A stretch of DNA of 64,000 bases from Candidatus Omnitrophota bacterium (GCA_023139575.1 JAGLNJ010000051.1:5926-69925), one strand, 5' to 3'; positions 1 through 64,000 are shown, counted from the stretch's first letter. The notes: a model not told the origin generated them from the letters alone. A program made the numbers and translations.

Positions 1-3000
1 ACTGCACAATATTATCGGCGTCCAGGATCTGCCCGTTATCACCCATGATAACCTTATCGCCAAAGCCCAAAATTGTCTTGAAAGAAGCGGCGCCGGCTTC
101 CCTTTGTCCTGTATAAGCTAAAACCGTGTCGGCATCAGGATTTACTTTTAAAGCTAAAGTATTTTCATCACGCGTTAAGGTGTCATTAATTCCTCTGAGA
201 ATGAAAGATTTATCGCCTTTTTGTTTATCCAAAAAGCCCGCTAAACCGTCACTAAAAAATTTCAGCGCGTCCTTATCTTTTATTTTACCTTCCAGCACAG
301 ACAGCTCTGCCGTTCTTTTATTTAACCTCTCTTTATCCGGATCGCTGCTATAATTTTTTTCTTTATCAGAAGGTGTTTTTTCTTTTTCCGTTTCGGGGCC
401 CTTCACATCCGGCCCGGCAGGGCCTCCCGCCCCCGGTATCTGTTCTTCTTGTTCAGATTTCTTTTTGTTAGTATCATATTGATCTTTAAGAATTTTATAG
501 TATTTTTTGGATATAGGGCCTGATTCATGGGCTGCTGTTCTGCGATAAGGTGTGCCGTCAACGCCAGAACTGGCGCTGGCATAAAGATTATTGGCTTCTT
601 CTTCGATACTTGAAGTTTCTTTTGAAGGCCCGGGCTCTGACTGGCTCTCTTTCTCTTTGGGTTTTTCTTTGGGCTCTGTCGACAATTCGGTCTTTTTCTC
701 TTCTGGACTATCCGCTCCCGGCTCTTTTTTATCTTTTACTTCCCCCTTTTTATCGCGGGGTTTTCTTTCGTCATGTATAATTCCATCCATATTCATATCT
801 ACACCGCCGCCTTGAAACCCTGCTTCTTCTTGCCTCTCTTTTAAAAACTCTTTAGGGTCGGTAAAAACGGCAGATATGGATACATCCTCCCATTTTATTT
901 CTTCATACATGGATTCCCGGCCAAACGTGGCGTATATATAAGAGGATTCCTTGCCGAAAACCGGAGACCTTGACGACAAAGAAATTTCATTATAGACATA
1001 AAGCGATTTATCCCCTTCACCGCTTTTACCAAAGAGCACCTGTTCATTTGCCGATGTAATAGTGACCTCCTCCCCGCCTTCACCGCTTAAGATATCTAGG
1101 AGAGCCGCCATTGTTTCATATTCTTCTATAGACTCCTCTCTTAGATCAGAATCATCCTTCAAGTAAGAAGAATCATCCATCAAATAAGAAAAATCACCCG
1201 TCAAGCCAATAGAACCCGCATACAAATCCCCAGACATCAAGCTAAAAGCGCCAGTATTCAAAGCCCCATCCAGAGCGCCTTTACCGCTGAGAACATTCAG
1301 GAGGGCCTCAGAATAGCCCCCAGCTTTGAGTTCATCCAGGAGAGCTTCATTCTTTTCATCTGAAGAGCCTCCACCGCTGAGAACGTCTATGATGGCCTCA
1401 GAATAGCCATCAGCTTTGAGCGCATTTAGGAGCGCTGCCCACTTTTCATCTGGAGAGCCTTTACCGCTGAGAACATCTATGAGGGCCTTAGAATAGCCCC
1501 CAGCGCTGAGAACTTCTAGAAAGTCAGATAATTTTTTATCCGAATTATAACTAATTGTGATACGCTTTGCCTTCTTTCCAGGCAAAAAAATACCTTTTTC
1601 CCACCCTTCTAAAAGACTGGCAATGGTAAAGCCATCCGCATCGTGGCCGCTCTCCTCGCCATAGGAAAAGGCGCTGATCTCTTCATTAAGCATTCCGTCT
1701 ACTCCTGCTAGACGTGCTAAAAGCGTGGCGTCATCTACTTTCGGTTCAACAGATAACAGGTTTTCATCCACACCTGCCAGGCGCACAAGAAACGTGGCGT
1801 CATCTTCTTTCGATTCAATAGATAATCTTTTTGCGTCTTCCCCTTCTAAAAGAGCATGGCTGGTAAAGGTATCCCTGTCACCCGCGCCCTTCTCCTCAAA
1901 GAAATAGGAGCCCGTCCCTTCAAAGTTCAGCATGACATCGGCCTTAACGCCGTCTACACCCAAGCCCGCCACGCTTGCTATAATTTCAGGGTCTTCGTCT
2001 ATCCGCCTGTGGATCTCCACCAGATCGCTATCCTTAGAAAACGGCTTAAACAGGACATTTCCAGCCTTATCCTTCACTACTATTTCTTCCGGATCGATGC
2101 CCAGCGACTCTGTTTCCTCTTCAGTAAATTTAAGGCGCGGATCATTAAAGCCCTTATGCGCTACTGGATCAACTTTGCCTTTCGCGTTTATACTATAACC
2201 CGCGCGCATGAAACTTTTTCTTTTACCGCCAAACACGCCGATCAATTCAGCATCAGTGAGCCCCGGAGTCAATGGGCTGGCATAACCCAGAAGCACCAGC
2301 AATTTATCAAAGCCTTCTCCCCCGTCATACCTTCTGATCGAGCGGTATAATCCTAAATGCGTTAACATGTCAGTATATGACTGATTCGTTGACGCGCTTG
2401 AAAGGGCAATGCCCAAACTGGCATTTACATTAGCCTGCATGTGCTTGGCCAAGACGGTGTTTAAGGCCTTCGTTGAATGGAGAACAGCGGCGCTTTCAAT
2501 AATGTCATGGCCGGCCAGGCGCAGTTGCGCGTCATAATAAACATCGCTCGGAGCGTGCTCAATATCCCCGTCGTCATACAGTTCCTGCTGTTCGGCCTTG
2601 TGCTCAGCAAGCTGGTCCTCATAATCTTCAATATCCCGGAACTCTTGAGGGCTCAACCCGGCGCGGGCGCTGGTTTCATCAGCAAAGGCGACAAAGCTGT
2701 CCGGCCCGAACACAAATTTATCGTCTGAATTAGACATGAAGGCGTGATATGTCAGTTGGCCGACGCCGTCCTCATCTGTTTTTCCTTTTGAAGCGAATCC
2801 GGCTGTCCCATTAAATGCGGGGTGGTTGCCGTCGAAAGTTGTATAAGAATAAAGAAAATCATATCCCATTTCCAGTAAGGAGTTGCCAAATACCGAAACG
2901 AAAACACTGCCGGCGCCTTTTTTATCACTTTCAGAATGATTTTTCTTGCCGTCATACATATCCGTAAAGCTTGCCGGTGTCAGGCTGGCTAATGAAGCTG

Positions 3001-5590
3001 TTATCCCCTTTGCCGCGGCTGACCCTAAAAAGAGCAATGAGCGGATCTTCAAGGTGGCTATAACTTGTTCTTCTCCACTCGATAAACCGCTATCGGCATG
3101 GTCCTTCCCCACATTATTATCAATAACGGCGGCGATTCCTACGGTAATCAGAGACTGCAACAAAGATTTGAGCATCTCACCGCCAATGGTACACTCAACT
3201 ATTTCTCCCTTAGAATTGGCATATGTCCCCAACGGAGTACCGTCTTTCTCATCTCCTGCGCTGGCGATATAGAGGATAGCGGCTAAATTAGCCCCCAGTT
3301 CTCCCACAGCCTCGGAAAGAAGCGATTCCGTGTCAACATCGAACTCATCAGCCGCCAGTCTGCGCAGATAATAGGATGCCAGGCTTTTTGTAATTGTCAT
3401 ACCGGCGGATTTCGCCCAATTGATTAAAGAAACAACCGCCGTATTATAAACATCAACCCTAGGGCCGCCGGCATCGACTTCTCCCTTGTGCGTGAGGCCC
3501 ATAAAATCTCTGAAATACGTGCCGCACGTTTCGTCTGCGATATGAGCAAAAGAAGTCATAGCGAAGGATGTGGCTATAGAAGTAATCGCCCCTGCCAAGG
3601 CGGATCTCAACTGCGGATCCATATCCTCATCAAGGTGTTCATAAACATAATCTGATATTTCCCTGCTTATGTATGCCTTCACCAGACCTTGCGCGAAACC
3701 GTGCGCGAAACCGGTAAAAAAGACTTTTGTCATACTCATTCTGGTAATATCCAAGGCCGCCTTATTAACAACTTGCTTTTTAACCGTATTCGAAACTGTA
3801 GATGTCCCTGAAGTCCTGAACAATCTGGCAACTTTTGCTTTTGCCTTGCTCCAGGTTTTGGCCGCCCACTTCCCGGCAGCAGAATTGGCGATTTTATCCC
3901 CCGCCACCTGTAATAATGTCCTTTCAGCAGTGCTAGCCCCGGCTTGGGGGGCCATCGCAAGATCAACGAAAACTTGTGATGCTTGGGCTGCTTGGGTGGC
4001 GGTCCCCCCTGAAGTCATAACATCACCCGCTATTTCTCCTGCCTGTGCAGCGAGTTCTTGTGAAGCCCCTGCATTAATGGCTTGGGCTGCCCCTTCTCCT
4101 GCGGCGGCCGAAGCTGCGGCATCTCCCCCCGATTTTACAAAGTCTTTTCCTGCTGCTTCTCCTGCAGCCTTTGCCATTTCTTGCGTTCCCCCGCTCTTGA
4201 CTGTGTCGGACGCCGCTTGTCCTGCGGCGACTTTTGATCCTTCCGTTGCCCCTTCTCGTAATCCTTCTGCAACTATAGCCTGTTCCGCCGCCAACGCTGC
4301 GGCCTGCGCGACCATTAAACAGCTAAAACCCACTGTCAATGCTATAGTCAGGGCGGTTCCCACCAGCATCGCCGTACCGGGGTCACAAGATCCGGTAACT
4401 TGACAAGCTTGAGCCCAGGTGCTGGTCATCTCGCTTCCGGCAACTCCCATCACTGCAACTACCGCCCCACCTGAGGCACCTACAGCTCCCAGAGAGCCCA
4501 TCCACCCTCCAAAAGCGATAGATACAACGGATATCACAATATGAAGCATCATAGCGCTGCCGCTGATAAAGCCGGGCAGGTCGTCGGATTTATCTACCCA
4601 GGCATTGCCCCAAACAAAGGCCTTTTGGGCATCCGGGATAATTTGGCAGGCTATTTTTTGTTTATCTAAATCCGGAGCTAAAACAAAACCGCTGAACTGT
4701 CCCAAAAACTCTTCAATTGTAAGGATCCTGAGTTTGCCGATATCTGTAATAATCACTTCATCGTTTTCTTTGTCAACGCTCTTGACCATAACAAAGTGCT
4801 CAGGATCCAGGTTGGCAATAAAAGGCGTCTGGATCTTAAGGGCATCCTTATCTGACACTTTCGCCGCAATAAGATTAAGGCCATAAGGCTGGGCAATTTT
4901 ATCCATCGCGAACAAGGACGTCTTCAACTCAGGTTCGCCCGGCTTTACAATCTCGTTCAAAAGATCAACAATGAGCGTCGCTTGCGACAATTCTTCCAAC
5001 GTTTGATAAATATTTCGGCTTGCCAAAAGGTCTCGTAACGCATAAATACCGCAATTCAACGGATGAATGTCAGGATCCTGCAACCAGGATGCCACCTGGT
5101 TTATGCTGTTTTCATCGAATCGCAGCTTAGTCTCCAGGGAGATTTTCTTCGGCTCTTTGCCAACCATTTTGCCGCCTTCAATTCTTGTGTCAGATATATA
5201 GATATTAACACGGGGATTATCGCGGTAAGCAACTTGGCCTAAAAACTTGCGCATGGCTTTAGCTAATTCAAGGGATAATTCTTCAGCAGTCATCGGCTCT
5301 GGAAAGAGAAAAGGCAGGTCTAACGGGTTCTCTTGCGGGGCTTGAAACTTTTCAGCTCCCCACAAAACACGGGGATCATAGCTTAACGCCCAGGAAATCT
5401 GTTCAGGCACAAACACTAACACAACGAGCAGGGCAATAGTTCGCAGCCAAGTTTTAAAACGGCTCTTGAAAGGCTGCTCCGGCTTTTTATCTAAAACGAA
5501 GGCAGAGAAGTCCCCATGATCAATATTATTAATAATATTGCTATTATTTACACTTTGGGAGCCTGCATTATTGTCCAATCTGTCTTCCAT
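1..5590 (-). CDS. Giant repeat-containing secreted/membrane-anchored protein, partial (>1860 aa; 3' end beyond window edge). N-terminal signal-anchor helix, Ala/Gly-rich low-complexity block, 30-aa x3 and 23-aa x2 tandem repeats
   Basis: Reverse complement from the ATG at 5588-5590 reads open (MEDRLDNNAGSQSVNN...RTIALLVVLVFVPEQ...) down to position 1. An in-frame TAA lies 2 codons upstream of the ATG. The ORF track lists no other M-to-stop minus-strand ORF in this frame over 5.6 kb, consistent with one long frame whose stop is outside the window. Plus-strand 'ORFs' here are low-complexity mirror frames. Confidence 0.6.
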   Translation of the reverse strand, partial: MEDRLDNNAGSQSVNNSNIINNIDHGDFSAFVLDKKPEQPFKSRFKTWLRTIALLVVLVFVPEQISWALSYDPRVLWGAEKFQAPQENPLDLPFLFPEPMTAEELSLELAKAMRKFLGQVAYRDNPRVNIYISDTRIEGGKMVGKEPKKISLETKLRFDENSINQVASWLQDPDIHPLNCGIYALRDLLASRNIYQTLEELSQATLIVDLLNEIVKPGEPELKTSLFAMDKIAQPYGLNLIAAKVSDKDALKIQTPFIANLDPEHFVMVKSVDKENDEVIITDIGKLRILTIEEFLGQFSGFVLAPDLDKQKIACQIIPDAQKAFVWGNAWVDKSDDLPGFISGSAMMLHIVISVVSIAFGGWMGSLGAVGASGGAVVAVMGVAGSEMTSTWAQACQVTGSCDPGTAMLVGTALTIALTVGFSCLMVAQAAALAAEQAIVAEGLREGATEGSKVAAGQAASDTVKSGGTQEMAKAAGEAAGKDFVKSGGDAAASAAAGEGAAQAINAGASQELAAQAGEIAGDVMTSGGTATQAAQASQVFVDLAMAPQAGASTAERTLLQVAGDKIANSAAGKWAAKTWSKAKAKVARLFRTSGTSTVSNTVKKQVVNKAALDITRMSMTKVFFTGFAHGFAQGLVKAYISREISDYVYEHLDEDMDPQLRSALAGAITSIATSFAMTSFAHIADETCGTYFRDFMGLTHKGEVDAGGPRVDVYNTAVVSLINWAKSAGMTITKSLASYYLRRLAADEFDVDTESLLSEAVGELGANLAAILYIASAGDEKDGTPLGTYANSKGEIVECTIGGEMLKSLLQSLITVGIAAVIDNNVGKDHADSGLSSGEEQVIATLKIRSLLFLGSAAAKGITASLASLTPASFTDMYDGKKNHSESDKKGAGSVFVSVFGNSLLEMGYDFLYSYTTFDGNHPAFNGTAGFASKGKTDEDGVGQLTYHAFMSNSDDKFVFGPDSFVAFADETSARAGLSPQEFRDIEDYEDQLAEHKAEQQELYDDGDIEHAPSDVYYDAQLRLAGHDIIESAAVLHSTKALNTVLAKHMQANVNASLGIALSSASTNQSYTDMLTHLGLYRSIRRYDGGEGFDKLLVLLGYASPLTPGLTDAELIGVFGGKRKSFMRAGYSINAKGKVDPVAHKGFNDPRLKFTEEETESLGIDPEEIVVKDKAGNVLFKPFSKDSDLVEIHRRIDEDPEIIASVAGLGVDGVKADVMLNFEGTGSYFFEEKGAGDRDTFTSHALLEGEDAKRLSIESKEDDATFLVRLAGVDENLLSVEPKVDDATLLARLAGVDGMLNEEISAFSYGEESGHDADGFTIASLLEGWEKGIFLPGKKAKRITISYNSDKKLSDFLEVLSAGGYSKALIDVLSGKGSPDEKWAALLNALKADGYSEAIIDVLSGGGSSDEKNEALLDELKAGGYSEALLNVLSGKGALDGALNTGAFSLMSGDLYAGSIGLTGDFSYLMDDSSYLKDDSDLREESIEEYETMAALLDILSGEGGEEVTITSANEQVLFGKSGEGDKSLYVYNEISLSSRSPVFGKESSYIYATFGRESMYEEIKWEDVSISAVFTDPKEFLKERQEEAGFQGGGVDMNMDGIIHDERKPRDKKGEVKDKKEPGADSPEEKKTELSTEPKEKPKEKESQSEPGPSKETSSIEEEANNLYASASSGVDGTPYRRTAAHESGPISKKYYKILKDQYDTNKKKSEQEEQIPGAGGPAGPDVKGPETEKEKTPSDKEKNYSSDPDKERLNKRTAELSVLEGKIKDKDALKFFSDGLAGFLDKQKGDKSFILRGINDTLTRDENTLALKVNPDADTVLAYTGQREAGAASFKTILGFGDKVIMGDNGQILDADNIVQ
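1278..1547 (-). repeat. Three tandem 90-bp (30-aa) in-frame repeats inside the giant gene (protein unit ~LLxxLKAxGYSEAxIDVLSGxGSxDEK)
   Basis: Direct repeat ccttTaccgctgagaac... recurs at 1278, 1368 and 1458 with 90-bp period. Confidence 0.7.
1700..1840 (-). repeat. Two tandem 69-bp (23-aa) in-frame repeats inside the giant gene (unit ~K[EV]DDAT[FL]L[VA]RLAGVD)
   Basis: Motif cgtggcgtcatc at 1724 and 1793, period 69 bp. Confidence 0.55.
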
Positions 5591-6420
5591 AATTTAGTTT
5601 TTTAGTTTCGAATGTCCAGACTTATTTGCTCGTTTATTTTCTCCCCCAAGAAAATGCGCCAAAATGACGAGAAATAAATTGGAACGACTTGGCTGGATTC
5701 TAACTCGTGAGGAAGGCAGAATCCAGCTCTCTCGTTTAATTCAAATCGAGAGAAAAGAGCGGCTGTGATACATTGAACCTTGTATAATAATCGTCTACGA
5801 CCAAGACGATTTGATGAAGCTAAAATTTTGTTTTTTTGTATGCTATTCTTGATTTTTCGCATGTTGCTTTAGGTTTAATGCCATCCATTAAAAAAGGACT
5901 ACCGTGTATTATGGTAGTCCTATAGAATATTCACCTATCAGGCTGTTTTTGCTGAGTTGTTTTTGTGACCGTCGCGGTTAGCCGCATTCTCACTCCATGT
6001 TTAAATGAATTTAAACCAACTCTGAACTATGCCTTATAAGTATAACATAATAATATATATTGACAAGCTTGCGAATAAATTTTTTTAAGATACATCTTGT
6101 TGGTATATATTAAGTTACAATCTTATCAAAAAACTCTTTCACATAAAAAATAATAATTTTTCGGGTAATAATATTGCAAACGCTTTCTTTCCATCCCATA
6201 GAACGCATAAATTTACATTATATACAAGGAACCCCTTTCACTCCACCTTATTCCATATGTTGCGGAGAAAGAAATTTGTTTCAATTATAAAACCACAAAA
6301 GTTACATTGGTAAACCATTGTTTAATTTTTTGTTCAAACTAAGGAAGTATTAACAAGCCTTAAAGTAGATTGGACATTTGATTCGAATTCAAAAGCGCTG
6401 CAGTATTGACATTTATAGCT

Positions 6421-6455
6421 GCAAAAAGGGCGCATTACTTATTTAGAATGCGCCC
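6421..6455 (-). terminator. Rho-independent terminator closing the tad operon (after tadC)
   Basis: Perfect 9-bp inverted repeat GGGCGCATT-N10-AATGCGCCC (6428-6455). It is followed on the minus strand by TTTTT (plus-strand AAAAA 6423-6427), about 20 nt downstream of the tadC stop. Confidence 0.7.
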
Positions 6456-6477
6456 TTGGATAAAATATCTTATTTTT

Positions 6478-7368
6478 TTATTCTTCTATCTTACTGGTCA
6501 TCTGATCCATTGGATTAGTTTCTAAAAATTGCAGAAAAATCGGCCCCGCAACCAAAATACCAACAGTAGGAAAGATAAAGAATAATAGCGGAACTAAAAG
6601 TTTCAACGGCGCTTTCATAGCCATTTTCTCGCCCCTTCGATAACGCGAAGTACGCATATCTTCCGAAAGCATGTTCAGAGCCTCTGAAACAGACGTTCCC
6701 ATTTTGTCCGCCTGAATAAGCGTTCGGGAAAAAGTAGCCAGTTCCGCAAGATCATATTTAGATGAAAGGTCTTTTAAAGCGTCTCTGCGCGTTTTACCGA
6801 CATTAATCTCCTGAAGCAAAGTGTTGAGCTCACTTACCATGACAGAGGGAGGGGATTTCTCGACAACCCATTTTAACGCCAACATAAAGTCCAAGCCGGC
6901 ATTGACACAAAGACCTAATAAGTCAATGGCGTCCGGCAATTCTTTAACCATAACCCCCTTCACGAAGCGTATCTTTCCCTTCAACCAATATTCGGGAAGC
7001 ATATAGCCAAAGCAAAAGCTCATCAAAAACCAGAAAATCATCATGTCAGGCTTAATCATCGGATAAGAAATGGCCAAAACAAAAATGATGCACACTTCTT
7101 TAATGAAAAAAAATTCTTCCGGCGAAATCGGAAGGTGAGCCACAGACAAATCTTTAACAATTCTCGTTCTCAGCTTGCCGGAGCAAAACGGTTTATTTAT
7201 CAAAGCAATCTTCCTGAATATCGATTGTTTTTTTCCTTTACTATCCCCATCGGAAGAGGCATAACCCAGAGCCTCCAGAGTGGGTCGGCTTTCCCAACCT
7301 AAGGGAAAAAGGCCGAGAATAAAACTGAACCCCGAAAGAAATACCATCGTCAATATAAAAATAATCAT
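6478..7368 (-). CDS. tadC: Tad/Flp pilus assembly inner-membrane protein TadC (GspF/T2SSF domain)
   Basis: 296 aa with multiple TM helices. Central T2SSF-like block ELPDAIDLLGLCVNAGLDF...RRDALKDLSSKY...LIQADKMGTSVSEAL, typical of TadC/CpaH. Confidence 0.8.
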   Translation of the reverse strand: MIIFILTMVFLSGFSFILGLFPLGWESRPTLEALGYASSDGDSKGKKQSIFRKIALINKPFCSGKLRTRIVKDLSVAHLPISPEEFFFIKEVCIIFVLAISYPMIKPDMMIFWFLMSFCFGYMLPEYWLKGKIRFVKGVMVKELPDAIDLLGLCVNAGLDFMLALKWVVEKSPPSVMVSELNTLLQEINVGKTRRDALKDLSSKYDLAELATFSRTLIQADKMGTSVSEALNMLSEDMRTSRYRRGEKMAMKAPLKLLVPLLFFIFPTVGILVAGPIFLQFLETNPMDQMTSKIEE

Positions 7369-7430
7369 GTCTTTCTACCCTTTCATTAACCCCTCTTTGC
7401 TGACAGCTCAGGCGGCTGAGAGCTCGCCTA

Positions 7431-8285
7431 TTAGTAGTCCTTCGACGTGCTGATCTTCCAAATCATAGCGGCGCCGATGATCTCGGAAAATGCCGCATAA
7501 ATCAAAAGAGCCCGTCCATTCTGCGACTGGATCATATGATTAAAAAATGTCGGGTTCGCTCCGTATACAATAAAGAAAAAAGCCACCGGAAGCAATGACA
7601 TAACAACGCCCTGAATTTTACCTTGTATTGTCAACGTGTCAATTTGCCCCTGAACGCGCTTCTGTTCACGAATAACACCCACAATACGAGAAAAGATAGC
7701 GGGTAAATTACCTCCTGTCTCTCTCGCCAGAAGAATGGCTGTTGTCATCTGCTGCAAAGCCGACGACGGCATGCGATTGTATAAATGGTTGAACGCCTCT
7801 TCTAAGGAAACTCCCATTTTATTCTCGCCGAGAACCGTCCCGAACTCTTGATTGATAGGGTCCGGCATTTCTTCGACGACCGCTTCCATGGCCTGAATTA
7901 AACTCAACCCACCTCTAAAAGAACTCGACATAATCATCAAGGCATCAATTAACTGATTATTAAATTTTCTTCTATTGCCCTGCAACAAGGCCTTTGTATA
8001 AAGCCCCGGAAACAAAACACCAAAGGCTATGCCGATAACAATGCTGAAAACGCGCACTTGCGCCGGAGCTATCGCATAGCCGATCGCGCCGCCAACGAGA
8101 GGAGCTAAAAGATATACTTGTGAAATTTTTTGAATCTGCTGACGAGGAATTATCCTGTCCAATTTGTTGGACAATTTTTGGGCTCGCTTTTGACTTAAAC
8201 CCACTGTTTTATTATAGACGGTAGGCACCACAGAATACCCTATTAAGGCCGCGGTACAAAAAACTAAAAATAATGTGATCGCCAT
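7431..8285 (-). CDS. tadB: Tad/Flp pilus assembly inner-membrane protein TadB (GspF/T2SSF domain)
   Basis: 284 aa. T2SSF-like block FRGGLSLIQAMEAVVEEMPDPINQEFGTVLGENKMGVSLEEAFNHL...ARETGGNLPAIF. It sits directly upstream of tadC. Confidence 0.8.
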   Translation of the reverse strand: MAITLFLVFCTAALIGYSVVPTVYNKTVGLSQKRAQKLSNKLDRIIPRQQIQKISQVYLLAPLVGGAIGYAIAPAQVRVFSIVIGIAFGVLFPGLYTKALLQGNRRKFNNQLIDALMIMSSSFRGGLSLIQAMEAVVEEMPDPINQEFGTVLGENKMGVSLEEAFNHLYNRMPSSALQQMTTAILLARETGGNLPAIFSRIVGVIREQKRVQGQIDTLTIQGKIQGVVMSLLPVAFFFIVYGANPTFFNHMIQSQNGRALLIYAAFSEIIGAAMIWKISTSKDY

Positions 8286-8366
8286 TTTGTTTCCTTACTT
8301 TTTTACTTTAAAAAAGCCGCTCTGAAACCTCTTTTCTTAGTCCTCTTCTTCAGGGGGGCATTTTCC

Positions 8367-8879
8367 TTATTCCTTAATACCCCAGCACATATTGCTATTA
8401 CAATTTTCGCTTCTGCAATCTGCTATGCAGATCTGACACTTTGTAGCATATTCATCATGATCTTTCGGCAAATCGCAATCACAATTAGCGCGAAAGCACT
8501 GTGATCCCACCCATATATTCATGGCTCCATCTGCCTGGGCGCAGGTATCACATATCGGTTCTCCGACAGGAATCGGACTACAAGGCGGATCATCAAGCGT
8601 GCAGCAGGGTACCAGCCATCCGGGCATTGTATAAACATTCAGGCCCCCCGTAATCACTACAGAATCATAAAAACATTCTTCCGTCGCGTTCGGATCATAC
8701 TGCTTGCCGTGGCCGAAAGAATTACCGGCATTACGCCATTGACCGGACAAACCTCGTGCTAAATATTTTTGGAAAACAAAAAATGTGCTGGCAATAAAGA
8801 ACATGACAAACATATATTCCAAGGCCGAAACTGCTTTTTTATTGTTTGCATTAGTAAATAATATTTTCTTTTTATTCAT
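8367..8879 (-). CDS. Cysteine-rich Flp/TadE-like pilin-like protein (170 aa, about 18 Cys)
   Basis: N-terminal class-III-signal-like segment KKAVSALEYMFVMFFIASTFFVF followed by YLARGLSGQWR...QYDP, a motif shared with pilin paralogs 4 and 7. The C-terminus is packed with Cys (CCTLDDPPCSP, CDTC, CDCDLP, CQICIADCRSENCNSNMC). Confidence 0.55.
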   Translation of the reverse strand: MNKKKILFTNANNKKAVSALEYMFVMFFIASTFFVFQKYLARGLSGQWRNAGNSFGHGKQYDPNATEECFYDSVVITGGLNVYTMPGWLVPCCTLDDPPCSPIPVGEPICDTCAQADGAMNIWVGSQCFRANCDCDLPKDHDEYATKCQICIADCRSENCNSNMCWGIKE

Positions 8880-8901
8880 CTCTTATTCTTATTCGATTTG
8901 T

Positions 8902-11900
8902 TTAATTGGCGCCGGACAAAAACGCCCCGTCACACGGCACAAATTTTAACCGCATGCCTTGGTTTGCGTATAACATAGAATCACCAACACTCCTTGTCAC
9001 CAAATAGCCAAGCTCACCCATTTCACCCTCATCAAAGAAATACGCCGCGCAACTTTCCTCTACTACCCCGTGAGGCAACAAGTGCTCATGCACATAATTC
9101 CAACAATTAATATACTCAAGCTTTGAAAAACCCAGAGCCATTACCCCCCACTGAGCATCCGTTATAGCATGCGGGAAAGTGGCAATAGAATATTTGCTAT
9201 AATTTAACATAAACGCATAGCCCCACTCTGACCCATCAAGTAATTGTAACGGCCGGCACGCTCCTTCGACGCCAGCAACCTCCCCAGCTGAAAGTTCATC
9301 CGCTGCGGGATTATAATCACGAATCTCCCATAAATCTGAGTCGTCTGGAAACGTGATTACTCCTTGCACCTCTTCCGATTCATCAAACCGGATAACGCGC
9401 ACCTTTACCATACCCTCTGTGGAAACCAATTCATAACAACGGCTCGTCCCCCAATCCTTCGTGTAACTATCCACACGCGGCCACTCGGGATCCGGGCCAC
9501 CAACAGAATCAGGCCCTCCCTCAACAGGCCAATAACCGCAGGCATTATTACACCGTCCGGGAGCCCTTACCTCAACCTTGACAGCATGCCAGAAACCTTT
9601 GGAGCTTCCGTCTGCGCGCAACTCATCATCTTCCAGATCTTCGTCCTGCCACACATAAACGACGACAGATGCCGTTCCTTTTGTGTCCTCATAATTAAAG
9701 CGCGCTTGCACCATGGTTTCCATCGGAGAGTCCTGATCAAAAGGCGCGGGTGACGCCGTATTAAAAGGACTGTTTCCGTCAAGAAAGGCCGTAAAATGCT
9801 TCCATCCGTCATGCAAAATAAGCATGGCCCTTAAAGCTTCTTTCAATCTCGCTTGCAGGAACAGAAATCGTTTTTTAAATTTTGCCACCTGATTTTCCGC
9901 GTTTTTCATACAAGCTTCTGCTGTAGCCAAAAAAGCTCCCGAAGGATTAAAGGATCCTTGTGTCAGTTCCAAGCTCTCCACCAAAGAATCATACCATGTT
10001 GAATCATGCCATAAGGCTACTTCGGCGGCGGTAAACTCAGGCTCAGCAATCAGCCAAGCGCAACTAAAATAATTTTCCGGCAAAACCGTTTCCTCTTCAT
10101 AAGGCTGATCCCAAATCGGAAGCAAATAAGGATAATCAAAGGCCCAGCCGAAAGGCATCGCGGCCGGAGAGCAAAGAGTGATGCAGTCTGCGATCGCCGC
10201 CGGGTCTGGCGGTGGAACCATAAGATCCGGGGTGATATTGAAACATGCGTCAAAGGCAGCTTCATGTGCCGGGTCCGCGGGCCACTGCCATGCAGGCAGC
10301 GTAACAAGCAGCCCGGCCGAAGTGCGGTACTCCTGGGGCAACACTGAATTATTACAATTAGCCCTGCACTCCGCCATATTTGCCGAATTATAGCAAGTAT
10401 CAAACAACGCGCTTGCGACAGGATCCGGTGTTAGTTCATTAAAGTCCGGATCAGTCGCATCTCTTGCAACCAAGACCGCCGGACGGAAAGAGGCGTCACC
10501 CATAGACGGAAGAGGCGTGCCGGGAAAAGTATGGCAACTCCCTAAATTATAAGGCGGTTGTGTCATGGTTAGAGCATTTGTTACCGCATCAAAAAAGATC
10601 GTGTTATACAGTGGATCTGATGGATCATGAAACCAGGCACAACTACCCGGCTCAAGTGACGGTGGTGGTGGATCCTCAAAAACAGGCGGCACAAAGGCCG
10701 GCAATCCGGCACAATAATAATTACATTCAATAACATCCGCTGACACCAGGCATCTCATTATCTCTTCCGACGCTCCCGCGTTGCCGAAATCCATCCCCTG
10801 GAAGAGAATGGCGTCCGCCCCGGGAACCAGACACCGCGGCAATAACAAACAGGCCTCTGCCGCTCCGGCAGAATCCCCGGAAAAAAGAGCGTCAAAACAT
10901 CTTTGAAACTTCTGAGCATTTCCGATCGCGGGCGCGAGACCGCTTAGAGGGTATGTTCTTTCATCATTGACCTGCCAATTCAAACAGCTGACCACATCAA
11001 ACAGGTCTCCTCGAGACGGCTGATCAAACTCATCTGTAACGCTTCTTGTAAACATGGTCGGATCTATTTCGTTATAAACGGCCGCGGGAAAATCATCAAA
11101 AATCCAGTCACCCGCAGCAGGAACATAGTTAAAGCTGTCCGCTTCACCAAGAACAAACCCTATCGTCGGCGTTACATAAGGACATTCATTGACCCCATAT
11201 TCATTGGGGGCTGCTTGTTCCGGCGGGACGCACCAAACATCCATCTCGTTGCAACTGTCGGCAACATAGGGATTCGGCAGCACACCAATACCAAGGTCTT
11301 TAGTGTCCATACCTGCGGGATAAAAGCCCGGATGAGGAAATCCTTCATTAACTCCCATGCCATAAGGAGGGGAAAGATCAAAAGGCGGTGCTTGAGCATA
11401 AATCCAATAAAATATCCTCCACCAAAAACGATATATCTCATAACGCCATACCCATAACGTCCCATCATTTCCTTTTACAAAACTAAAAGGACATGCCCCT
11501 CCCTTAGCTCCCATATCCTCATCCAGGCGCTCTCCTGTATTAACATTTACACAAGGAGCCTCAAGCCAAGAGGATGCTATTTTATACCATTCCTTAGTTG
11601 TTTTTACCAATGCCCGTAAATTCTGGTCCAAAAGTGTTTCTGCATAAGAATAAAATTCACTTAAACCATAGACGATTTCGTCCAAAGAGTCTTCTGGATA
11701 CTCGGCTGGATCAGTCCCTCCGACCCCGCAATCACATGTATACGGCACATCCTGCAGATAAGGAAATCTAAGCCTCCTCTCTTGAGAATACGGGTCTGTG
11801 TGGTCTTCCCATGACGCGTCATCATAACACGCTCGATGTTTCGGGCAGTTTCCTTCATAAGGATACACATCCGAACAGAAACGATCCGCCCCCCTCTTCC

Positions 11901-13716
11901 ATCCCCCCTCACCTAAAGGATCCGCAGCGCAAGTGTCATCGTCGGCAATTAACCCTGCCGGCATCGGGACCTTATCCGCCAGCTGAGGAGGGTCACCCGC
12001 AGCGCCGGTATTGGCTTCGTCCAAACACCAATCGCCGCTGAAAGGAGCGTCACCTAAAATGTTAGGAAGTTCAAGCCGACTATTAATTCCATCGTGATCA
12101 TCATCGGCCATTTCCGGATATATATCAGCTAAAATACATGGCACCCCCGATCTTACATCACAATAAACACATTGATCATCAGTGTAATCTAAATATAATG
12201 GGGACAATTCTGTGCCCCAATCGGCAATTTTATGAAAAAGCTGAAAAATCCCTCCAGCAGGATAATTGTCGTTCAAAAGTCCCGGGCGCAAATCATAATT
12301 CATGGCATAAATCGGTGTTTTGTAATAACCCGAGACGTCATCTAATCTAAAAAGGCCTTCAATGGAACTCCCGACCGTGCTTTCCTGCCGTGTCAAACGC
12401 AGCCTGTCAGGATTGGCCGCATCAAAATAAGCCGGGTCTGTCGGGTTATAACGATAGAGATGGTGCTCATCATCCCGCCCCAGCAACTCTCTAAACGAAT
12501 AAAATCCATTAGTATGGTCTTCATATGCCGAATCGTAAATCTCTTCATATATTTCTCCGGCTTTATCATACGGCGTATTAGCCACACAAAGAGCCGGGTT
12601 CCCGCAAGGGTATTGCGGATCTCCAGGATCGTTACAGCAAGGCGGCATCACCGGAAGATTCTCTTCTCTGCCGTCGAATATAAGCACCCCCAAAATATCT
12701 ACACCAAAATCAGACACACAGCACGGATTACATTCTGAAGGCATGTCCAAAGGGAAGTCCGCAGGGAGGGATGGAAAGTTTCCCGGGCAGCACGGGTGTA
12801 TACCTGCCGAGGTAACACAATCTACCGGGTCTAAGAGTCCCCAGGTAGAAAACTGAGCGTTAAGATCATTACACAAGGCCACGTTCATGCCACTACTCCC
12901 ACAGTCAATATTGCATTTACCCGGATCCGCGTAAAGAAAACATGCCATGGATTGCTGAAAAAACTGAATAGCGTTAACCGGCGGGGCAATTATTGTTCGC
13001 AGTCGGTCTGTATAATAATAGGCAAACCGGGAAACATAATCACTGGCTTCATTCCTGGCAATGGCCGCATTCGTCTCCCAGTTAAGATCCTGATCAATAT
13101 CATGGAGGTCTGGAAAATAAACCTGATCCGTAATCGAATTCTGCAGCCCCATCAAAATCCCCCGCTCAATGAGCATGTCTTCAATAGAAAGGGCTTCTGC
13201 CATCATTTTATTCCATAGAGTCGTAATCCCGGGCTGCACAATTGTTAGTTGGACAACTAAAGAAGCCACAGACAAGATTAGAGCAAGACCCAAACAGACC
13301 AACTTCAGGGCAACGAAAGTCGCTGTCCCCGCGGAGGCGATAGTGATTATTATCGCAATAATGACAATGACAATCGTAAAGATGGCTTTTAAAACACCCG
13401 TCATGCCGCAAATACGCTGACGGCCCCCTAAAACTTCTTGAAATATTCTTTCCCCGTAGCTGGCCATTAAAGAAACCATATGCCCGGCAGATGCATTCGC
13501 CGCCATAACCGCAATGGTCTTGGTCCGTGAAACTCTCCCCATATTCATTACAGCCGCATAAATAATAAGAGCCAGGGCGGCTATAAGAATAAGAACAACG
13601 CCGACTTGGCCAGAGGTGTTTTTTAAAGAAGTTCTGTTTTTTTCTGAAAAGGAAAAAACGCTGTTTTTCCTGAAAACGTTTTGAATATTTTTTCGCAATA
13701 ATCTAAACATTAACAA
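8902..13716 (-). CDS. Giant (1604 aa) cysteine/proline/aspartate-rich TadG-like pilus-associated protein; putative pilus tip or adhesin
   Basis: N-terminus SGQVGVVLILIAALALIIYAAVMNMGRV resembles the Tad N-terminal (TadE/G-like) membrane domain. Two further TM helices follow, then a huge extracytoplasmic region with many CC/CxC motifs (HPCCPGNFP, CNPCCVSDFG, PPCCNDPGDPQYPCGNPALC) and D/P/Y/W-rich segments. It sits inside the tad operon. Confidence 0.6.
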   Translation of the reverse strand: MLMFRLLRKNIQNVFRKNSVFSFSEKNRTSLKNTSGQVGVVLILIAALALIIYAAVMNMGRVSRTKTIAVMAANASAGHMVSLMASYGERIFQEVLGGRQRICGMTGVLKAIFTIVIVIIAIIITIASAGTATFVALKLVCLGLALILSVASLVVQLTIVQPGITTLWNKMMAEALSIEDMLIERGILMGLQNSITDQVYFPDLHDIDQDLNWETNAAIARNEASDYVSRFAYYYTDRLRTIIAPPVNAIQFFQQSMACFLYADPGKCNIDCGSSGMNVALCNDLNAQFSTWGLLDPVDCVTSAGIHPCCPGNFPSLPADFPLDMPSECNPCCVSDFGVDILGVLIFDGREENLPVMPPCCNDPGDPQYPCGNPALCVANTPYDKAGEIYEEIYDSAYEDHTNGFYSFRELLGRDDEHHLYRYNPTDPAYFDAANPDRLRLTRQESTVGSSIEGLFRLDDVSGYYKTPIYAMNYDLRPGLLNDNYPAGGIFQLFHKIADWGTELSPLYLDYTDDQCVYCDVRSGVPCILADIYPEMADDDHDGINSRLELPNILGDAPFSGDWCLDEANTGAAGDPPQLADKVPMPAGLIADDDTCAADPLGEGGWKRGADRFCSDVYPYEGNCPKHRACYDDASWEDHTDPYSQERRLRFPYLQDVPYTCDCGVGGTDPAEYPEDSLDEIVYGLSEFYSYAETLLDQNLRALVKTTKEWYKIASSWLEAPCVNVNTGERLDEDMGAKGGACPFSFVKGNDGTLWVWRYEIYRFWWRIFYWIYAQAPPFDLSPPYGMGVNEGFPHPGFYPAGMDTKDLGIGVLPNPYVADSCNEMDVWCVPPEQAAPNEYGVNECPYVTPTIGFVLGEADSFNYVPAAGDWIFDDFPAAVYNEIDPTMFTRSVTDEFDQPSRGDLFDVVSCLNWQVNDERTYPLSGLAPAIGNAQKFQRCFDALFSGDSAGAAEACLLLPRCLVPGADAILFQGMDFGNAGASEEIMRCLVSADVIECNYYCAGLPAFVPPVFEDPPPPSLEPGSCAWFHDPSDPLYNTIFFDAVTNALTMTQPPYNLGSCHTFPGTPLPSMGDASFRPAVLVARDATDPDFNELTPDPVASALFDTCYNSANMAECRANCNNSVLPQEYRTSAGLLVTLPAWQWPADPAHEAAFDACFNITPDLMVPPPDPAAIADCITLCSPAAMPFGWAFDYPYLLPIWDQPYEEETVLPENYFSCAWLIAEPEFTAAEVALWHDSTWYDSLVESLELTQGSFNPSGAFLATAEACMKNAENQVAKFKKRFLFLQARLKEALRAMLILHDGWKHFTAFLDGNSPFNTASPAPFDQDSPMETMVQARFNYEDTKGTASVVVYVWQDEDLEDDELRADGSSKGFWHAVKVEVRAPGRCNNACGYWPVEGGPDSVGGPDPEWPRVDSYTKDWGTSRCYELVSTEGMVKVRVIRFDESEEVQGVITFPDDSDLWEIRDYNPAADELSAGEVAGVEGACRPLQLLDGSEWGYAFMLNYSKYSIATFPHAITDAQWGVMALGFSKLEYINCWNYVHEHLLPHGVVEESCAAYFFDEGEMGELGYLVTRSVGDSMLYANQGMRLKFVPCDGAFLSGAN

Positions 13717-13727
13717 ACCTTATTTTA

Positions 13728-14039
13728 TTAATCATAAGGACGGTCCTTTTGAAAAATTTCGCTTCTCACGCTCGGTTGAAAGGGCGCTGTTCCTCCCTTA
13801 TAAAAACGCGGACGCAGTTGATAAAGGATGCCGTCATAACTTGCCGGAACATCTTCTATTAAACCATCTCGATGCGCCGCCAACCTTCCGATCAAGTCCT
13901 TGCCCGACCATACAAAAAGTCTGATCGTTCCCAAAATGATCAAAACCGTTCCGAACAAGCTAAAACACAATTCTAAGGCAACCTGTGCCTTATTGCGACA
14001 TCGCTGTTCCTTTTTTCTTCTAAACAAAAAAATACGCAT
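13728..14039 (-). CDS. TadE-like pseudopilin (103 aa)
   Basis: N-terminus KAQVALELCFSLFGTVLIILGTIRLFVW matches the TadE-type N-terminal hydrophobic segment; small size; lies in the tad operon. Confidence 0.5.
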   Translation of the reverse strand: MRIFLFRRKKEQRCRNKAQVALELCFSLFGTVLIILGTIRLFVWSGKDLIGRLAAHRDGLIEDVPASYDGILYQLRPRFYKGGTAPFQPSVRSEIFQKDRPYD

Positions 14040-14048
14040 TCCGTCTCC

Positions 14049-15587
14049 TTACAAATTAGAGCCAGGCACTCTTGTAATCCATTGATGCCCCCGCTGATCA
14101 TGCACGCGGGAACGGACAACCAACAACATCGTTTCCAGATCAAGACACGTTAATTCAACGTTGGAGCCTTCATAACAATTGCCGCAAACCTCAACCGGGT
14201 TGGTCATGCCGAAAACACCATGAATAGTCGCAAAAGGAAGCCCTCCTGCCCCATATATAATAGTTTCGTCGGCTTCTTCCCAATTTACAGGAACACCGTT
14301 ACGGCAAAACCTCCCGGTATCGTTAGTTATTTTAAAAATCCTCTCTATAATATCAAGATTCTCCTGAATTAAAGTATGGCGTGTTTGACTGTTTTCCAAC
14401 TCATAAGCATTCGTTAACGCGCTTCCGTCTCCTTCAAGGCCGGTAAAAGAATACATTGTCATATCTGGCAGAAGACCAATCTTAATATAGGTTTGGGCAG
14501 GGTTTCGCAGCAAGAATATCTTAAGATCCATATCATCTTCGGCATTGTTTAAATCACCTTCTTGAGAATCCATAACTCTCAATTTTGTAACAACCCCATA
14601 TTGATCCGTTGACCAGTCAACAATACTTTCTTCTCTCAGATCCCCATCAACATCTATCAGTGTGTTAATCTGTTCGTCAGGTAATATCCCTCTTATCCCT
14701 TTATAAAAAGAGTCATCGAAAAACACATTTTTGTACTTCTTAAACTTGTCGTGGTTAACACCGGCCACCGGCATCCATTGCCATGCAAATTTACTTCGGG
14801 CAGCCGCAGTGGCTACATCAGGGGCACCGCCGCTAAAGTCCAAATCAAAACGATTCACTTCGCCAGCTTTAAAATCGTAAGGCTGGCTTTGATTGGCGAG
14901 CCTAGCAAAAAATATTGTACAGCCGACAATGCCAACACCGGGAAGAAACATGCATTGCGACTTATAACACGTACCATGAGGCGCTATGCTTTCCAAAGCA
15001 GGAACTGCAGCGTAATACGGGCTGCATTCCTGGAGGTTAACAACTCTTGTTCCTCCCGACCAGGTGTCCTGCCAGCTCACAGCGGCATTACCCGTGCCGG
15101 AAGGATAATTATAGCGGCGAAAAGCGGATAATGTAAATGGAAAACGCTGCCCGTTTATAAAAATATCCTGAACGGGAAGATTCCAATGCTCACAAATACC
15201 GTTTTCATTTGGGCATTCTACAGGATAAAACATAGCTTTAGTAAACGACGCGCTAGCTGATGCGACAAAAGGAATCCTGTCCCGAGTGCCTGTGGGTTGG
15301 GAAGCATCTGCCGACAACCTGTCTTCCAAAACCAATACTGACGCCGTATTCCGAGCTGCAGACGTCTGATAGGTTATGGTTCCATAGTTATATTTACCTT
15401 CTCCCGTGCGAAAAGACTCAATCATAGCCAGACGCATCGTCTTCAGGCTCTGATTCATCATTGAGCTGGACTGCAGGGCAGCCTTCACGATGAGCCCAAT
15501 AATAAAAATAACAATGGCTCCGAAAATGGCTAATTCGGTAGCTGATTGTGCTAATCTCAATTTTTTTTTCTTTGGGCTATTCAACAT
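14049..15587 (-). CDS. TadG/TadE-like large pseudopilin (512 aa)
   Basis: N-terminus KKKLRLAQSATELAIFGAIVIFIIGLIV (class-III-like A-Q-S-x-x-E-L plus a TM helix), followed by a large Cys-containing soluble domain. It lies immediately downstream of the pilin array. Confidence 0.55.
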   Translation of the reverse strand: MLNSPKKKKLRLAQSATELAIFGAIVIFIIGLIVKAALQSSSMMNQSLKTMRLAMIESFRTGEGKYNYGTITYQTSAARNTASVLVLEDRLSADASQPTGTRDRIPFVASASASFTKAMFYPVECPNENGICEHWNLPVQDIFINGQRFPFTLSAFRRYNYPSGTGNAAVSWQDTWSGGTRVVNLQECSPYYAAVPALESIAPHGTCYKSQCMFLPGVGIVGCTIFFARLANQSQPYDFKAGEVNRFDLDFSGGAPDVATAAARSKFAWQWMPVAGVNHDKFKKYKNVFFDDSFYKGIRGILPDEQINTLIDVDGDLREESIVDWSTDQYGVVTKLRVMDSQEGDLNNAEDDMDLKIFLLRNPAQTYIKIGLLPDMTMYSFTGLEGDGSALTNAYELENSQTRHTLIQENLDIIERIFKITNDTGRFCRNGVPVNWEEADETIIYGAGGLPFATIHGVFGMTNPVEVCGNCYEGSNVELTCLDLETMLLVVRSRVHDQRGHQWITRVPGSNL

Positions 15588-15614
15588 TTTTATATTAACT
15601 TCTCGGGTTGCTCT

Positions 15615-15944
15615 TTATGGAATTAACGATACGGATCCTGCCACGGACTGTGTCATATTCGCCGTATCAAGACGCAAAGTCCAATATCCCGGCTCGCTGT
15701 TAACAAGGTCTGGAACTGCTTCCGTATATGTTGTCGAATTGCCGGTCGTCGAATACGTCACCGCACCATTCATAAGCTCAGGATCATATTGATCGCCTAT
15801 CCCGTCAACGGCATCGCGCCACCTTCCCTGAATCCCTCTTTTAAAATAAATGCCGCCGACAAAAACAGCGGCCACAATAATCGTTGTCAACACAATATAC
15901 TCTGAAGCGCTTTGTCCCATCTTTTTTTTCATTCTAATGAGCAT
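15615..15944 (-). CDS. Flp-type prepilin paralog 7 (109 aa)
   Basis: MKKKMGQSASEYIVLTTIIVAAVFVGGI carries the G/QSxxEY class-III signal plus a TM helix. YFKRGIQGRWRDAVDGIGDQYDP is shared with paralog 4 and the 170-aa Cys-rich protein. RBS GGTGG lies upstream of the ATG at 15944. Confidence 0.7.
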   Translation of the reverse strand: MLIRMKKKMGQSASEYIVLTTIIVAAVFVGGIYFKRGIQGRWRDAVDGIGDQYDPELMNGAVTYSTTGNSTTYTEAVPDLVNSEPGYWTLRLDTANMTQSVAGSVSLIP

Positions 15945-15967
15945 TTTCCACCTTCTTTTTTCACCCT

Positions 15968-16318
15968 TTATAACGGATCCTTCTCGAGAAACCCCAAATT
16001 AGCATGCGTTTCTGTCATAACACTCTGCCCACGCATAATTGAATAAGTAGTCTCTCCCATATCTTCTGCTTTCGTTTTTGAGTCACTTAGCTGAATTTGC
16101 GCCGTTGAGTTAATCACTATCCCCATTTTTCCGCCAAGCTGTTCCGCCTCTTCTTGATTTCCCACTTGATCTGACATCATTTTTACCATGGCCTGCGCCG
16201 TTCTCTTGACCATTGGAGTCATAACCATTCCTATAGAAAATATAACGCCCAGCAAAAAGGTATATTCCAAAACTGTTTGCGCTTTTTTCTTTGATTGTTT
16301 GTTTTTGTATCTTATCAT
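15968..16318 (-). CDS. Flp-type prepilin paralog 6 (116 aa)
   Basis: KKKAQTVLEYTFLLGVIFSIGMVM; A at -1 of the putative cleavage site; hydrophobic helix. Confidence 0.6.
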   Translation of the reverse strand: MIRYKNKQSKKKAQTVLEYTFLLGVIFSIGMVMTPMVKRTAQAMVKMMSDQVGNQEEAEQLGGKMGIVINSTAQIQLSDSKTKAEDMGETTYSIMRGQSVMTETHANLGFLEKDPL

Positions 16319-16326
16319 AAATATAT

Positions 16327-16698
16327 TTAGTTAGCATACTTGGGCGCCAACTGATTAGTAAAAGTGTCCGTAGTTGAAGTGTGATCTATTTCAAAACGAA
16401 ACTCTTCAGCCAAGGTCGGAAACTGCTTTCGAATTATGTTACTTGCAACAACCCTCCTTGCCATTTGATTAACATAATATGGTTCGTATGAAAAATATCC
16501 AACTCCCTGGTAGTCGTCGCTGTCAAACTCCTCTTTTACTTCCTTGACCATGAAGAGGCGGACATCCCGTATTTTAGACTGAACAGCGCGGCGAAAATAT
16601 GTCGCCATAGACATAATAATGGCAACCACGAGAAAAAACATAATAGAATGTTGTATGGCCAAGCTTTGTCCGTTTTTATTTTTCAGTTGTTTAAGCAT
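16327..16698 (-). CDS. Flp/TadE-like pilin paralog 5 (123 aa, degenerate signal lacking Glu+5)
   Basis: NKNGQSLAIQHSIMFFLVVAIIMSMATYFRRAVQSKIR has G-Q-S but Q instead of E at +5; no obvious SD. Confidence 0.5.
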   Translation of the reverse strand: MLKQLKNKNGQSLAIQHSIMFFLVVAIIMSMATYFRRAVQSKIRDVRLFMVKEVKEEFDSDDYQGVGYFSYEPYYVNQMARRVVASNIIRKQFPTLAEEFRFEIDHTSTTDTFTNQLAPKYAN

Positions 16699-16764
16699 TA
16701 ATCTATAAATATTAGTATGAATATTAAATAATTAAAATAGAAAATTTGCTCTACCTCACAAAAT

Positions 16765-16807
16765 AAAGAATGGCTTACCTAAAATTCCCTCAAGTAAGCC
16801 ATTCTTT
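16765..16807 (-). terminator. Perfect 14-bp inverted repeat (intra-cluster hairpin/attenuator) between pilin paralogs 4 and 5
   Basis: AAAGAATGGCTTAC-N15-GTAAGCCATTCTTT. On the minus strand it is followed by ATTTTGTG, in the 156-nt gap between the pilin-4 stop and the pilin-5 start. Confidence 0.45.
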
Positions 16808-16853
16808 ATTTAACACATTAAACATTCCTTTTACTTAAACTAGGGCGATGAAA

Positions 16854-17174
16854 TTATCCCCAGAAAGGTTGCTCAGCGTTAATAATTTCCTGATTTGATG
16901 TAACTGTTGTAATCTCATCGGCTAGCAAAACTGATGAAGTTACTCCATCCTGAAACGTTTCTTGCGTACTTGCCGATGTAATTGTCATTTTAATTACATT
17001 TGTGTTTCCCGGAGCATACTGATCCCCGATGTCATCAGTAGCGCTACGCATACGACCTTGAATACCTCTTTTAATATAAACCTGTATAGATAAAAGAGCG
17101 CCTATCACGATGATAATCAAAACAGCATATTCGAGAGTGCTTTGCCCTTTCATCTTTCTTAAAAATTTAAACAT
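16854..17174 (-). CDS. Flp-type prepilin paralog 4 (106 aa from the ATG at 17174)
   Basis: MFKFLRKMKGQSTLEYAVLIIIVIGALLSI plus YIKRGIQGRMRSATDDIGDQYAP. AAGGAGG RBS lies 8 nt upstream of the ATG at 17174, while the ORF track starts 10 codons earlier. Confidence 0.7.
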   Translation of the reverse strand: MFKFLRKMKGQSTLEYAVLIIIVIGALLSIQVYIKRGIQGRMRSATDDIGDQYAPGNTNVIKMTITSASTQETFQDGVTSSVLLADEITTVTSNQEIINAEQPFWG

Positions 17175-17233
17175 TGATATATCCTCCTTATCAAATATTA
17201 GCATTTTAACGCTTTACCTAGCAAAGACTCACC

Positions 17234-17611
17234 TTAAATACCGTCAATCAAGCCGAGAGTCGTATCATACTGTGATACCTGAGAACCGCCAGTTCCACGA
17301 GTTCTGGTGTCATCGACGTTGTAAGCGATCATCGCCGAAAGATCAGCTCTTTGCTTTTGCAGTTCTGATTCGGTACTTGCCGTGGTAACAGCATAATTTG
17401 TTTCCAAGTAATACGGTTCGTATTGGTTAGTAGTGTCTCCGAGACCTGCTGTTTCGTTCGTTAAATATGTAGAAGCAGCGCGAATTCTGGCTTGGAGAGT
17501 TCTTTGCGCATAAGTCTGCATAGCAATTACAGCCGCGACGACCAAAGAAATCAAAAGGGCGTATTCAGCTGTCTGCTGTGCTTTTTTATTTTTAATGATT
17601 CTTTTTAACAT
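17234..17611 (-). CDS. Flp-type prepilin paralog 3 (125 aa)
   Basis: MLKRIIKNKKAQQTAEYALLISLVVAAVIAM; GGAGGT RBS upstream of the ATG at 17611. Confidence 0.65.
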   Translation of the reverse strand: MLKRIIKNKKAQQTAEYALLISLVVAAVIAMQTYAQRTLQARIRAASTYLTNETAGLGDTTNQYEPYYLETNYAVTTASTESELQKQRADLSAMIAYNVDDTRTRGTGGSQVSQYDTTLGLIDGI

Positions 17612-17667
17612 TTATTGTACCTCCGTAAACGTTATTTATAGTCTATCTTCATTTTTGTTAACTCCCA

Positions 17668-17874
17668 TTATGGAGCGACTGGACGGGAATCTGACAAGCG
17701 CTGAGCCATATCATCCATGTCATCTGTGCTGTCCGTCAGTGTCGTTTGAAGCTGTGTTTGGAAAAGTCCACCCGGACCTAAGAAAACAATAAGAATGGCA
17801 ACAACACCAGCTACAAGAATGATGTACTCTAAGGTGCTCTGCCCTTTTTCCCTTCTGTTAAGCTTTTGTAACAT
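17668..17874 (-). CDS. Flp-type prepilin paralog 2 (68 aa from the ATG at 17874)
   Basis: MLQKLNRREKGQSTLEYIILVAGVVAILIVFLG; AAGGAGG RBS upstream of 17874. The ORF track extends to 17934, but that 5' extension has no RBS. Confidence 0.7.
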   Translation of the reverse strand: MLQKLNRREKGQSTLEYIILVAGVVAILIVFLGPGGLFQTQLQTTLTDSTDDMDDMAQRLSDSRPVAP

Positions 17875-17935
17875 TATATTTTCCTCCTTACTTACTAAGT
17901 CTTTCTGCTTTTTTAGGCGTTTCCAAAAAAACACC

Positions 17936-18100
17936 TTAATTTGCGCGAAATCCTTTTTGAATTACCTGTTGAGTTGCTTGAACTGAACGAAACACGTAAG
18001 TACTCATTGCCATCATGGCAGCGGCAATTACAGCAACGACGAGAGCGTATTCGATAAAATTTTGACCTGCTTTACTTTTAATTTTCTTTATAAGCCTCAT
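17936..18100 (-). CDS. Flp-type prepilin paralog 1 (54 aa from the ATG at 18100; classic short Flp)
   Basis: MRLIKKIKSKAGQNFIEYALVVAVIAAAMMAMSTYVF; GAAGGTG RBS 3 nt upstream of the ATG at 18100. The track ORF extends to 18148. Confidence 0.7.
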   Translation of the reverse strand: MRLIKKIKSKAGQNFIEYALVVAVIAAAMMAMSTYVFRSVQATQQVIQKGFRAN

Positions 18101-18282
18101 CGCACCTTCACTTTCCGTGTACAGATAATTCGTGCCCAACTTAAGCAACTTAAAGTGGATTTTTATTGGGCAACTCTATTGCCGGCACGATCATGCCGAC
18201 ATCCGCATAACAAAAATCATTATGCAAGATTGAACCCCGTTAAAAACGGGAAGAAAGCCTTAATCAATTATGAAATAGCAAT

Positions 18283-18308
18283 AAAAAAGCCTCCAAGTGT
18301 TTTGGAGA
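18283..18308 (-). terminator. Rho-independent terminator downstream of the 629-aa hypothetical gene, upstream of the pilin array promoter region
   Basis: Stem GCCTCCAA-gtgtt-TTGGAG(ac) with a minus-strand T-tract (plus AAAAAA 18283-18288). Confidence 0.5.
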
Positions 18309-18526
18309 CTAGTGTGTTCTGTCTGTATTATCTTGTGTTATAGCTGTTTTAGAGTAAAAGTACCCTTGGTTGAACCGTATATAAAAAAGCCTCATGGCTT
18401 CTCCTTAGCTTAGTTACTTTATTTCACAAAACTTTACTTCGGGTGAATAAATTATAACATATATCTAAGATAACTGTCAAGGCGATACGCTCAAATAATC
18501 GTAGAAATAACAAAAATATATAAAAA

Positions 18527-20416
18527 TCATATAATGCCCAATAAAAGTTTTTTTCCTTCCAACATAATTTTTTGCTCACTAACCCTTCTTACCGCAAAAT
18601 TTAATTTTTCTATTTTCTCCCTTGGCAAGCTGTCTCTTTTAAACGCTATTTTTATGTAGTTTGCTGTTTCTTGGAAATGTCCCGGCAAAGCATAAAACCC
18701 GCTCAGCATTTCTTCCCTTGTCAATGCGGCGCATGAAAGAGGGAAGTACCTGTATTGGCAAAAAATATTTAATTGGTCCAGCAGGGTTTGCAGAATTTCA
18801 TTAAAATTATAAGAACTTGAAATAAAACGAGTTAAGTCATAATCTAAACTTATCTGTTGCTCATAGAAGGCTTTCTTTTCTTCAAATGCTTTTTTGATGG
18901 CCCCTTCTTCCCTTCCCGCATTCTGCAAATATCCCTTGAACCCTTCAGATGCGGCTGAGGCCTGTAATATAATGCCGAGAAGCGGATCCGCAAATGCTTG
19001 GCTATCATCAATATTATTAGTAATTACCGCCAGAAAAGGTTCTTTTTCAACATTTTTTGAAACAAAATAAACCTTTACCATCGTAGCACTGTCACTCATA
19101 ACAAAAGAGTTTAGATGGATCGAGCTTTCTCTATAATAATACTTCTCGTCTCCTTGAATTTCATGATAATGCTGTGACAGTTTGCAGGCCTTTAGTATCA
19201 TTTGAAACGAAGTCTGACCCGGCAACAAACCACAGACCAACGCCTTTTTTTTGCCAGGAATAAAAGGAAAAGAGGAAATTTCTTCATTTTTAAAATTGCG
19301 TAATACAATTTTGTCCAATCTGACTTTTGATGTTTTGTCTACCGCTTGGCACAAATGTCCAAAAATATCAATATTGCCATCATTGATAAAATCAATATTC
19401 CATGTTTGGACATTCTCAATAATTTCAGAATTGATCCGAGACACTGCCGAGTACAGTGAGGAGGCTAATCCTATCGAAGGCGGTTCTTTCCAAATTGACG
19501 TAAAAGACCCATCTAAATTAATTTGCTTTCCATCGCTTAAATAAACACTTATTATATTAACTTCCTTAAATAGTTGGGGCAACTCAATGGCAACCGCCAG
19601 CTTCAACTTGTTAAAATCGCATTCCTCTTTAATAGCCTCAATGGCAGACAAAGCAGCTTTGTTGTACAAAACATTATTTAATCTCCAAATTCCAGAAAAA
19701 GCACTTTGCTCAATATTTTGTGTATCCCTTAACCCAAACATTTCCAGAAATAATAAAATATCTGGATTGTTTAATCTGACGGATTTTGCCCACTCAAAAT
19801 TACTGGAAAACAATTGATTCAGCAGAGAGTTTTCTGTTAATTCATTAATTGCAGCCTTCAAAAAAACACTTCCCAAATTTGCCAAAGGAACAGATTTCTC
19901 TTCTTTTGTTTCCTGAATGGACATTAAGCCGGCTTTGTCCTTAGTAGCCTTTTCTCTAAGAGTTTCCTTTGGTAATTTTATTTTGGACATTCTAGACATT
20001 TCAGGTGGAGCCGTATCCTCCATAATAAGCGTCCGCTTCTCTTGCGGAAACAGTTCTTTAATTTTTGACTCCGGGATTTGAAATTTTTTGGAAGATTTTT
20101 TTGCTACCGACCTCCTCCCAACCGGGCTACTCAGACTGGAACTTTTGAAGATAGCGTTGATAGAGGATTTAGAAACTTTAATGTCAAAATTCTTTTGAAC
20201 AGTATCGACAAGCCTTCTGCAGCTTATATCAGGTTCTTTAGTTTTACAAGCTACAATAAAGACTACAACTTCTTTTTTTAATTTATGTATAACACCCATA
20301 GTTTTACAAAATGGACAATTGAACTTTCTAAGTATATCACAAAACAAGGCTTGGAAAAAGCGCCTTAGTTGATTTTTCATCTGCCTTAACTTTAATGTCC
20401 AGAAAAATATCAACAT
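18527..20416 (-). CDS. Hypothetical protein (629 aa), soluble, embedded in the tad locus; possible N-terminal HTH-like segment
   Basis: Long ORF with no recognisable catalytic motifs. The N-terminal region ...VACKTKEPDISCRRLVDTVQKNFDIKVSKSSINAIF looks HTH-like. It is bounded by its own terminator. Confidence 0.5.
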   Translation of the reverse strand: MLIFFWTLKLRQMKNQLRRFFQALFCDILRKFNCPFCKTMGVIHKLKKEVVVFIVACKTKEPDISCRRLVDTVQKNFDIKVSKSSINAIFKSSSLSSPVGRRSVAKKSSKKFQIPESKIKELFPQEKRTLIMEDTAPPEMSRMSKIKLPKETLREKATKDKAGLMSIQETKEEKSVPLANLGSVFLKAAINELTENSLLNQLFSSNFEWAKSVRLNNPDILLFLEMFGLRDTQNIEQSAFSGIWRLNNVLYNKAALSAIEAIKEECDFNKLKLAVAIELPQLFKEVNIISVYLSDGKQINLDGSFTSIWKEPPSIGLASSLYSAVSRINSEIIENVQTWNIDFINDGNIDIFGHLCQAVDKTSKVRLDKIVLRNFKNEEISSFPFIPGKKKALVCGLLPGQTSFQMILKACKLSQHYHEIQGDEKYYYRESSIHLNSFVMSDSATMVKVYFVSKNVEKEPFLAVITNNIDDSQAFADPLLGIILQASAASEGFKGYLQNAGREEGAIKKAFEEKKAFYEQQISLDYDLTRFISSSYNFNEILQTLLDQLNIFCQYRYFPLSCAALTREEMLSGFYALPGHFQETANYIKIAFKRDSLPREKIEKLNFAVRRVSEQKIMLEGKKLLLGII

Positions 20417-20476
20417 TTAAATATTTAATCTTTAAAAAAAGATGTATACTTTAAATAGTCACATAATTATCATTCC

Positions 20477-20734
20477 TTGGAAAAAGGATTCTTTATGCTT
20501 AAATGTCCCTATTGCTGCGAAGAACTAACATCCGAAGTTAATCGCTGCGTTCACTGCTCCCAATTTCTCATTGATGATATTATTCATTCAGATTTTCCCA
20601 GCCTGGACAAAAAGAAATGTGTTTTTTGCGGCAAAAAAATACTAAGTCGAGCTAAAATATGCAAGCACTGCCACAAATGGCTTGATGAATTAGATCAAGC
20701 GGTTCGTGATGTAGATCCTGATGATTTGGTTTGA
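20477..20734 (+). CDS. Small double zinc-ribbon protein (85 aa, four CxxC pairs)
   Basis: CPYCC...CVHC...CVFC...CKHC. It is the only plus-strand gene inside the minus-strand tad block. Confidence 0.45.
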   Translation: MEKGFFMLKCPYCCEELTSEVNRCVHCSQFLIDDIIHSDFPSLDKKKCVFCGKKILSRAKICKHCHKWLDELDQAVRDVDPDDLV

Positions 20735-20749
20735 TTCACTCCCGAAAGG

Positions 20750-21094
20750 CTATGCTTCTTTTATCAACTCATCCCCTATTTGAGTTTGCGTTTCATCAAT
20801 CGTCCCCTCTGGCAATTCAATACAATAATTTGCGCGAATAAAATAGGGACCCATCCTATAAGGTTTGATCCTTTTTACAAGACCGATAACTTTATTATTT
20901 TTGTCTACAAAAATAACATCGATTGTGAAACGCATAAAAAGCATGTGGATGGAGCGGCATTGTGTAATGATAAAGCCGTGCCCTTGCGGTAAATTGTCGC
21001 GCCCTAATAAACCAACAAGACGTGATAGCGCTGTATCCGCCAGCTCAGTTTGCTGAGAGATCGTGGTGTTTCGTGTTTTATTGATTATTTTCAC
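20750..21094 (-). CDS. DUF192 (COG1430) family protein
   Basis: LSRLVGLLGRDNLPQGHGFII..CRSIHMLFMRFTIDVIFVD...CIELPEGT matches the DUF192 pattern (GLMGR...GMLF...IHMFFMRFPIDVIF...ELPAG). Its start overlaps the ATPase stop by 4 nt. Confidence 0.65.
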   Translation of the reverse strand: MKIINKTRNTTISQQTELADTALSRLVGLLGRDNLPQGHGFIITQCRSIHMLFMRFTIDVIFVDKNNKVIGLVKRIKPYRMGPYFIRANYCIELPEGTIDETQTQIGDELIKEA

Positions 21095-23262
21095 AAGGCA
21101 GGAACTGTTTCCGTAAAGATTTTTTTCTCTAACGAAAGACCTATACGGTTAAAATCTTCCATGAACTTTGGGACATATCCTGTGGGTTTAAAGTCGCCGA
21201 GTATTTTCCCGTCTTCTGTTTTCCTTTTTTGGTCAAAGACAAAGACATCGCGCAAATCAAGCTGATGATCCTTTTCTATTCCGGCAACCTCGGTAATTCC
21301 TGTTATCTTACGAGTCCCGTCAGAGGTTCGGGCAACATGAACAATAATATCAATGGCTGAGGAAACCATTTCATTGATAGCCCGGATAGGCAATTCGATA
21401 CCGCTTAAGAGGATCATTGAACTCATACGAACCAAAACATCATGGCATGAATTCGCGTGCAGCGTCGTCATAGAGCCGTCATGACCCGTGTTCATAGCCT
21501 GAAGCATATCCAGGACCTCACGGCCGCGGCACTCCCCGATGATAATGCGGTCCGGGCGCATACGCAGCGAATTAATAAACAGATCTCGAATAGTGACCTC
21601 GCCGCGACCTTCAACGTTTGCCGGGCGGGATTCCAGTCGTCCCCAATGGGTTTTCTTTAACCGTAATTCAGCGGCGTCTTCTATCGATATAATTCTTTCA
21701 TTGTCAGGGATGAAATGAGAGAGAACATTTAAAAGCGTCGTTTTCCCGGCGCCGGTTCCTCCAGAAACGATAATATTTTTTCTTCCAACCACACAGGCCT
21801 CAAGAAAAGTAGCCATGTTTTTAGAAAAACTTTTGTACTTAAGCAGCAAGTCGGCCACGCTCAAGCGCTCAACACCAAATTTTCGAATGGTAATCATGGG
21901 GCCGGTCAAAGAAAGAGGGGGAATAATAGCGTTGAAGCGTGAGCCGTCCGGAAGACGAGCGTCGACCATCGGAACAGATTCGTCAATACGTCTACCGAGA
22001 GGAGCGATAATACGGTCAATAATCGCGCGCATCTGCTGATCAGAAACAAACTTCCTGTTAGTTAAAATAATCTTGCCGCCCTTTTCTATATACAGATCGT
22101 TTTTGCTGTTAACCATAATATCGGTAACCTCCGGATCCGCAAGAAACTCTTCCAAAGCCCCCAATCCTAAAGCCTCATCAACGATCTCCTTAACAATCCT
22201 CGCCCGCTCTTCATGCGAAGAAATCAGCGCCCCTTTTTCTTCCATAAGGAGGTTGCTGACAATTTTCTTGGCGGACTCTTTCAGCTCTAAGGCTTTTTGG
22301 GGATCCCCCAACATCTCCGGCGTCAAGTCTTCCACATGCAGGCGATCCACAAGCTTCTCGTGAATCTTCTTTTTAAGAGCGACAATCTCATCTTCCTCTT
22401 TCACAAAACCATCGCCACCGGCAGGCATGTTCTGTGATGATATGCCGAATTTCTGCCAGAATTCACCCGGCTTATCCATTCCTTCGGTCATGCGAACCTT
22501 AGCCACTTCCGCGCCCTGCACAAAAAGGTCTTCCTTTTTGAGGTCTGCGATCATTTGCTTAAAGGCTTCCGCTACCTTCGAACGAGGGCTGTCGATAACA
22601 CAGGGGACGCCTCGATTCAAAGCCATACCCACGGATCTTCCATCGGAAGGAATCCTCGCAAATATTTCGCAGCCTAATACATTGCGGACCTCCTGCCAGG
22701 CAACGCCTCCCCGGCTTTCCGATCGGTTTAAGACCAGCTTGATCATCTTAAAAGGGAAATGCAGGCTTTGCAGCACCTCTAGACACCATTTGATTTGATA
22801 TACAGCTAAAACATCAGGCGTGGCCACCAAAAATATCAAGTTGGAATGATCCAAAGCAGTCAAAAGGGTTTCGCTAAAAGCCTTCCCCGCGTCTATGATG
22901 ATATAATCATAGATCGTAGAGACCGTCTTGAAAAAAGGTTTGATGTTTTCTGCTGTAATATGACCGATCTGTTTAGAATGAATAACGGCCGGCAAAAAAT
23001 CCAGACCGCAGGAATGAGAAATGACAAATTTCTTAATAATGTCCGGACTGTCGGCCTTCTCTATTTCCGGCAAAAGATGAACCAGGGCGTGGCGGGGAAC
23101 AAGGCTTAACATTCTGGACATGTCTTGCCCTGCTTGAAAATCCAAATCAAGAAGCAACACCCTTTTACCCGACACGGCTAAAGAGGTTGCCAAGTTAACG
23201 GCGGCAAAAGTCTTTCCAACACCGCCCTTATTACTAAATATAGTTATGGTTCGAGCTTCCAT
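21091..23262 (-). CDS. Fusion protein: N-terminal ParA/MinD-type (TadZ/CpaE-like) ATPase domain + C-terminal CpaF/TadA secretion ATPase
   Basis: Residues 1-250 begin ITIFSNKGGVGKTFAAVNLATSLA (deviant Walker A KGGxGKT, MinD/ParA fold). Residues ~380-723 are CpaF-like: IVSGGTGAGKTTLLN (Walker A), GRLESRPANVEGRGEVTIRDLFINSLRMRPDRIIIGECRG, LQAMNTGHDGSMTTLHANS. Confidence 0.8.
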   Translation of the reverse strand: MEARTITIFSNKGGVGKTFAAVNLATSLAVSGKRVLLLDLDFQAGQDMSRMLSLVPRHALVHLLPEIEKADSPDIIKKFVISHSCGLDFLPAVIHSKQIGHITAENIKPFFKTVSTIYDYIIIDAGKAFSETLLTALDHSNLIFLVATPDVLAVYQIKWCLEVLQSLHFPFKMIKLVLNRSESRGGVAWQEVRNVLGCEIFARIPSDGRSVGMALNRGVPCVIDSPRSKVAEAFKQMIADLKKEDLFVQGAEVAKVRMTEGMDKPGEFWQKFGISSQNMPAGGDGFVKEEDEIVALKKKIHEKLVDRLHVEDLTPEMLGDPQKALELKESAKKIVSNLLMEEKGALISSHEERARIVKEIVDEALGLGALEEFLADPEVTDIMVNSKNDLYIEKGGKIILTNRKFVSDQQMRAIIDRIIAPLGRRIDESVPMVDARLPDGSRFNAIIPPLSLTGPMITIRKFGVERLSVADLLLKYKSFSKNMATFLEACVVGRKNIIVSGGTGAGKTTLLNVLSHFIPDNERIISIEDAAELRLKKTHWGRLESRPANVEGRGEVTIRDLFINSLRMRPDRIIIGECRGREVLDMLQAMNTGHDGSMTTLHANSCHDVLVRMSSMILLSGIELPIRAINEMVSSAIDIIVHVARTSDGTRKITGITEVAGIEKDHQLDLRDVFVFDQKRKTEDGKILGDFKPTGYVPKFMEDFNRIGLSLEKKIFTETVPAL

Positions 23263-23389
23263 AAAATTATATTTTACATGCTTTACAAAAAAAATCCAGT
23301 TAAATTTATTTTAAAAAAGCGATTGCTTCCAATTCGTGCGTATAAAACGGGAGAAAATCATGAACGTTTCAGAAAAATGAGGTCAAAAA

Positions 23390-25270
23390 CTATATCTTCT
23401 TGATTGTTTCAATCGTCGGAGAACATTCTAAACCCAGCTCATCTAAAATGGCTTCTTGACTATAGACAATGGGAATCGTAACAACCAGTTCTTCCAGCTC
23501 TACTTCCGAAGGAAAAGGATCAAAAGGCGCCAAAATCTGCGCAGTATTTATAGCGTCTTTATCAAAAATATCATACCCGGAAGATTCTTTTATTGTCGCG
23601 TCCATTAAGGATCCATCACTCAATATGGTTAAAGAAAGCTTAACTGTTCCTTGCCATCCTTCTTCTTTAGCCTTATATGGAAATGATATCGTTCGCGAAA
23701 TATTTTGTTGTATCGTCTGTACATACTCTGTGATAGCTTTAGAAATGTTTTCATCATCAATGATTTCTTCCGCTAAAGCTGTTTCTTCGTCGGTAACAAC
23801 GTCTATGGCTTCTTCACCCATTGTTTCGGGCTCTTTACCTTCTTCAGCGGCGGCTGTCTTATCCATTCTCTCTTCCAAAAAGGACGCTATCTCCTCTTCG
23901 TATTCATCAACAGCGGGTTCCTCAATGACGATCTCACCTTCTTCCAGTTTTTCGACGTCTTCTGATAAATCTGCCAACTCTTCCTCTAGTTCATATAACA
24001 TCCCGTCATCTTCTACAGCTTTTTCTTCCGACGGCAAAGACATCTGCCGAAAAATACGCGGAGTCAATGTAATAACAACTTCTTGCTCTTGATTTGCCGT
24101 AGGTGTTATCTTAGATCTGAACAGCGCTCCGACAATTGGTATGGCGCTGATAAAGGGAACTCGTTTAACCTCTTCGCTTTCATTGTGCTTAATCAATCCG
24201 GCAATAACAACCGTCTGCCCGTCATTCAACAGCAGTCGGGTATCGGCAGATCGTGTCGTGAAGGCAACATCATCGCCTACAGCATTAGCATTATCAATAT
24301 CCCTGATGGCAACAGACAAAAGGATATCGATTTTTCCATTTTTCACTTCCGGCGTTACCGTCAAATCAATGCCGTACTCCTTAAAAGTCACATTTTCTTG
24401 AACGCTACCAGCCACATTACCCGTAGTCGTCGTTCGAATCGGAATTTCCCCGCCGACTAAGAAAGAAGCGTCTTCACCATCGACCACAACAATGCTGGGC
24501 TTGGACAAAATTCGCCCTTTCCCTTCCTTAATAAGGGCTTTTACGGTAGCCTGTATTATTGAAGTACGATTAATGTCGCCGATTTTGAACAAATTTTCTA
24601 CATTGTTTCCATCAAACTCCGGCAAGGTCTCTTGATAAACAAGATTTAGAGAATCCGCACTATCTGTTGCCCAATCGAATCCTAATTCTTTCGTAAGCGT
24701 TGTGTTCAACTCAGAAATCTGTACGTCAATCTGAATAAGGTCGCCTTCTACTCTAACCATATCAATGACTTGCTCACCAAAATCGTCAAGGATGAGCTCC
24801 AGCATTTCCTGCTCGCTTTTAATAACAGTCCCTGTAGCTACGACCTTTCCTTCATATGGGTTTGGCGCCAATTTAACGTCCTTGATTTCAGCCGCATCCA
24901 GCAGGCTCTGTAAACGGGAAACAATTGACCCCATGTCTTCTTCGAAAACGCGAGCAATTATAGTTCTTTTCCCGTATTCATCCCAGATGAAAATCGGCGT
25001 CTCCCCAATAGCCTGACCGACAAGAAGCACTTCATTGACATCCGCATTAGCGATATCTACAATGCCCGGTTGGCTGATGGCAATCCTTGTAAGAGAATAC
25101 ACTTTTAAAGTGACCAGATCCCCTTGATAAAGGAAGACATCTCTTTTTTCCAAAGTATCAATAACGTCTTGCGTTTGGGCATGAGCGTTAAACGGAAACA
25201 CTGCCACTGTCATAACAATAAAAACGATTTGTAAAAATTTTTTGCTTTTTGTTTTTTTTGTGATCATCAT
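23390..25270 (-). CDS. cpaC: CpaC/RcpA-type secretin with a polyacidic linker and a C-terminal TonB_C-like domain
   Basis: Signal peptide. Secretin core GRILSKPSIVVVDGEDASFLVGGEIPI...VPFISAIPIVGALFRS. Then a ~90-aa Glu-rich linker (EEELADLSEDVEKLEEGEIVIEEPAVDEYEEE...). Then ISFPYKAKEEGWQGTVKLSLTILSDGSLMDATIKESSGYDIFDKDAINTAQILAPFDPFP, matching the TonB C-terminal pattern (YP..A...G.eG.V.v.f.I..DG.v.d..v..SSG...lD.aAl.A....F.P). Confidence 0.8.
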   Translation of the reverse strand: MMITKKTKSKKFLQIVFIVMTVAVFPFNAHAQTQDVIDTLEKRDVFLYQGDLVTLKVYSLTRIAISQPGIVDIANADVNEVLLVGQAIGETPIFIWDEYGKRTIIARVFEEDMGSIVSRLQSLLDAAEIKDVKLAPNPYEGKVVATGTVIKSEQEMLELILDDFGEQVIDMVRVEGDLIQIDVQISELNTTLTKELGFDWATDSADSLNLVYQETLPEFDGNNVENLFKIGDINRTSIIQATVKALIKEGKGRILSKPSIVVVDGEDASFLVGGEIPIRTTTTGNVAGSVQENVTFKEYGIDLTVTPEVKNGKIDILLSVAIRDIDNANAVGDDVAFTTRSADTRLLLNDGQTVVIAGLIKHNESEEVKRVPFISAIPIVGALFRSKITPTANQEQEVVITLTPRIFRQMSLPSEEKAVEDDGMLYELEEELADLSEDVEKLEEGEIVIEEPAVDEYEEEIASFLEERMDKTAAAEEGKEPETMGEEAIDVVTDEETALAEEIIDDENISKAITEYVQTIQQNISRTISFPYKAKEEGWQGTVKLSLTILSDGSLMDATIKESSGYDIFDKDAINTAQILAPFDPFPSEVELEELVVTIPIVYSQEAILDELGLECSPTIETIKKI

Positions 25271-25346
25271 ATTTACTCCCTAAACTTCCAGTTAACCTCA
25301 TAAAAAGTGAATAACCATAGCATACCTTATTCTTAACCGTTAACCT

Positions 25347-26144
25347 CTAATTTCTAACGCCACCTCTATAAATATCAATAAAAGTGGTTGGAGCGTCTCC
25401 GCCTGTTGTAACCGCCTCTAAAGGCATTTGAGTGTGTGGAACCAATAATTCCGTTCCTTGTTTTTCAAAAACATATTCTGATAAAGCTCCCCAAGAGGCT
25501 GCCTGCATAATTTCTGTTTCTGTTTCAGCAGGGGCTCTTAAAATCAATTGCATTTTTCCGTTTTTTTCAATAAATGACATAAGGCTGGCTTCTTCCGGCG
25601 TCAAGGCAAAGGTTATATTTAATGACCTGGCTTCTTGTTGCTTTTCATATCCTCCCGGAGCCTGCAAATTTGTCCCCACCGCTAAAATCTGGGCATTTTG
25701 GAAGACCATTGAAGTAATCGTGTTTTTGCCTGTCTTGTGTTGAATCGGTATTTCCATATGCGCCAAAACATCAACATAATCTCCAGGATTGATAAGGCCT
25801 CCGACCGCCGATAGAGAGTCTATCATAACCGTATACGCTCTCTTACCCGCAGGAGTACGTAAAGCCAATGAAGATTTTGGCACTGAGGGCGTCTGGGATT
25901 GAGAATCTTGCCCGGAACCAGCTATCACAACCTGACGGCTAGCTAATTGTTTGATTTCTTTACGCAAGGTTTCTAAGTCTCGCTGTAAAGGTTTGATCTG
26001 TTTGGTTTCATATTCTTGAGAAAGCTTGGCTGTTGCCTTTTTGATATTTCCTTCAATATGATTCCCTGTAAGAATAGCCGCAACCGCACCTAGCCCCACC
26101 GCACATGCAATAATAGCAAACTGTCTTTTGGCTTCTAAATTCAT
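25347..26144 (-). CDS. cpaB: Flp pilus assembly protein CpaB/RcpC (SAF domain)
   Basis: N-terminal TM anchor. YTVMIDSLSAVGGLINPGDYVDVLAHMEIP...FQNAQILAVG is typical of CpaB. It lies immediately upstream of the secretin. Confidence 0.75.
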   Translation of the reverse strand: MNLEAKRQFAIIACAVGLGAVAAILTGNHIEGNIKKATAKLSQEYETKQIKPLQRDLETLRKEIKQLASRQVVIAGSGQDSQSQTPSVPKSSLALRTPAGKRAYTVMIDSLSAVGGLINPGDYVDVLAHMEIPIQHKTGKNTITSMVFQNAQILAVGTNLQAPGGYEKQQEARSLNITFALTPEEASLMSFIEKNGKMQLILRAPAETETEIMQAASWGALSEYVFEKQGTELLVPHTQMPLEAVTTGGDAPTTFIDIYRGGVRN

Positions 26145-26148
26145 ATAC

Positions 26149-27126
26149 CTACTCCTCTAATAGTTTATCGTTAATATTCACGACCGTTTTATTTCGAAGC
26201 TCTTGAAGAGTTTCGTTGATTGTCTGTCTCTGCTTAAAAATCGTCAAACCTTCAACAATTTGCTCTTTCACGTCCTCAAAAGCCTTCTGCTCTCCACCTT
26301 TTTTCTCTTCCAGTTTAACAATATAAAAACCTTCCGGCCCTTTGAATACAGCGCTAACTTCGCCTGTTTCTAAAGCAGCGACGACTTTTCTCATTTTAGG
26401 GAAATCAAAAATAGCTTTGAACCCCATATCTCCTTTTTTCCAGGCAGACTTTGCCTTAGAGTGGGTCTTCACCATTTCTTGAAAATCTACGTCCTTATAT
26501 AGCTCAATGCGGATACTTTTTGCCGTTTCTTCATCTTTCACAACAATTTCCCGAACGCGCCATTCAACAGGATCAACAAATTCCGTTTTATTGTTTTCGT
26601 AATATCCCTCAGCTTCTTCTTCTGTCGCTTTTGCTTCTTTTACGATCTGGTCAGCCATTTCGCGAACGATAAGGGTGCGGCGGAACTCTTCCACAGCATC
26701 AACAATATCTTTTTTTTCTGCTATCCCGGTTTTTTCAGCCTCATGAACTATTAGTTGCTGATTGATAAGCTCTTCTAAAACCAGCTTGTTCTGATCAACA
26801 TTCTTTGTATCATAATCGGGCACCAGCTCTTTAAGAGCTTTAAGCCGTTCATTAAATTCTTCTATAGAAATCGCCCAACTGCCTACTGAGGCTAAGACAT
26901 TTTTTGCCATCGGCTTTGAGGCTTGATTAAATTTTTTTGATTTTATACCGGGAGGGTTGGTATTTGCCTGAGAAACTTTATTGCTTTGTGCCACTTCCGG
27001 GGCTGGTGGTTTTTTCTTGCCCTTTAGCTTATCGGTTAGCTCTGTAATCTTATCGCAACCTTGTGTGCTTGCCAGAATTAAGGTAAAAACACAAAAAAAA
27101 CCAATTTTTTGTTTAAATGCTGTCAC
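26149..27126 (-). CDS. PpiC-type peptidyl-prolyl cis-trans isomerase lipoprotein (PrsA/SurA-like)
   Basis: Lipobox LILASTQGC. Parvulin-like region ...WRVREIVVKDEETAKSI...GDMGF...FKGPEGFYIVKLEEKKG. It is the first gene of the operon, 4 nt before cpaB. Confidence 0.65.
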   Translation of the reverse strand: MTAFKQKIGFFCVFTLILASTQGCDKITELTDKLKGKKKPPAPEVAQSNKVSQANTNPPGIKSKKFNQASKPMAKNVLASVGSWAISIEEFNERLKALKELVPDYDTKNVDQNKLVLEELINQQLIVHEAEKTGIAEKKDIVDAVEEFRRTLIVREMADQIVKEAKATEEEAEGYYENNKTEFVDPVEWRVREIVVKDEETAKSIRIELYKDVDFQEMVKTHSKAKSAWKKGDMGFKAIFDFPKMRKVVAALETGEVSAVFKGPEGFYIVKLEEKKGGEQKAFEDVKEQIVEGLTIFKQRQTINETLQELRNKTVVNINDKLLEE

Positions 27127-27395
27127 AAAGACCTCCTTTTAAGGCATATTTGTAAGTATAACTTTTATATATTTAAAAAACAAGTAAATTCCCGTTTTTT
27201 TTGCATTAATGCATTTTATCTAACAAGTTGTGACTTATCGGTTTGCCTGATTTTCAGAAAGCGCTTTCTTATTTATTCCAAAATATAACATCAAAGGTTT
27301 TCCTTAATAGTCCTCTTCCGCAATCAGTTGATTTGATTTTTCTTCCAAAATTTGTTAATTTATCAATTAATTCAAGGCCTTCTCCTATATTACGC

Positions 27396-28202
27396 CTACC
27401 GCTCATTTAGTCGGTTCATCGGCAAACGGCGTCTTGCCTTCATAACGTTTTCTTTAAATATTTGACAATAAACAACTTGCTCTTTCCTCGCAGACGCTTT
27501 AACCAAAATATTACCCCAAGGGTCTATAACCATACTATGCCCGTACGCCCAAATCCCCCGCCCTCCTTGTCCTGCTTGATTAGGGGCTAGGACATAACAT
27601 TGGTTTTCAATAGCTCGGGCCCGTAACAAAGGCTCCCAATGAGTCTCACCTGTCTTTTGTGTAAAAGCCGCCGGAACGGCCAAGACATGACATCCTTTTT
27701 TTAAGTAAAACTGATACATTCCCGGAAAGCGCAGATCATAACAAATTGACATCCCCACCTTGAGGGTGTCCGCCGCAACAAACGTCTTTCTTTTTCCGGG
27801 AGTCATATAATTGGCTTCATTAATTTTTTTATTTCCTATGCGCGCTTTAAAAAGATTGTTTTTGCGATATCGCGCTATGATTTTTCCTCGTCGGTCGATA
27901 AAAACTGATGTATTGTAAAGAGCCTTGCTGCTGCTATCCTTTTCATAAACGGACCCTGCCAAAATATAAATCTTATGCTCTCGGGCAATCTGCATAAGTG
28001 GTTCCAGGGACTGTCCGGGAATCTTCTCAGCGACGTTATTTAAAATATGCCTTTTCCCCGTCTTGCCTCGATAGTGAAAAACTTCCGGCAATAAAACAAA
28101 CTCCGCTCTTTGCCGAACCGCTTTTGTCACAAAAGAAACCGCTTTGGCAATATTCTTCGCCTTATCTTTTCCGGCGTTCATTTGTACAAGCGCAATTTTC
28201 AT
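27396..28202 (-). CDS. Carbon-nitrogen hydrolase family protein (nitrilase/amidase superfamily)
   Basis: MKIALVQMN...FVLLPEVF...ICYDLRFP... is the CN-hydrolase Glu-Lys-Cys triad context. Confidence 0.75.
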   Translation of the reverse strand: MKIALVQMNAGKDKAKNIAKAVSFVTKAVRQRAEFVLLPEVFHYRGKTGKRHILNNVAEKIPGQSLEPLMQIAREHKIYILAGSVYEKDSSSKALYNTSVFIDRRGKIIARYRKNNLFKARIGNKKINEANYMTPGKRKTFVAADTLKVGMSICYDLRFPGMYQFYLKKGCHVLAVPAAFTQKTGETHWEPLLRARAIENQCYVLAPNQAGQGGRGIWAYGHSMVIDPWGNILVKASARKEQVVYCQIFKENVMKARRRLPMNRLNER

Positions 28203-28858
28203 TGCTTTTTTCCCGACGATATCATTTTTTTATATGTTTCGCCGTATTCCTCATAACATTTGGTATAAAACTCCTGCTGGCGCAATTTATTACGCCAGGC
28301 AACGAGGCGTGAATACGGCGTAATATCAAGCTTGGCTAATTCCACTGGGTCGAGAGTGGCCAACAAATTAATATCGGCCAATGATATTGTGTCTCCCGGC
28401 AGGTAGGGGTGATGTTTTAAACTGTTTTCCACCGCTGGTAAAAACCTGTTAAAAAAGTTCACGCCGTCTTGTTCCGAGCGTTTGTCAACCTCAACCGGAA
28501 TAATCGGGGCGAACAATCTATTGAACGCCACCTTGTTTATCGCCCCCCCGATATGCATTGAAACAAAATCAAGCCATTGATCAATGAGGCTTCGGGGTTT
28601 TAGCTCCTGCGGATATAGCCCGCTTTGCTTTTTATGACAGAGGTATCTGCAAATCGAGTTGCTTTCAAACAAAACAAATCCATCGTCCTCAATAACAGGA
28701 ACCTTTCCCGCCGGGTGCATGCGTAAATATTCGGCTGTGCGGGTTTCCCCGTCTTTTACTTTTACGCGGACATAATCATATTCTATGTTGAGTAAATTAG
28801 CCACAAATCGCACTTTATTCGACGAAGTGGACAAATCAGCCCCATAAATCTTTAACAT
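28199..28858 (-). CDS. Glutathione S-transferase family protein
   Basis: MLKIYGADLSTSSNKVRFVANLLNIEYDYVRV...GKVPVIEDDGFVLFESNSICRYL (GST N-terminal thioredoxin-like) plus a GST C-terminal helical domain. Start placed at the ATG at 28858, preceded by GGAGG; the track ORF extends to 28954. Confidence 0.7.
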   Translation of the reverse strand: MLKIYGADLSTSSNKVRFVANLLNIEYDYVRVKVKDGETRTAEYLRMHPAGKVPVIEDDGFVLFESNSICRYLCHKKQSGLYPQELKPRSLIDQWLDFVSMHIGGAINKVAFNRLFAPIIPVEVDKRSEQDGVNFFNRFLPAVENSLKHHPYLPGDTISLADINLLATLDPVELAKLDITPYSRLVAWRNKLRQQEFYTKCYEEYGETYKKMISSGKKQ

Positions 28859-29147
28859 TATTTTTCCCTCCTGAGGTTTTTTGTTATTATTCCTAATATA
28901 TAACGCTAAGGCAAGTACTAATGACAATTTTATTGGTTTTCCCTTATTTTCCAAAAAGGAATTCTTATCCCAAAATTACTGGCGCATGATTATGTGTTGC
29001 TTGTCAAAGCAGCCCTCTTTGACGAAAATTTTTTCTCGCTTTGAATATCTTTCCGCTTGTAAATGTTCTTCATAAAATATAGAATAAGTAATGCTCCCGT
29101 GCCAATAAAAACAATCTTCGAGAACCTGATATGAAAACGTAGAACTT

Positions 29148-29759
29148 GTGAATATACCTCAAATCAAAAATTTCACCAGCCACGAATCGATGACCAGCAC
29201 TATACAAACGGATCCTTTGGCATACCGCTGGTTCGCCTTTCTCATCATGCAACCTGCCGTAATTTCCCAATTGTCGTTGGAGAATGAAAACGCGGTGCTA
29301 TACAAAAATCTAAAAAAAACGGTTTTAAAACAAAAACTTTTACACCTGATCCTTTTTTTTGTTCTAATGGCGGGAACGATCGCGCAACAATATGCGCTAT
29401 ACACATTATCGTTTTTTTTCTTTTATCCAAACTGGAAATTCAGTCATAGCAAACGGCATTTAGTTTCACAAATCAGCATGAAAATCATCAACCGGGATTT
29501 TACAGAGCCAAATCTAAAAAAATCAACTTTTTTTCAAATATGTGAAAAATACAGCCGGGACTACAGCATCCCTTCTTTCGTTGATAAAACCTATATTTCA
29601 GACAAGATCTTGAGATATACGGCGCTTGTCACTATCATTACATTAATTCTTATTCGGCCAGTGCCGTCCGTCTTGTTTTTCTTCATTGCCTTCTTTTGTG
29701 TTTACATCCTCATCCGCATTATTTTAAACACGGATTTCTTTTACCGTGTCTTAAAATAA
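29148..29759 (+). CDS. Hypothetical membrane protein (203 aa)
   Basis: ORF with several hydrophobic segments; no motif recognised; AT-rich; could be spurious. Confidence 0.3.
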   Translation: MNIPQIKNFTSHESMTSTIQTDPLAYRWFAFLIMQPAVISQLSLENENAVLYKNLKKTVLKQKLLHLILFFVLMAGTIAQQYALYTLSFFFFYPNWKFSHSKRHLVSQISMKIINRDFTEPNLKKSTFFQICEKYSRDYSIPSFVDKTYISDKILRYTALVTIITLILIRPVPSVLFFFIAFFCVYILIRIILNTDFFYRVLK

Positions 29760-30031
29760 ATCGATGGATCAAACTTGCACAAATAAAAAGGGAGTTAGAC
29801 GCCTTGAATAGTTGGACGTCTTCGATCCATAAAACGCTATTTAGTACTATATAATACTCCCGCAAGCAAATTTAGCATGGGCAGTTAGTGGACATTTAGC
29901 GTTCCAACTCTAGCCAAAACCTGCCAACGGCTGCCAAACCCCTTTTTCCAACATCACATGTTCTCGTCGGTATTTATCCCTAAAACCAAAAAACCATGCA
30001 GTTATATGCCACATGGCTTCCCTTAAAAAAA

Positions 30032-30105
30032 CGACCCCAGCGGGATTTGAACCCGCGTCGCGAGCTTGAAAAGCTCGTGTCCTGACCAGGCTAGACGATG
30101 GGGTC
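30032..30105 (-). tRNA. tRNA-Glu (anticodon UUC)
   Basis: Reverse complement GACCCCATCGTCTAGCCTGGTCAGGACACGAGCTTTTCAAGCTCGCGACGCGGGTTCAAATCCCGCTGGGGTCG. Cloverleaf with anticodon stem CGAGC/GCTCG and loop TTTTCAA. Confidence 0.8.
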
Positions 30106-30242
30106 TTAAATATCTTTTCTTAAATTAAATAAGTATTATAGTTAATTTACTTTGTCGGTCAAGGAAAAAATTGTGCTCTGAAAATTGTTGCCCCACTCCT
30201 CGTTTTAAGGCTGGCTTGACTTTTCTCCTGCAACTAACAGAT

Positions 30243-32693
30243 TTATTCTTCCTTGGCCACAACGTTCGCGACAGACATAACCTTATCATCTTTTTTCAAA
30301 TTCAGCAATTTTACGCCCTGTGTGCTACGCGATGATTGGCGGATATCTTTTGTCGAGCATCGGACGATCATGCCGTTCTTCGTAACGGTCATGATTTCGT
30401 CTTCTCCCATGACCGCCAAAACTCCTACAACAAGGCCGTTTTTTTCCGTGGTTTTCAAATTAATGATGCCTTTCCCTCCTCTTGACTGCACGCGGTAAGC
30501 GCTGAACTCAGACCGTTTCGCATAGCCAAGCGACGACACAGTCAAAAGAGTGCTTCCTGTCTTGGAAATATCCGAGGGGAAAACCTGCATGCTGACAACA
30601 ATATCCGTCTTCCCCAGCCTTATCCCTCTAACCCCTCGAGCGGAACGTCCCATATCCCGGATCTGCCTTTCAGAAAATCTCAGAGACTTTCCTTCCTTTG
30701 TGGCGAGCAGGATTTCGAACTTCCCATTGCTTATGGCCGTCCCTATAAGCTCGTCACCTTTATCAAGCGAAATCCCTACAATGCCGCCCTTGCGGGGATT
30801 GCTAAAAGCCGACAGCTTTGTTTTTTTGACGTTTCCTCTGGCGGTCGCCATAACAATGGACTGATCTTCTGGGAAATCTTTAACAGCAACTATTGAGCTG
30901 ATGCTCTCATTATTCTTCATGGAAAGCAGATTAACGATCGCTTTGCCCTTAGAGCTGCGTGAGGCTATGGGTATTTCATAGACCTTCAGCCAGCGGATTA
31001 TCCCCTGATTTGAAAAAATCAGGAGATAATCTTTTGAGGAGGCAACGAAAATTTGCCTGACAAAGTCCTCCTCTTTGGTGGTCATCGCCGTTACTCCTTT
31101 ACCGCCCCTCTTTTGACGGCGGTAGGAGCCAACCCCCAATCTTTTAATATAGCCGGTATTGCTAATTGTAATGGCCATGTCCTCTTCGGCGATCAGATCC
31201 TCCATCTCGATCTCCTCGGCCTTAGCGGCAATCTCCGTCCTTCTTTCGTCGCCGTATTTTTTCTTCACAGCAACGAGCTCATCCTTAATGATGCCGTCAA
31301 TCATTTTTTCTGAAGCAAGAATAGCCCGGTAACGATCAATATCTTTTAAAAGCGTTTTGTATTCCTCGTCTATCTTGCTGCGCTCCAAAGCGGTCAGACG
31401 CTGCAGCTGCATCTCCAAAATGGCCTGCGACTGGATCTCGCTGAGCTTAAAGTTTTTCATCAATTTCACCTTGGCCTCTACCGTGCTTTTGGATGAGCGG
31501 ATCAGGCGAATAATTTCATCAATATGATCAATGGCGATCTTTAGGCCTTCCAAGATGTGCGCCCGTTTTAAAGCTCGATCCAGGTTAAATTGCGTCCTGC
31601 GGCGTATGATGATGCGGCGATGCTTTATGTAATGATTTATTAGCTGCTTTATGTTTAAAATACGCGGGCTGTTGTTAACCAGGGCCAAATTGATAATGCC
31701 GAAAGTTGTTTCCAGCTGAGTATGTTTATAAAGATAATTTAAAACAATCTGCGGCTGGACATCGCGGCGCAATTCAATAACAACGCGGATGCCGTCTTTA
31801 TCTGATTCATCGCGAATATCTGTCACGCCGTCTACGCTTTTATTCTGAACCAAAGAAGCTATCGTTGTGATAAGGTTAGCTTTATTTACTTGATACGGGA
31901 GCTCTGTAATAATAATGGTATCTTTATTGCCCTTTTGGCGCTCGATAGCGGCACGCGCCCGCAAGGTGACCTTGCCCCTTCCTGTTGTATAGGCATTCGT
32001 TATGCCTTCTCTTCCACAGATGATCCCTCCCGTGGGGAAGTCCGGCCCTTTAACAATTTTATTTAAATCTTTTACCGTGGCTTCTGGATTATCAATTAAA
32101 TGCGTGGTGCCATCAATAACTTCCCCCAGATTATGCGGCGGCATATTAGTGGCCATACCGACGGCAATACCACTCGACCCGTTAATCAAAAGGTTCGGGA
32201 TGGCCGAAGGCAGGACTTGAGGTTCTTTCAGGGTGGCATCAAAATTAGGATTGTAATCAACCGTATTTTTTTCGATATCAGTCAGCATTTCTCCGGATAT
32301 CGAAGCCAGCCGTGCTTCCGTATAACGCATAGCCGCCGCGGAATCGCCATCAACAGAACCAAAGTTTCCCTGGCCGTCGATCAAAGGATACCGTAAAGAA
32401 AACTCCTGCACCATGCGCACCATGGTGTCATAAACGGCAGAGTCGCCATGAGGATGATACTTACCTAAAACCTCACCGACAATACGGGCGCTTTTCTTAT
32501 AAGGTTTGCTGTGTTCCAGATTAAGCTCTTTCATCGCATACAAAATGCGGCGGTGAACTGGTTTCAACCCATCGCGAACATCCGGCAGGGCTCGCCCGAC
32601 TATAACGCTCATCGAATACGCGAGGTAAGACCTCTTCATCTCCTCTTCAATATTGACAGGTATTATTTTCTCTTTTATTGACAGGCTATTCAT
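30243..32693 (-). CDS. gyrA: DNA gyrase subunit A
   Basis: 816 aa; [30 protein letters not shown]; active-site tyrosine region ...[11 protein letters not shown]; C-terminal beta-pinwheel repeats. Confidence 0.95.
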
Positions 32694-32756
32694 ATATAAG
32701 CGACCTTTCCTTATTAGCTGAAACTTCCGGCCTTCCTGCGTCCGTTCCGGCAGGCG

Positions 32757-35539
<2,783 letters not shown>

Positions 35540-35566
35540 GTTTTTTTAAATTCTTTTTTTGGTTCT

Positions 35567-36658
35567 TTAAATCTTCATCGGTAGCGCTAAATAGAGATAT
35601 TCTTCTAACCGAATAACCGCCGCTTTATCTGGCCCTAATAACTCTAAATTAATACTTTCTTCATTATTAATGGTTTTCAACATATCAATAAAAAACTGGG
35701 GATTAAAGCCCACAACCATCTCTTTCCCTCCGTAATTTATAGAAACTTCCTCTCTCGACTCACCTACATCAGGTGTTATTTTAGAAACAACGAGTTTATT
35801 GGAAAACAACTCAAATTTTATTGCCTGAAAATCGGGCGTAGCTAATAAATTCGCCCTGCGAATAGCGCTTAAAAATTCTTGCGTGTTAATTTTTATAGGT
35901 TGTGCTGACGCGTTCGGAATAACTTGATTATAATCAGGAAAATCCCCCTCAATAATACGGGTGGCGATCAAGACGCCTTCAATATCAAATAAGACCTGGT
36001 TTGTTCCGGGTATAAAAGAAATATCCCCGTCATCCCCCAAATTCCTATATATCTCTTGAACCGCTTTTAAAGGAATGATGACAGAAATTTGTTTTTTTAC
36101 TGGGGACATTAGTTTTTTTTCTATTTTGGCTAATCTTCTTCCATCTGTTGCCACTAGCCTAATATTATTTTGATCTATTTCCAACAAAAGCCCATTCAAT
36201 ATATAGCGGGATTCTTCATGTGAAACAGCAAAGGACGTCAAGCGCAGCATTTCTTTAAAAACAGATTGCTTGATTTTCACAGCTTCTCTGTCTTTGAATT
36301 CTGGAAACTTCGGGAATTCATCTTTTGGCAACCCTATCAGTTTAAAACGGCATTTATTTCCTTCAATATCTATCTGGTTATTTTTCTTGGCGCTAATTAA
36401 GATATCCCCAGATGGAGACTCACGAATGATGTCACTAAACCTCTTTGCGGGAATAGTTATTGCCCCTTCTTCAATCTTTTCCACAGGTATTTCACACGAA
36501 ATTCCTATATCTAAATCGGTTGTATTTAACCTTATCATATCTTTCTGAGTCTCCAACAACATGTTTGAAAGAATGGGTAAAACCGCTTTTGCGGATACAA
36601 TATTTTGTACCACTTGAATTCCTTCTAATAGATTATCTTTGGTAACTTTTATCTTCAT
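35567..36658 (-). CDS. dnaN: DNA polymerase III beta subunit (sliding clamp)
   Basis: 363 aa; MKIKVTKDNLLEGIQVVQNIVSAKAVLPILSNMLLE is a typical DnaN N-terminus; located downstream of dnaA. Confidence 0.9.
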   Translation of the reverse strand: MKIKVTKDNLLEGIQVVQNIVSAKAVLPILSNMLLETQKDMIRLNTTDLDIGISCEIPVEKIEEGAITIPAKRFSDIIRESPSGDILISAKKNNQIDIEGNKCRFKLIGLPKDEFPKFPEFKDREAVKIKQSVFKEMLRLTSFAVSHEESRYILNGLLLEIDQNNIRLVATDGRRLAKIEKKLMSPVKKQISVIIPLKAVQEIYRNLGDDGDISFIPGTNQVLFDIEGVLIATRIIEGDFPDYNQVIPNASAQPIKINTQEFLSAIRRANLLATPDFQAIKFELFSNKLVVSKITPDVGESREEVSINYGGKEMVVGFNPQFFIDMLKTINNEESINLELLGPDKAAVIRLEEYLYLALPMKI

Positions 36659-36739
36659 TTTCCCCTCTTTTTCTTTTGACTACTATTACTTTATTATTAA
36701 TAAAAACGCTTTAATGCTAACAGTAGTTGTAATAGGTGT

Positions 36740-36748
36740 TGTGGATAA
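36740..36748 (-). promoter_or_regulatory. Consensus DnaA box (TTATCCACA on the minus strand) in the dnaA-dnaN spacer
   Basis: Plus-strand tgtggataa is an exact reverse complement of TTATCCACA. Confidence 0.6.
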
Positions 36749-36827
36749 GTTGAACAAGATTAAAAGTTTTTTAATAGCAGTTAGTTATAAAAATTCCCAA
36801 TGTTACTTTCTTATGTAAAAAAAATAA

Positions 36828-38171
36828 TTACTGTTTTAAAGATGTGGTTAACTTCTCGACAGTGTTTCTTAATTCTCTATTATCCTGAATTTCTTTATTA
36901 ATTTTTCGACAAGAATGCATAATGGTCGTATGATCTTTCCCCCCAAAAGCATTACCAATTTCAGGAAAAGAAGAATTTGTAAGCTGCCGCGTTAAAAACA
37001 TCGCGATTTGTCGCGGCAGAATAATATTTCTGCTTCTTCTCTTTCCTTTAAGGTCAGACAAGCTAATATGAAATAAATCCGAAACGGATTTTTGTATCAT
37101 TTCAATACTGATCGTTTTTACGGTTTGTTTAACCATATCCTTCAAGACCACTTTTGCCATATCTAAATGAATCTGCTTTTCTTCCAACAGGGAATAAGCA
37201 ACTACCCGAATTAATGCCCCTTCCAATTCACGGATATTAGTTTTTATTTGATCAGCAATAAAATCAATCACGTTATCCGGAATAACAACAGATTCTCGCT
37301 CACTTTTCTTTCTTAATATAGCCACGCGCGTTTCAAAATCTGGAGGTTGGATATCGGTAATAAGACCCCACGCAAAACGGGACCGTAAACGCTCTTCAAG
37401 ATTGGAGATCTCTTGAGGTGGACGATCCGAGCAGATAATAATTTGTTTTCGGCTGTTATGTAAGGCATTAAAAGTGTGAAAAAACTCCTCTTGGGTGGAT
37501 TCTTTGCCGGCTATAAAGTGAATGTCGTCGATGAGCAACACATCCATATTACGATATTTTTGTCTAAATTGAGGTGTTGAGCGGTGGCGAATAGCATTAA
37601 TGAGTTCATTAGTGAATTTTTCAGAGGACAAATAAACACATTTAGCGTCTGGATGAATGCTTTTGATATGATGTGTGATTGACTGCATTAAATGCGTTTT
37701 CCCTAAACCGACCTGCCCGTATATAAATAAAGGATTGTATGCTTTGGACGGTGATTCAGCGACAGCTTGACTGGCAGCGTAAGCAAAACGGTTAGAGGGT
37801 CCAACGACAAAGCTTTCAAAAGTAAAACGCTTATTTAAATTAATATCTTCCCTGTTAGTCGTCCTCTTCACTAGAATGTTTGTTTCTATAGGGGAAAGTA
37901 TTTGTGTGTTTTGAGGGTTGTTTAATTCAGGATTGATATCGAATTCGATATTAATTTTTTGAGATAGGTCTGTATTGACGTGTTTATTAATAATTTTATA
38001 AAAGTGCTCAATGATCCAGTTTTTATAGAACTCGTCGGGAGTTTCAATTATTATTGTATCAGGTTTTTTTTCCTTAACATTAAGAGAAGCAAACCATGTA
38101 TCATATGATGATGCCCCAATCGCATCTTTAATAATAGGTTGCGCTTTTTGCCAATTATCCAGTAATTCCAT
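36828..38171 (-). CDS. dnaA: Chromosomal replication initiator DnaA
   Basis: 447 aa; AAA+ motifs NPLFIYGQVGLGKTHLMQ, DVLLIDDIHF; C-terminal DNA-binding domain ...HTTIMHSCRKI. Confidence 0.95.
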   Translation of the reverse strand: MELLDNWQKAQPIIKDAIGASSYDTWFASLNVKEKKPDTIIIETPDEFYKNWIIEHFYKIINKHVNTDLSQKINIEFDINPELNNPQNTQILSPIETNILVKRTTNREDINLNKRFTFESFVVGPSNRFAYAASQAVAESPSKAYNPLFIYGQVGLGKTHLMQSITHHIKSIHPDAKCVYLSSEKFTNELINAIRHRSTPQFRQKYRNMDVLLIDDIHFIAGKESTQEEFFHTFNALHNSRKQIIICSDRPPQEISNLEERLRSRFAWGLITDIQPPDFETRVAILRKKSERESVVIPDNVIDFIADQIKTNIRELEGALIRVVAYSLLEEKQIHLDMAKVVLKDMVKQTVKTISIEMIQKSVSDLFHISLSDLKGKRRSRNIILPRQIAMFLTRQLTNSSFPEIGNAFGGKDHTTIMHSCRKINKEIQDNRELRNTVEKLTTSLKQ

Positions 38172-38637
38172 AATTTTTGAAATAAAAAAGTGTTTTTAAA
38201 AAAAAGATTTGTTGACAAGAACAACGAGTTGTTAACATGTCAGTAATCCCTCAAAGTGTTTCATATCAACTGTTTGTGTTTTTGGTAAATCTAAATTAAC
38301 AAGTTTTCCACAGGGCTGGTTAACAACTGCAACTTAGGGTTTGACAAAAATCCTTTTTGAATAGTGAGAAGCCACCAATAAAAAAACGCAAAATATCAAG
38401 TGATAAAAAAGTGTCTTTATTATATCAGACAAAATTTTTAATTCAACTTAAAAGATGCAATATTCCTAAATAAGAAGAAAATAAACGCCCAAAAAAGGCT
38501 ATAAATAAAACTAAAAATGTCATCGACTATTTTTGTTTATTATACATACATAAATAGTTAAAAATAAGTAACTTTAGAGCCTATAAAAAAATGAAAAAGC
38601 TTGACTATGAAATCGACTATGATATAATTTACCAACC
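38172..38637. other. Candidate oriC region (AT-rich divergent spacer between dnaA and rpmH)
   Basis: 466-bp AT-rich non-coding spacer between divergent dnaA and rpmH. One near-consensus DnaA box TTTTCCACA at 38304-38312, plus A-tracts. The classic location of bacterial oriC. Confidence 0.45.
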
Positions 38638-38775
38638 ATGAAGAAGAATTTAACAACTCCAACGATACTAAAAGGTAAAAGAAAGCACGGCTTTCGCAAA
38701 AGGATGTCTACATCTGATGGGCAAGACACGATCAAAAGGCGCCGCGCTAAAGGGAGAAAAAGGCTAGCTAAATAA
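38638..38775 (+). CDS. rpmH: 50S ribosomal protein L34
   Basis: 45-aa [48 protein letters not shown] (below the ORF-track size cutoff), a typical L34. Confidence 0.8.
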
Positions 38776-38801
38776 GATCATCCTTTGCCTGCGACTACCC
38801 A

Positions 38802-39011
38802 ATGAAGTGTTTAATTATTTCATTAATTCATATATACCAAGCATTTAGCCGTATTCTTCTGCCGAGAAGGTGTCGTTTCCACCCCTCATGTTCTACCTAC
38901 GCTATACAAACCATTGAAAAATATGGGCTTATAAAAGGAACCTTTAAATCTGTTAAACGGGTTATCAGATGTTCGCCTCTTTCTGATGGCGGATATGATC
39001 CAGTAAGGTGA
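38802..39011 (+). CDS. yidD: Membrane protein insertion efficiency factor YidD
   Basis: 69 aa; LLPRRCRFHPSCSTYAIQTIEKYG is the conserved C-[RK]-[FY]-x-P-[ST]-CS-x-Y YidD motif; precedes yidC. Confidence 0.8.
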   Translation: MKCLIISLIHIYQAFSRILLPRRCRFHPSCSTYAIQTIEKYGLIKGTFKSVKRVIRCSPLSDGGYDPVR

Positions 39012-39015
39012 TTTT

Positions 39016-40605
39016 ATGGAAAAAAGACTTTTTTTAGCTTTTGTGTTGTCCTTTTTTATTTTGTTTACTTGGAATAAAATGTTTCCCCAACAAAAGAACG
39101 GGGAAATTGTTACTAAAGAAATTATAGAAGAAAAAGCGGATTTAACAATTCCTCCTCCGCTCCCGATTATTGAAAGAAAAGAAGAACGACTATCTTTTTT
39201 AGGTAATGAAAAAATTGAGATAGAGATAACTAATCTTGGAGCAAGTATCAAAAGCGTTAGATTAGCTGAGTATAATTCAAATCTGCCTATAACTGAAATT
39301 AACAGCCTAAAACAATATAAAGATGTGACTTTTATAGAAACTTATAAGACTGCCAATAAAATTATATTCCAATACAAAGCTAATGATATAGCAATTTCTA
39401 AATCATATGAGCTCGACGGATATTTGGTTAAAACGGACACTCGAATAGAAAATAGCAGAGAAATGTCCATTGAAGAAAAAGTTGAAATACAAGCCTTTAA
39501 ATTGGACATTTCCAGATTGGACAAAGAAGGCATTAACCCTCGAGATAAAATGCTTCAAGAATATTCTATTGCCAATGATCTTCAAATATATCGAAAAAAG
39601 AACGCATTTAAAATTAGTAAAAAAGATTATAGAGTTGAAATAGATAATATTAATTGGATTGGTTTTAGAAACAGGTATTTTTGTGCAATATTAATGCCAC
39701 AGTATAATATAGAAAAATATGAAATTATTCCTATAGAAAACCAAGAGTTGTCCATTACTTTAAGCGCAAAAACCGAAAAATTAGGTCAAATTGATACACA
39801 AGAGTATCAAAATATAATATACTTTGGGCCACAAGACATCAATGTGTTAAAAAGTTACGATTTAGGCTTTGAGCGCATCATAAATTATAAGATTGGAGGC
39901 TTTTTTGATATTATGGCCTTCGGACTTACTGACTTTGTTGCCAAAATCATCCTGAGATATTTGAATTTTTTAAACAAAATTATTGATAATTTAGGTATAG
40001 CAATCATTATTTTAGCAATTTCAATATCGGTTGTGACATATCCATTTACGCATAAAAGCATGATGTCAATGAAGAAAATGCAGGCAATTCAGCCAAAGTT
40101 GAGCAAAATAAGGGAGCAATATAAGAATAATCCCCAAAAATTAAATAAAGAGATGATGGAGTTGTATAAAGAAAACAAGGTGAATCCATTTGGAGGGTGC
40201 TTACCAATGCTTTTTCAAATGCCCATTTTTATTGGGCTGTATCAAGTTCTTTGGAGATCCGCATCTTTGAAAGGGGCGAGTTTTTTATGGATAAAAGACC
40301 TTTCAGAACCAGATAGGCTTTTTATATTAAATAATACGCTTCCAATAATTGGCAACGAGATCAATATTTTGCCTATTTTAATGATGATAGTTATGTTTTT
40401 TCAGCAAAAAATTTCATCAAAAAACATGGTTGTCGCCGATCCGCAACAGGCGCAACAACAAAAAATGATGATGATGTTTATGCCGTTGATGATTGGTTTT
40501 ATCTTTTATAAATTTGCTAGCGGTTTGGCGCTTTATTTTACCACGTTCTATATATTGTCCACTCTGACGCACTTGAGAATGTCCAAAATAAAAAAGGCTG
40601 TTTAA
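39016..40605 (+). CDS. yidC: Membrane protein insertase YidC
   Basis: 529 aa; N-terminal TM, periplasmic domain, C-terminal 60 kDa IMP core NPFGGCLPMLFQMPIFIGLYQVL. Confidence 0.9.
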   Translation: MEKRLFLAFVLSFFILFTWNKMFPQQKNGEIVTKEIIEEKADLTIPPPLPIIERKEERLSFLGNEKIEIEITNLGASIKSVRLAEYNSNLPITEINSLKQYKDVTFIETYKTANKIIFQYKANDIAISKSYELDGYLVKTDTRIENSREMSIEEKVEIQAFKLDISRLDKEGINPRDKMLQEYSIANDLQIYRKKNAFKISKKDYRVEIDNINWIGFRNRYFCAILMPQYNIEKYEIIPIENQELSITLSAKTEKLGQIDTQEYQNIIYFGPQDINVLKSYDLGFERIINYKIGGFFDIMAFGLTDFVAKIILRYLNFLNKIIDNLGIAIIILAISISVVTYPFTHKSMMSMKKMQAIQPKLSKIREQYKNNPQKLNKEMMELYKENKVNPFGGCLPMLFQMPIFIGLYQVLWRSASLKGASFLWIKDLSEPDRLFILNNTLPIIGNEINILPILMMIVMFFQQKISSKNMVVADPQQAQQQKMMMMFMPLMIGFIFYKFASGLALYFTTFYILSTLTHLRMSKIKKAV

Positions 40606-40606
40606 A

Positions 40607-40804
40607 ATGAATAAAAAAACAAAAAGCATTGATGTTGAGGGCTCTACGGTAGAAGAGGCAATCAAAAAAGCTTTGGATATATTAAATGTCACAAAAAATG
40701 ATATAGTGGTTAAAGTAGTCTGTGAAGAGAAGAGGGGCTTGTTTGGTATGGAGGGGGCAAAGCCAGCCAAAATAAAGGTCAGCCTCAAAGAAAATGATAA
40801 TTAA
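40607..40804 (+). CDS. Jag_N-domain-only protein (KhpB/Jag N-terminal homolog, 65 aa)
   Basis: IDVEGSTVEEAIKKALDILNVTKNDIVVKVVCEEKRGLFGMEGAKPAKIKV matches the Jag N-terminal domain. Position after yidC is conserved, but the KH/R3H domains are absent. Confidence 0.5.
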   Translation: MNKKTKSIDVEGSTVEEAIKKALDILNVTKNDIVVKVVCEEKRGLFGMEGAKPAKIKVSLKENDN

Positions 40805-40859
40805 TTAAAAAAACACTTGCTTTGTTTGTAAAAAAGCGGAAAATAAAATGTAGGCAATA

Positions 40860-40875
40860 GATTTCACGTGAAAAC
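40860..40875. promoter_or_regulatory. parS-like palindrome 1 (gATTTCACGTGAAAAc)
   Basis: Core TTTCACGTGAAA matches the canonical parS tGTTTCACGTGAAACa at 12 of 16 positions; directly upstream of parA. Confidence 0.5.
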
Positions 40876-40895
40876 ATTGCCTAACAAAAAATAAT

Positions 40896-40911
40896 AATTT
40901 CACGTGAAAAG
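40896..40911. promoter_or_regulatory. parS-like palindrome 2 (aATTTCACGTGAAAAg)
   Basis: Second copy of the same palindromic core 36 bp downstream, overlapping the parA 5' end. Confidence 0.5.
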
Positions 40912-40927
40912 CCCTTTTAAAGAAATT

Positions 40928-41794
40928 ATGGCCAAAATAATTTCAATCTGCAATCAAAAAGGTGGTACGGGTAAAACCACTACCGCCGTAAATCTTTCCT
41001 ACGCACTATCACAACATAATAAAAAAGTTCTCATGGCAGACACGGATCCTCAAGGAAACGCGACCAGCGGGATCGGTATAAATAAAAGTGTTATTAATAA
41101 ATCTATTTATGACGTCTTATTAAATAAATGTTCAATAAAAGACTCAATTGTCGAAAAAGCTTATGAAAATTTAGATGTGTTGCCATGTAATATTAACTTG
41201 ACCGGAGCAGAAATTGAGTTAGTAGGGGCGCTGTCGAGGGAGACACGGCTAAAAAAGGCTTTATCATCTATTTCTGAAGAGTATGACTACATCTTTTTAG
41301 ATTGTCCGCCATCTTTAGGTTTATTGACGCTGAACGCTTTGGTGGCCAGCGATGGGATTGTTATACCGATACAATGTGAGTTTTATGCTTTAGAAGGGGT
41401 TTCTCAGCTTCTTAATACCATTAATTTGGTTCGTGACGGTCTTAACCCAGAGTTAGACATTGAAGGTGTTTTGATGACGATGGCAGATTATAGGACTAAT
41501 TTAACTACGGAAGTTATTAATGAAATTAAGAGTTATTTTAAAGATAAAGTTTATGATACTATTATACCTAGAAATATAAAATTGAGTGAAGCGCCGAGTT
41601 TTGGGAAGCCGATTATGCTTTATGACCATAATTCCATTGGCGCTAAGAAATACACACAGTTGGCATTAGAATTCTTAGGGGCCAAGATAGAAGATCCTAA
41701 CAAGTTGGAAGAAAAGAACATGCAAGAAATCCCACAAGCCGACATCACTGAAGTACCCGTAAATCCAGCTTCAGAAGAAGCCACGCCCACTTAA
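40928..41794 (+). CDS. parA: Chromosome partitioning ATPase ParA/Soj
   Basis: MAKIISICNQKGGTGKTTTAVNLSYAL (deviant Walker A). The ATG at 40928 fits ParA N-termini; the track ORF starts at a GTG at 40904. Confidence 0.9.
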   Translation: MAKIISICNQKGGTGKTTTAVNLSYALSQHNKKVLMADTDPQGNATSGIGINKSVINKSIYDVLLNKCSIKDSIVEKAYENLDVLPCNINLTGAEIELVGALSRETRLKKALSSISEEYDYIFLDCPPSLGLLTLNALVASDGIVIPIQCEFYALEGVSQLLNTINLVRDGLNPELDIEGVLMTMADYRTNLTTEVINEIKSYFKDKVYDTIIPRNIKLSEAPSFGKPIMLYDHNSIGAKKYTQLALEFLGAKIEDPNKLEEKNMQEIPQADITEVPVNPASEEATPT

Positions 41795-41820
41795 AAGAAC
41801 TTTAAAACCAGGAGCAATAA

Positions 41821-42681
41821 ATGGAGCATCGAGCTTTAGGAAAAGGGTTATCTGCTTTGATACCAGATAATTTCACCCTTAATGAAAATAAAGCCATCAC
41901 CCAGTCCATCGCTTATGTAAAAACGGAAAGAATAAAAGATTCCTCGTTGCAGCCACGAAAGAATTATGATGAAGAAAAGTTGGATGGGTTAAAGCTATCT
42001 ATTCAAGAAAAAGGGGTGTTACAGCCAATACTTGTTAGAAAAAGGGGGGATGATTATGAAGTTGTGGCTGGAGAAAGGCGTTTACGGGCGGCTAGATCCA
42101 TAAATCTCGACGACGTGCCCGTCATAATCAAAGACGTTTCTAATGATGAAGCACTTGTTTTGGCATTGGTTGAGAATATTCAACGTGAAGACCTAAATCC
42201 GATTGAAGAAGCGCTGGCTTTTCAACGGCTGCTGGAGGATTTTTCTTTTTCACAGGATGTTATTGCTAAATCTGTAGGAAAGGACAGATCAACGATCAGC
42301 AATACTTTGCGACTTTTGAAATTGCCGGGAGATATTCAAAAGGCTGTTGTTGATGGGCGGATAGCAATGGGGCATGCCAGGACCCTTATTAACGTTGAAG
42401 ACATGAATGAACAGCAATTTTTATTTAATCAAATTATTTTGAAGGGGTTGTCGGTTCGTGAAATCGAAAATCTAACCAAAGGCAAGGCAAAGAGAAACCC
42501 TCGTCAGAAAAAAGTTAAGGAAGACGGGAAAGATCACGAAACGGTTTTAGTGGAAGAAGAATTGCAAAAATTTCTTGGAACTAAAGTTAGGGTTCAATCC
42601 CAGAGAAAAAGAGGAAAGATCACCATTGATTATTATTCTCATGATGATTTAAACAGGATCCTGAATTTAATTAAACAGTAA
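41821..42681 (+). CDS. parB: Chromosome partitioning protein ParB/Spo0J
   Basis: 286 aa; ParB box GERRLRAA, HTH ...QDVIAKSVGKDRSTISNTLRLL. Confidence 0.9.
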   Translation: MEHRALGKGLSALIPDNFTLNENKAITQSIAYVKTERIKDSSLQPRKNYDEEKLDGLKLSIQEKGVLQPILVRKRGDDYEVVAGERRLRAARSINLDDVPVIIKDVSNDEALVLALVENIQREDLNPIEEALAFQRLLEDFSFSQDVIAKSVGKDRSTISNTLRLLKLPGDIQKAVVDGRIAMGHARTLINVEDMNEQQFLFNQIILKGLSVREIENLTKGKAKRNPRQKKVKEDGKDHETVLVEEELQKFLGTKVRVQSQRKRGKITIDYYSHDDLNRILNLIKQ

Positions 42682-42830
42682 CATTATTATCTTCCTAAAG
42701 TTGCCTCTCATTTCATACATCAAGAACAAATTAATGTATATTGAAACATGATGATGCGTTATTCAGAAAACGTAAATTACGTAAACCATTGAAAATAAAA
42801 AATATACAAGCACAAAAAAGGACATTTATT

Positions 42831-43652
42831 ATGATAAAAGGGATGACGGGATATGGAACAGCGGGCGTTAATACGAACAAAATAAAAGGTGTTGTAGAAA
42901 TCAAAACGCAAAATCACCGCTATTTTGACACGGTTTTTTATTTGCCTTTGGGGTTTTCTTCGCTCGAAAACAAGATCAAGAATGCAATCAATGCGAAGAT
43001 CAAAAGAGGCAGAGTTACTTTTTCATTTAAAATTACTGAAAGATCAACACAGGCGATTGACCTTAACAAAGCGGCCGTTAAAAAATATTTGAGCTATGCT
43101 AAACAATTAAAAAAAGAATTTTCTTTGACGAGCGAGCTGTCTGTTGCGGACTTAATAAAATTGCCCGGAGTTGTTGAGGCGAAAGACACCTTAGTGACTC
43201 CCCCGCAAGTAGCTACATCGCTGGAAAAAGGTTTGGACACCGCGCTGAAAAGTTTGATAACGATGCGCGCGCGAGAAGGCAAGAGTTTGGCCAAAGATAT
43301 TAATGTGATATTGCAGGGAATGTTGCGGCAGGTGAGAATTATTCAGATGCGATCAAAGGCCTTGCTGAAAAAAAATAAGAAATTGATGAACATGGATGAA
43401 TTCCTTTCTTATCAAAAAGGGATCGACATTAGCGAAGAATTGACCAGGCTCAAACATTATATTGAAGAGTTCAAATTGCTTTTAAAATCAACAGTTAGCG
43501 TCGGAAAGAAGCTGGATTTTGTCGCCCAGGAAATGCAAAGAGAAACGAACACAATAGGTTCTAAGGTTCAGGATCGAATTATATCCAACGCAGTGATTAC
43601 AATAAAAAGCAAAATAGAAAAGCTTCGCGAACAAGCCCAAAACATTGAATAA
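42831..43652 (+). CDS. yicC: YicC family stress-induced protein (YicC_N + DUF1732)
   Basis: MIKGMTGYG... is the typical YicC start; C-terminal ...EMQRETNTIGSK... The track ORF begins 30 codons earlier at 42741. Confidence 0.7.
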   Translation: MIKGMTGYGTAGVNTNKIKGVVEIKTQNHRYFDTVFYLPLGFSSLENKIKNAINAKIKRGRVTFSFKITERSTQAIDLNKAAVKKYLSYAKQLKKEFSLTSELSVADLIKLPGVVEAKDTLVTPPQVATSLEKGLDTALKSLITMRAREGKSLAKDINVILQGMLRQVRIIQMRSKALLKKNKKLMNMDEFLSYQKGIDISEELTRLKHYIEEFKLLLKSTVSVGKKLDFVAQEMQRETNTIGSKVQDRIISNAVITIKSKIEKLREQAQNIE

Positions 43653-43668
43653 AAGCGGGAAAAGATTT

Positions 43669-44247
43669 ATGAAAAAGGGGAGAATCGTTATTATATCGGG
43701 GCCTTCGGGTTCAGGCAAAACCACTTTGCAGGCCAAGCTTTTGAAAAGCAAAAGGGTAAAAGGAAAGTTGGTTGAATCGATATCAATAACGACGCGGCCC
43801 AGACGCAAAGGGGAAAAGGATGGCCGCGAGTATTTTTTTGTAAGTGATAAAATGTTTCGTTATAAAAAAAGGGCGGGGCACCTGTTAGAATCTGAACAGG
43901 TGTTTCACTGTTTTTATGGGACTCCGAGAAAATATGTTTATGATCTGTTAAAAAAGGGCACGCATGTATTATTGGGCATTGATGTTAAAGGGGCCAGAAA
44001 GGTTAGGCTGCAATACCCGGAAGCCTTGATGATTTTTATTAAAACGCCTTCGTTAAAAGTACTGAAAGAACGGTTATTAAAGCGCAAAACCGAAGAACCA
44101 ACAGACCTTAAGATTCGTGTGGCCATAGCGAGCCAGGAATTGAAAGCGGCCAATCGATATGATTTTGTTATTATCAATAACGATTTAAAAAAAGCGTATG
44201 CAGAGCTTGAAAATATTGTTTGTAGAGAGCTTTTCGCTAAGAGATAA
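43669..44247 (+). CDS. gmk: Guanylate kinase
   Basis: GRIVIISGPSGSGKTTL P-loop, ...TTRPRRKGEKDGREYFFVS. Start chosen at the second ATG (MKKGRIVII); the track ORF starts at 43645. Confidence 0.85.
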   Translation: MKKGRIVIISGPSGSGKTTLQAKLLKSKRVKGKLVESISITTRPRRKGEKDGREYFFVSDKMFRYKKRAGHLLESEQVFHCFYGTPRKYVYDLLKKGTHVLLGIDVKGARKVRLQYPEALMIFIKTPSLKVLKERLLKRKTEEPTDLKIRVAIASQELKAANRYDFVIINNDLKKAYAELENIVCRELFAKR

Positions 44248-44389
44248 TTCTTTGCGCTGGCCGCAGGCAGGCTGCAAAAAAAGAACTTTGACAAAATCTG
44301 CGATATATGATATATATTCAGATTAATTATATAAGAAAATTTAAATTTATAATATTATTTGATCATCAATAAAATGGAGGTGTAGTGTA

Positions 44390-44641
44390 ATGGGATATCC
44401 GCCGTTGGAGGATTTGTTGCCGAAGTCGAATTTTAGCGTTTATAAACTAGTGCGCATGGCTGCGATAAGGGCCTTAGAGCTGGCTGATGGAAAGCCAAAA
44501 TTGATGGAAAGACCTTCGGGTGAAAAAACCCCGACAGTCGCTTTAGAAGAAATCAAGGCAGGGAGGGTTGTTTTGAAGGATGTGGCTGATCAGTTTAAGC
44601 CGGTAGAAACGCCAGAGGCGCTGGCAAAAAAAGAAAAATAA
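44390..44641 (+). CDS. rpoZ: DNA-directed RNA polymerase subunit omega
   Basis: 83 aa; SVYKLVRMAAIRALELADG is the RpoZ signature; conserved gmk-rpoZ linkage. Confidence 0.8.
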   Translation: MGYPPLEDLLPKSNFSVYKLVRMAAIRALELADGKPKLMERPSGEKTPTVALEEIKAGRVVLKDVADQFKPVETPEALAKKEK

Positions 44642-44665
44642 TTACGTTAAGCGTTCTTTAAACCT

Positions 44666-45214
44666 ATGGTCTTAAAAAATAAAAAAGTTGTTTTAGGCGT
44701 GACGGGAAGCATAGCCGCCTATAAAGCGCCGGACATTGTGCGGCGCTTACAGGATCAGGGGGCTGTTGTTTCTGTTATCATGACTAAAGAGGCTCAGGAA
44801 TTTATAACCCCGCTCACGTTTGAAAGTTTGACGCAAACAAAAGTTGGTCTTGATATGTTTGCCCGAAAAGAAGTTTTTTCATATATTCAACATATAAGAT
44901 TTGCTCAGGAAGCTGATATACTGCTTATAGCTCCGGCTACAGCGAATATAATAGGAAAGATAGCTTCTGGAATCGCTAACGATCTTTTAACATGCACAGC
45001 CTTGGCCGTGAAGGCACCGATTATGATCGCCCCCGCAATGAACGATGCGATGTTTCACAACAACATAGTTCAGGATAATTGTAAGAAATTAAAACAATAT
45101 GGCGTGAAAATAATCGATCCTGTTAAGGGACTCTTGGCTTGCGGGACAGAAGGCGAGGGGCATTTAGCCGAAGTAGATATAATAGTTGAAGCCGTAGAAA
45201 AAATATTTCTTTGA
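44666..45214 (+). CDS. coaC: Phosphopantothenoylcysteine decarboxylase-type flavoprotein (CoaC domain only)
   Basis: 182 aa; KKVVLGVTGSIAAYKAPDIVRRL...PAMNDAMFHN is the flavoprotein/HFCD fold. No CoaB synthetase domain follows. Confidence 0.7.
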   Translation: MVLKNKKVVLGVTGSIAAYKAPDIVRRLQDQGAVVSVIMTKEAQEFITPLTFESLTQTKVGLDMFARKEVFSYIQHIRFAQEADILLIAPATANIIGKIASGIANDLLTCTALAVKAPIMIAPAMNDAMFHNNIVQDNCKKLKQYGVKIIDPVKGLLACGTEGEGHLAEVDIIVEAVEKIFL

Positions 45215-45223
45215 AAATTTTGT

Positions 45224-45295
45224 GGCGAGGTAGCCAAGTGGTAAGGCGGTGGTCTGCAAAACCATTATTCACCGGTTCGAGTCCGGTCCTCGCCT
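45224..45295 (+). tRNA. tRNA-Cys (anticodon GCA)
   Basis: GGCGAGGTAGCCAAGTGGTAAGGCGGTGGTCTGCAAAACCATTATTCACCGGTTCGAGTCCGGTCCTCGCCT; acceptor GGCGAGG/CCTCGCC, anticodon loop CTGCAAA, T-loop GGTTCGAGTCC. Confidence 0.8.
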
Positions 45296-45389
45296 TTAAT
45301 AAAAGGTCAGATGTAAGAAGCCATGGGTTAGCAATAGAAAGTATTGAGATAAACTGAACACGACCCATAGACTAATGAAAGCTTTTATT

Positions 45390-45472
45390 GGGCAAGTGGT
45401 GGAATGGCATACACGCAGGACTTAAAATCCTGTGACCGGAAGGTCGTGTGGGTTCGACTCCCACCTTGCCCA
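45390..45472 (+). tRNA. tRNA-Leu (anticodon UAA) with long variable arm
   Basis: GGGCAAGTGGTGGAATGGCATACACGCAGGACTTAAAATCCTGTGACCGGAAGGTCGTGTGGGTTCGACTCCCACCTTGCCCA; loop CTTAAAA. Confidence 0.8.
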
Positions 45473-45627
45473 TAACATAAATGAACAGCGGGAAAAGGAC
45501 GCCGGCTCAAAGAACAAACGCACTAAACATTTAGATTGGGCGCTTAGCTCAGTTTCAGCCGGAGGCTGATCCGCCTCTGGCGGAGGTTAAAGAAGCTTGC
45601 TCATATCGTGATTCAAAAAAGGTTCGT

Positions 45628-45701
45628 GGGCGGTTAGCTCAGTTGGTTAGAGTGTCACGTTGACATCGTGAAGGTCACAAGTTCGAGTCTTGTACCGCCC
45701 A
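45628..45701 (+). tRNA. tRNA-Val (anticodon GAC)
   Basis: GGGCGGTTAGCTCAGTTGGTTAGAGTGTCACGTTGACATCGTGAAGGTCACAAGTTCGAGTCTTGTACCGCCCA; anticodon loop TTGACAT. Confidence 0.8.
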
Positions 45702-45799
45702 TTTTATTTCAACCAAAAAGGACATCTTAATACTTAAATGAACGGCCGCAGAAAAAAACGCAATAATTTTTTATATCCTGCAGGCCATCTTTTTAATAT

Positions 45800-47536
45800 A
45801 TGGATTACAAAACAGACATAGATAAATTAAGACATTCCTGCTCGCATGTTATGGCCCAGGCGGTAAAAAAACTGTGGCCGGAAGCGAAGGCGGCTATTGG
45901 TCCAGCCATTGAAACTGGTTTTTATTATGATTTTGAAAAGGAAGAACCATTTACCAATAAAGATTTAAAGGCCATTGAAAAAGAAATGCGCAAGATTATT
46001 TCCAAAGGGCATAGTATTACGCAGGTCTTTATGCCTCGCCAGGAAGCCATCAATTTTTTCAAAAAGACGGAGGATGATTATAAGCTTGAACTGATTGAAG
46101 GCATTTTAGATGAACAGATTTCTATATATAAAACAGGCGAAGAGTTTTTTGATTTATGTAAAGGGCCTCATGTTGAAAGCGTTTCAGAGATTAAGGTTTT
46201 TAAATTGTTGTCCGTGGCTGGCGCCTATTGGCGAGGGGATGAAAAAAACAAAATGCTGCAGCGTATTTACGGAACGTGTTTCGCCAGCGATGAGGAGCTG
46301 AAGGCCGATTTGAAAATGCGTGAGGAGGCGGAAAAGCGAGACCATAGAAAGCTTGGAACGCAGCTGGATCTGTTTCATATTTACCATGAAGATGCGGGGG
46401 CGGGTTTGGTTTTTTACCACCCTTCGGGAGCTTTGTTGCGCAAGATTATTGAGGATTACACAAAGGAAAAACATCTAAACAGCGGTTATGAAATGGTCAT
46501 GACCCCGAATATCTTAAAGGGTAAGCTTTGGGATAAAAGCGGCCATTCTGATTTCTATCGAGAAAACATGTATTATTTTGATGTGGACCAGGAAGAGTAT
46601 GCTGTTAAGCCCATGAATTGCCCCGGGCACATGCTTATTTATAAAGCGCATCTTCATTCTTATAGGGAATTGCCCATTCGTTTTTTTGAATTAGGAACAG
46701 TTTATCGCCAAGAAAAGGCTGGCGTGTTGCATGGCCTGCTGCGTGTGCGGGGTTTCACGCAAGACGATGCACATATTTTTTGCACACCCGAGCAATTAAA
46801 GGATGAGATTAAAAGCGGTTTGGATTTTGTGTTTTCCACGATGGAAGATTTTGGTTTTGAGTCTTGGGATATTGAAGTCAGCACAAAACCGGAAAAACAT
46901 ATTGGCGCTGATGAAAATTGGCAGAACGCCACAGATACCTTGGAAGGCGCTTTGAAGGAAAAAGATATAGATTATCAAATCAATGAGGGTGACGGAGCGT
47001 TTTATGGACCGAAGATTGATATTAAATTAAAGGATGCGATTGGCCGGTCCTGGCAATGTGCGACTATTCAATGTGATTTTTCTTTGCCGGAGCGGTTTGA
47101 CTTAACTTATGTGAATGAAGAAGGCCAGGCTGTTCGGCCGATTATGATTCATCGGGCGGTGTTTGGGAGCGTGGAACGGTTTATTGGGACGTTGATCGAG
47201 CATTATGCGGGCGCTTTTCCTTTATGGCTTGCGCCCGTTCAGGTTGCCGTTATTCCTATAAAAGATGAGAACCAAGAATTTGCAAATCAAGTAAAAGACA
47301 ATTTACAAAAGAATGGCATAAGGGTTATAATTGATGCAAGAAATGAGAGCTTGGGAAAACGCATTCGGGAAGGAGCCGTTAAAAAGATTCCTTACCTGCT
47401 TGTTATCGGAGATAAAGAGGTTGAAACACAGCAAGTAGCTGTACGTAAAAGAATCGTGGGTGATCAAGGCGGCTTGACGGTTGAAGCGTTTTTGAAACAA
47501 TTGCAGCAGGAAATAGAGACAAAAACGCTTAATTAA
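45800..47536 (+). CDS. thrS: Threonyl-tRNA synthetase (lacking N-terminal TGS domain)
   Basis: 578 aa; begins at the editing/SAD region HSCSH; class II aaRS motifs ...FRGE/ ...GPKIDI...; C-terminal anticodon-binding domain. Confidence 0.9.
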   Translation: MDYKTDIDKLRHSCSHVMAQAVKKLWPEAKAAIGPAIETGFYYDFEKEEPFTNKDLKAIEKEMRKIISKGHSITQVFMPRQEAINFFKKTEDDYKLELIEGILDEQISIYKTGEEFFDLCKGPHVESVSEIKVFKLLSVAGAYWRGDEKNKMLQRIYGTCFASDEELKADLKMREEAEKRDHRKLGTQLDLFHIYHEDAGAGLVFYHPSGALLRKIIEDYTKEKHLNSGYEMVMTPNILKGKLWDKSGHSDFYRENMYYFDVDQEEYAVKPMNCPGHMLIYKAHLHSYRELPIRFFELGTVYRQEKAGVLHGLLRVRGFTQDDAHIFCTPEQLKDEIKSGLDFVFSTMEDFGFESWDIEVSTKPEKHIGADENWQNATDTLEGALKEKDIDYQINEGDGAFYGPKIDIKLKDAIGRSWQCATIQCDFSLPERFDLTYVNEEGQAVRPIMIHRAVFGSVERFIGTLIEHYAGAFPLWLAPVQVAVIPIKDENQEFANQVKDNLQKNGIRVIIDARNESLGKRIREGAVKKIPYLLVIGDKEVETQQVAVRKRIVGDQGGLTVEAFLKQLQQEIETKTLN

Positions 47537-47562
47537 AAAAAATTTCTTAGTGTAATTAAGCC

Positions 47563-48135
47563 GTGAAAAAGGTGAAAAGAAAAACTTTTTCACGCAGAAA
47601 ACAGGAGGTGGTTCTTATTCAAAAAAACATTAGAATTAACGAGCGCATCAGAGTCCCAGAGGTTCGCGTTATTGGCGCCAATTCAGAGCAGTTAGGCGTC
47701 GTGGTTCTTAAAAGAGCCTTGGAATTGGCACGCGAAAACAGTCTTGATTTGGTAGAAGTAGCTCCAACCGCTAAACCGCCGGTTTGTCGTATTATGGATT
47801 TCAGTAAGTATAAATATGACCAAGAAAAAAAGGAAAGGCGGGTTAAAAAGGCCCAGAAAATTACCCATTTAAAGCAAATAAGGATTAAGCCGCATATTGA
47901 TGAGAATGATTACCAGATTAAGCTTAAGCAGGCGAAGATGTTTCTTGATAAGAAGGATAAGGTGAAAGTCAACCTGTTCTTCAGGGGCCGGGAGGTCGCC
48001 TTTCGGGCTCAGGGAAAGAGGATTTTAGACCGCTTTGTTGAAGATATTTCTGACGTGGGGCAGACTGAAAAATCTGCTCAAATGGAGGGTCGGATCATGT
48101 CGCTCATCCTTACGCCTAAATCTGAGAAAAATTGA
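47563..48135 (+). CDS. infC: Translation initiation factor IF-3
   Basis: INERIRVPEVRVIGANSEQLGVV... is typical of IF-3; conserved thrS-infC-rpmI-rplT order. The true start may be a non-ATG codon. Confidence 0.85.
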   Translation: MKKVKRKTFSRRKQEVVLIQKNIRINERIRVPEVRVIGANSEQLGVVVLKRALELARENSLDLVEVAPTAKPPVCRIMDFSKYKYDQEKKERRVKKAQKITHLKQIRIKPHIDENDYQIKLKQAKMFLDKKDKVKVNLFFRGREVAFRAQGKRILDRFVEDISDVGQTEKSAQMEGRIMSLILTPKSEKN

Positions 48136-48316
48136 AAAACGGATAAAAAAGAATAATTGACATAAAAGCGTTTATCCTTTAACATATATGCTCTTATTTT
48201 AAATTTTAAAGTAATGGAGCAATTTTTCAAAAGCATGACGAAAACCGCGTTGAATAAACGACAAAGAAATTTTATTGATTTGTGAAGGGTAGAGATGTGA
48301 AAGAGAGGTAAAGGAA

Positions 48317-48520
48317 ATGCCGAAATTGAAAACAAATCGGTCTGCAGCGAAACGATTTAAAATAACAAAATCCGGAAAAATCAAAAAGCGCAGTGCCGGC
48401 AGAGGACATATTTTAGGTAAAATGGCCCGTAAGCGAAAACGCAAGTTGCGCCAGAGCAGTTATCTGTCAGATGCGGATGAAAAAAGGATAAGGAGGTTGC
48501 TGCCCTATGGTGCGAATTAA
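48317..48520 (+). CDS. rpmI: 50S ribosomal protein L35
   Basis: MPKLKTNRSAAKRFKITKSGKIKKRSAGRGH is an L35 signature. Confidence 0.9.
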   Translation: MPKLKTNRSAAKRFKITKSGKIKKRSAGRGHILGKMARKRKRKLRQSSYLSDADEKRIRRLLPYGAN

Positions 48521-48884
48521 ATCTTCAGTTGCGCGTCGAAAAAGACATAAAAAGGTTTTAAAAGAAACGAAAGGCCAGTTTGGCCATAGAAGCAAACGCT
48601 TTTCACAGGCTAAGCGATCTCTGAAAAAAGGGATGGCCTATGCGTTCCGCGACCGCAAGGTTAAGAAGAGACTATATAAAGCTATTTGGATTGTTCGGAT
48701 AAGCGCTGCTTGCCAAGAGGCAGGTATCGCCTATAGCCGTTTCATCAATGGTTTGACCAAGGCCAAAGTGGCTATAAACAGAAAAGTTTTAGCAGATCTA
48801 AGCATCAGTTCGCCAGCCACTTTCAAGCAGCTTGTCAAATTGGCTAAAGCAACCTTGACGGCTAAAATGCCGAAACAGGCTTAA
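48507..48884 (+). CDS. rplT: 50S ribosomal protein L20
   Basis: MVRIKSSVARRKRHKKVLKETKGQFG... is an L20 signature. Confidence 0.9.
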   Translation: MVRIKSSVARRKRHKKVLKETKGQFGHRSKRFSQAKRSLKKGMAYAFRDRKVKKRLYKAIWIVRISAACQEAGIAYSRFINGLTKAKVAINRKVLADLSISSPATFKQLVKLAKATLTAKMPKQA

Positions 48885-48908
48885 AAAGACGGCATTGATA
48901 ATCTTAAA

Positions 48909-48943
48909 ATGTGGGTTCTAAAAACAGAACTCACATTTTTTTT
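48909..48943 (+). terminator. Rho-independent terminator after rplT
   Basis: ATGTGGGTTCT-aaaaac-AGAACTCACAT stem (one mismatch) followed by TTTTTTTT. Confidence 0.7.
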
Positions 48944-49017
48944 GGCTCAGAGGAGCAGGCAGCGAAACCTAAAAAATTTCCTTGTTATAGTAATATTAAT
49001 ATAATACAATCATCACC

Positions 49018-50376
49018 ATGAGAATTATTATTGTTGGGGCAGGAATTATCGGTTCAAATTTGGCAAAATTCCTTACCGATGAGAACCATGAAGTCTATAT
49101 TATCGAGACTGATCCTGAAACCGCCCGAAAAGTTGATGAAAAGCTCGACGCTAAAGTCATTGTGGGTAACGGCGCGGATCCTGAGGCCCTCAAGAAAGCC
49201 GGCATCGAGCAAGCTGATTTGGTTATTGCGGTTACAACCTCAGATGAAACTAATTTAGTTGTAGGGGTTTTAGCAGAATCGTTTGGCGCCAAAAGAAGAA
49301 TTGCCCGGGTGCGCAGCGTGTCCTTGTCTAATGTCCTTGATGAAGTCGGATATGCCAAATTCCATTTAGATGAACTCATCAATCCTGAAGAATTAGCTTC
49401 GCAAACAATTATTAAGACTATTGAAACACCTGGAGCCAGTGAAGTGGCTGATTTTGCCGAAGGCAAGATCCTGTTGCGCGCCTTTGATATCCCAGAGGCC
49501 TCGCATTTATGCGGACTGCGCGTTGAAGAGGTTCGTGATGAAGACTTCCCTTGGCCATTTATTATTGTTGCTATCAAACGTAATGGATCCGTTCTCATTC
49601 CCAAAGGCGATACTTTTGTTGAGGCGGAAGACCGTATTTATGTTTTATTGCCCCACCAGTCTCTCGGAGAATTTTTGACCTTTGTTAATCCTGAAAGCCG
49701 TATGCCAAAAAAAGTGGTTATCTATGGCGCCACTCATATGGGGCAACGCGTGGCAAAGGCCTTAAGCGAAAAGATAAGCGATGTGATTTTATTAGAGGAG
49801 AACCCTCTTATAGCGGAAAAAGCGGCAGGAGCGCTGGAGTCGATACGGGTGATTAACGGGACAGCGGCCGAAAAAGATATATTAGTAGAATGCGGCATCG
49901 AAGCAGCAGATGCTTTTATTGCCACAAGCGGCAACGATCATTCTAATTTGGTCAGCGCTGTTTTAGCGAAAAAGATGGGCGCTAAACGGACCGCGATTAT
50001 TACGCAGCATCCGGATTATATGAGTATCGTCGATGCATTAAAAATAGATGCTCTCATCAACCCCAGGCTTTTGGCCATGCAGCAGATTTTACGATTAGTT
50101 CGAGGCAAGGGCATTCAATCCGTCACGAAGATGATGGATTGTGATGCCGAGGCGTTAGAATTTATTCCGGAACCGGGAGCCCCCATAACGAAGTCTCCGA
50201 TTAAAAACATCAACTTCCCAAAAAATTCTATTGTTGGCGCTGTTTCCCGTGAGGATGGGGTTATTCTCGTTGACGGAGAAACAGAAATCAAAGCAGGAGA
50301 ACGGGTAATCGTCTTTTGTCAAGAAAGCGCCGTCAAGAAGCTGCAATCATTATTTATTCATAAAAAAGCATTTTAA
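49018..50376 (+). CDS. trkA: Trk potassium uptake system NAD-binding protein TrkA (two RCK_N/RCK_C pairs)
   Basis: MRIIIVGAGIIGSNLAKFL Rossmann motif, a second Rossmann VVIYGATHMGQRVAK; 452 aa. Confidence 0.85.
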   Translation: MRIIIVGAGIIGSNLAKFLTDENHEVYIIETDPETARKVDEKLDAKVIVGNGADPEALKKAGIEQADLVIAVTTSDETNLVVGVLAESFGAKRRIARVRSVSLSNVLDEVGYAKFHLDELINPEELASQTIIKTIETPGASEVADFAEGKILLRAFDIPEASHLCGLRVEEVRDEDFPWPFIIVAIKRNGSVLIPKGDTFVEAEDRIYVLLPHQSLGEFLTFVNPESRMPKKVVIYGATHMGQRVAKALSEKISDVILLEENPLIAEKAAGALESIRVINGTAAEKDILVECGIEAADAFIATSGNDHSNLVSAVLAKKMGAKRTAIITQHPDYMSIVDALKIDALINPRLLAMQQILRLVRGKGIQSVTKMMDCDAEALEFIPEPGAPITKSPIKNINFPKNSIVGAVSREDGVILVDGETEIKAGERVIVFCQESAVKKLQSLFIHKKAF

Positions 50377-50388
50377 AAGGCCGTCTTT

Positions 50389-51843
50389 GTGCACAAGAAA
50401 TTCGTTTTAAATATAATTTCACGTATTCTCTTAATAGTATGCTTTGTCATGTTGGCTCCATTGGGGTGGGCTTTTTTGGCAAACCCTAACAGCCGCGAAG
50501 TGTTTGTTTTTGTTGCTACGATAGCCTTTGGGATGACCGTTGCCGGGATATGCCGGGTATTCTTGAGAATTAAAAAAACAGATTATGAAAAAATGAATAT
50601 TAAAGACGCCTTGGCTATTGTCGGGTTATCTTGGATTTGTTTGTCAGCTTATGGCGCTTTGCCGCTATTTTTTAGCGGGGCTGTGCCGTCCTTTACCGAC
50701 GCCTTTTTTGAAGTGGTTAGCGGTTTTACAACGACTGGGGCAACGATCATAACGGATGTTGAGGCCTTGCCGCGCGGCATCCTTTTCTGGCGGAGTTTGA
50801 CGCATTGGCTGGGCGGGATGGGAATCATTGTTTTATGTCTGGCTTTGTTGCCGGCTTTGGGGCATAGCGCTTTTCATCTTTATCGGGCCGAGGCCCCGGG
50901 AATCGCTGTCGAACGTGTTGAACCGCGGATTAAAGAGACCGCCAAAATTCTTTGGTCGGTGTATTTTCTGCTTTCCTTGGCGGAAACGCTGCTTCTTATG
51001 TTTGGGGGCATGACCTTTTATGAGTCCTTGTGCCATACTTTTGGGACAATGGCTACGGGAGGTTTTTCAACCAGAAACGCAAGCATCGGAGCTTTCAACG
51101 CTTATACGCAGTGGGTTATTACGGTCTTTATGTTTCTTGCCGGGGCAAATTTTATGCTGCATTATCAGGCCTTGAGGGGAAACATTAAAAGCTATCTTAA
51201 AAGTGAAGAGTTCCGCGCCTATTTAGGAATATTATTAGTGGGGACAATTTTCTTCTCCATGATTCTTTTTATGATGGGGCCAGAACCCTTTTCGTTTCGC
51301 GCAGCGGCTTTCCAGGTAACTTCCATTTTGACCACGACCGGTTATACAACAGTTGATTTTGATCTGTGGCCGCACGTCTTGCGTTTCGGTTTGATTCTGT
51401 TGATGTTTATTGGCGGGTGCGGCGGCTCAACCGGTGGCGGCATGAAAGTGGTCCGCATATTGCTGACCTTTAAAATGGCTATTAATTCTGTTGTGCAGAT
51501 GGTTTTTCCTAATGCCGTTATTCCATTAAAATGTGACAACAATCCCTTGCCGAACAGGCAAGTGACAACGGTTTTGTCTTATTTTATTGTTTATATTTTG
51601 CTTTTCTTTATCGGCTCGTTTCTTTTTATTCTCTTTGAGCGGTGTGACTTAGCAACCGGATTTTCGGCAACGATCGCCGCATTGAGTAATATTGGTCCCG
51701 GCCTCGTTAAAGTCGGTGCTACCCAAAACTACGCCTGGATATCTATTCCGGGAAAGTGGTTATTAATTTTTCTTATGTTGGCGGGAAGGCTTGAATTATA
51801 CGCAGTCTTGATTCTCATTTTTCCTTCGACGTGGAAAAAATAG
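50389..51843 (+). CDS. trkH: Trk potassium transporter membrane subunit TrkH
   Basis: 484 aa polytopic membrane protein with repeated TTTGYT/TTGF selectivity-like motifs (GFTTTGATI, TTTGYTTVD, GFSTRNAS). Confidence 0.85.
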   Translation: MHKKFVLNIISRILLIVCFVMLAPLGWAFLANPNSREVFVFVATIAFGMTVAGICRVFLRIKKTDYEKMNIKDALAIVGLSWICLSAYGALPLFFSGAVPSFTDAFFEVVSGFTTTGATIITDVEALPRGILFWRSLTHWLGGMGIIVLCLALLPALGHSAFHLYRAEAPGIAVERVEPRIKETAKILWSVYFLLSLAETLLLMFGGMTFYESLCHTFGTMATGGFSTRNASIGAFNAYTQWVITVFMFLAGANFMLHYQALRGNIKSYLKSEEFRAYLGILLVGTIFFSMILFMMGPEPFSFRAAAFQVTSILTTTGYTTVDFDLWPHVLRFGLILLMFIGGCGGSTGGGMKVVRILLTFKMAINSVVQMVFPNAVIPLKCDNNPLPNRQVTTVLSYFIVYILLFFIGSFLFILFERCDLATGFSATIAALSNIGPGLVKVGATQNYAWISIPGKWLLIFLMLAGRLELYAVLILIFPSTWKK

Positions 51844-51922
51844 ATGCTGATAAATAGAGCGTGACGCTGTAATTTTTGATGGTATAATGGTTGCAAGCTT
51901 TTTTGAATTTTAAGGAGAAACA

Positions 51923-52963
51923 ATGGGTTGGGATTTTAATGAGCTTCGCCAAAAAGTTCAGGAAGAAGCCAAAGGCATTCAGGATATTCAAGGCCTTGAG
52001 GCCTTCCGTATAAAATATTTAGGCCGCAAAGGCTTGATTCAGGGAATTTATGCCAGCCTGGCCACTTTGCCTAAAGAAGAAAAGCCTGCTGTAGGGAAAC
52101 GAGCAAATGATTTGAGATCGCTCATTACCCGGGAAATGGAAGAAAGGAAGAAGGCCGTGGAGTCTTCATTGCAGAGCAAGAAACGAAAAGGAGATATTGA
52201 TGTTTCTTTGCCGGGCGTAGGACAGGAATTTGGACGATCACATATTTTGACCCAAGTCATTGATGAAATATGCGGGACATTTGAAAACTTGGGCTTTATC
52301 GTTCACGAAAGCCCGGAGATCGAAACAGAATTTTATAATTTTACTGCGTTAAACATTCCGATCGACCATCCGTCCCGGGACGCCTTTGACACATTTTATT
52401 TGGAGCAAAAAGATTGCCAAAACCCGGATCGCAATGTGCTTTTGCGCAGCCACACATCTCCTGGACAGATTCGTATTATGGAAACAGCGAAGCCTCCACT
52501 TGCAGTGGTTGTTCCAGGGAAAGTGTACCGGCCTGATGCCGTTGATGCCAGCCATTCGTTTATGTTTCACCAGATCGAGGGGCTCCTTGTTGATAAAGAC
52601 GTGAAATTTTCTCACTTAAAAGGCCTTTTGAGTGAATTCTGCCGGCGTTTTTTCAGTGAAGATATTAAGATGCGTTTTCGTCCGCACTTTTTTCCTTTTA
52701 CGGAGCCTTCAGCTGAAGTAGATATTTCTTGTTATATTTGTGGTGGAAAGGGGTGTTCAGTTTGTGGACGAAAAGGGTGGCTTGAAATTTTAGGATGCGG
52801 CATGGTTCATCCAAAGGTTTTTGAAGCGGTCAATTATCCTAAAGGGAAATATACCGGGTTAGCCTTTGGCATGGGAGTAGAAAGAGTTGCCATGTTGAAA
52901 TATGGCATTCATGATATCCGTATCTTTTATGAAAACGACATAAGGTTTTTGAAACAGTTTTAA
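51923..52963 (+). CDS. pheS: Phenylalanyl-tRNA synthetase alpha subunit
   Basis: 346 aa; class II core FRPHFFPFTEPSAEVDI, GWLEILGCGMVHP. Confidence 0.9.
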   Translation: MGWDFNELRQKVQEEAKGIQDIQGLEAFRIKYLGRKGLIQGIYASLATLPKEEKPAVGKRANDLRSLITREMEERKKAVESSLQSKKRKGDIDVSLPGVGQEFGRSHILTQVIDEICGTFENLGFIVHESPEIETEFYNFTALNIPIDHPSRDAFDTFYLEQKDCQNPDRNVLLRSHTSPGQIRIMETAKPPLAVVVPGKVYRPDAVDASHSFMFHQIEGLLVDKDVKFSHLKGLLSEFCRRFFSEDIKMRFRPHFFPFTEPSAEVDISCYICGGKGCSVCGRKGWLEILGCGMVHPKVFEAVNYPKGKYTGLAFGMGVERVAMLKYGIHDIRIFYENDIRFLKQF

Positions 52964-52975
52964 TAGAGGGTTGTT

Positions 52976-55009
52976 ATGAAAATCAGTCTTAACTGGTTAA
53001 AAGACTACATAAAATTTAATATTCCTGTTGAAAAATTGGCGCATCGTTTAACGATGGCGGGTATGGAAATTGAGAAGATCCATTCTGTCGACGAGGATGT
53101 TGTTCTGGAGCTGGAAATTACGCCTAACCGTTCGGATTGTCTAAATGTTATCGGGATCGCCCGAGAGGTTTCGGCCGTTTTAAATAAGACGTTGATTATC
53201 CCGAAAGTCCGCAAAAGAAGGCTTCCTTCTGCCAAAGCGGATGTCGCTATTCTTGACCGCGAAGGGTGTTTGAGATACATTGGCGCTTTGATCAAAAATG
53301 TATCCGTGGGAAAGGCTCCTGATAGCATGGCCAAACGCCTTTCAGCTATAGGCCTTCGCCCCATTAACAATATCGTTGATATAACTAATTTTTGCCTTAT
53401 GGAAACAGGGCAGCCTATGCATGCCTTTGATTATGACAAACTTATTGGCGGTAAAATCGTCGTTCGTCGTGCCAGGCAGGGCGAGAAGATTGTCACGATC
53501 GATGGCGTGGAAAGAGTCTTGGACACGTCAATATTGGTTATTGCCGACACTAAAAGACCTGTAGCTGTTGCCGGTGTTATGGGCGGGCAGGATACGGAAG
53601 TAACCGAAAAGACAAAAAATATTCTGTTGGAAAGCGCCTGTTTTGATCCGGTTTTGGTGAGAAGAGGCGCGCGTAAATTAGGCCTTTCCACAGATTCGTC
53701 ATATCGTTTTGAACGGGGTGTTAATATTCAGATGGTGGAAGGGGCCGCACATCGCGCGATAGCTTTGATCCGCGAGTTTTCGCAAGGCGAAACAACGCAT
53801 TGGACGGATCTCTTTTTAACAAAGAGAAAAATTTCTAAATCCGAAATTAGTATAAAAATTCAACAGGTTAATGATCTGTTGGGCTCACAATTGACATATT
53901 CACGTTGCAAGACGATCCTGAAAAGACTTGAATTTTACGTCAAAGGAGAAAATCGTGACACCTTGCATGTGCAAGCCCCTGATTTCCGAGGAGATATTGA
54001 AAGGGAGGTAGACGTTATTGAAGAGATTGGCCGAGTGATCGGCTACGACAATCTCCCGATGAGTTTACCGCAAATTACGGTGACGCATTTAAATCCCCGA
54101 AATAATCGGCAGCTGAAAAAAGAAATGCGTGACATTCTGAATGCGCAGGGGTTTAATGAAATTATTACCTATACACTGATCAACAGTCAGTCTTTAGAAA
54201 AAACAAAGCAGGCCGCCCTTAAAAGAATTAGAGTTAAAAACCCTCTCACTCAAGATCAGGAAATCATGCGCCCGGATCTTCTCCCAAGTTTTTTAGACAT
54301 TGCGCTTTCCAACATTAATCGCGGCCAAAAAAACATGCGGCTATATGAACTCGGAAAAAAATATCTCCCCGAGGGAGAAAAAGAATTTTTGGCGATGATC
54401 GTCACGGGTCTTAAAGCTTCTGACTGGCGGAATTTTTCCAAAGGAAAAATGGATTTTTTTGATATCAAAGGGCCGGCTTCTGTTTTGATGGAACGGCTGC
54501 GCGTAAAAAAGGCTTCTTTTGAAGATGCGGCAGAATCTCCGATTTATGAGCCGGGACGCGCCGCAGTGATTAAGGCAGGGCAAACGGTTTTGGGAGACGC
54601 GGGGCAGATCAAAAAAGAAATTTTAAAAAAATGGGATATAAAATTTGAAGACATATACTTTCTTCAATTAAGCCTCACTGAGCTGGCAAAGGAAAGACAG
54701 CTGACGGCGGGCTTTGAACCGATTTCCGAATATCCTGCTATTACCCGGGATGTCAGTTTGGCTGTTAAAGAAGACGTTTCTTTTGCTCAAATTGAAAAAA
54801 CAGCTTTTCAATTAGGCGCAAAATTTTTGAAAGAAATAAACTTTATGGAAGTATATCGCGGGGAAAAAATACCCCAAGGATATAAGGGGCTGAGTTTCTC
54901 GCTCCGCTACCAATCTTCTAGACGCACTTTGACAGAAGAAGAGATCGGTGAGGTTCACGCAACTATTTGTCAAAGTTATATCGACCAGACGCGGGCGATT
55001 ATCCGTTAA
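52976..55009 (+). CDS. pheT: Phenylalanyl-tRNA synthetase beta subunit
   Basis: 677 aa; MKISLNWLKDYI is the classic PheT start; B3/4 and B5 domains; follows pheS. Confidence 0.9.
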   Translation: MKISLNWLKDYIKFNIPVEKLAHRLTMAGMEIEKIHSVDEDVVLELEITPNRSDCLNVIGIAREVSAVLNKTLIIPKVRKRRLPSAKADVAILDREGCLRYIGALIKNVSVGKAPDSMAKRLSAIGLRPINNIVDITNFCLMETGQPMHAFDYDKLIGGKIVVRRARQGEKIVTIDGVERVLDTSILVIADTKRPVAVAGVMGGQDTEVTEKTKNILLESACFDPVLVRRGARKLGLSTDSSYRFERGVNIQMVEGAAHRAIALIREFSQGETTHWTDLFLTKRKISKSEISIKIQQVNDLLGSQLTYSRCKTILKRLEFYVKGENRDTLHVQAPDFRGDIEREVDVIEEIGRVIGYDNLPMSLPQITVTHLNPRNNRQLKKEMRDILNAQGFNEIITYTLINSQSLEKTKQAALKRIRVKNPLTQDQEIMRPDLLPSFLDIALSNINRGQKNMRLYELGKKYLPEGEKEFLAMIVTGLKASDWRNFSKGKMDFFDIKGPASVLMERLRVKKASFEDAAESPIYEPGRAAVIKAGQTVLGDAGQIKKEILKKWDIKFEDIYFLQLSLTELAKERQLTAGFEPISEYPAITRDVSLAVKEDVSFAQIEKTAFQLGAKFLKEINFMEVYRGEKIPQGYKGLSFSLRYQSSRRTLTEEEIGEVHATICQSYIDQTRAIIR

Positions 55010-55033
55010 TTTTTTCTTTAAGGATATGGCAGA

Positions 55034-55061
55034 TTGAAATACAAAACAATAGTGCTATAAT
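55034..55061 (+). promoter_or_regulatory. Sigma-70-like promoter (TTGAAA-16 nt-TATAAT) upstream of a ~170-nt leader preceding rarA
   Basis: TTGAAA at 55034-55039 and TATAAT at 55056-55061. Confidence 0.45.
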
Positions 55062-55248
55062 ATATCCATCCCTGCTGTGTTCGTTAGTGGCTGACTAAAT
55101 GAACCAATAATGGTATGAAGGGAGCCTGACTTCTAGATGTCCCAGGACATCTTAGAGGGGTACCCACCTATAACACAGGTTCACTCCTATACTAAGGCCC
55201 GACGGCAATAGCGGGGATTTCTTTTCTAGTCTGCCTTTATGAACGAGA

Positions 55249-56637
55249 ATGAAAAAGGCATCTCAAAATAACTCCGAAGACCTCTTTACGGTGAAACGGC
55301 AAAAAGAATTGCTGGCCACTTCCCCCCTTAGCGCGCGCATGCGTCCAGGCACATTAAAAGAATATGCGGGGCAAAAACACATCTTGGGTGAAGGCAAATT
55401 ATTAAACCGCGCCATAGCCGCTGATCGGATCAGCTCGTTGATTTTGTATGGGCCTCCGGGCTGCGGCAAGACGACTTTAGCGCATTGTATTAGCAGCCAG
55501 TCTCAGGCTGTTTTCGAGAAGGTCAATGCGGTTTCCTCAAATGTTGAGGAGCTGCGTAAAGTTCTTCTTTCCGGACGGCACAGACGCATGAATTCCGGGA
55601 ACAAAACGATTCTCTTTATTGACGAGATCCATCGTTTTAATAAGGCACAACAGGATGTCCTTATGCCCGATTTGGAAGACGGTAGCGTGGTCTTGATTGG
55701 GGCCACGGTTTTTAATCCGTTTTTTTCTCTGGTTAGCCCTCTTTTATCCCGATCCTTGGTTTTTGAGCTGCAAGCTTTGCAGACGGAGGATATTTTATCT
55801 TTATTAAAAAGGGCGTTGAAGGATAAAGAACGGGGTTTAGGCATGCTCAAAATTAAGGCCAGCCCTAAAGCCCTAAACTTCCTTGCTGACATCTGCGATG
55901 GCGACGCAAGAAAGGCGCTAAACGCTCTTGAGATAGGATGCCTGACAACGACAAAGAATAAGCAGGGCGTCATCAATTTTTCCCTGAAAGTGGCACAGGA
56001 ATCAATTCAGAAAAAACAGGTCAATTATGATCAGGCTGGTGATGCTCATTATGACACCGCATCGGCTTTCATAAAATCCATGCGGGGTTCTGATCCGGAT
56101 GCGGCCTTATATTGGATGGCAAAAATGATTTATGCAGGGGAAGACCACCGGTTTATAGCGCGAAGGATTTGTATTTGCGCGGCTGAAGACGTCGGCAATG
56201 CGGACCCCAGAGCAATAACAGTGGCTAATGCTGCCTATCAGATTACGGAATTTATCGGCATGCCGGAAGCTCGCATTCCTTTGGCCCAGGCGGCTGTTTA
56301 TGTGGCTTGCGCTCCTAAGTCAAACGCTGTTTATTTAGGAATTGATAAGGCCTTATCTGATGTAAAAAATAAGAGGATTCAGGAGGTCCCTACATATTTA
56401 AAAGACGCTTCATATTCTGGGGCAAAGAAGATGGGGCATGGCCAGGGCTATCGTTATTCCCATGATTATAAAGATCATTATGTTGCTCAGGATTATACCC
56501 CTAAGGGCGTTGACTATTATCATCCCACGGATTTGGGATTTGAAAAAGAAATGAAGCAGCGGTTGGCAAAAATAAGGCAAAATTCGACAAAAGAGAAGAA
56601 AAACCCTCAAAATTTTGGAAAAGCGCAAAAATATTAA
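55249..56637 (+). CDS. rarA: Replication-associated recombination protein A (RarA/MgsA, AAA+ ATPase)
   Basis: LILYGPPGCGKTTLA Walker A, ILFIDEIHRFNKAQQD; C-terminal MgsA domain ...YDQAGDAHYD... Confidence 0.85.
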   Translation: MKKASQNNSEDLFTVKRQKELLATSPLSARMRPGTLKEYAGQKHILGEGKLLNRAIAADRISSLILYGPPGCGKTTLAHCISSQSQAVFEKVNAVSSNVEELRKVLLSGRHRRMNSGNKTILFIDEIHRFNKAQQDVLMPDLEDGSVVLIGATVFNPFFSLVSPLLSRSLVFELQALQTEDILSLLKRALKDKERGLGMLKIKASPKALNFLADICDGDARKALNALEIGCLTTTKNKQGVINFSLKVAQESIQKKQVNYDQAGDAHYDTASAFIKSMRGSDPDAALYWMAKMIYAGEDHRFIARRICICAAEDVGNADPRAITVANAAYQITEFIGMPEARIPLAQAAVYVACAPKSNAVYLGIDKALSDVKNKRIQEVPTYLKDASYSGAKKMGHGQGYRYSHDYKDHYVAQDYTPKGVDYYHPTDLGFEKEMKQRLAKIRQNSTKEKKNPQNFGKAQKY

Positions 56638-56790
56638 AAATTAGTAGGTTTATATATATTAATATATAATCAAAAAGAATAAAGTTGTAGATTTATATAA
56701 AAAGTGATAATATATTAAAAATGTCAACAGGGGAAAAACTGGTTCAGAGAGCCTTTTTAAATTTATCCAAATATTTAAAGAAAATTTCTT

Positions 56791-57351
56791 GTGAAAATAG
56801 AAGAAAAACACGGTATCCGAGAAAGAATATTAACACTTTTAAGAAAACAAAAGGAGGCTGACAAGCTTCAAAAGAGCCTGATTATTTTAAAAAAATTATT
56901 TGCGTTAGAAGCGTTTGATAATGCAAAAACAGTTCTTTTTTATGCGTCTTTTGATGGAGAAGTTGAAACTTTTGAAATGATGGCGCAAGCCAAAAAAATG
57001 AAGAAAAGCGTAGCACTACCGATTATTTTAATGCGAGAAGAAAAAATAATACCTGTTTTAATCGATAATTTTGTGGAAGAAATTGAGATTGGCCCTTACG
57101 GTATTCAGCAACCACGATATGATCATGATAAAATGTTAAATATCCAGGGCATAGACGCTGTTATTATTCCTGGAGTTGCTTATGATAAAAAAAAATATCG
57201 GTTAGGCCGAGGGAAAGGTTTTTACGATCGTTTTTTAAATGACCTCTCTAAAGAGACGCCAACTATCGGTTTGGCGTTTGATTTTCAGGTCATTGATGAT
57301 ATCCCGCATGAAGAACACGATGTTCCTGTAGACTACGTTATTACTAATTAG
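56791..57351 (+). CDS. 5-formyltetrahydrofolate cyclo-ligase
   Basis: 186 aa; ...ALPII...; IIPGVAYDKKKYRLGRGKGFYDRFL is the 5-FCL signature. Confidence 0.75.
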   Translation: MKIEEKHGIRERILTLLRKQKEADKLQKSLIILKKLFALEAFDNAKTVLFYASFDGEVETFEMMAQAKKMKKSVALPIILMREEKIIPVLIDNFVEEIEIGPYGIQQPRYDHDKMLNIQGIDAVIIPGVAYDKKKYRLGRGKGFYDRFLNDLSKETPTIGLAFDFQVIDDIPHEEHDVPVDYVITN

Positions 57352-57467
57352 CTTCCTTCTTTTTTAGACTAGATTTTCCTTAATTGCCTGTTTTTTGAAC
57401 AGTAAAGGGCTAATACTTAAAAAGAGACGGCTGTCTCGATAACATAAAATAAAGAGGAGTTGTACAA

Positions 57468-59048
57468 ATGAAGGAAATTGCCGCTTTAACTATGGACCAA
57501 AGCTTAATCATTGGGATTATTGCTGGTTTTTGTATTTTTGTAGGGTGGATGTTGCGATCTTATTTTGCCGGAAAGAAATTGCGTGAAGCTGAACAGCGCG
57601 CTAAGGAGTTAACAGAATTTGCCAATCGTGAAGCGGACAGCCGTAAGAAAGAAACCGAGCTGGCAGCCAAGGATCTCATGTTGAAGATTCACCAAGATTT
57701 TGACAAGGAAACTAAAGGCAGGCGTGAGGAACTGGCAGCGACAGAGAAGCGTATTTTGCAAAAGGAAGAAAATCTTGATAAAAGAGTCGATTTGCTGGAG
57801 AAAAAAGAAAAAGACATTAATAATCGGCTGATGGTTTTAAGAAAAGAAGAAGATGGTTTCAAATTAAAAAATGAAGAACTTACCAAGCTTATTGCTGAAG
57901 AAAAAAAGAGACTGCAGCATATTTCGTCTATGTCGTCGGATGAGGCCAAGGCGTTGTTGTTGAAAAGGGTAGATGAAGAATTGGTAGAGGAAAAGGCGAC
58001 GCGGATCAGAAGAAACGAAGAAGATATTAAAGAGGCTTCTGATAAGACGGCCAAACAAATTGTCAGCACTGCTATCCAAAGATGCGCCTCTGATCATACG
58101 GCTGAAACTACCTTGAGCGTTGTGGCCTTGCCGAGTGATGAGATGAAAGGACGAATTATCGGACGGGAAGGACGCAATATCCGCGCTTTGGAAATGGCTA
58201 CGGGAGTTGATATTATTATTGATGATACTCCTGAAGCGGTTACGATTTCAGGGTTTGATATGGTTAGAAGAGAAATCGCGCGTATTGCTTTGCAAAATTT
58301 GATTGCGGATGGACGGATTCACCCGGGGCGAATTGAAGAGGTTGTTGAGAAGGCAAAACAAGAAATTGAAAGCCGTATAAAAGAAGAAGGGGAAAAGGCT
58401 GCGTTTGACTTAGGGATACACGGCATGCATCCTGAGCTTTTAAAACTCGTCGGAAGGCTGAAATACCGCACCAGTTTTGGTCAGAACGCCCTAATTCACA
58501 CCAAAGAAGTTGCGAGTCTTATGAAGATTATGGCAACGCAAATGGGCTTGGACCCCAAGATTGCTGTCCGTGCCGGGCTTTTGCATGACATCGGGAAAGT
58601 GGTCAGCCAGGAGATGGGAGAGGGTACGCATGCTTTAGTTGGCGCTAATTTATCTCGGAAGTTTGGTGAAGGCGAAACTGCCGTAAACGCGATTGCTTCT
58701 CATCATGACGAGGTTGATTGCGAAACAGAATACGGGGTTCTTTTATGTGCGGCTGATGCCATCAGCGCTTCTCGCCCTGGAGCCAGAGCCGAAACGCTTG
58801 AGACATATGTCAAGAGACTTGAAAGTTTAGAGAAGATCGCGAATGCTTTTAAAGGCGTAGACAAATCTTATGCTTTGCAGGCAGGTAGAGAGATCCGTAT
58901 TGTGGTCAGCCCTGATAAAATCAATGACGACGAAGCTATTGTTATGGCGAGGGATATTCGTAAGCGCATCGAACAGGAATTGGAATATCCGGGGCAAATA
59001 AAAGTTATTGTTGTTCGGGAAACCCGCGCGGTTGAATTCGCAAAATAA
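57468..59048 (+). CDS. rny: Ribonuclease Y
   Basis: N-terminal TM, coiled coil, KH domain (GRIIGREGRNIRALE), HD domain (LLHDIGKV...HH). Confidence 0.9.
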   Translation: MKEIAALTMDQSLIIGIIAGFCIFVGWMLRSYFAGKKLREAEQRAKELTEFANREADSRKKETELAAKDLMLKIHQDFDKETKGRREELAATEKRILQKEENLDKRVDLLEKKEKDINNRLMVLRKEEDGFKLKNEELTKLIAEEKKRLQHISSMSSDEAKALLLKRVDEELVEEKATRIRRNEEDIKEASDKTAKQIVSTAIQRCASDHTAETTLSVVALPSDEMKGRIIGREGRNIRALEMATGVDIIIDDTPEAVTISGFDMVRREIARIALQNLIADGRIHPGRIEEVVEKAKQEIESRIKEEGEKAAFDLGIHGMHPELLKLVGRLKYRTSFGQNALIHTKEVASLMKIMATQMGLDPKIAVRAGLLHDIGKVVSQEMGEGTHALVGANLSRKFGEGETAVNAIASHHDEVDCETEYGVLLCAADAISASRPGARAETLETYVKRLESLEKIANAFKGVDKSYALQAGREIRIVVSPDKINDDEAIVMARDIRKRIEQELEYPGQIKVIVVRETRAVEFAK

Positions 59049-59087
59049 AATTGTTAGCTGAAAGACAGGCTTCAGGAAACAAACCTC

Positions 59088-59873
59088 ATGAACATTCTGT
59101 GTATAGGTGATGTTGTTGGAAAGGCTGGAAGAAAGGCGTTAACAGAGCTTCTTCCTCAACTGCAAGAGGAGTATGCCTTAGACGCTATTATTGCTAATGC
59201 TGAGAATTCTGCGGGCGGTTCCGGCATAACGCCGCGTATAGCGAATCAATTTTTCCGTTTAGGCTGTACGGTTATAACTCTGGGCGACCATGTTTGGGAT
59301 CGGCAGGAGCTGGTTGAATATTTGAAGGAACGGAAAGCTATTCTGCGTCCAGCCAATTACCCTTCCGGCACGCCGGGAAAGGGATGGTGTGTCGTGGAAA
59401 CAGCGAATGGGTCGAAAATCGGCGTTATCAACCTCTTGGGGCGGGTTTTCATGCGTTACAATGTCAACTGCCCCTTTAAGACAGCGGAAGATGTCATCAA
59501 GGAAATAAAAAAGGTAACCAACATTATTGTTGTTGATATGCACGCGGAGACAACCAGTGAAAAAGTTGCTATGGGATGGTTTCTCGACGGTAAAGCGTCA
59601 GCGATTTTTGGAACGCATACCCATATTCAAACGGCTGATGAAAAGGTTTTACCTAAAGGGACGGCGTATATTACAGACGTTGGCATGACCGGGCCTTATG
59701 ACTCGGTTATTGGCCAGAACAAGGAAAAAATCATCAAAAGATTTTTAACAAGCATGCCAACACGTTTTGAAGTGGCTAAAGAGAATCCCGTGGTTCATGG
59801 GGTCGTTGTTGAAATAGATGATATTACCGGGTTAGCTAAAAAAATTAGCCGTGTACAAAGGAGTTTACTATGA
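59088..59873 (+). CDS. ymdB: YmdB-like metallophosphoesterase (TIGR00282 family 2',3'-cyclic-nucleotide phosphodiesterase)
   Basis: MNILCIGDVVGKAGRKAL, ...GDHVWD..., GTHTH; conserved rny-ymdB pairing. Confidence 0.85.
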   Translation: MNILCIGDVVGKAGRKALTELLPQLQEEYALDAIIANAENSAGGSGITPRIANQFFRLGCTVITLGDHVWDRQELVEYLKERKAILRPANYPSGTPGKGWCVVETANGSKIGVINLLGRVFMRYNVNCPFKTAEDVIKEIKKVTNIIVVDMHAETTSEKVAMGWFLDGKASAIFGTHTHIQTADEKVLPKGTAYITDVGMTGPYDSVIGQNKEKIIKRFLTSMPTRFEVAKENPVVHGVVVEIDDITGLAKKISRVQRSLL

Positions 59874-60259
59874 ACGCTTGGGAAGGATTAAACCGAAGGC
59901 GTTTCCCGCGGGTTAACTATCCCTGTCTTGTTAAGGTAAAACAGAAAGAAGACTCCCCGGGAATATATTTAACTCATACGGAAAATATCGGCGTTGGCGG
60001 TGTCGGTATTATTTTAAAAAAGCACATAAAGCTTTATGCCCCCGTTGAAGTTGAAATTGACCTTTTAGATTTGGATAATCCTGTGAAGTGCCACGGCAAG
60101 GTGGTTTGGTCTGTCCTCCGGAAAAATGGAGCCTTGAAGAAGGTGGCGTTTTACGATTTAGGCGTTGAGTTTATCAACCTGCCTTCGCAAGATCTAAGCC
60201 GGATAGAAGGCATAGTCAAGCGTCTCGCTAGGCACGATTATCGGGTGCCTTATGTGTGA
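59870..60259 (+). CDS. PilZ domain protein (putative c-di-GMP receptor)
   Basis: RRRFPRV (RxxxR) and ENIGVGGVG (D/NxSxxG) PilZ motifs; 129 aa; start overlaps the ymdB stop (ATGA). Confidence 0.6.
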   Translation: MNAWEGLNRRRFPRVNYPCLVKVKQKEDSPGIYLTHTENIGVGGVGIILKKHIKLYAPVEVEIDLLDLDNPVKCHGKVVWSVLRKNGALKKVAFYDLGVEFINLPSQDLSRIEGIVKRLARHDYRVPYV

Positions 60260-60333
60260 TGATTATTTAAAAGGCAGGAAGTTCTCCCTTTTACGATAAC
60301 TCTATAAAATTTATATGAATAGATGGTGAAAAA

Positions 60334-61611
60334 ATGATTAAAGTGCGATTTGCTCCCAGCCCCACAGGGTATTTGCATGTCGGCGGTGCGCGTACGGCCC
60401 TTTTTAACTGGATGTATGCGAAGGCTCAGGGAGGAAAATTTGTTTTAAGGATAGAAAACACGGATCTGGAACGTTCCAAACCGGAATATGTTGATAGCAT
60501 TCTGGAAAGCATGAAATGGTTGGGGTTGACCTGGGATGAGCTGTACCGACAAAGTGACCGCTTTGATATCTATCGTGAACATGCAGAAAAATTGTTAGCG
60601 GAAGGCAAGGCCTATAAAGAAGGTGACGCCGTCATTTTGAATATGCCGAAGGAAGAGATCAAGATTTATGATCTGATCCGCGGCGAGATTGTTTTTGATT
60701 CGGACGCTCTTAAGGATCAGGTTTTGATGAAATCTGATGGCTCCCCAACGTACAGTTTTGCTTGCGTTGTTGACGATGCTCTGATGGAGATATCACATGT
60801 TATTCGTGGAGAAGACCACATTCCAAACACGCCGAAACAGATTGTTATTTATCAGTCTCTGGGATTTGCGATTCCAAAATACGCCCATTTGCCTTTAATC
60901 ATGGACGCCGAAGGCGGCCGGATGTCGAAAAGGACCGGCGCTGTGGCCGTTAATGAATATGAGTCGATGGGGATTTTATCAGAGGCCCTGGTTAATTATC
61001 TGATGCTTTTGGGCTGGTCCCCGGGAAACAATCAAGAGATCATCAGCTTAAAAAAAGCGGTTACGAAATTTTCTATAAAAAAGATCAATAAGGCTGCGGC
61101 AGCTTTTTCTTTGGAAAAACTCAAGTGGATGAATGGTCAATATATTAAGCAGATGGATACCGCCCCCTTAGCCGAGCAGGTAGCTGCCTTTTTAAAAGCA
61201 CAGGATCTAGACGGCAAAGAATGTGACCAGAACAAAATCAAAGAGATTGTTGGCTTATATAAAAGCCGCATGACTACGTTTGTTGAATTCTGCGAGAGAA
61301 CAAAATATTTTTTTCGGGATGAAATAGAGATCGTCCCATCAATGAGAGATAAATTTTTATCAAAGGGCCAAGAACAGGCTTTTCATATATTGCAAGAACG
61401 ATTAGGAAGATTAGACGAATATAACATGGAAACGGCAGAGAAAGCCTTTCGTGATGTCGTGCAGGAATTAGAGATGAAAGCCTCTGACTTGGTGCATCCG
61501 GTCAGGGTCGCTTTGACGGGACAGGATGTTGGGCCGGGCTTGTTTGAGACGATGGCTGTGTTAGGAAAAGAGAAAACCGTCGCCAGATTACGGAATGCTG
61601 TACAAAATTAA
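60334..61611 (+). CDS. gltX: Glutamyl-tRNA synthetase (short, 425 aa)
   Basis: RFAPSPTGYLHVGGARTALFNWMYAK (HIGH-type motif), KMSKR; shorter than typical GluRS, so the anticodon-binding domain is probably reduced. Confidence 0.8.
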   Translation: MIKVRFAPSPTGYLHVGGARTALFNWMYAKAQGGKFVLRIENTDLERSKPEYVDSILESMKWLGLTWDELYRQSDRFDIYREHAEKLLAEGKAYKEGDAVILNMPKEEIKIYDLIRGEIVFDSDALKDQVLMKSDGSPTYSFACVVDDALMEISHVIRGEDHIPNTPKQIVIYQSLGFAIPKYAHLPLIMDAEGGRMSKRTGAVAVNEYESMGILSEALVNYLMLLGWSPGNNQEIISLKKAVTKFSIKKINKAAAAFSLEKLKWMNGQYIKQMDTAPLAEQVAAFLKAQDLDGKECDQNKIKEIVGLYKSRMTTFVEFCERTKYFFRDEIEIVPSMRDKFLSKGQEQAFHILQERLGRLDEYNMETAEKAFRDVVQELEMKASDLVHPVRVALTGQDVGPGLFETMAVLGKEKTVARLRNAVQN

Positions 61612-61785
61612 AGGGGCCGTCATGAGGCAAAAAAAGAGATTAATCCTTGGGATAGTGCTTGTTTGTTTATGCTTGACCTTTGTCGGTTGTGAGTCAACGA
61701 TGCATCAGATTCAGGAATTTGATGAGTGGTGGAAAGAAAATTTGTGGTAAAAAACGCTTTTTGATTAATTGGTTTTTTAATATAT

Positions 61786-61857
61786 TGCCCTGTCGTTCAA
61801 TTGGTAGGACACATGACTCTGGCTCATGCGATCTTGGTTCGAGCCCAGGCGGGGCAG
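61786..61857 (+). tRNA. tRNA-Gln (anticodon CUG), U1-A72 start
   Basis: TGCCCTGTCGTTCAATTGGTAGGACACATGACTCTGGCTCATGCGATCTTGGTTCGAGCCCAGGCGGGGCA; anticodon stem CATGA/TCATG, loop CTCTGGC. A U1 start is also seen in E. coli tRNA-Gln. Confidence 0.7.
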
Positions 61858-61918
61858 TAAAATTTGATTATTTATTTTGAAAGCAAGATTTTAGATAATG
61901 TGGGCTGGCAAATAAAAC

Positions 61919-62173
61919 ATGTGGCATATATATATTCTGGAATCTAATGACGGACGGATGTATACGGGAATCACCTCCGACATTGAAAGACGTTTCAAGG
62001 AACATCAACAGGGTAAAGGCGCTCGCTTTACAAAGGCCTTTGGCGCAAAAAAAATGCTTTATTATGAAGATTGTGAGACAAAAAATGAGGCGCTAAAACG
62101 TGAGGCGGAAATTAAAAAATTAACAAAAAGCCAAAAACTTTCGCTGATTAAAAACAAAAAAATTAAAATATGA
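61919..62173 (+). CDS. GIY-YIG nuclease family protein (UPF0213-like)
   Basis: [37 protein letters not shown] is the GIY...YTG(I/S)T...R...H GIY-YIG pattern; 84 aa; its stop overlaps the glnS start. Confidence 0.7.
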
Positions 62174-63888
62174 ATCAAAAGCCAGGCAATAATAGTGAAG
62201 AGAGCAAACCATTTCGGTCGCTGGACTTTGTCCGTGAAATCGTTGCGCAGGATTTAAAAGCCAACAAGCACGACGGCAAGGTTGTAACGCGGTTTCCTCC
62301 CGAGCCAAACGGCTATTTGCATATCGGCCATGCCAAATCGATTTGTTTGAATTTCGGTATTGCCTTGGAAAATCAAGGGACGTGCCACTTGCGTTTTGAT
62401 GACACCAACCCCGCTAAAGAAGATGAAGAATATGTAGATGCTATTAAAGAAGACGTGAGCTGGCTGGGATTTGATTGGGGTGAACACCTTTATTTTGCTT
62501 CAGATTATTTTGAAAAAATTTATGCCTACGCGGTTGAGCTGATCAAGCAAGGCCAGGCGTATGTGGATAGTTTGAGCGCCGAGGAGATACGGAAAAACAG
62601 AGGGACATTAACGGAGCCGGGAAAAAACAGCCCTTATCGTGATCGACCAGTTGAAGAAAATCAGGATCTTTTTGAGCGAATGCGGAAAGGCGAATTCGAG
62701 GAAGGAACGCATGTCTTACGGGCTAAGATCGATATGGCTTCGGGAAATATGAACATGCGCGACCCTACGCTCTATCGCATCCGTAAAGCGTCACATCATC
62801 GCACCGGTGATAAATGGTGCATTTATCCGATGTATGATTTTACACATTGTCTTTCCGACTCGATTGAGGGTATTACGCATTCTATCTGCACGTTAGAGTT
62901 TGAGAACCATCGGCCTTTATATGATTGGGTTTTGGATGAATTAAAAACGCCTTGCCATCCGCAACAGATAGAATTCGCCCGGCTGAATTTGAATTATTCC
63001 ATCATGAGCAAACGAAAGCTTTTAGAATTAGTCAAAGGCGAACATGTTAATGGCTGGGATGATCCGCGCATGCCGACCATATGCGGGTTGCGTCGTCGAG
63101 GATATACTCCGGAGGCTATCCGGGAATTCTGTAAACGCATCGGCGTAGCTAAAGTGGACGGGGTTATTGATATCGCGCTTTTGGAGCATTGTTTACGTGA
63201 AGATCTTAATAAGAGGGCCCCACGGGTCATGGCCGTGCTCAAACCGTTGAAAGTTGTTATTACAAATTATCCTCAAGGTCAAGAGGAAGATCTGGATGCC
63301 GTGAACAACCCTGAGGACCCGGACGCCGGAACGCGGAAGGTCCCGTTTTCGCGCGAACTATATATAGAGCAGGATGATTTTATGGAAGATCCGCCGAAGA
63401 AATTTTACAGATTGTCTCCGGAAAAGGAGGTTCGCCTGCGTTATGCCTATTTTATAACGTGTGAAAAAGTTATTAAAGATGAACAAACCGGTGAAATCAA
63501 GGAGTTGCACTGCACCTATGATCCGGCTACAAAAGGGGGTAATTCCCCCGACGGGCGTAAAGTTAAGGCCACGATACATTGGGTGTCTGCCCGGCACGCA
63601 TTGCCGGCAGAAGTGCGTTTGTATGACCGCTTGTTTAATAATGAAAACCCTTCCGGGGAAAAGGATATAAATTTTAAAAATTTTTTTAATCCCTGCTCTC
63701 TGGAAGTTTTAAATGACTGCTGGCTGGAGCCAAGCTTAAAAGGGCTGCGGCCGGGAGATCCGAGGCAGTTTGAACGCCTGGGTTATTTTTCTTTGGATAA
63801 GGATGCGACTGAACAAAAAACCATCTTAAATCGCACTGTTTCTTTAAGGGATTCGTGGGCCAAGATTTCCAAAGCACATAAAAAATAA
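62170..63888 (+). CDS. glnS: Glutaminyl-tRNA synthetase
   Basis: [24 protein letters not shown] (HIGH), VMSKR-like motif MSKR, C-terminal beta-barrel anticodon-binding domains; 572 aa. Confidence 0.9.
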
Positions 63889-64000
63889 TAATGCCATTGA
63901 GTTCTTTGAATTAAAAAGATTTTAACATATGAGGAAAGTATAAAACTTTCCAAACTGCTGAAAACTCCTTTCCTGAGAACGCAAGAAGTTATGACGATCG

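Follow-up and report, generated by a model that had tools for sequence, protein, structure and literature searches.

A conserved TonB-type C-terminal head on the Tad-like secretin of Omnitrophota

Secretins and TonB/TolA heads are both well-studied modules of the cell envelope that, to our knowledge, have so far been assigned only to opposite membranes. In a 64-kb stretch of DNA from a Candidatus Omnitrophota bacterium (64,000 nucleotides, analysed as a whole and hereafter the window), an outer-membrane pore itself includes a TonB-type head, which lies at the position where pilotins classically dock and is as strongly conserved as the pore throughout an uncultivated phylum. This raises the question of what such a head might do on a secretin. 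The surrounding Tad-like locus adjoins giant genes and, according to an earlier proposal, serves Omnitrophota for attachment or predation, so that a conserved and previously unnoticed head matters for any model of this machine, and the identity of its ligand bears on the assembly or anchoring of pilotin-less secretins.

A secretin and a TonB-type head in one gene

The original prediction, made from sequence, described a single gene encoding a Tad/CpaC-type secretin with an acidic linker and a TonB_C domain but no lipobox, and this overall architecture is fully supported. The product is 100% identical to a public protein (P0001) listed at NCBI as "TonB family protein [Candidatus Omnitrophica bacterium]", and it is organized as follows (all on the minus strand, listed from the N-terminus after the gene itself):

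23390..25270 (-), whole secretin::TonB_C gene, 626 aa plus stop codon (ORF listing)
25178..25270 (-), signal peptide, residues 1-31 (MMITKKTKSKKFLQIVFIVMTVAVFPFNAHA), with neither Cys nor lipobox (sequence reading; AF2 helix 10-24)
24944..25165 (-), N-terminal beta-sandwich domain, residues 36-109, T2SS-T3SS_pil_N, RcpA N-domain type (PF13629 at 59-101, E 4e-8; AF2 strands 36-109, pLDDT ~97)
24707..24934 (-), second periplasmic alpha/beta domain, residues 113-188, N1-like (AF2 secondary structure, pLDDT 95-97; NCBIfam GspD, PilQ and SctC alignments begin at ~166-180)
24050..24538 (-), Secretin pore domain, residues 245-407 (Pfam PF00263, E 3.5e-41; Foldseek matches are secretins)
23756..24049 (-), disordered acidic tether, residues 408-505 (composition; AF2 pLDDT 35-63)
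23462..23755 (-), TonB/TolA-type C-terminal domain, residues 506-603, i.e., helix 506-527 plus an alpha-beta-beta-alpha-beta core (Pfam PF03544, TIGR01352, AF2, Foldseek)
23393..23461 (-), variable C-terminal tail, residues 604-626 (low pLDDT)

The secretin::TonB_C gene is one gene encoding one polypeptide. The CpaC/RcpA-type core, first placed at ~230-410, corresponds to a Secretin match covering the full profile, and the N-terminal domain is of the T2SS-T3SS_pil_N type (33.2 bits vs. a cut-off of 23), with no indication of the N0/AMIN/STN type of GspD and PilQ. The NCBIfam equivalog models for GspD, PilQ, MshL and SctC all score far below their cut-offs, and 8jvb and RcpA 8odn are the closest sequences with a solved structure (RcpA, one of the two best matches, E 1.8e-25). 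The only cysteine of the protein is residue 616, so the secretin has no lipobox, and the N-terminus carries an AHA/Q sequence resembling a signal-peptidase I site (predicted), in agreement with the signal peptide originally described.

The C-terminal region matches TonB_C at residues 529-603 (PF03544, E 1e-15, 58.4 bits vs. a cut-off of 24.6) as well as NCBIfam tonB_Cterm (TIGR01352, E 9e-14, 51.5 bits vs. 27.1), and residues 506-603 are modelled by AlphaFold with a pLDDT of 94-98. When this model was compared to the PDB with Foldseek, the best 25 matches were all TonB/TolA/HasB/FusB C-terminal domains (H. pylori TonB CTD, E 2e-6), TonB CTDs leading the list with target-normalised TM-scores of 0.72-0.77, and the matches included TonB heads bound to their transporters (9dc4_T, rmsd 1.2 A; 2grx_C, 1.9 A; 2gsk_B, 2.5 A). 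A phmmer search of PDB sequences retrieved 6sly (E 2e-6). TolA domain III (1LR0) was a weaker structural match than TonB (E 1e-4, TM 0.55), the full-length TolA equivalog TIGR02794 scored 24.3 bits against an NCBIfam cut-off of 59.45, and the NCBIfam AgmX/PglI tail matched the secretin weakly (E 0.006, below cut-off). With the TonB and TolA CTDs (H. pylori 5LW8/6SLY; E. coli 2GRX/2GSK; TolA 1LR0) the modelled head shares the same alpha-beta-beta-alpha-beta fold, a (Y/F)P motif, a G-x-V strand, an SSG loop and a terminal edge strand, the latter (VTIPIVY, residues 594-603) being nearly invariant in the family, and its identity to the H. pylori TonB-CTD is 31% with the preceding helix included. 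Structural modelling thus demonstrates a TonB-CTD fold for the head. The domain is therefore real as proposed, but it occupies residues 506-603 instead of the last ~80, with a tail of low conservation behind it (23 aa here; family median 12 aa, identity 0.28). E-values, a confident fold and conservation in hundreds of homologs together exclude chance as the origin of the fusion.

What precedes the head differs from TonB and TolA, in which an N-terminal helix in the inner membrane contacts ExbBD or TolQR and the spacer that reaches outward is Pro-rich or helical. The Omnitrophota fusion has no TonB-like N-terminal transmembrane anchor for ExbB/ExbD, a cleavable signal peptide and secretin domains standing there instead; its anchor is the outer-membrane pore, its polarity is reversed, and no stator genes lie nearby. 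The proline-rich TonB spacer is likewise absent (the linker here is 2-3% Pro and 35-43% D/E; family Pro range 0-16%). Residues 418-507 form the most acidic 90-residue window (43% D/E, consistent with the >40% over ~90 residues first noted), and the net charge of residues 410-505 is ~-33. The description "poly-Glu linker" holds insofar as the region is Glu/Asp-rich, but it is no homopolymer, and the acidity is limited to this protein and a few relatives. Across the family, linkers range from 51 to 254 aa with a pairwise identity of 0.12, a D/E content of 6-44% and a net charge per residue of -0.46 to +0.11; the shortest have ~28 flexible residues, while many relatives have long, K/E-rich linkers of a TolA-like character (to 254 aa), one of these proteins being named "TolA" by NCBI. 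Since acidity, length and sequence are all unconserved and no DNA tandem repeat was found in the linker, we rejected the acidic linker as a functional feature.

A standard fusion in a conserved Tad-like locus

The fusion was next followed in the 120 best homologs and in the loci of 80 species-representative genomes, 79 of which have a complete secretin gene. Overall, 118/120 homologs carry it, and it forms one ORF in 78/79 complete loci. The carriers are nearly all Omnitrophota with a common gene order, and at least 90 further 50%-identity clusters also carry the fusion. Both homologs lacking TonB_C lie on short contigs, one being cut by the contig end (P0114, checked) and the other located on a 2.2-kb contig (P0072). 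Judging by these sequences, the fusion is the standard form of the Tad-type secretin across Omnitrophota. Pairwise identity averages 0.56 in TonB_C and 0.57 in the secretin core but 0.12 in the linker; these alignments demonstrate a purifying selection on the head as strong as that on the pore domain, with a tether free to vary while the head is conserved.

An assembly or frameshift error joining a separate tonB-like gene to the secretin, for which the one split locus (L046, secretin and TonB_C in overlapping ORFs of different frames) could speak, has a negligible probability and is refuted as an explanation of the fusion, the ORF being uninterrupted here, in all other complete species-level loci and in the 118 protein clusters, which come from several sources, while P0114 lacks TonB_C only through its contig end and each locus has exactly one TonB_C ORF. 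The single gene originally claimed therefore stands against an overlapping-gene alternative. No second TonB_C protein was found in the flanks of the 80 loci (up to 10 kb per side). An exhaustive search also returned TonB_C matches of 100-300 aa; these are mostly pieces of the same secretins and were rejected as free TonB proteins.

The gene lies in a minus-strand cluster with the following partners:

26149..27126 (-), PpiC/SurA-like peptidyl-prolyl isomerase lipoprotein (Pfam Rotamase_2, Rotamase, SurA_N; lipobox Cys conserved)
25347..26144 (-), CpaB/RcpC alignment-complex protein with TM helix, coiled-coil stalk, RcpC domain and conserved C-terminal hairpin (Pfam RcpC E 3e-23; conservation profile)
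21091..23262 (-), fused TadZ-like (ParA/MinD) and CpaF/TadA (T2SSE) ATPase (Pfam AAA_31/CbiA/ParA at 4-240, T2SSE at 366-645)
6478..21094 (-), remaining Tad-like locus: DUF192, a conserved 629-aa protein, two Flp pilins, ~8 pilin-like proteins (including 512 aa and 1604 aa), TadB, TadC (Pfam DUF192, T2SSF x2, Flp_Fap, Class_IIIsignal; N-terminal pilin-like motifs)

The order PpiC lipoprotein, CpaB, secretin, TadZ::CpaF, DUF192, pilins, TadB/C is kept in the 80 loci and in a divergent lineage. CpaB/RcpC is found in 79/80 loci and the TadZ::CpaF ATPase in 76/80, while the PpiC lipoprotein gene, 4 bp upstream of cpaB here, lies directly upstream of cpaB in 69/80 loci and is present in the divergent locus L084 as well. 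From the PpiC lipoprotein to DUF192 (20400-27600), the minus strand showed no terminator-like site.

In its signal peptide, T2SS-T3SS_pil_N and Secretin domains, the protein resembles the Tad secretins RcpA and CpaC (P. aeruginosa RcpA-TadD, 8ODN; PMC10499894), as do its neighbours in one minus-strand cluster (cpaB/rcpC, a tadZ-like domain, cpaF/tadA, tadB, tadC and flp pilins). The locus differs from classical ones in the fusion of the ATPase to TadZ and in the absence of a prepilin peptidase gene. RcpA stops a few residues past the pore domain and uses its final four residues to bind the TPR pilotin TadD (PMC10499894), whereas the Omnitrophota secretin continues for ~220 residues (tether, TonB_C and tail) where this short tip is absent, in a locus lacking a TadD homolog. 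At the other end of the protein, RcpC touches the RcpA N-domain through strand completion (PMC12307814). The extension is also comparable to the S-domains of T2SS/T3SS secretins with their pilotins (GspD-AspS, PulD-PulS), which likewise extend past the pore on the periplasmic side of the outer membrane and dock a partner (PMC10499894), but S-domains are short peptides or helices bound by that partner, whereas here the secretin itself holds a folded receptor-type domain on a long tether.

The same locus corresponds to the "type II secretion-like" locus upstream of Omnitrophota giant genes (10.1101/2023.11.21.568195) and to the Omnitrophota Tad complex (PMC10066038), with which it shares a gspD/rcpA-type secretin, rcpC, a Rotamase_2 PPIase (already noted as a conserved part of the locus; 10.1101/2023.11.21.568195), gspE/gspF-type and class III signal-peptide genes, and then a very large ORF. 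The term "TonB" occurs 0 times in these two papers, neither of which mentions a TonB domain on the secretin, and we found no description of a secretin-TonB_C fusion in the literature searched, whose coverage was incomplete. A 2026 Omnitrophota preprint lists two giant-gene flank genes with "TonB-domain content" under import signals, with no link to a secretin; these two may be the secretin described here. Database names are similarly misleading ("TonB family protein" or "TolA" at NCBI, "CpaC" at JGI), so that surveys miss the secretin or miscount TonB systems.

Possible roles of the head

The reading we favour, with somewhat less than even confidence, is that of a tethered partner-capture or anchoring head near the outer membrane, which would stand in place of the pilotin-binding tip and would not be a canonical energy transducer. 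In this reading, the secretin is the outer-membrane pore of the Tad-like pilus or secretion apparatus that Omnitrophota conserve, with a disordered, highly charged tether and a TonB/TolA-type head in place of the classical short tip. After ring assembly, one head per subunit, or ~13-14 per ring if the ring resembles that of RcpA, would hang from the periplasmic rim of the pore just below the outer membrane, each acting as a passive capture or anchoring module. Beta-strand augmentation is, as far as we know, the only experimentally established binding mode of TonB/TolA C-terminal domains, and it would most likely be by this mode that the head captures an extended strand from another envelope protein, which would position or stabilise the secretin or help it to assemble. 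Because some orthologs have only ~28 flexible linker residues, the partner is expected no more than a few nanometres from the outer membrane. As candidates we consider the co-transcribed lipoprotein of the PpiC type, the top of the CpaB ring and other outer-membrane proteins. Anchoring or partner binding, one of the alternatives first put forward for the domain, is consistent with all findings.

Several candidate traces of such a partner were considered. The mature N-terminal motif of the PpiC lipoprotein (C-D/E-x-I/L...EYF) is only a weak lead as the ligand of the head, being missing in several loci that keep TonB_C. No charge complementarity was seen between the tethers of the two proteins, acidic in the secretin and Lys-rich in the PpiC lipoprotein (rho 0.03, p 0.81). 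Secretin linker length correlated with that of PpiC (+0.49) and with the CpaB stalk (-0.66) in raw comparisons, but neither correlation remained significant in sister-pair phylogenetic contrasts (p 0.11 and 0.24, respectively), so both may reflect clade structure only. At the N-terminus of the mature secretin, the sequence QDVIDTL resembles a TonB box, but with only ~50% conservation ("dv.D") it was unconvincing.

It is also possible, although we lean against it, that the heads clamp the secretin ring and the outer membrane to peptidoglycan or another periplasmic polymer, and so hold them to the sacculus against the pull of a retractile or predatory pilus. The analogy is with the periplasmic binding modules, attached to secretin rings or placed around them, that fix these rings in the envelope elsewhere, i.e., PilQ AMIN domains, the LysM protein TsaP around PilQ (PDB 6VE2) and GspAB/ExeAB. 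Among the matches listed for the secretin in both sequence and Foldseek searches is 6ve2. These modules differ from the head in fold and in position, AMIN being N-terminal and TsaP a separate protein, whereas the head is C-terminal on the secretin. Head copy number varies as in wall-binding modules (1-2 on secretins, 2-6 on OEP proteins, 4 on a Plug protein), and the same module recurs on unrelated outer-membrane proteins, which points to a ligand of a generic kind and not to a partner particular to Tad. The shortest linkers would reach the wall and not the inner membrane, and no AMIN, LysM, SPOR or OmpA-like domain was found by Pfam in the secretin or its operon neighbours. E. coli TonB is said, in an older report, to contain a LysM-like motif. 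However, peptidoglycan binding by TonB CTDs is not established, and a 2024 review assigns wall binding to ExbD, not TonB (PMC11658791); the net acidic charge of the head in 96% of the family (mean -5), next to a strongly acidic linker, also counts weakly against a binder of anionic polymers. For Tad systems, no wall-binding or wall-cleaving component is known (PMC12307814), a point in favour of the wall-anchor reading.

A role in assembly only, the head being a built-in substitute for a pilotin that docks the monomer transiently to an outer-membrane lipoprotein or chaperone (the PpiC-like lipoprotein, BAM/Lol) and has no function once the ring is assembled, seems to us rather improbable. The original prediction had noted no apparent pilotin, and indeed no TadD-type TPR lipoprotein was found in the 64-kb window, but it had overlooked the conserved PpiC/SurA-like lipoprotein, which is an obvious assembly-factor candidate. 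The tight co-conservation of this lipoprotein PPIase with the fused secretin, divergent lineage included, favours an assembly role, as does the precedent of RcpA, which binds TadD by its C-terminus (PMC10499894). Against it, the N-terminal motif of the PpiC lipoprotein is not universal, and a pilotin gene could lie elsewhere in the genome, beyond the 64 kb of the window. In E. coli, Asp at +2 of lipoproteins signals inner-membrane retention. The PpiC lipoprotein has Asp at this position, which also speaks against docking at the outer membrane, although the E. coli rule may not hold here. The assembly-only reading overlaps with partner capture, from which it differs by timing alone.

Still less probable, and in our estimation quite unlikely, is an energy-coupled role with TonB polarity reversed, in which the heads would reach an inner-membrane stator of the ExbBD, TolQR or MotAB type, or a TonB-like protein, so that the proton-motive force gates the secretin or powers export of the pilus or of effectors. 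The functionally characterised TonB_C proteins that we know of all belong to force-transducing systems, which favours this idea. Outside nutrient import, TonB_C heads occur in the Myxococcus gliding proteins AgmX/GltJ and PglI/GltG, and in P. aeruginosa TonB3/PocAB is needed for pilus localisation; AgmX/GltJ, PglI/GltG and TonB3 are, however, inner-membrane anchored and stator-driven, whereas the Omnitrophota head belongs to an outer-membrane pore. The long K/E-rich, TolA-like linkers of many relatives, the NCBI name "TolA" and the weak full-length TolA score (tolA_full, 24 bits) would also fit. Yet the secretin has neither a TM anchor nor an ExbB/D-interaction region, its machine has its own ATPase, and the flanks of the 80 loci offer no second TonB_C protein. 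The exbB/exbD genes sought among the neighbours, and likewise tolQ/tolR and a TonB-dependent receptor, were absent from the annotated ORFs of the 64-kb window. The ~28-residue flexible linkers of some relatives are too short to span the periplasm. Canonical energy coupling, the other alternative of the original prediction, is therefore unlikely, given the lack of a TonB anchor and Pro-rich spacer, the lack of exbB, exbD and receptor genes in 64 kb, and shortest linkers that fall short of the inner membrane; the favoured capture head would accordingly not transduce the proton-motive force in the TonB sense.

Tandem heads on secretins and other outer-membrane proteins

Two TonB_C copies occur in 16/118 relatives, the second at the position of the tail. 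Beyond the secretins, TonB_C arrays were observed as 2-6 tandem heads on TolC-like OEP proteins and as 4 heads on a Plug-domain protein. Such tandem heads count against the capture model, the pattern being commoner in polymer-binding modules (e.g., peptidoglycan) than in 1:1 peptide binders.

A more speculative idea, to which we give little weight, is that TonB_C heads serve as a general-purpose tether on Omnitrophota outer-membrane proteins (1-2 copies on the Tad secretin, 2-6 on TolC-like proteins and 4 on the Plug protein), either as a novel fastening of outer-membrane machines to the wall or to a shared periplasmic scaffold, or as a TonB system of reversed polarity with the head on the outer-membrane component and the "box" on the partner. 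If so, either version would be new, and in the Tad machine the tether would enable a predatory or parasitic cell of ultra-small size to bear or pass on the forces of the pilus. At least the six-copy OEP protein comes from an Omnitrophota MAG.

Architecture and fold of the secretin

As originally predicted, the gene at 23390..25270 (minus strand, ATG start) encodes a protein of 626 aa, in which three Pfam domains score above their curated cut-offs:

Domains of the secretin::TonB_C protein (23390..25270, minus strand; Pfam)
Residues 59-101: T2SS-T3SS_pil_N (PF13629), E 4e-8
Residues 245-407: Secretin (PF00263), full profile, E 3.5e-41
Residues 529-603: TonB_C (PF03544), E 1e-15, 58.4 bits against a cut-off of 24.6

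The C-terminus is also matched by the NCBIfam model tonB_Cterm (TIGR01352, E 9e-14), and none of the NCBIfam equivalog models for GspD, PilQ, MshL and SctC reaches its cut-off. A classical signal peptide, ending in AHA followed by Q, opens the protein, which has no lipobox (the sole Cys is residue 616), again as predicted. Pfam, NCBIfam and residue composition thus confirm the proposed succession of secretin, acidic linker and TonB_C domain. The linker, described in the original prediction as poly-Glu, is indeed strongly acidic (43% Asp+Glu in the most acidic 90-residue window, 418-507; net charge of about -33 over residues 410-505), but its composition is not that of a homopolymer, and no tandem repeat encoding it was found in the DNA.

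An AlphaFold2 run of the full secretin, based on a 100-sequence family alignment, gave pLDDT values of ~90-98 for the N-domains and pore, a disordered linker with short helices (residues 408-505, pLDDT 35-63), and a compact unit at residues 506-603 made of a helix followed by an alpha-beta-beta-alpha-beta arrangement (pLDDT 94-98), whose fold was the same when residues 500-626 were modelled separately. All 25 best Foldseek matches of this head in the PDB are C-terminal domains of TonB, TolA, HasB or FusB, the top one being the H. pylori TonB-CTD (E 2e-6, 31% identity over 103 aligned columns), and the model superposes at 1.2-2.5 Å on transporter-complexed TonB heads (9dc4_T, 2grx_C, 2gsk_B, 6i97_D). 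Since a sequence search of the PDB independently recovered H. pylori TonB (E 2e-6), both approaches lead to TonB heads, and the anticipated TonB-like fold is borne out. The models show a Tad secretin whose C-terminal part is a disordered tether bearing a genuine TonB-CTD fold.

Conservation of the fusion across Omnitrophota

A public MAG protein (P0001), named "TonB family protein [Candidatus Omnitrophica bacterium]" at NCBI, is 100% identical to the secretin. Among the 120 best homologs (41-57% identity), PF13629, PF00263 and PF03544 occur together in 118; the other two lie on short contigs, and the one checked ends at the contig end. In a species-level scan (one genome per GTDB species), 546 candidates encoded relatives; the 80 loci listed from it are almost all labelled Omnitrophota or unresolved PVC. 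In 79 of these 80, the match to the query reaches at least residue 603 (L078, truncated at a contig end, does not), and 78 of the 79 loci with a complete secretin gene encode the fusion as a single ORF. The same extension is thus present in orthologous secretins, and the alternative raised at the outset, that the 3' end might belong to a separate overlapping gene, does not hold. With the last 127 residues as query, an exhaustive phmmer search of 1.84 billion cluster representatives matched 280 clusters (E<=1e-10); among the 139 newly listed representatives, at least 90 have a secretin domain as well, and most of the short matches are fragments of secretin::TonB_C proteins.

Only at locus L046 (856-3166) are the secretin and TonB_C parts found in two overlapping ORFs in different frames; the split is a frameshift inside the linker, and could be either an assembly error or a genuine linker split. 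Some MAGs with the fusion are labelled Planctomycetales, Phycisphaerae, Elusimicrobia or even Bathyarchaeia, with identical synteny in the loci examined. Family members are named "TonB family protein" or "cell envelope integrity protein TolA" at NCBI and "pilus assembly protein CpaC" at JGI (P0001, P0053, P0007 and others).

Strong purifying selection acts on the head, which is as well conserved as the pore:

Mean pairwise identity in the family
TonB_C core: 0.56
Secretin pore: 0.57
Linker: 0.12

Family linkers range from 51 to 254 aa and from -0.46 to +0.11 in net charge per residue, the secretin studied here being among the five most acidic of 100. Linker charge and length vary while pore and head are kept; the conserved design is therefore a pore, any flexible charged tether and a head, and poly-Glu is not a design feature. 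Two TonB_C copies follow the secretin in 16 of 118 close family members and in 10 further cluster representatives (e.g., P0002, P0003, P0021, the 1091-aa P0196, and the secretin of locus L084).

Genomic setting of the Tad locus

The secretin cluster lies in the chromosome origin region, with dnaA, dnaN, dciA, gyrB and gyrA upstream; near 38 kb the GC skew reverses, consistent with an oriC there. The Tad locus lies just downstream of these genes (28199-38171), and a position downstream of gyrA is found in all 32 related loci whose flank extends that far. On the minus strand, the order is a PpiC/SurA-like PPIase lipoprotein, CpaB/RcpC, the secretin, a fused TadZ-like::CpaF ATPase, DUF192, a conserved 629-aa protein, two Flp pilins with about eight pilin-like proteins, TadB and TadC. 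This order is kept in essentially all 80 loci, and its core also at L084, from a more divergent lineage with two TonB_C copies on the secretin.

Several of these genes have unusual features of their own (all on the minus strand). The PpiC/SurA-like lipoprotein (26149-27126) lies 4 bp upstream of cpaB and has a conserved lipobox Cys with Asp/Glu at +2; many orthologs carry a short C-D/E-x-I/L-x3-4-EYF motif, after which comes a long tether rich in Pro, Ala and Lys. The CpaB/RcpC homolog (25347-26144) has a TM helix, a Q/E/K-rich coiled-coil-like stalk (about residues 30-70) and an RcpC domain, with a conserved C-terminal hairpin motif, kPxIqIFrGG; it has no SAF match, and the divergent L084 homolog a weak one. 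The ATPase (21091-23262) combines a ParA/MinD domain (residues 4-240) with a CpaF/TadA T2SSE domain (366-645), and is fused in 76 of 80 loci, L084 having two such genes in tandem. The 629-aa protein (18527-20416) matches no Pfam family (a sub-threshold HTH_32 match only), shows no evident N-terminal signal peptide or TM helix, and is conserved in 56 of 80 loci, where DUF192 precedes it and the flp genes follow. The pilin repertoire (8367-18148) is unusually large, with two Flp-like genes (70 and 88 aa) and about eight more whose products have pilin-like N-termini (109-170 aa), among which are 512-aa and 1604-aa proteins without Pfam matches; no prepilin peptidase gene (tadV/cpaA) was seen in the locus. 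The frame directly downstream of tadC (2-5593) stays open for at least 1864 aa, has a Peptidase_C39-like domain (residues 221-307, E 1e-8) and runs off the left window end; it probably belongs to the very large proteins that have been described beside this secretion locus in Omnitrophota. About 35 kb from the Tad locus, on the plus strand, 59870-60259 encodes a small PilZ-domain protein (E 1e-14); pilZ genes have been reported downstream of giant genes (10.1101/2023.11.21.568195).

As predicted, the 64 kb hold no TadD-like TPR lipoprotein that could be a separate pilotin. The exbB/exbD genes which the original prediction suggested seeking nearby are absent from the window, as are tolQ/tolR and any TonB-dependent receptor, and each of the 80 genomes has exactly one TonB_C ORF at the locus.

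Possible roles of the TonB-type heads

By domains and context, the protein belongs to the Tad (RcpA/CpaC) secretin class, but it lacks the short pilotin-binding tip of Tad secretins. With TonB it shares the C-terminal domain alone, having no TonB membrane anchor, Pro-rich spacer or exbBD context, and should therefore not be filed as TonB or TolA despite its NCBI names. The Tad locus itself is already known, described as an Omnitrophota Tad complex (PMC10066038) and as a "type II secretion-like" system upstream of giant genes (10.1101/2023.11.21.568195); "TonB" is absent from both texts, and a 2026 preprint lists two "TonB-domain" flank genes with no connection drawn to the secretin. The fusion is visible in precomputed domain tables, and no paper describing or interpreting it was found in the literature searched, whose coverage is incomplete. 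It represents a conserved oddity, easy to test, in a machine presumed central to how an uncultivated phylum lives.

TonB and TolA heads bind partners by adding an extended strand to the beta3 edge, as exemplified by the PDB complexes matched here. The secretin C-terminus sits at the outer membrane on its periplasmic face, where pilotins dock (PMC10499894), and RcpC forms a periplasmic alignment ring which touches the RcpA N-domain by strand completion (PMC12307814). It is tempting to speculate that the heads, one per ring subunit (two in 16/118 relatives), would hang from the pore rim and capture an envelope partner, and that this capture would anchor, position or help assemble the secretin in place of the pilotin-binding tip. 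Such a partner-capture or anchoring module is the reading we tentatively favor, at somewhat less than even confidence. Since some orthologs have only about 28 flexible residues from pore to head, a partner close to the outer membrane is expected, and an inner-membrane stator is disfavored. The PpiC lipoprotein is a candidate secretin chaperone or head ligand. Its conserved N-terminal motif is at most a weak lead as the ligand, not being universal, and its Lys-rich tether shows no charge complementarity with the secretin tether. Tether lengths correlate between secretin and PpiC (+0.49) and between secretin and CpaB stalk (-0.66), but both correlations lost significance in sister-pair contrasts. 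Conservation is only weak at the mature N-terminus of the secretin.

The main rival, possible but rather unlikely in our estimation, is that the heads bind peptidoglycan directly and anchor the secretin to the wall. The most relevant evidence comes from tandem TonB_C arrays on other outer-membrane proteins: TolC-like OEP proteins (PF02321) have 2, 3 and 6 N-terminal copies among P0246, P0194 and P0264 (loci L082, L083, L085), a Plug-domain protein (P0266) has four, and some proteins consist solely of 4-5 copies. Variable copy number and attachment to unrelated carriers are the behavior of wall-binding modules. However, binding to the wall is not generally accepted for TonB heads, and the head is net acidic in 96% of family members; a 2024 review assigns wall binding to ExbD (PMC11658791). 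Less likely still is a role in assembly only, as a pilotin substitute possibly acting with the co-conserved PpiC lipoprotein, a reading which overlaps the capture module and differs from it solely in timing. Energy coupling through the heads, an option in the original prediction, appears quite improbable given the missing anchor, the missing stator genes (64 kb) and the short linkers in the family. An artefactual fusion is excluded by the single-ORF counts (78/79 complete loci, 118/120 best homologs).

If TonB_C serves as a general outer-membrane tether in Omnitrophota, the fusion would have a larger significance. Of the proteins with tandem arrays, the cluster of P0128 and P0264 is placed in an Omnitrophota MAG by source naming, P0264 sharing its cluster with a protein assigned at NCBI to an Omnitrophica MAG. 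At L082, roughly 1 kb separates the TonB_C-bearing OEP gene from an oppositely oriented gene encoding at least 2294 aa. In P0266 (891 aa, JGI), CarboxypepD_reg and TonB-dependent-receptor Plug domains precede the TonB_C copies, with intervening sequence too short for a 22-strand barrel; the domain that usually carries the TonB box is here fused to the heads by which it is normally bound.
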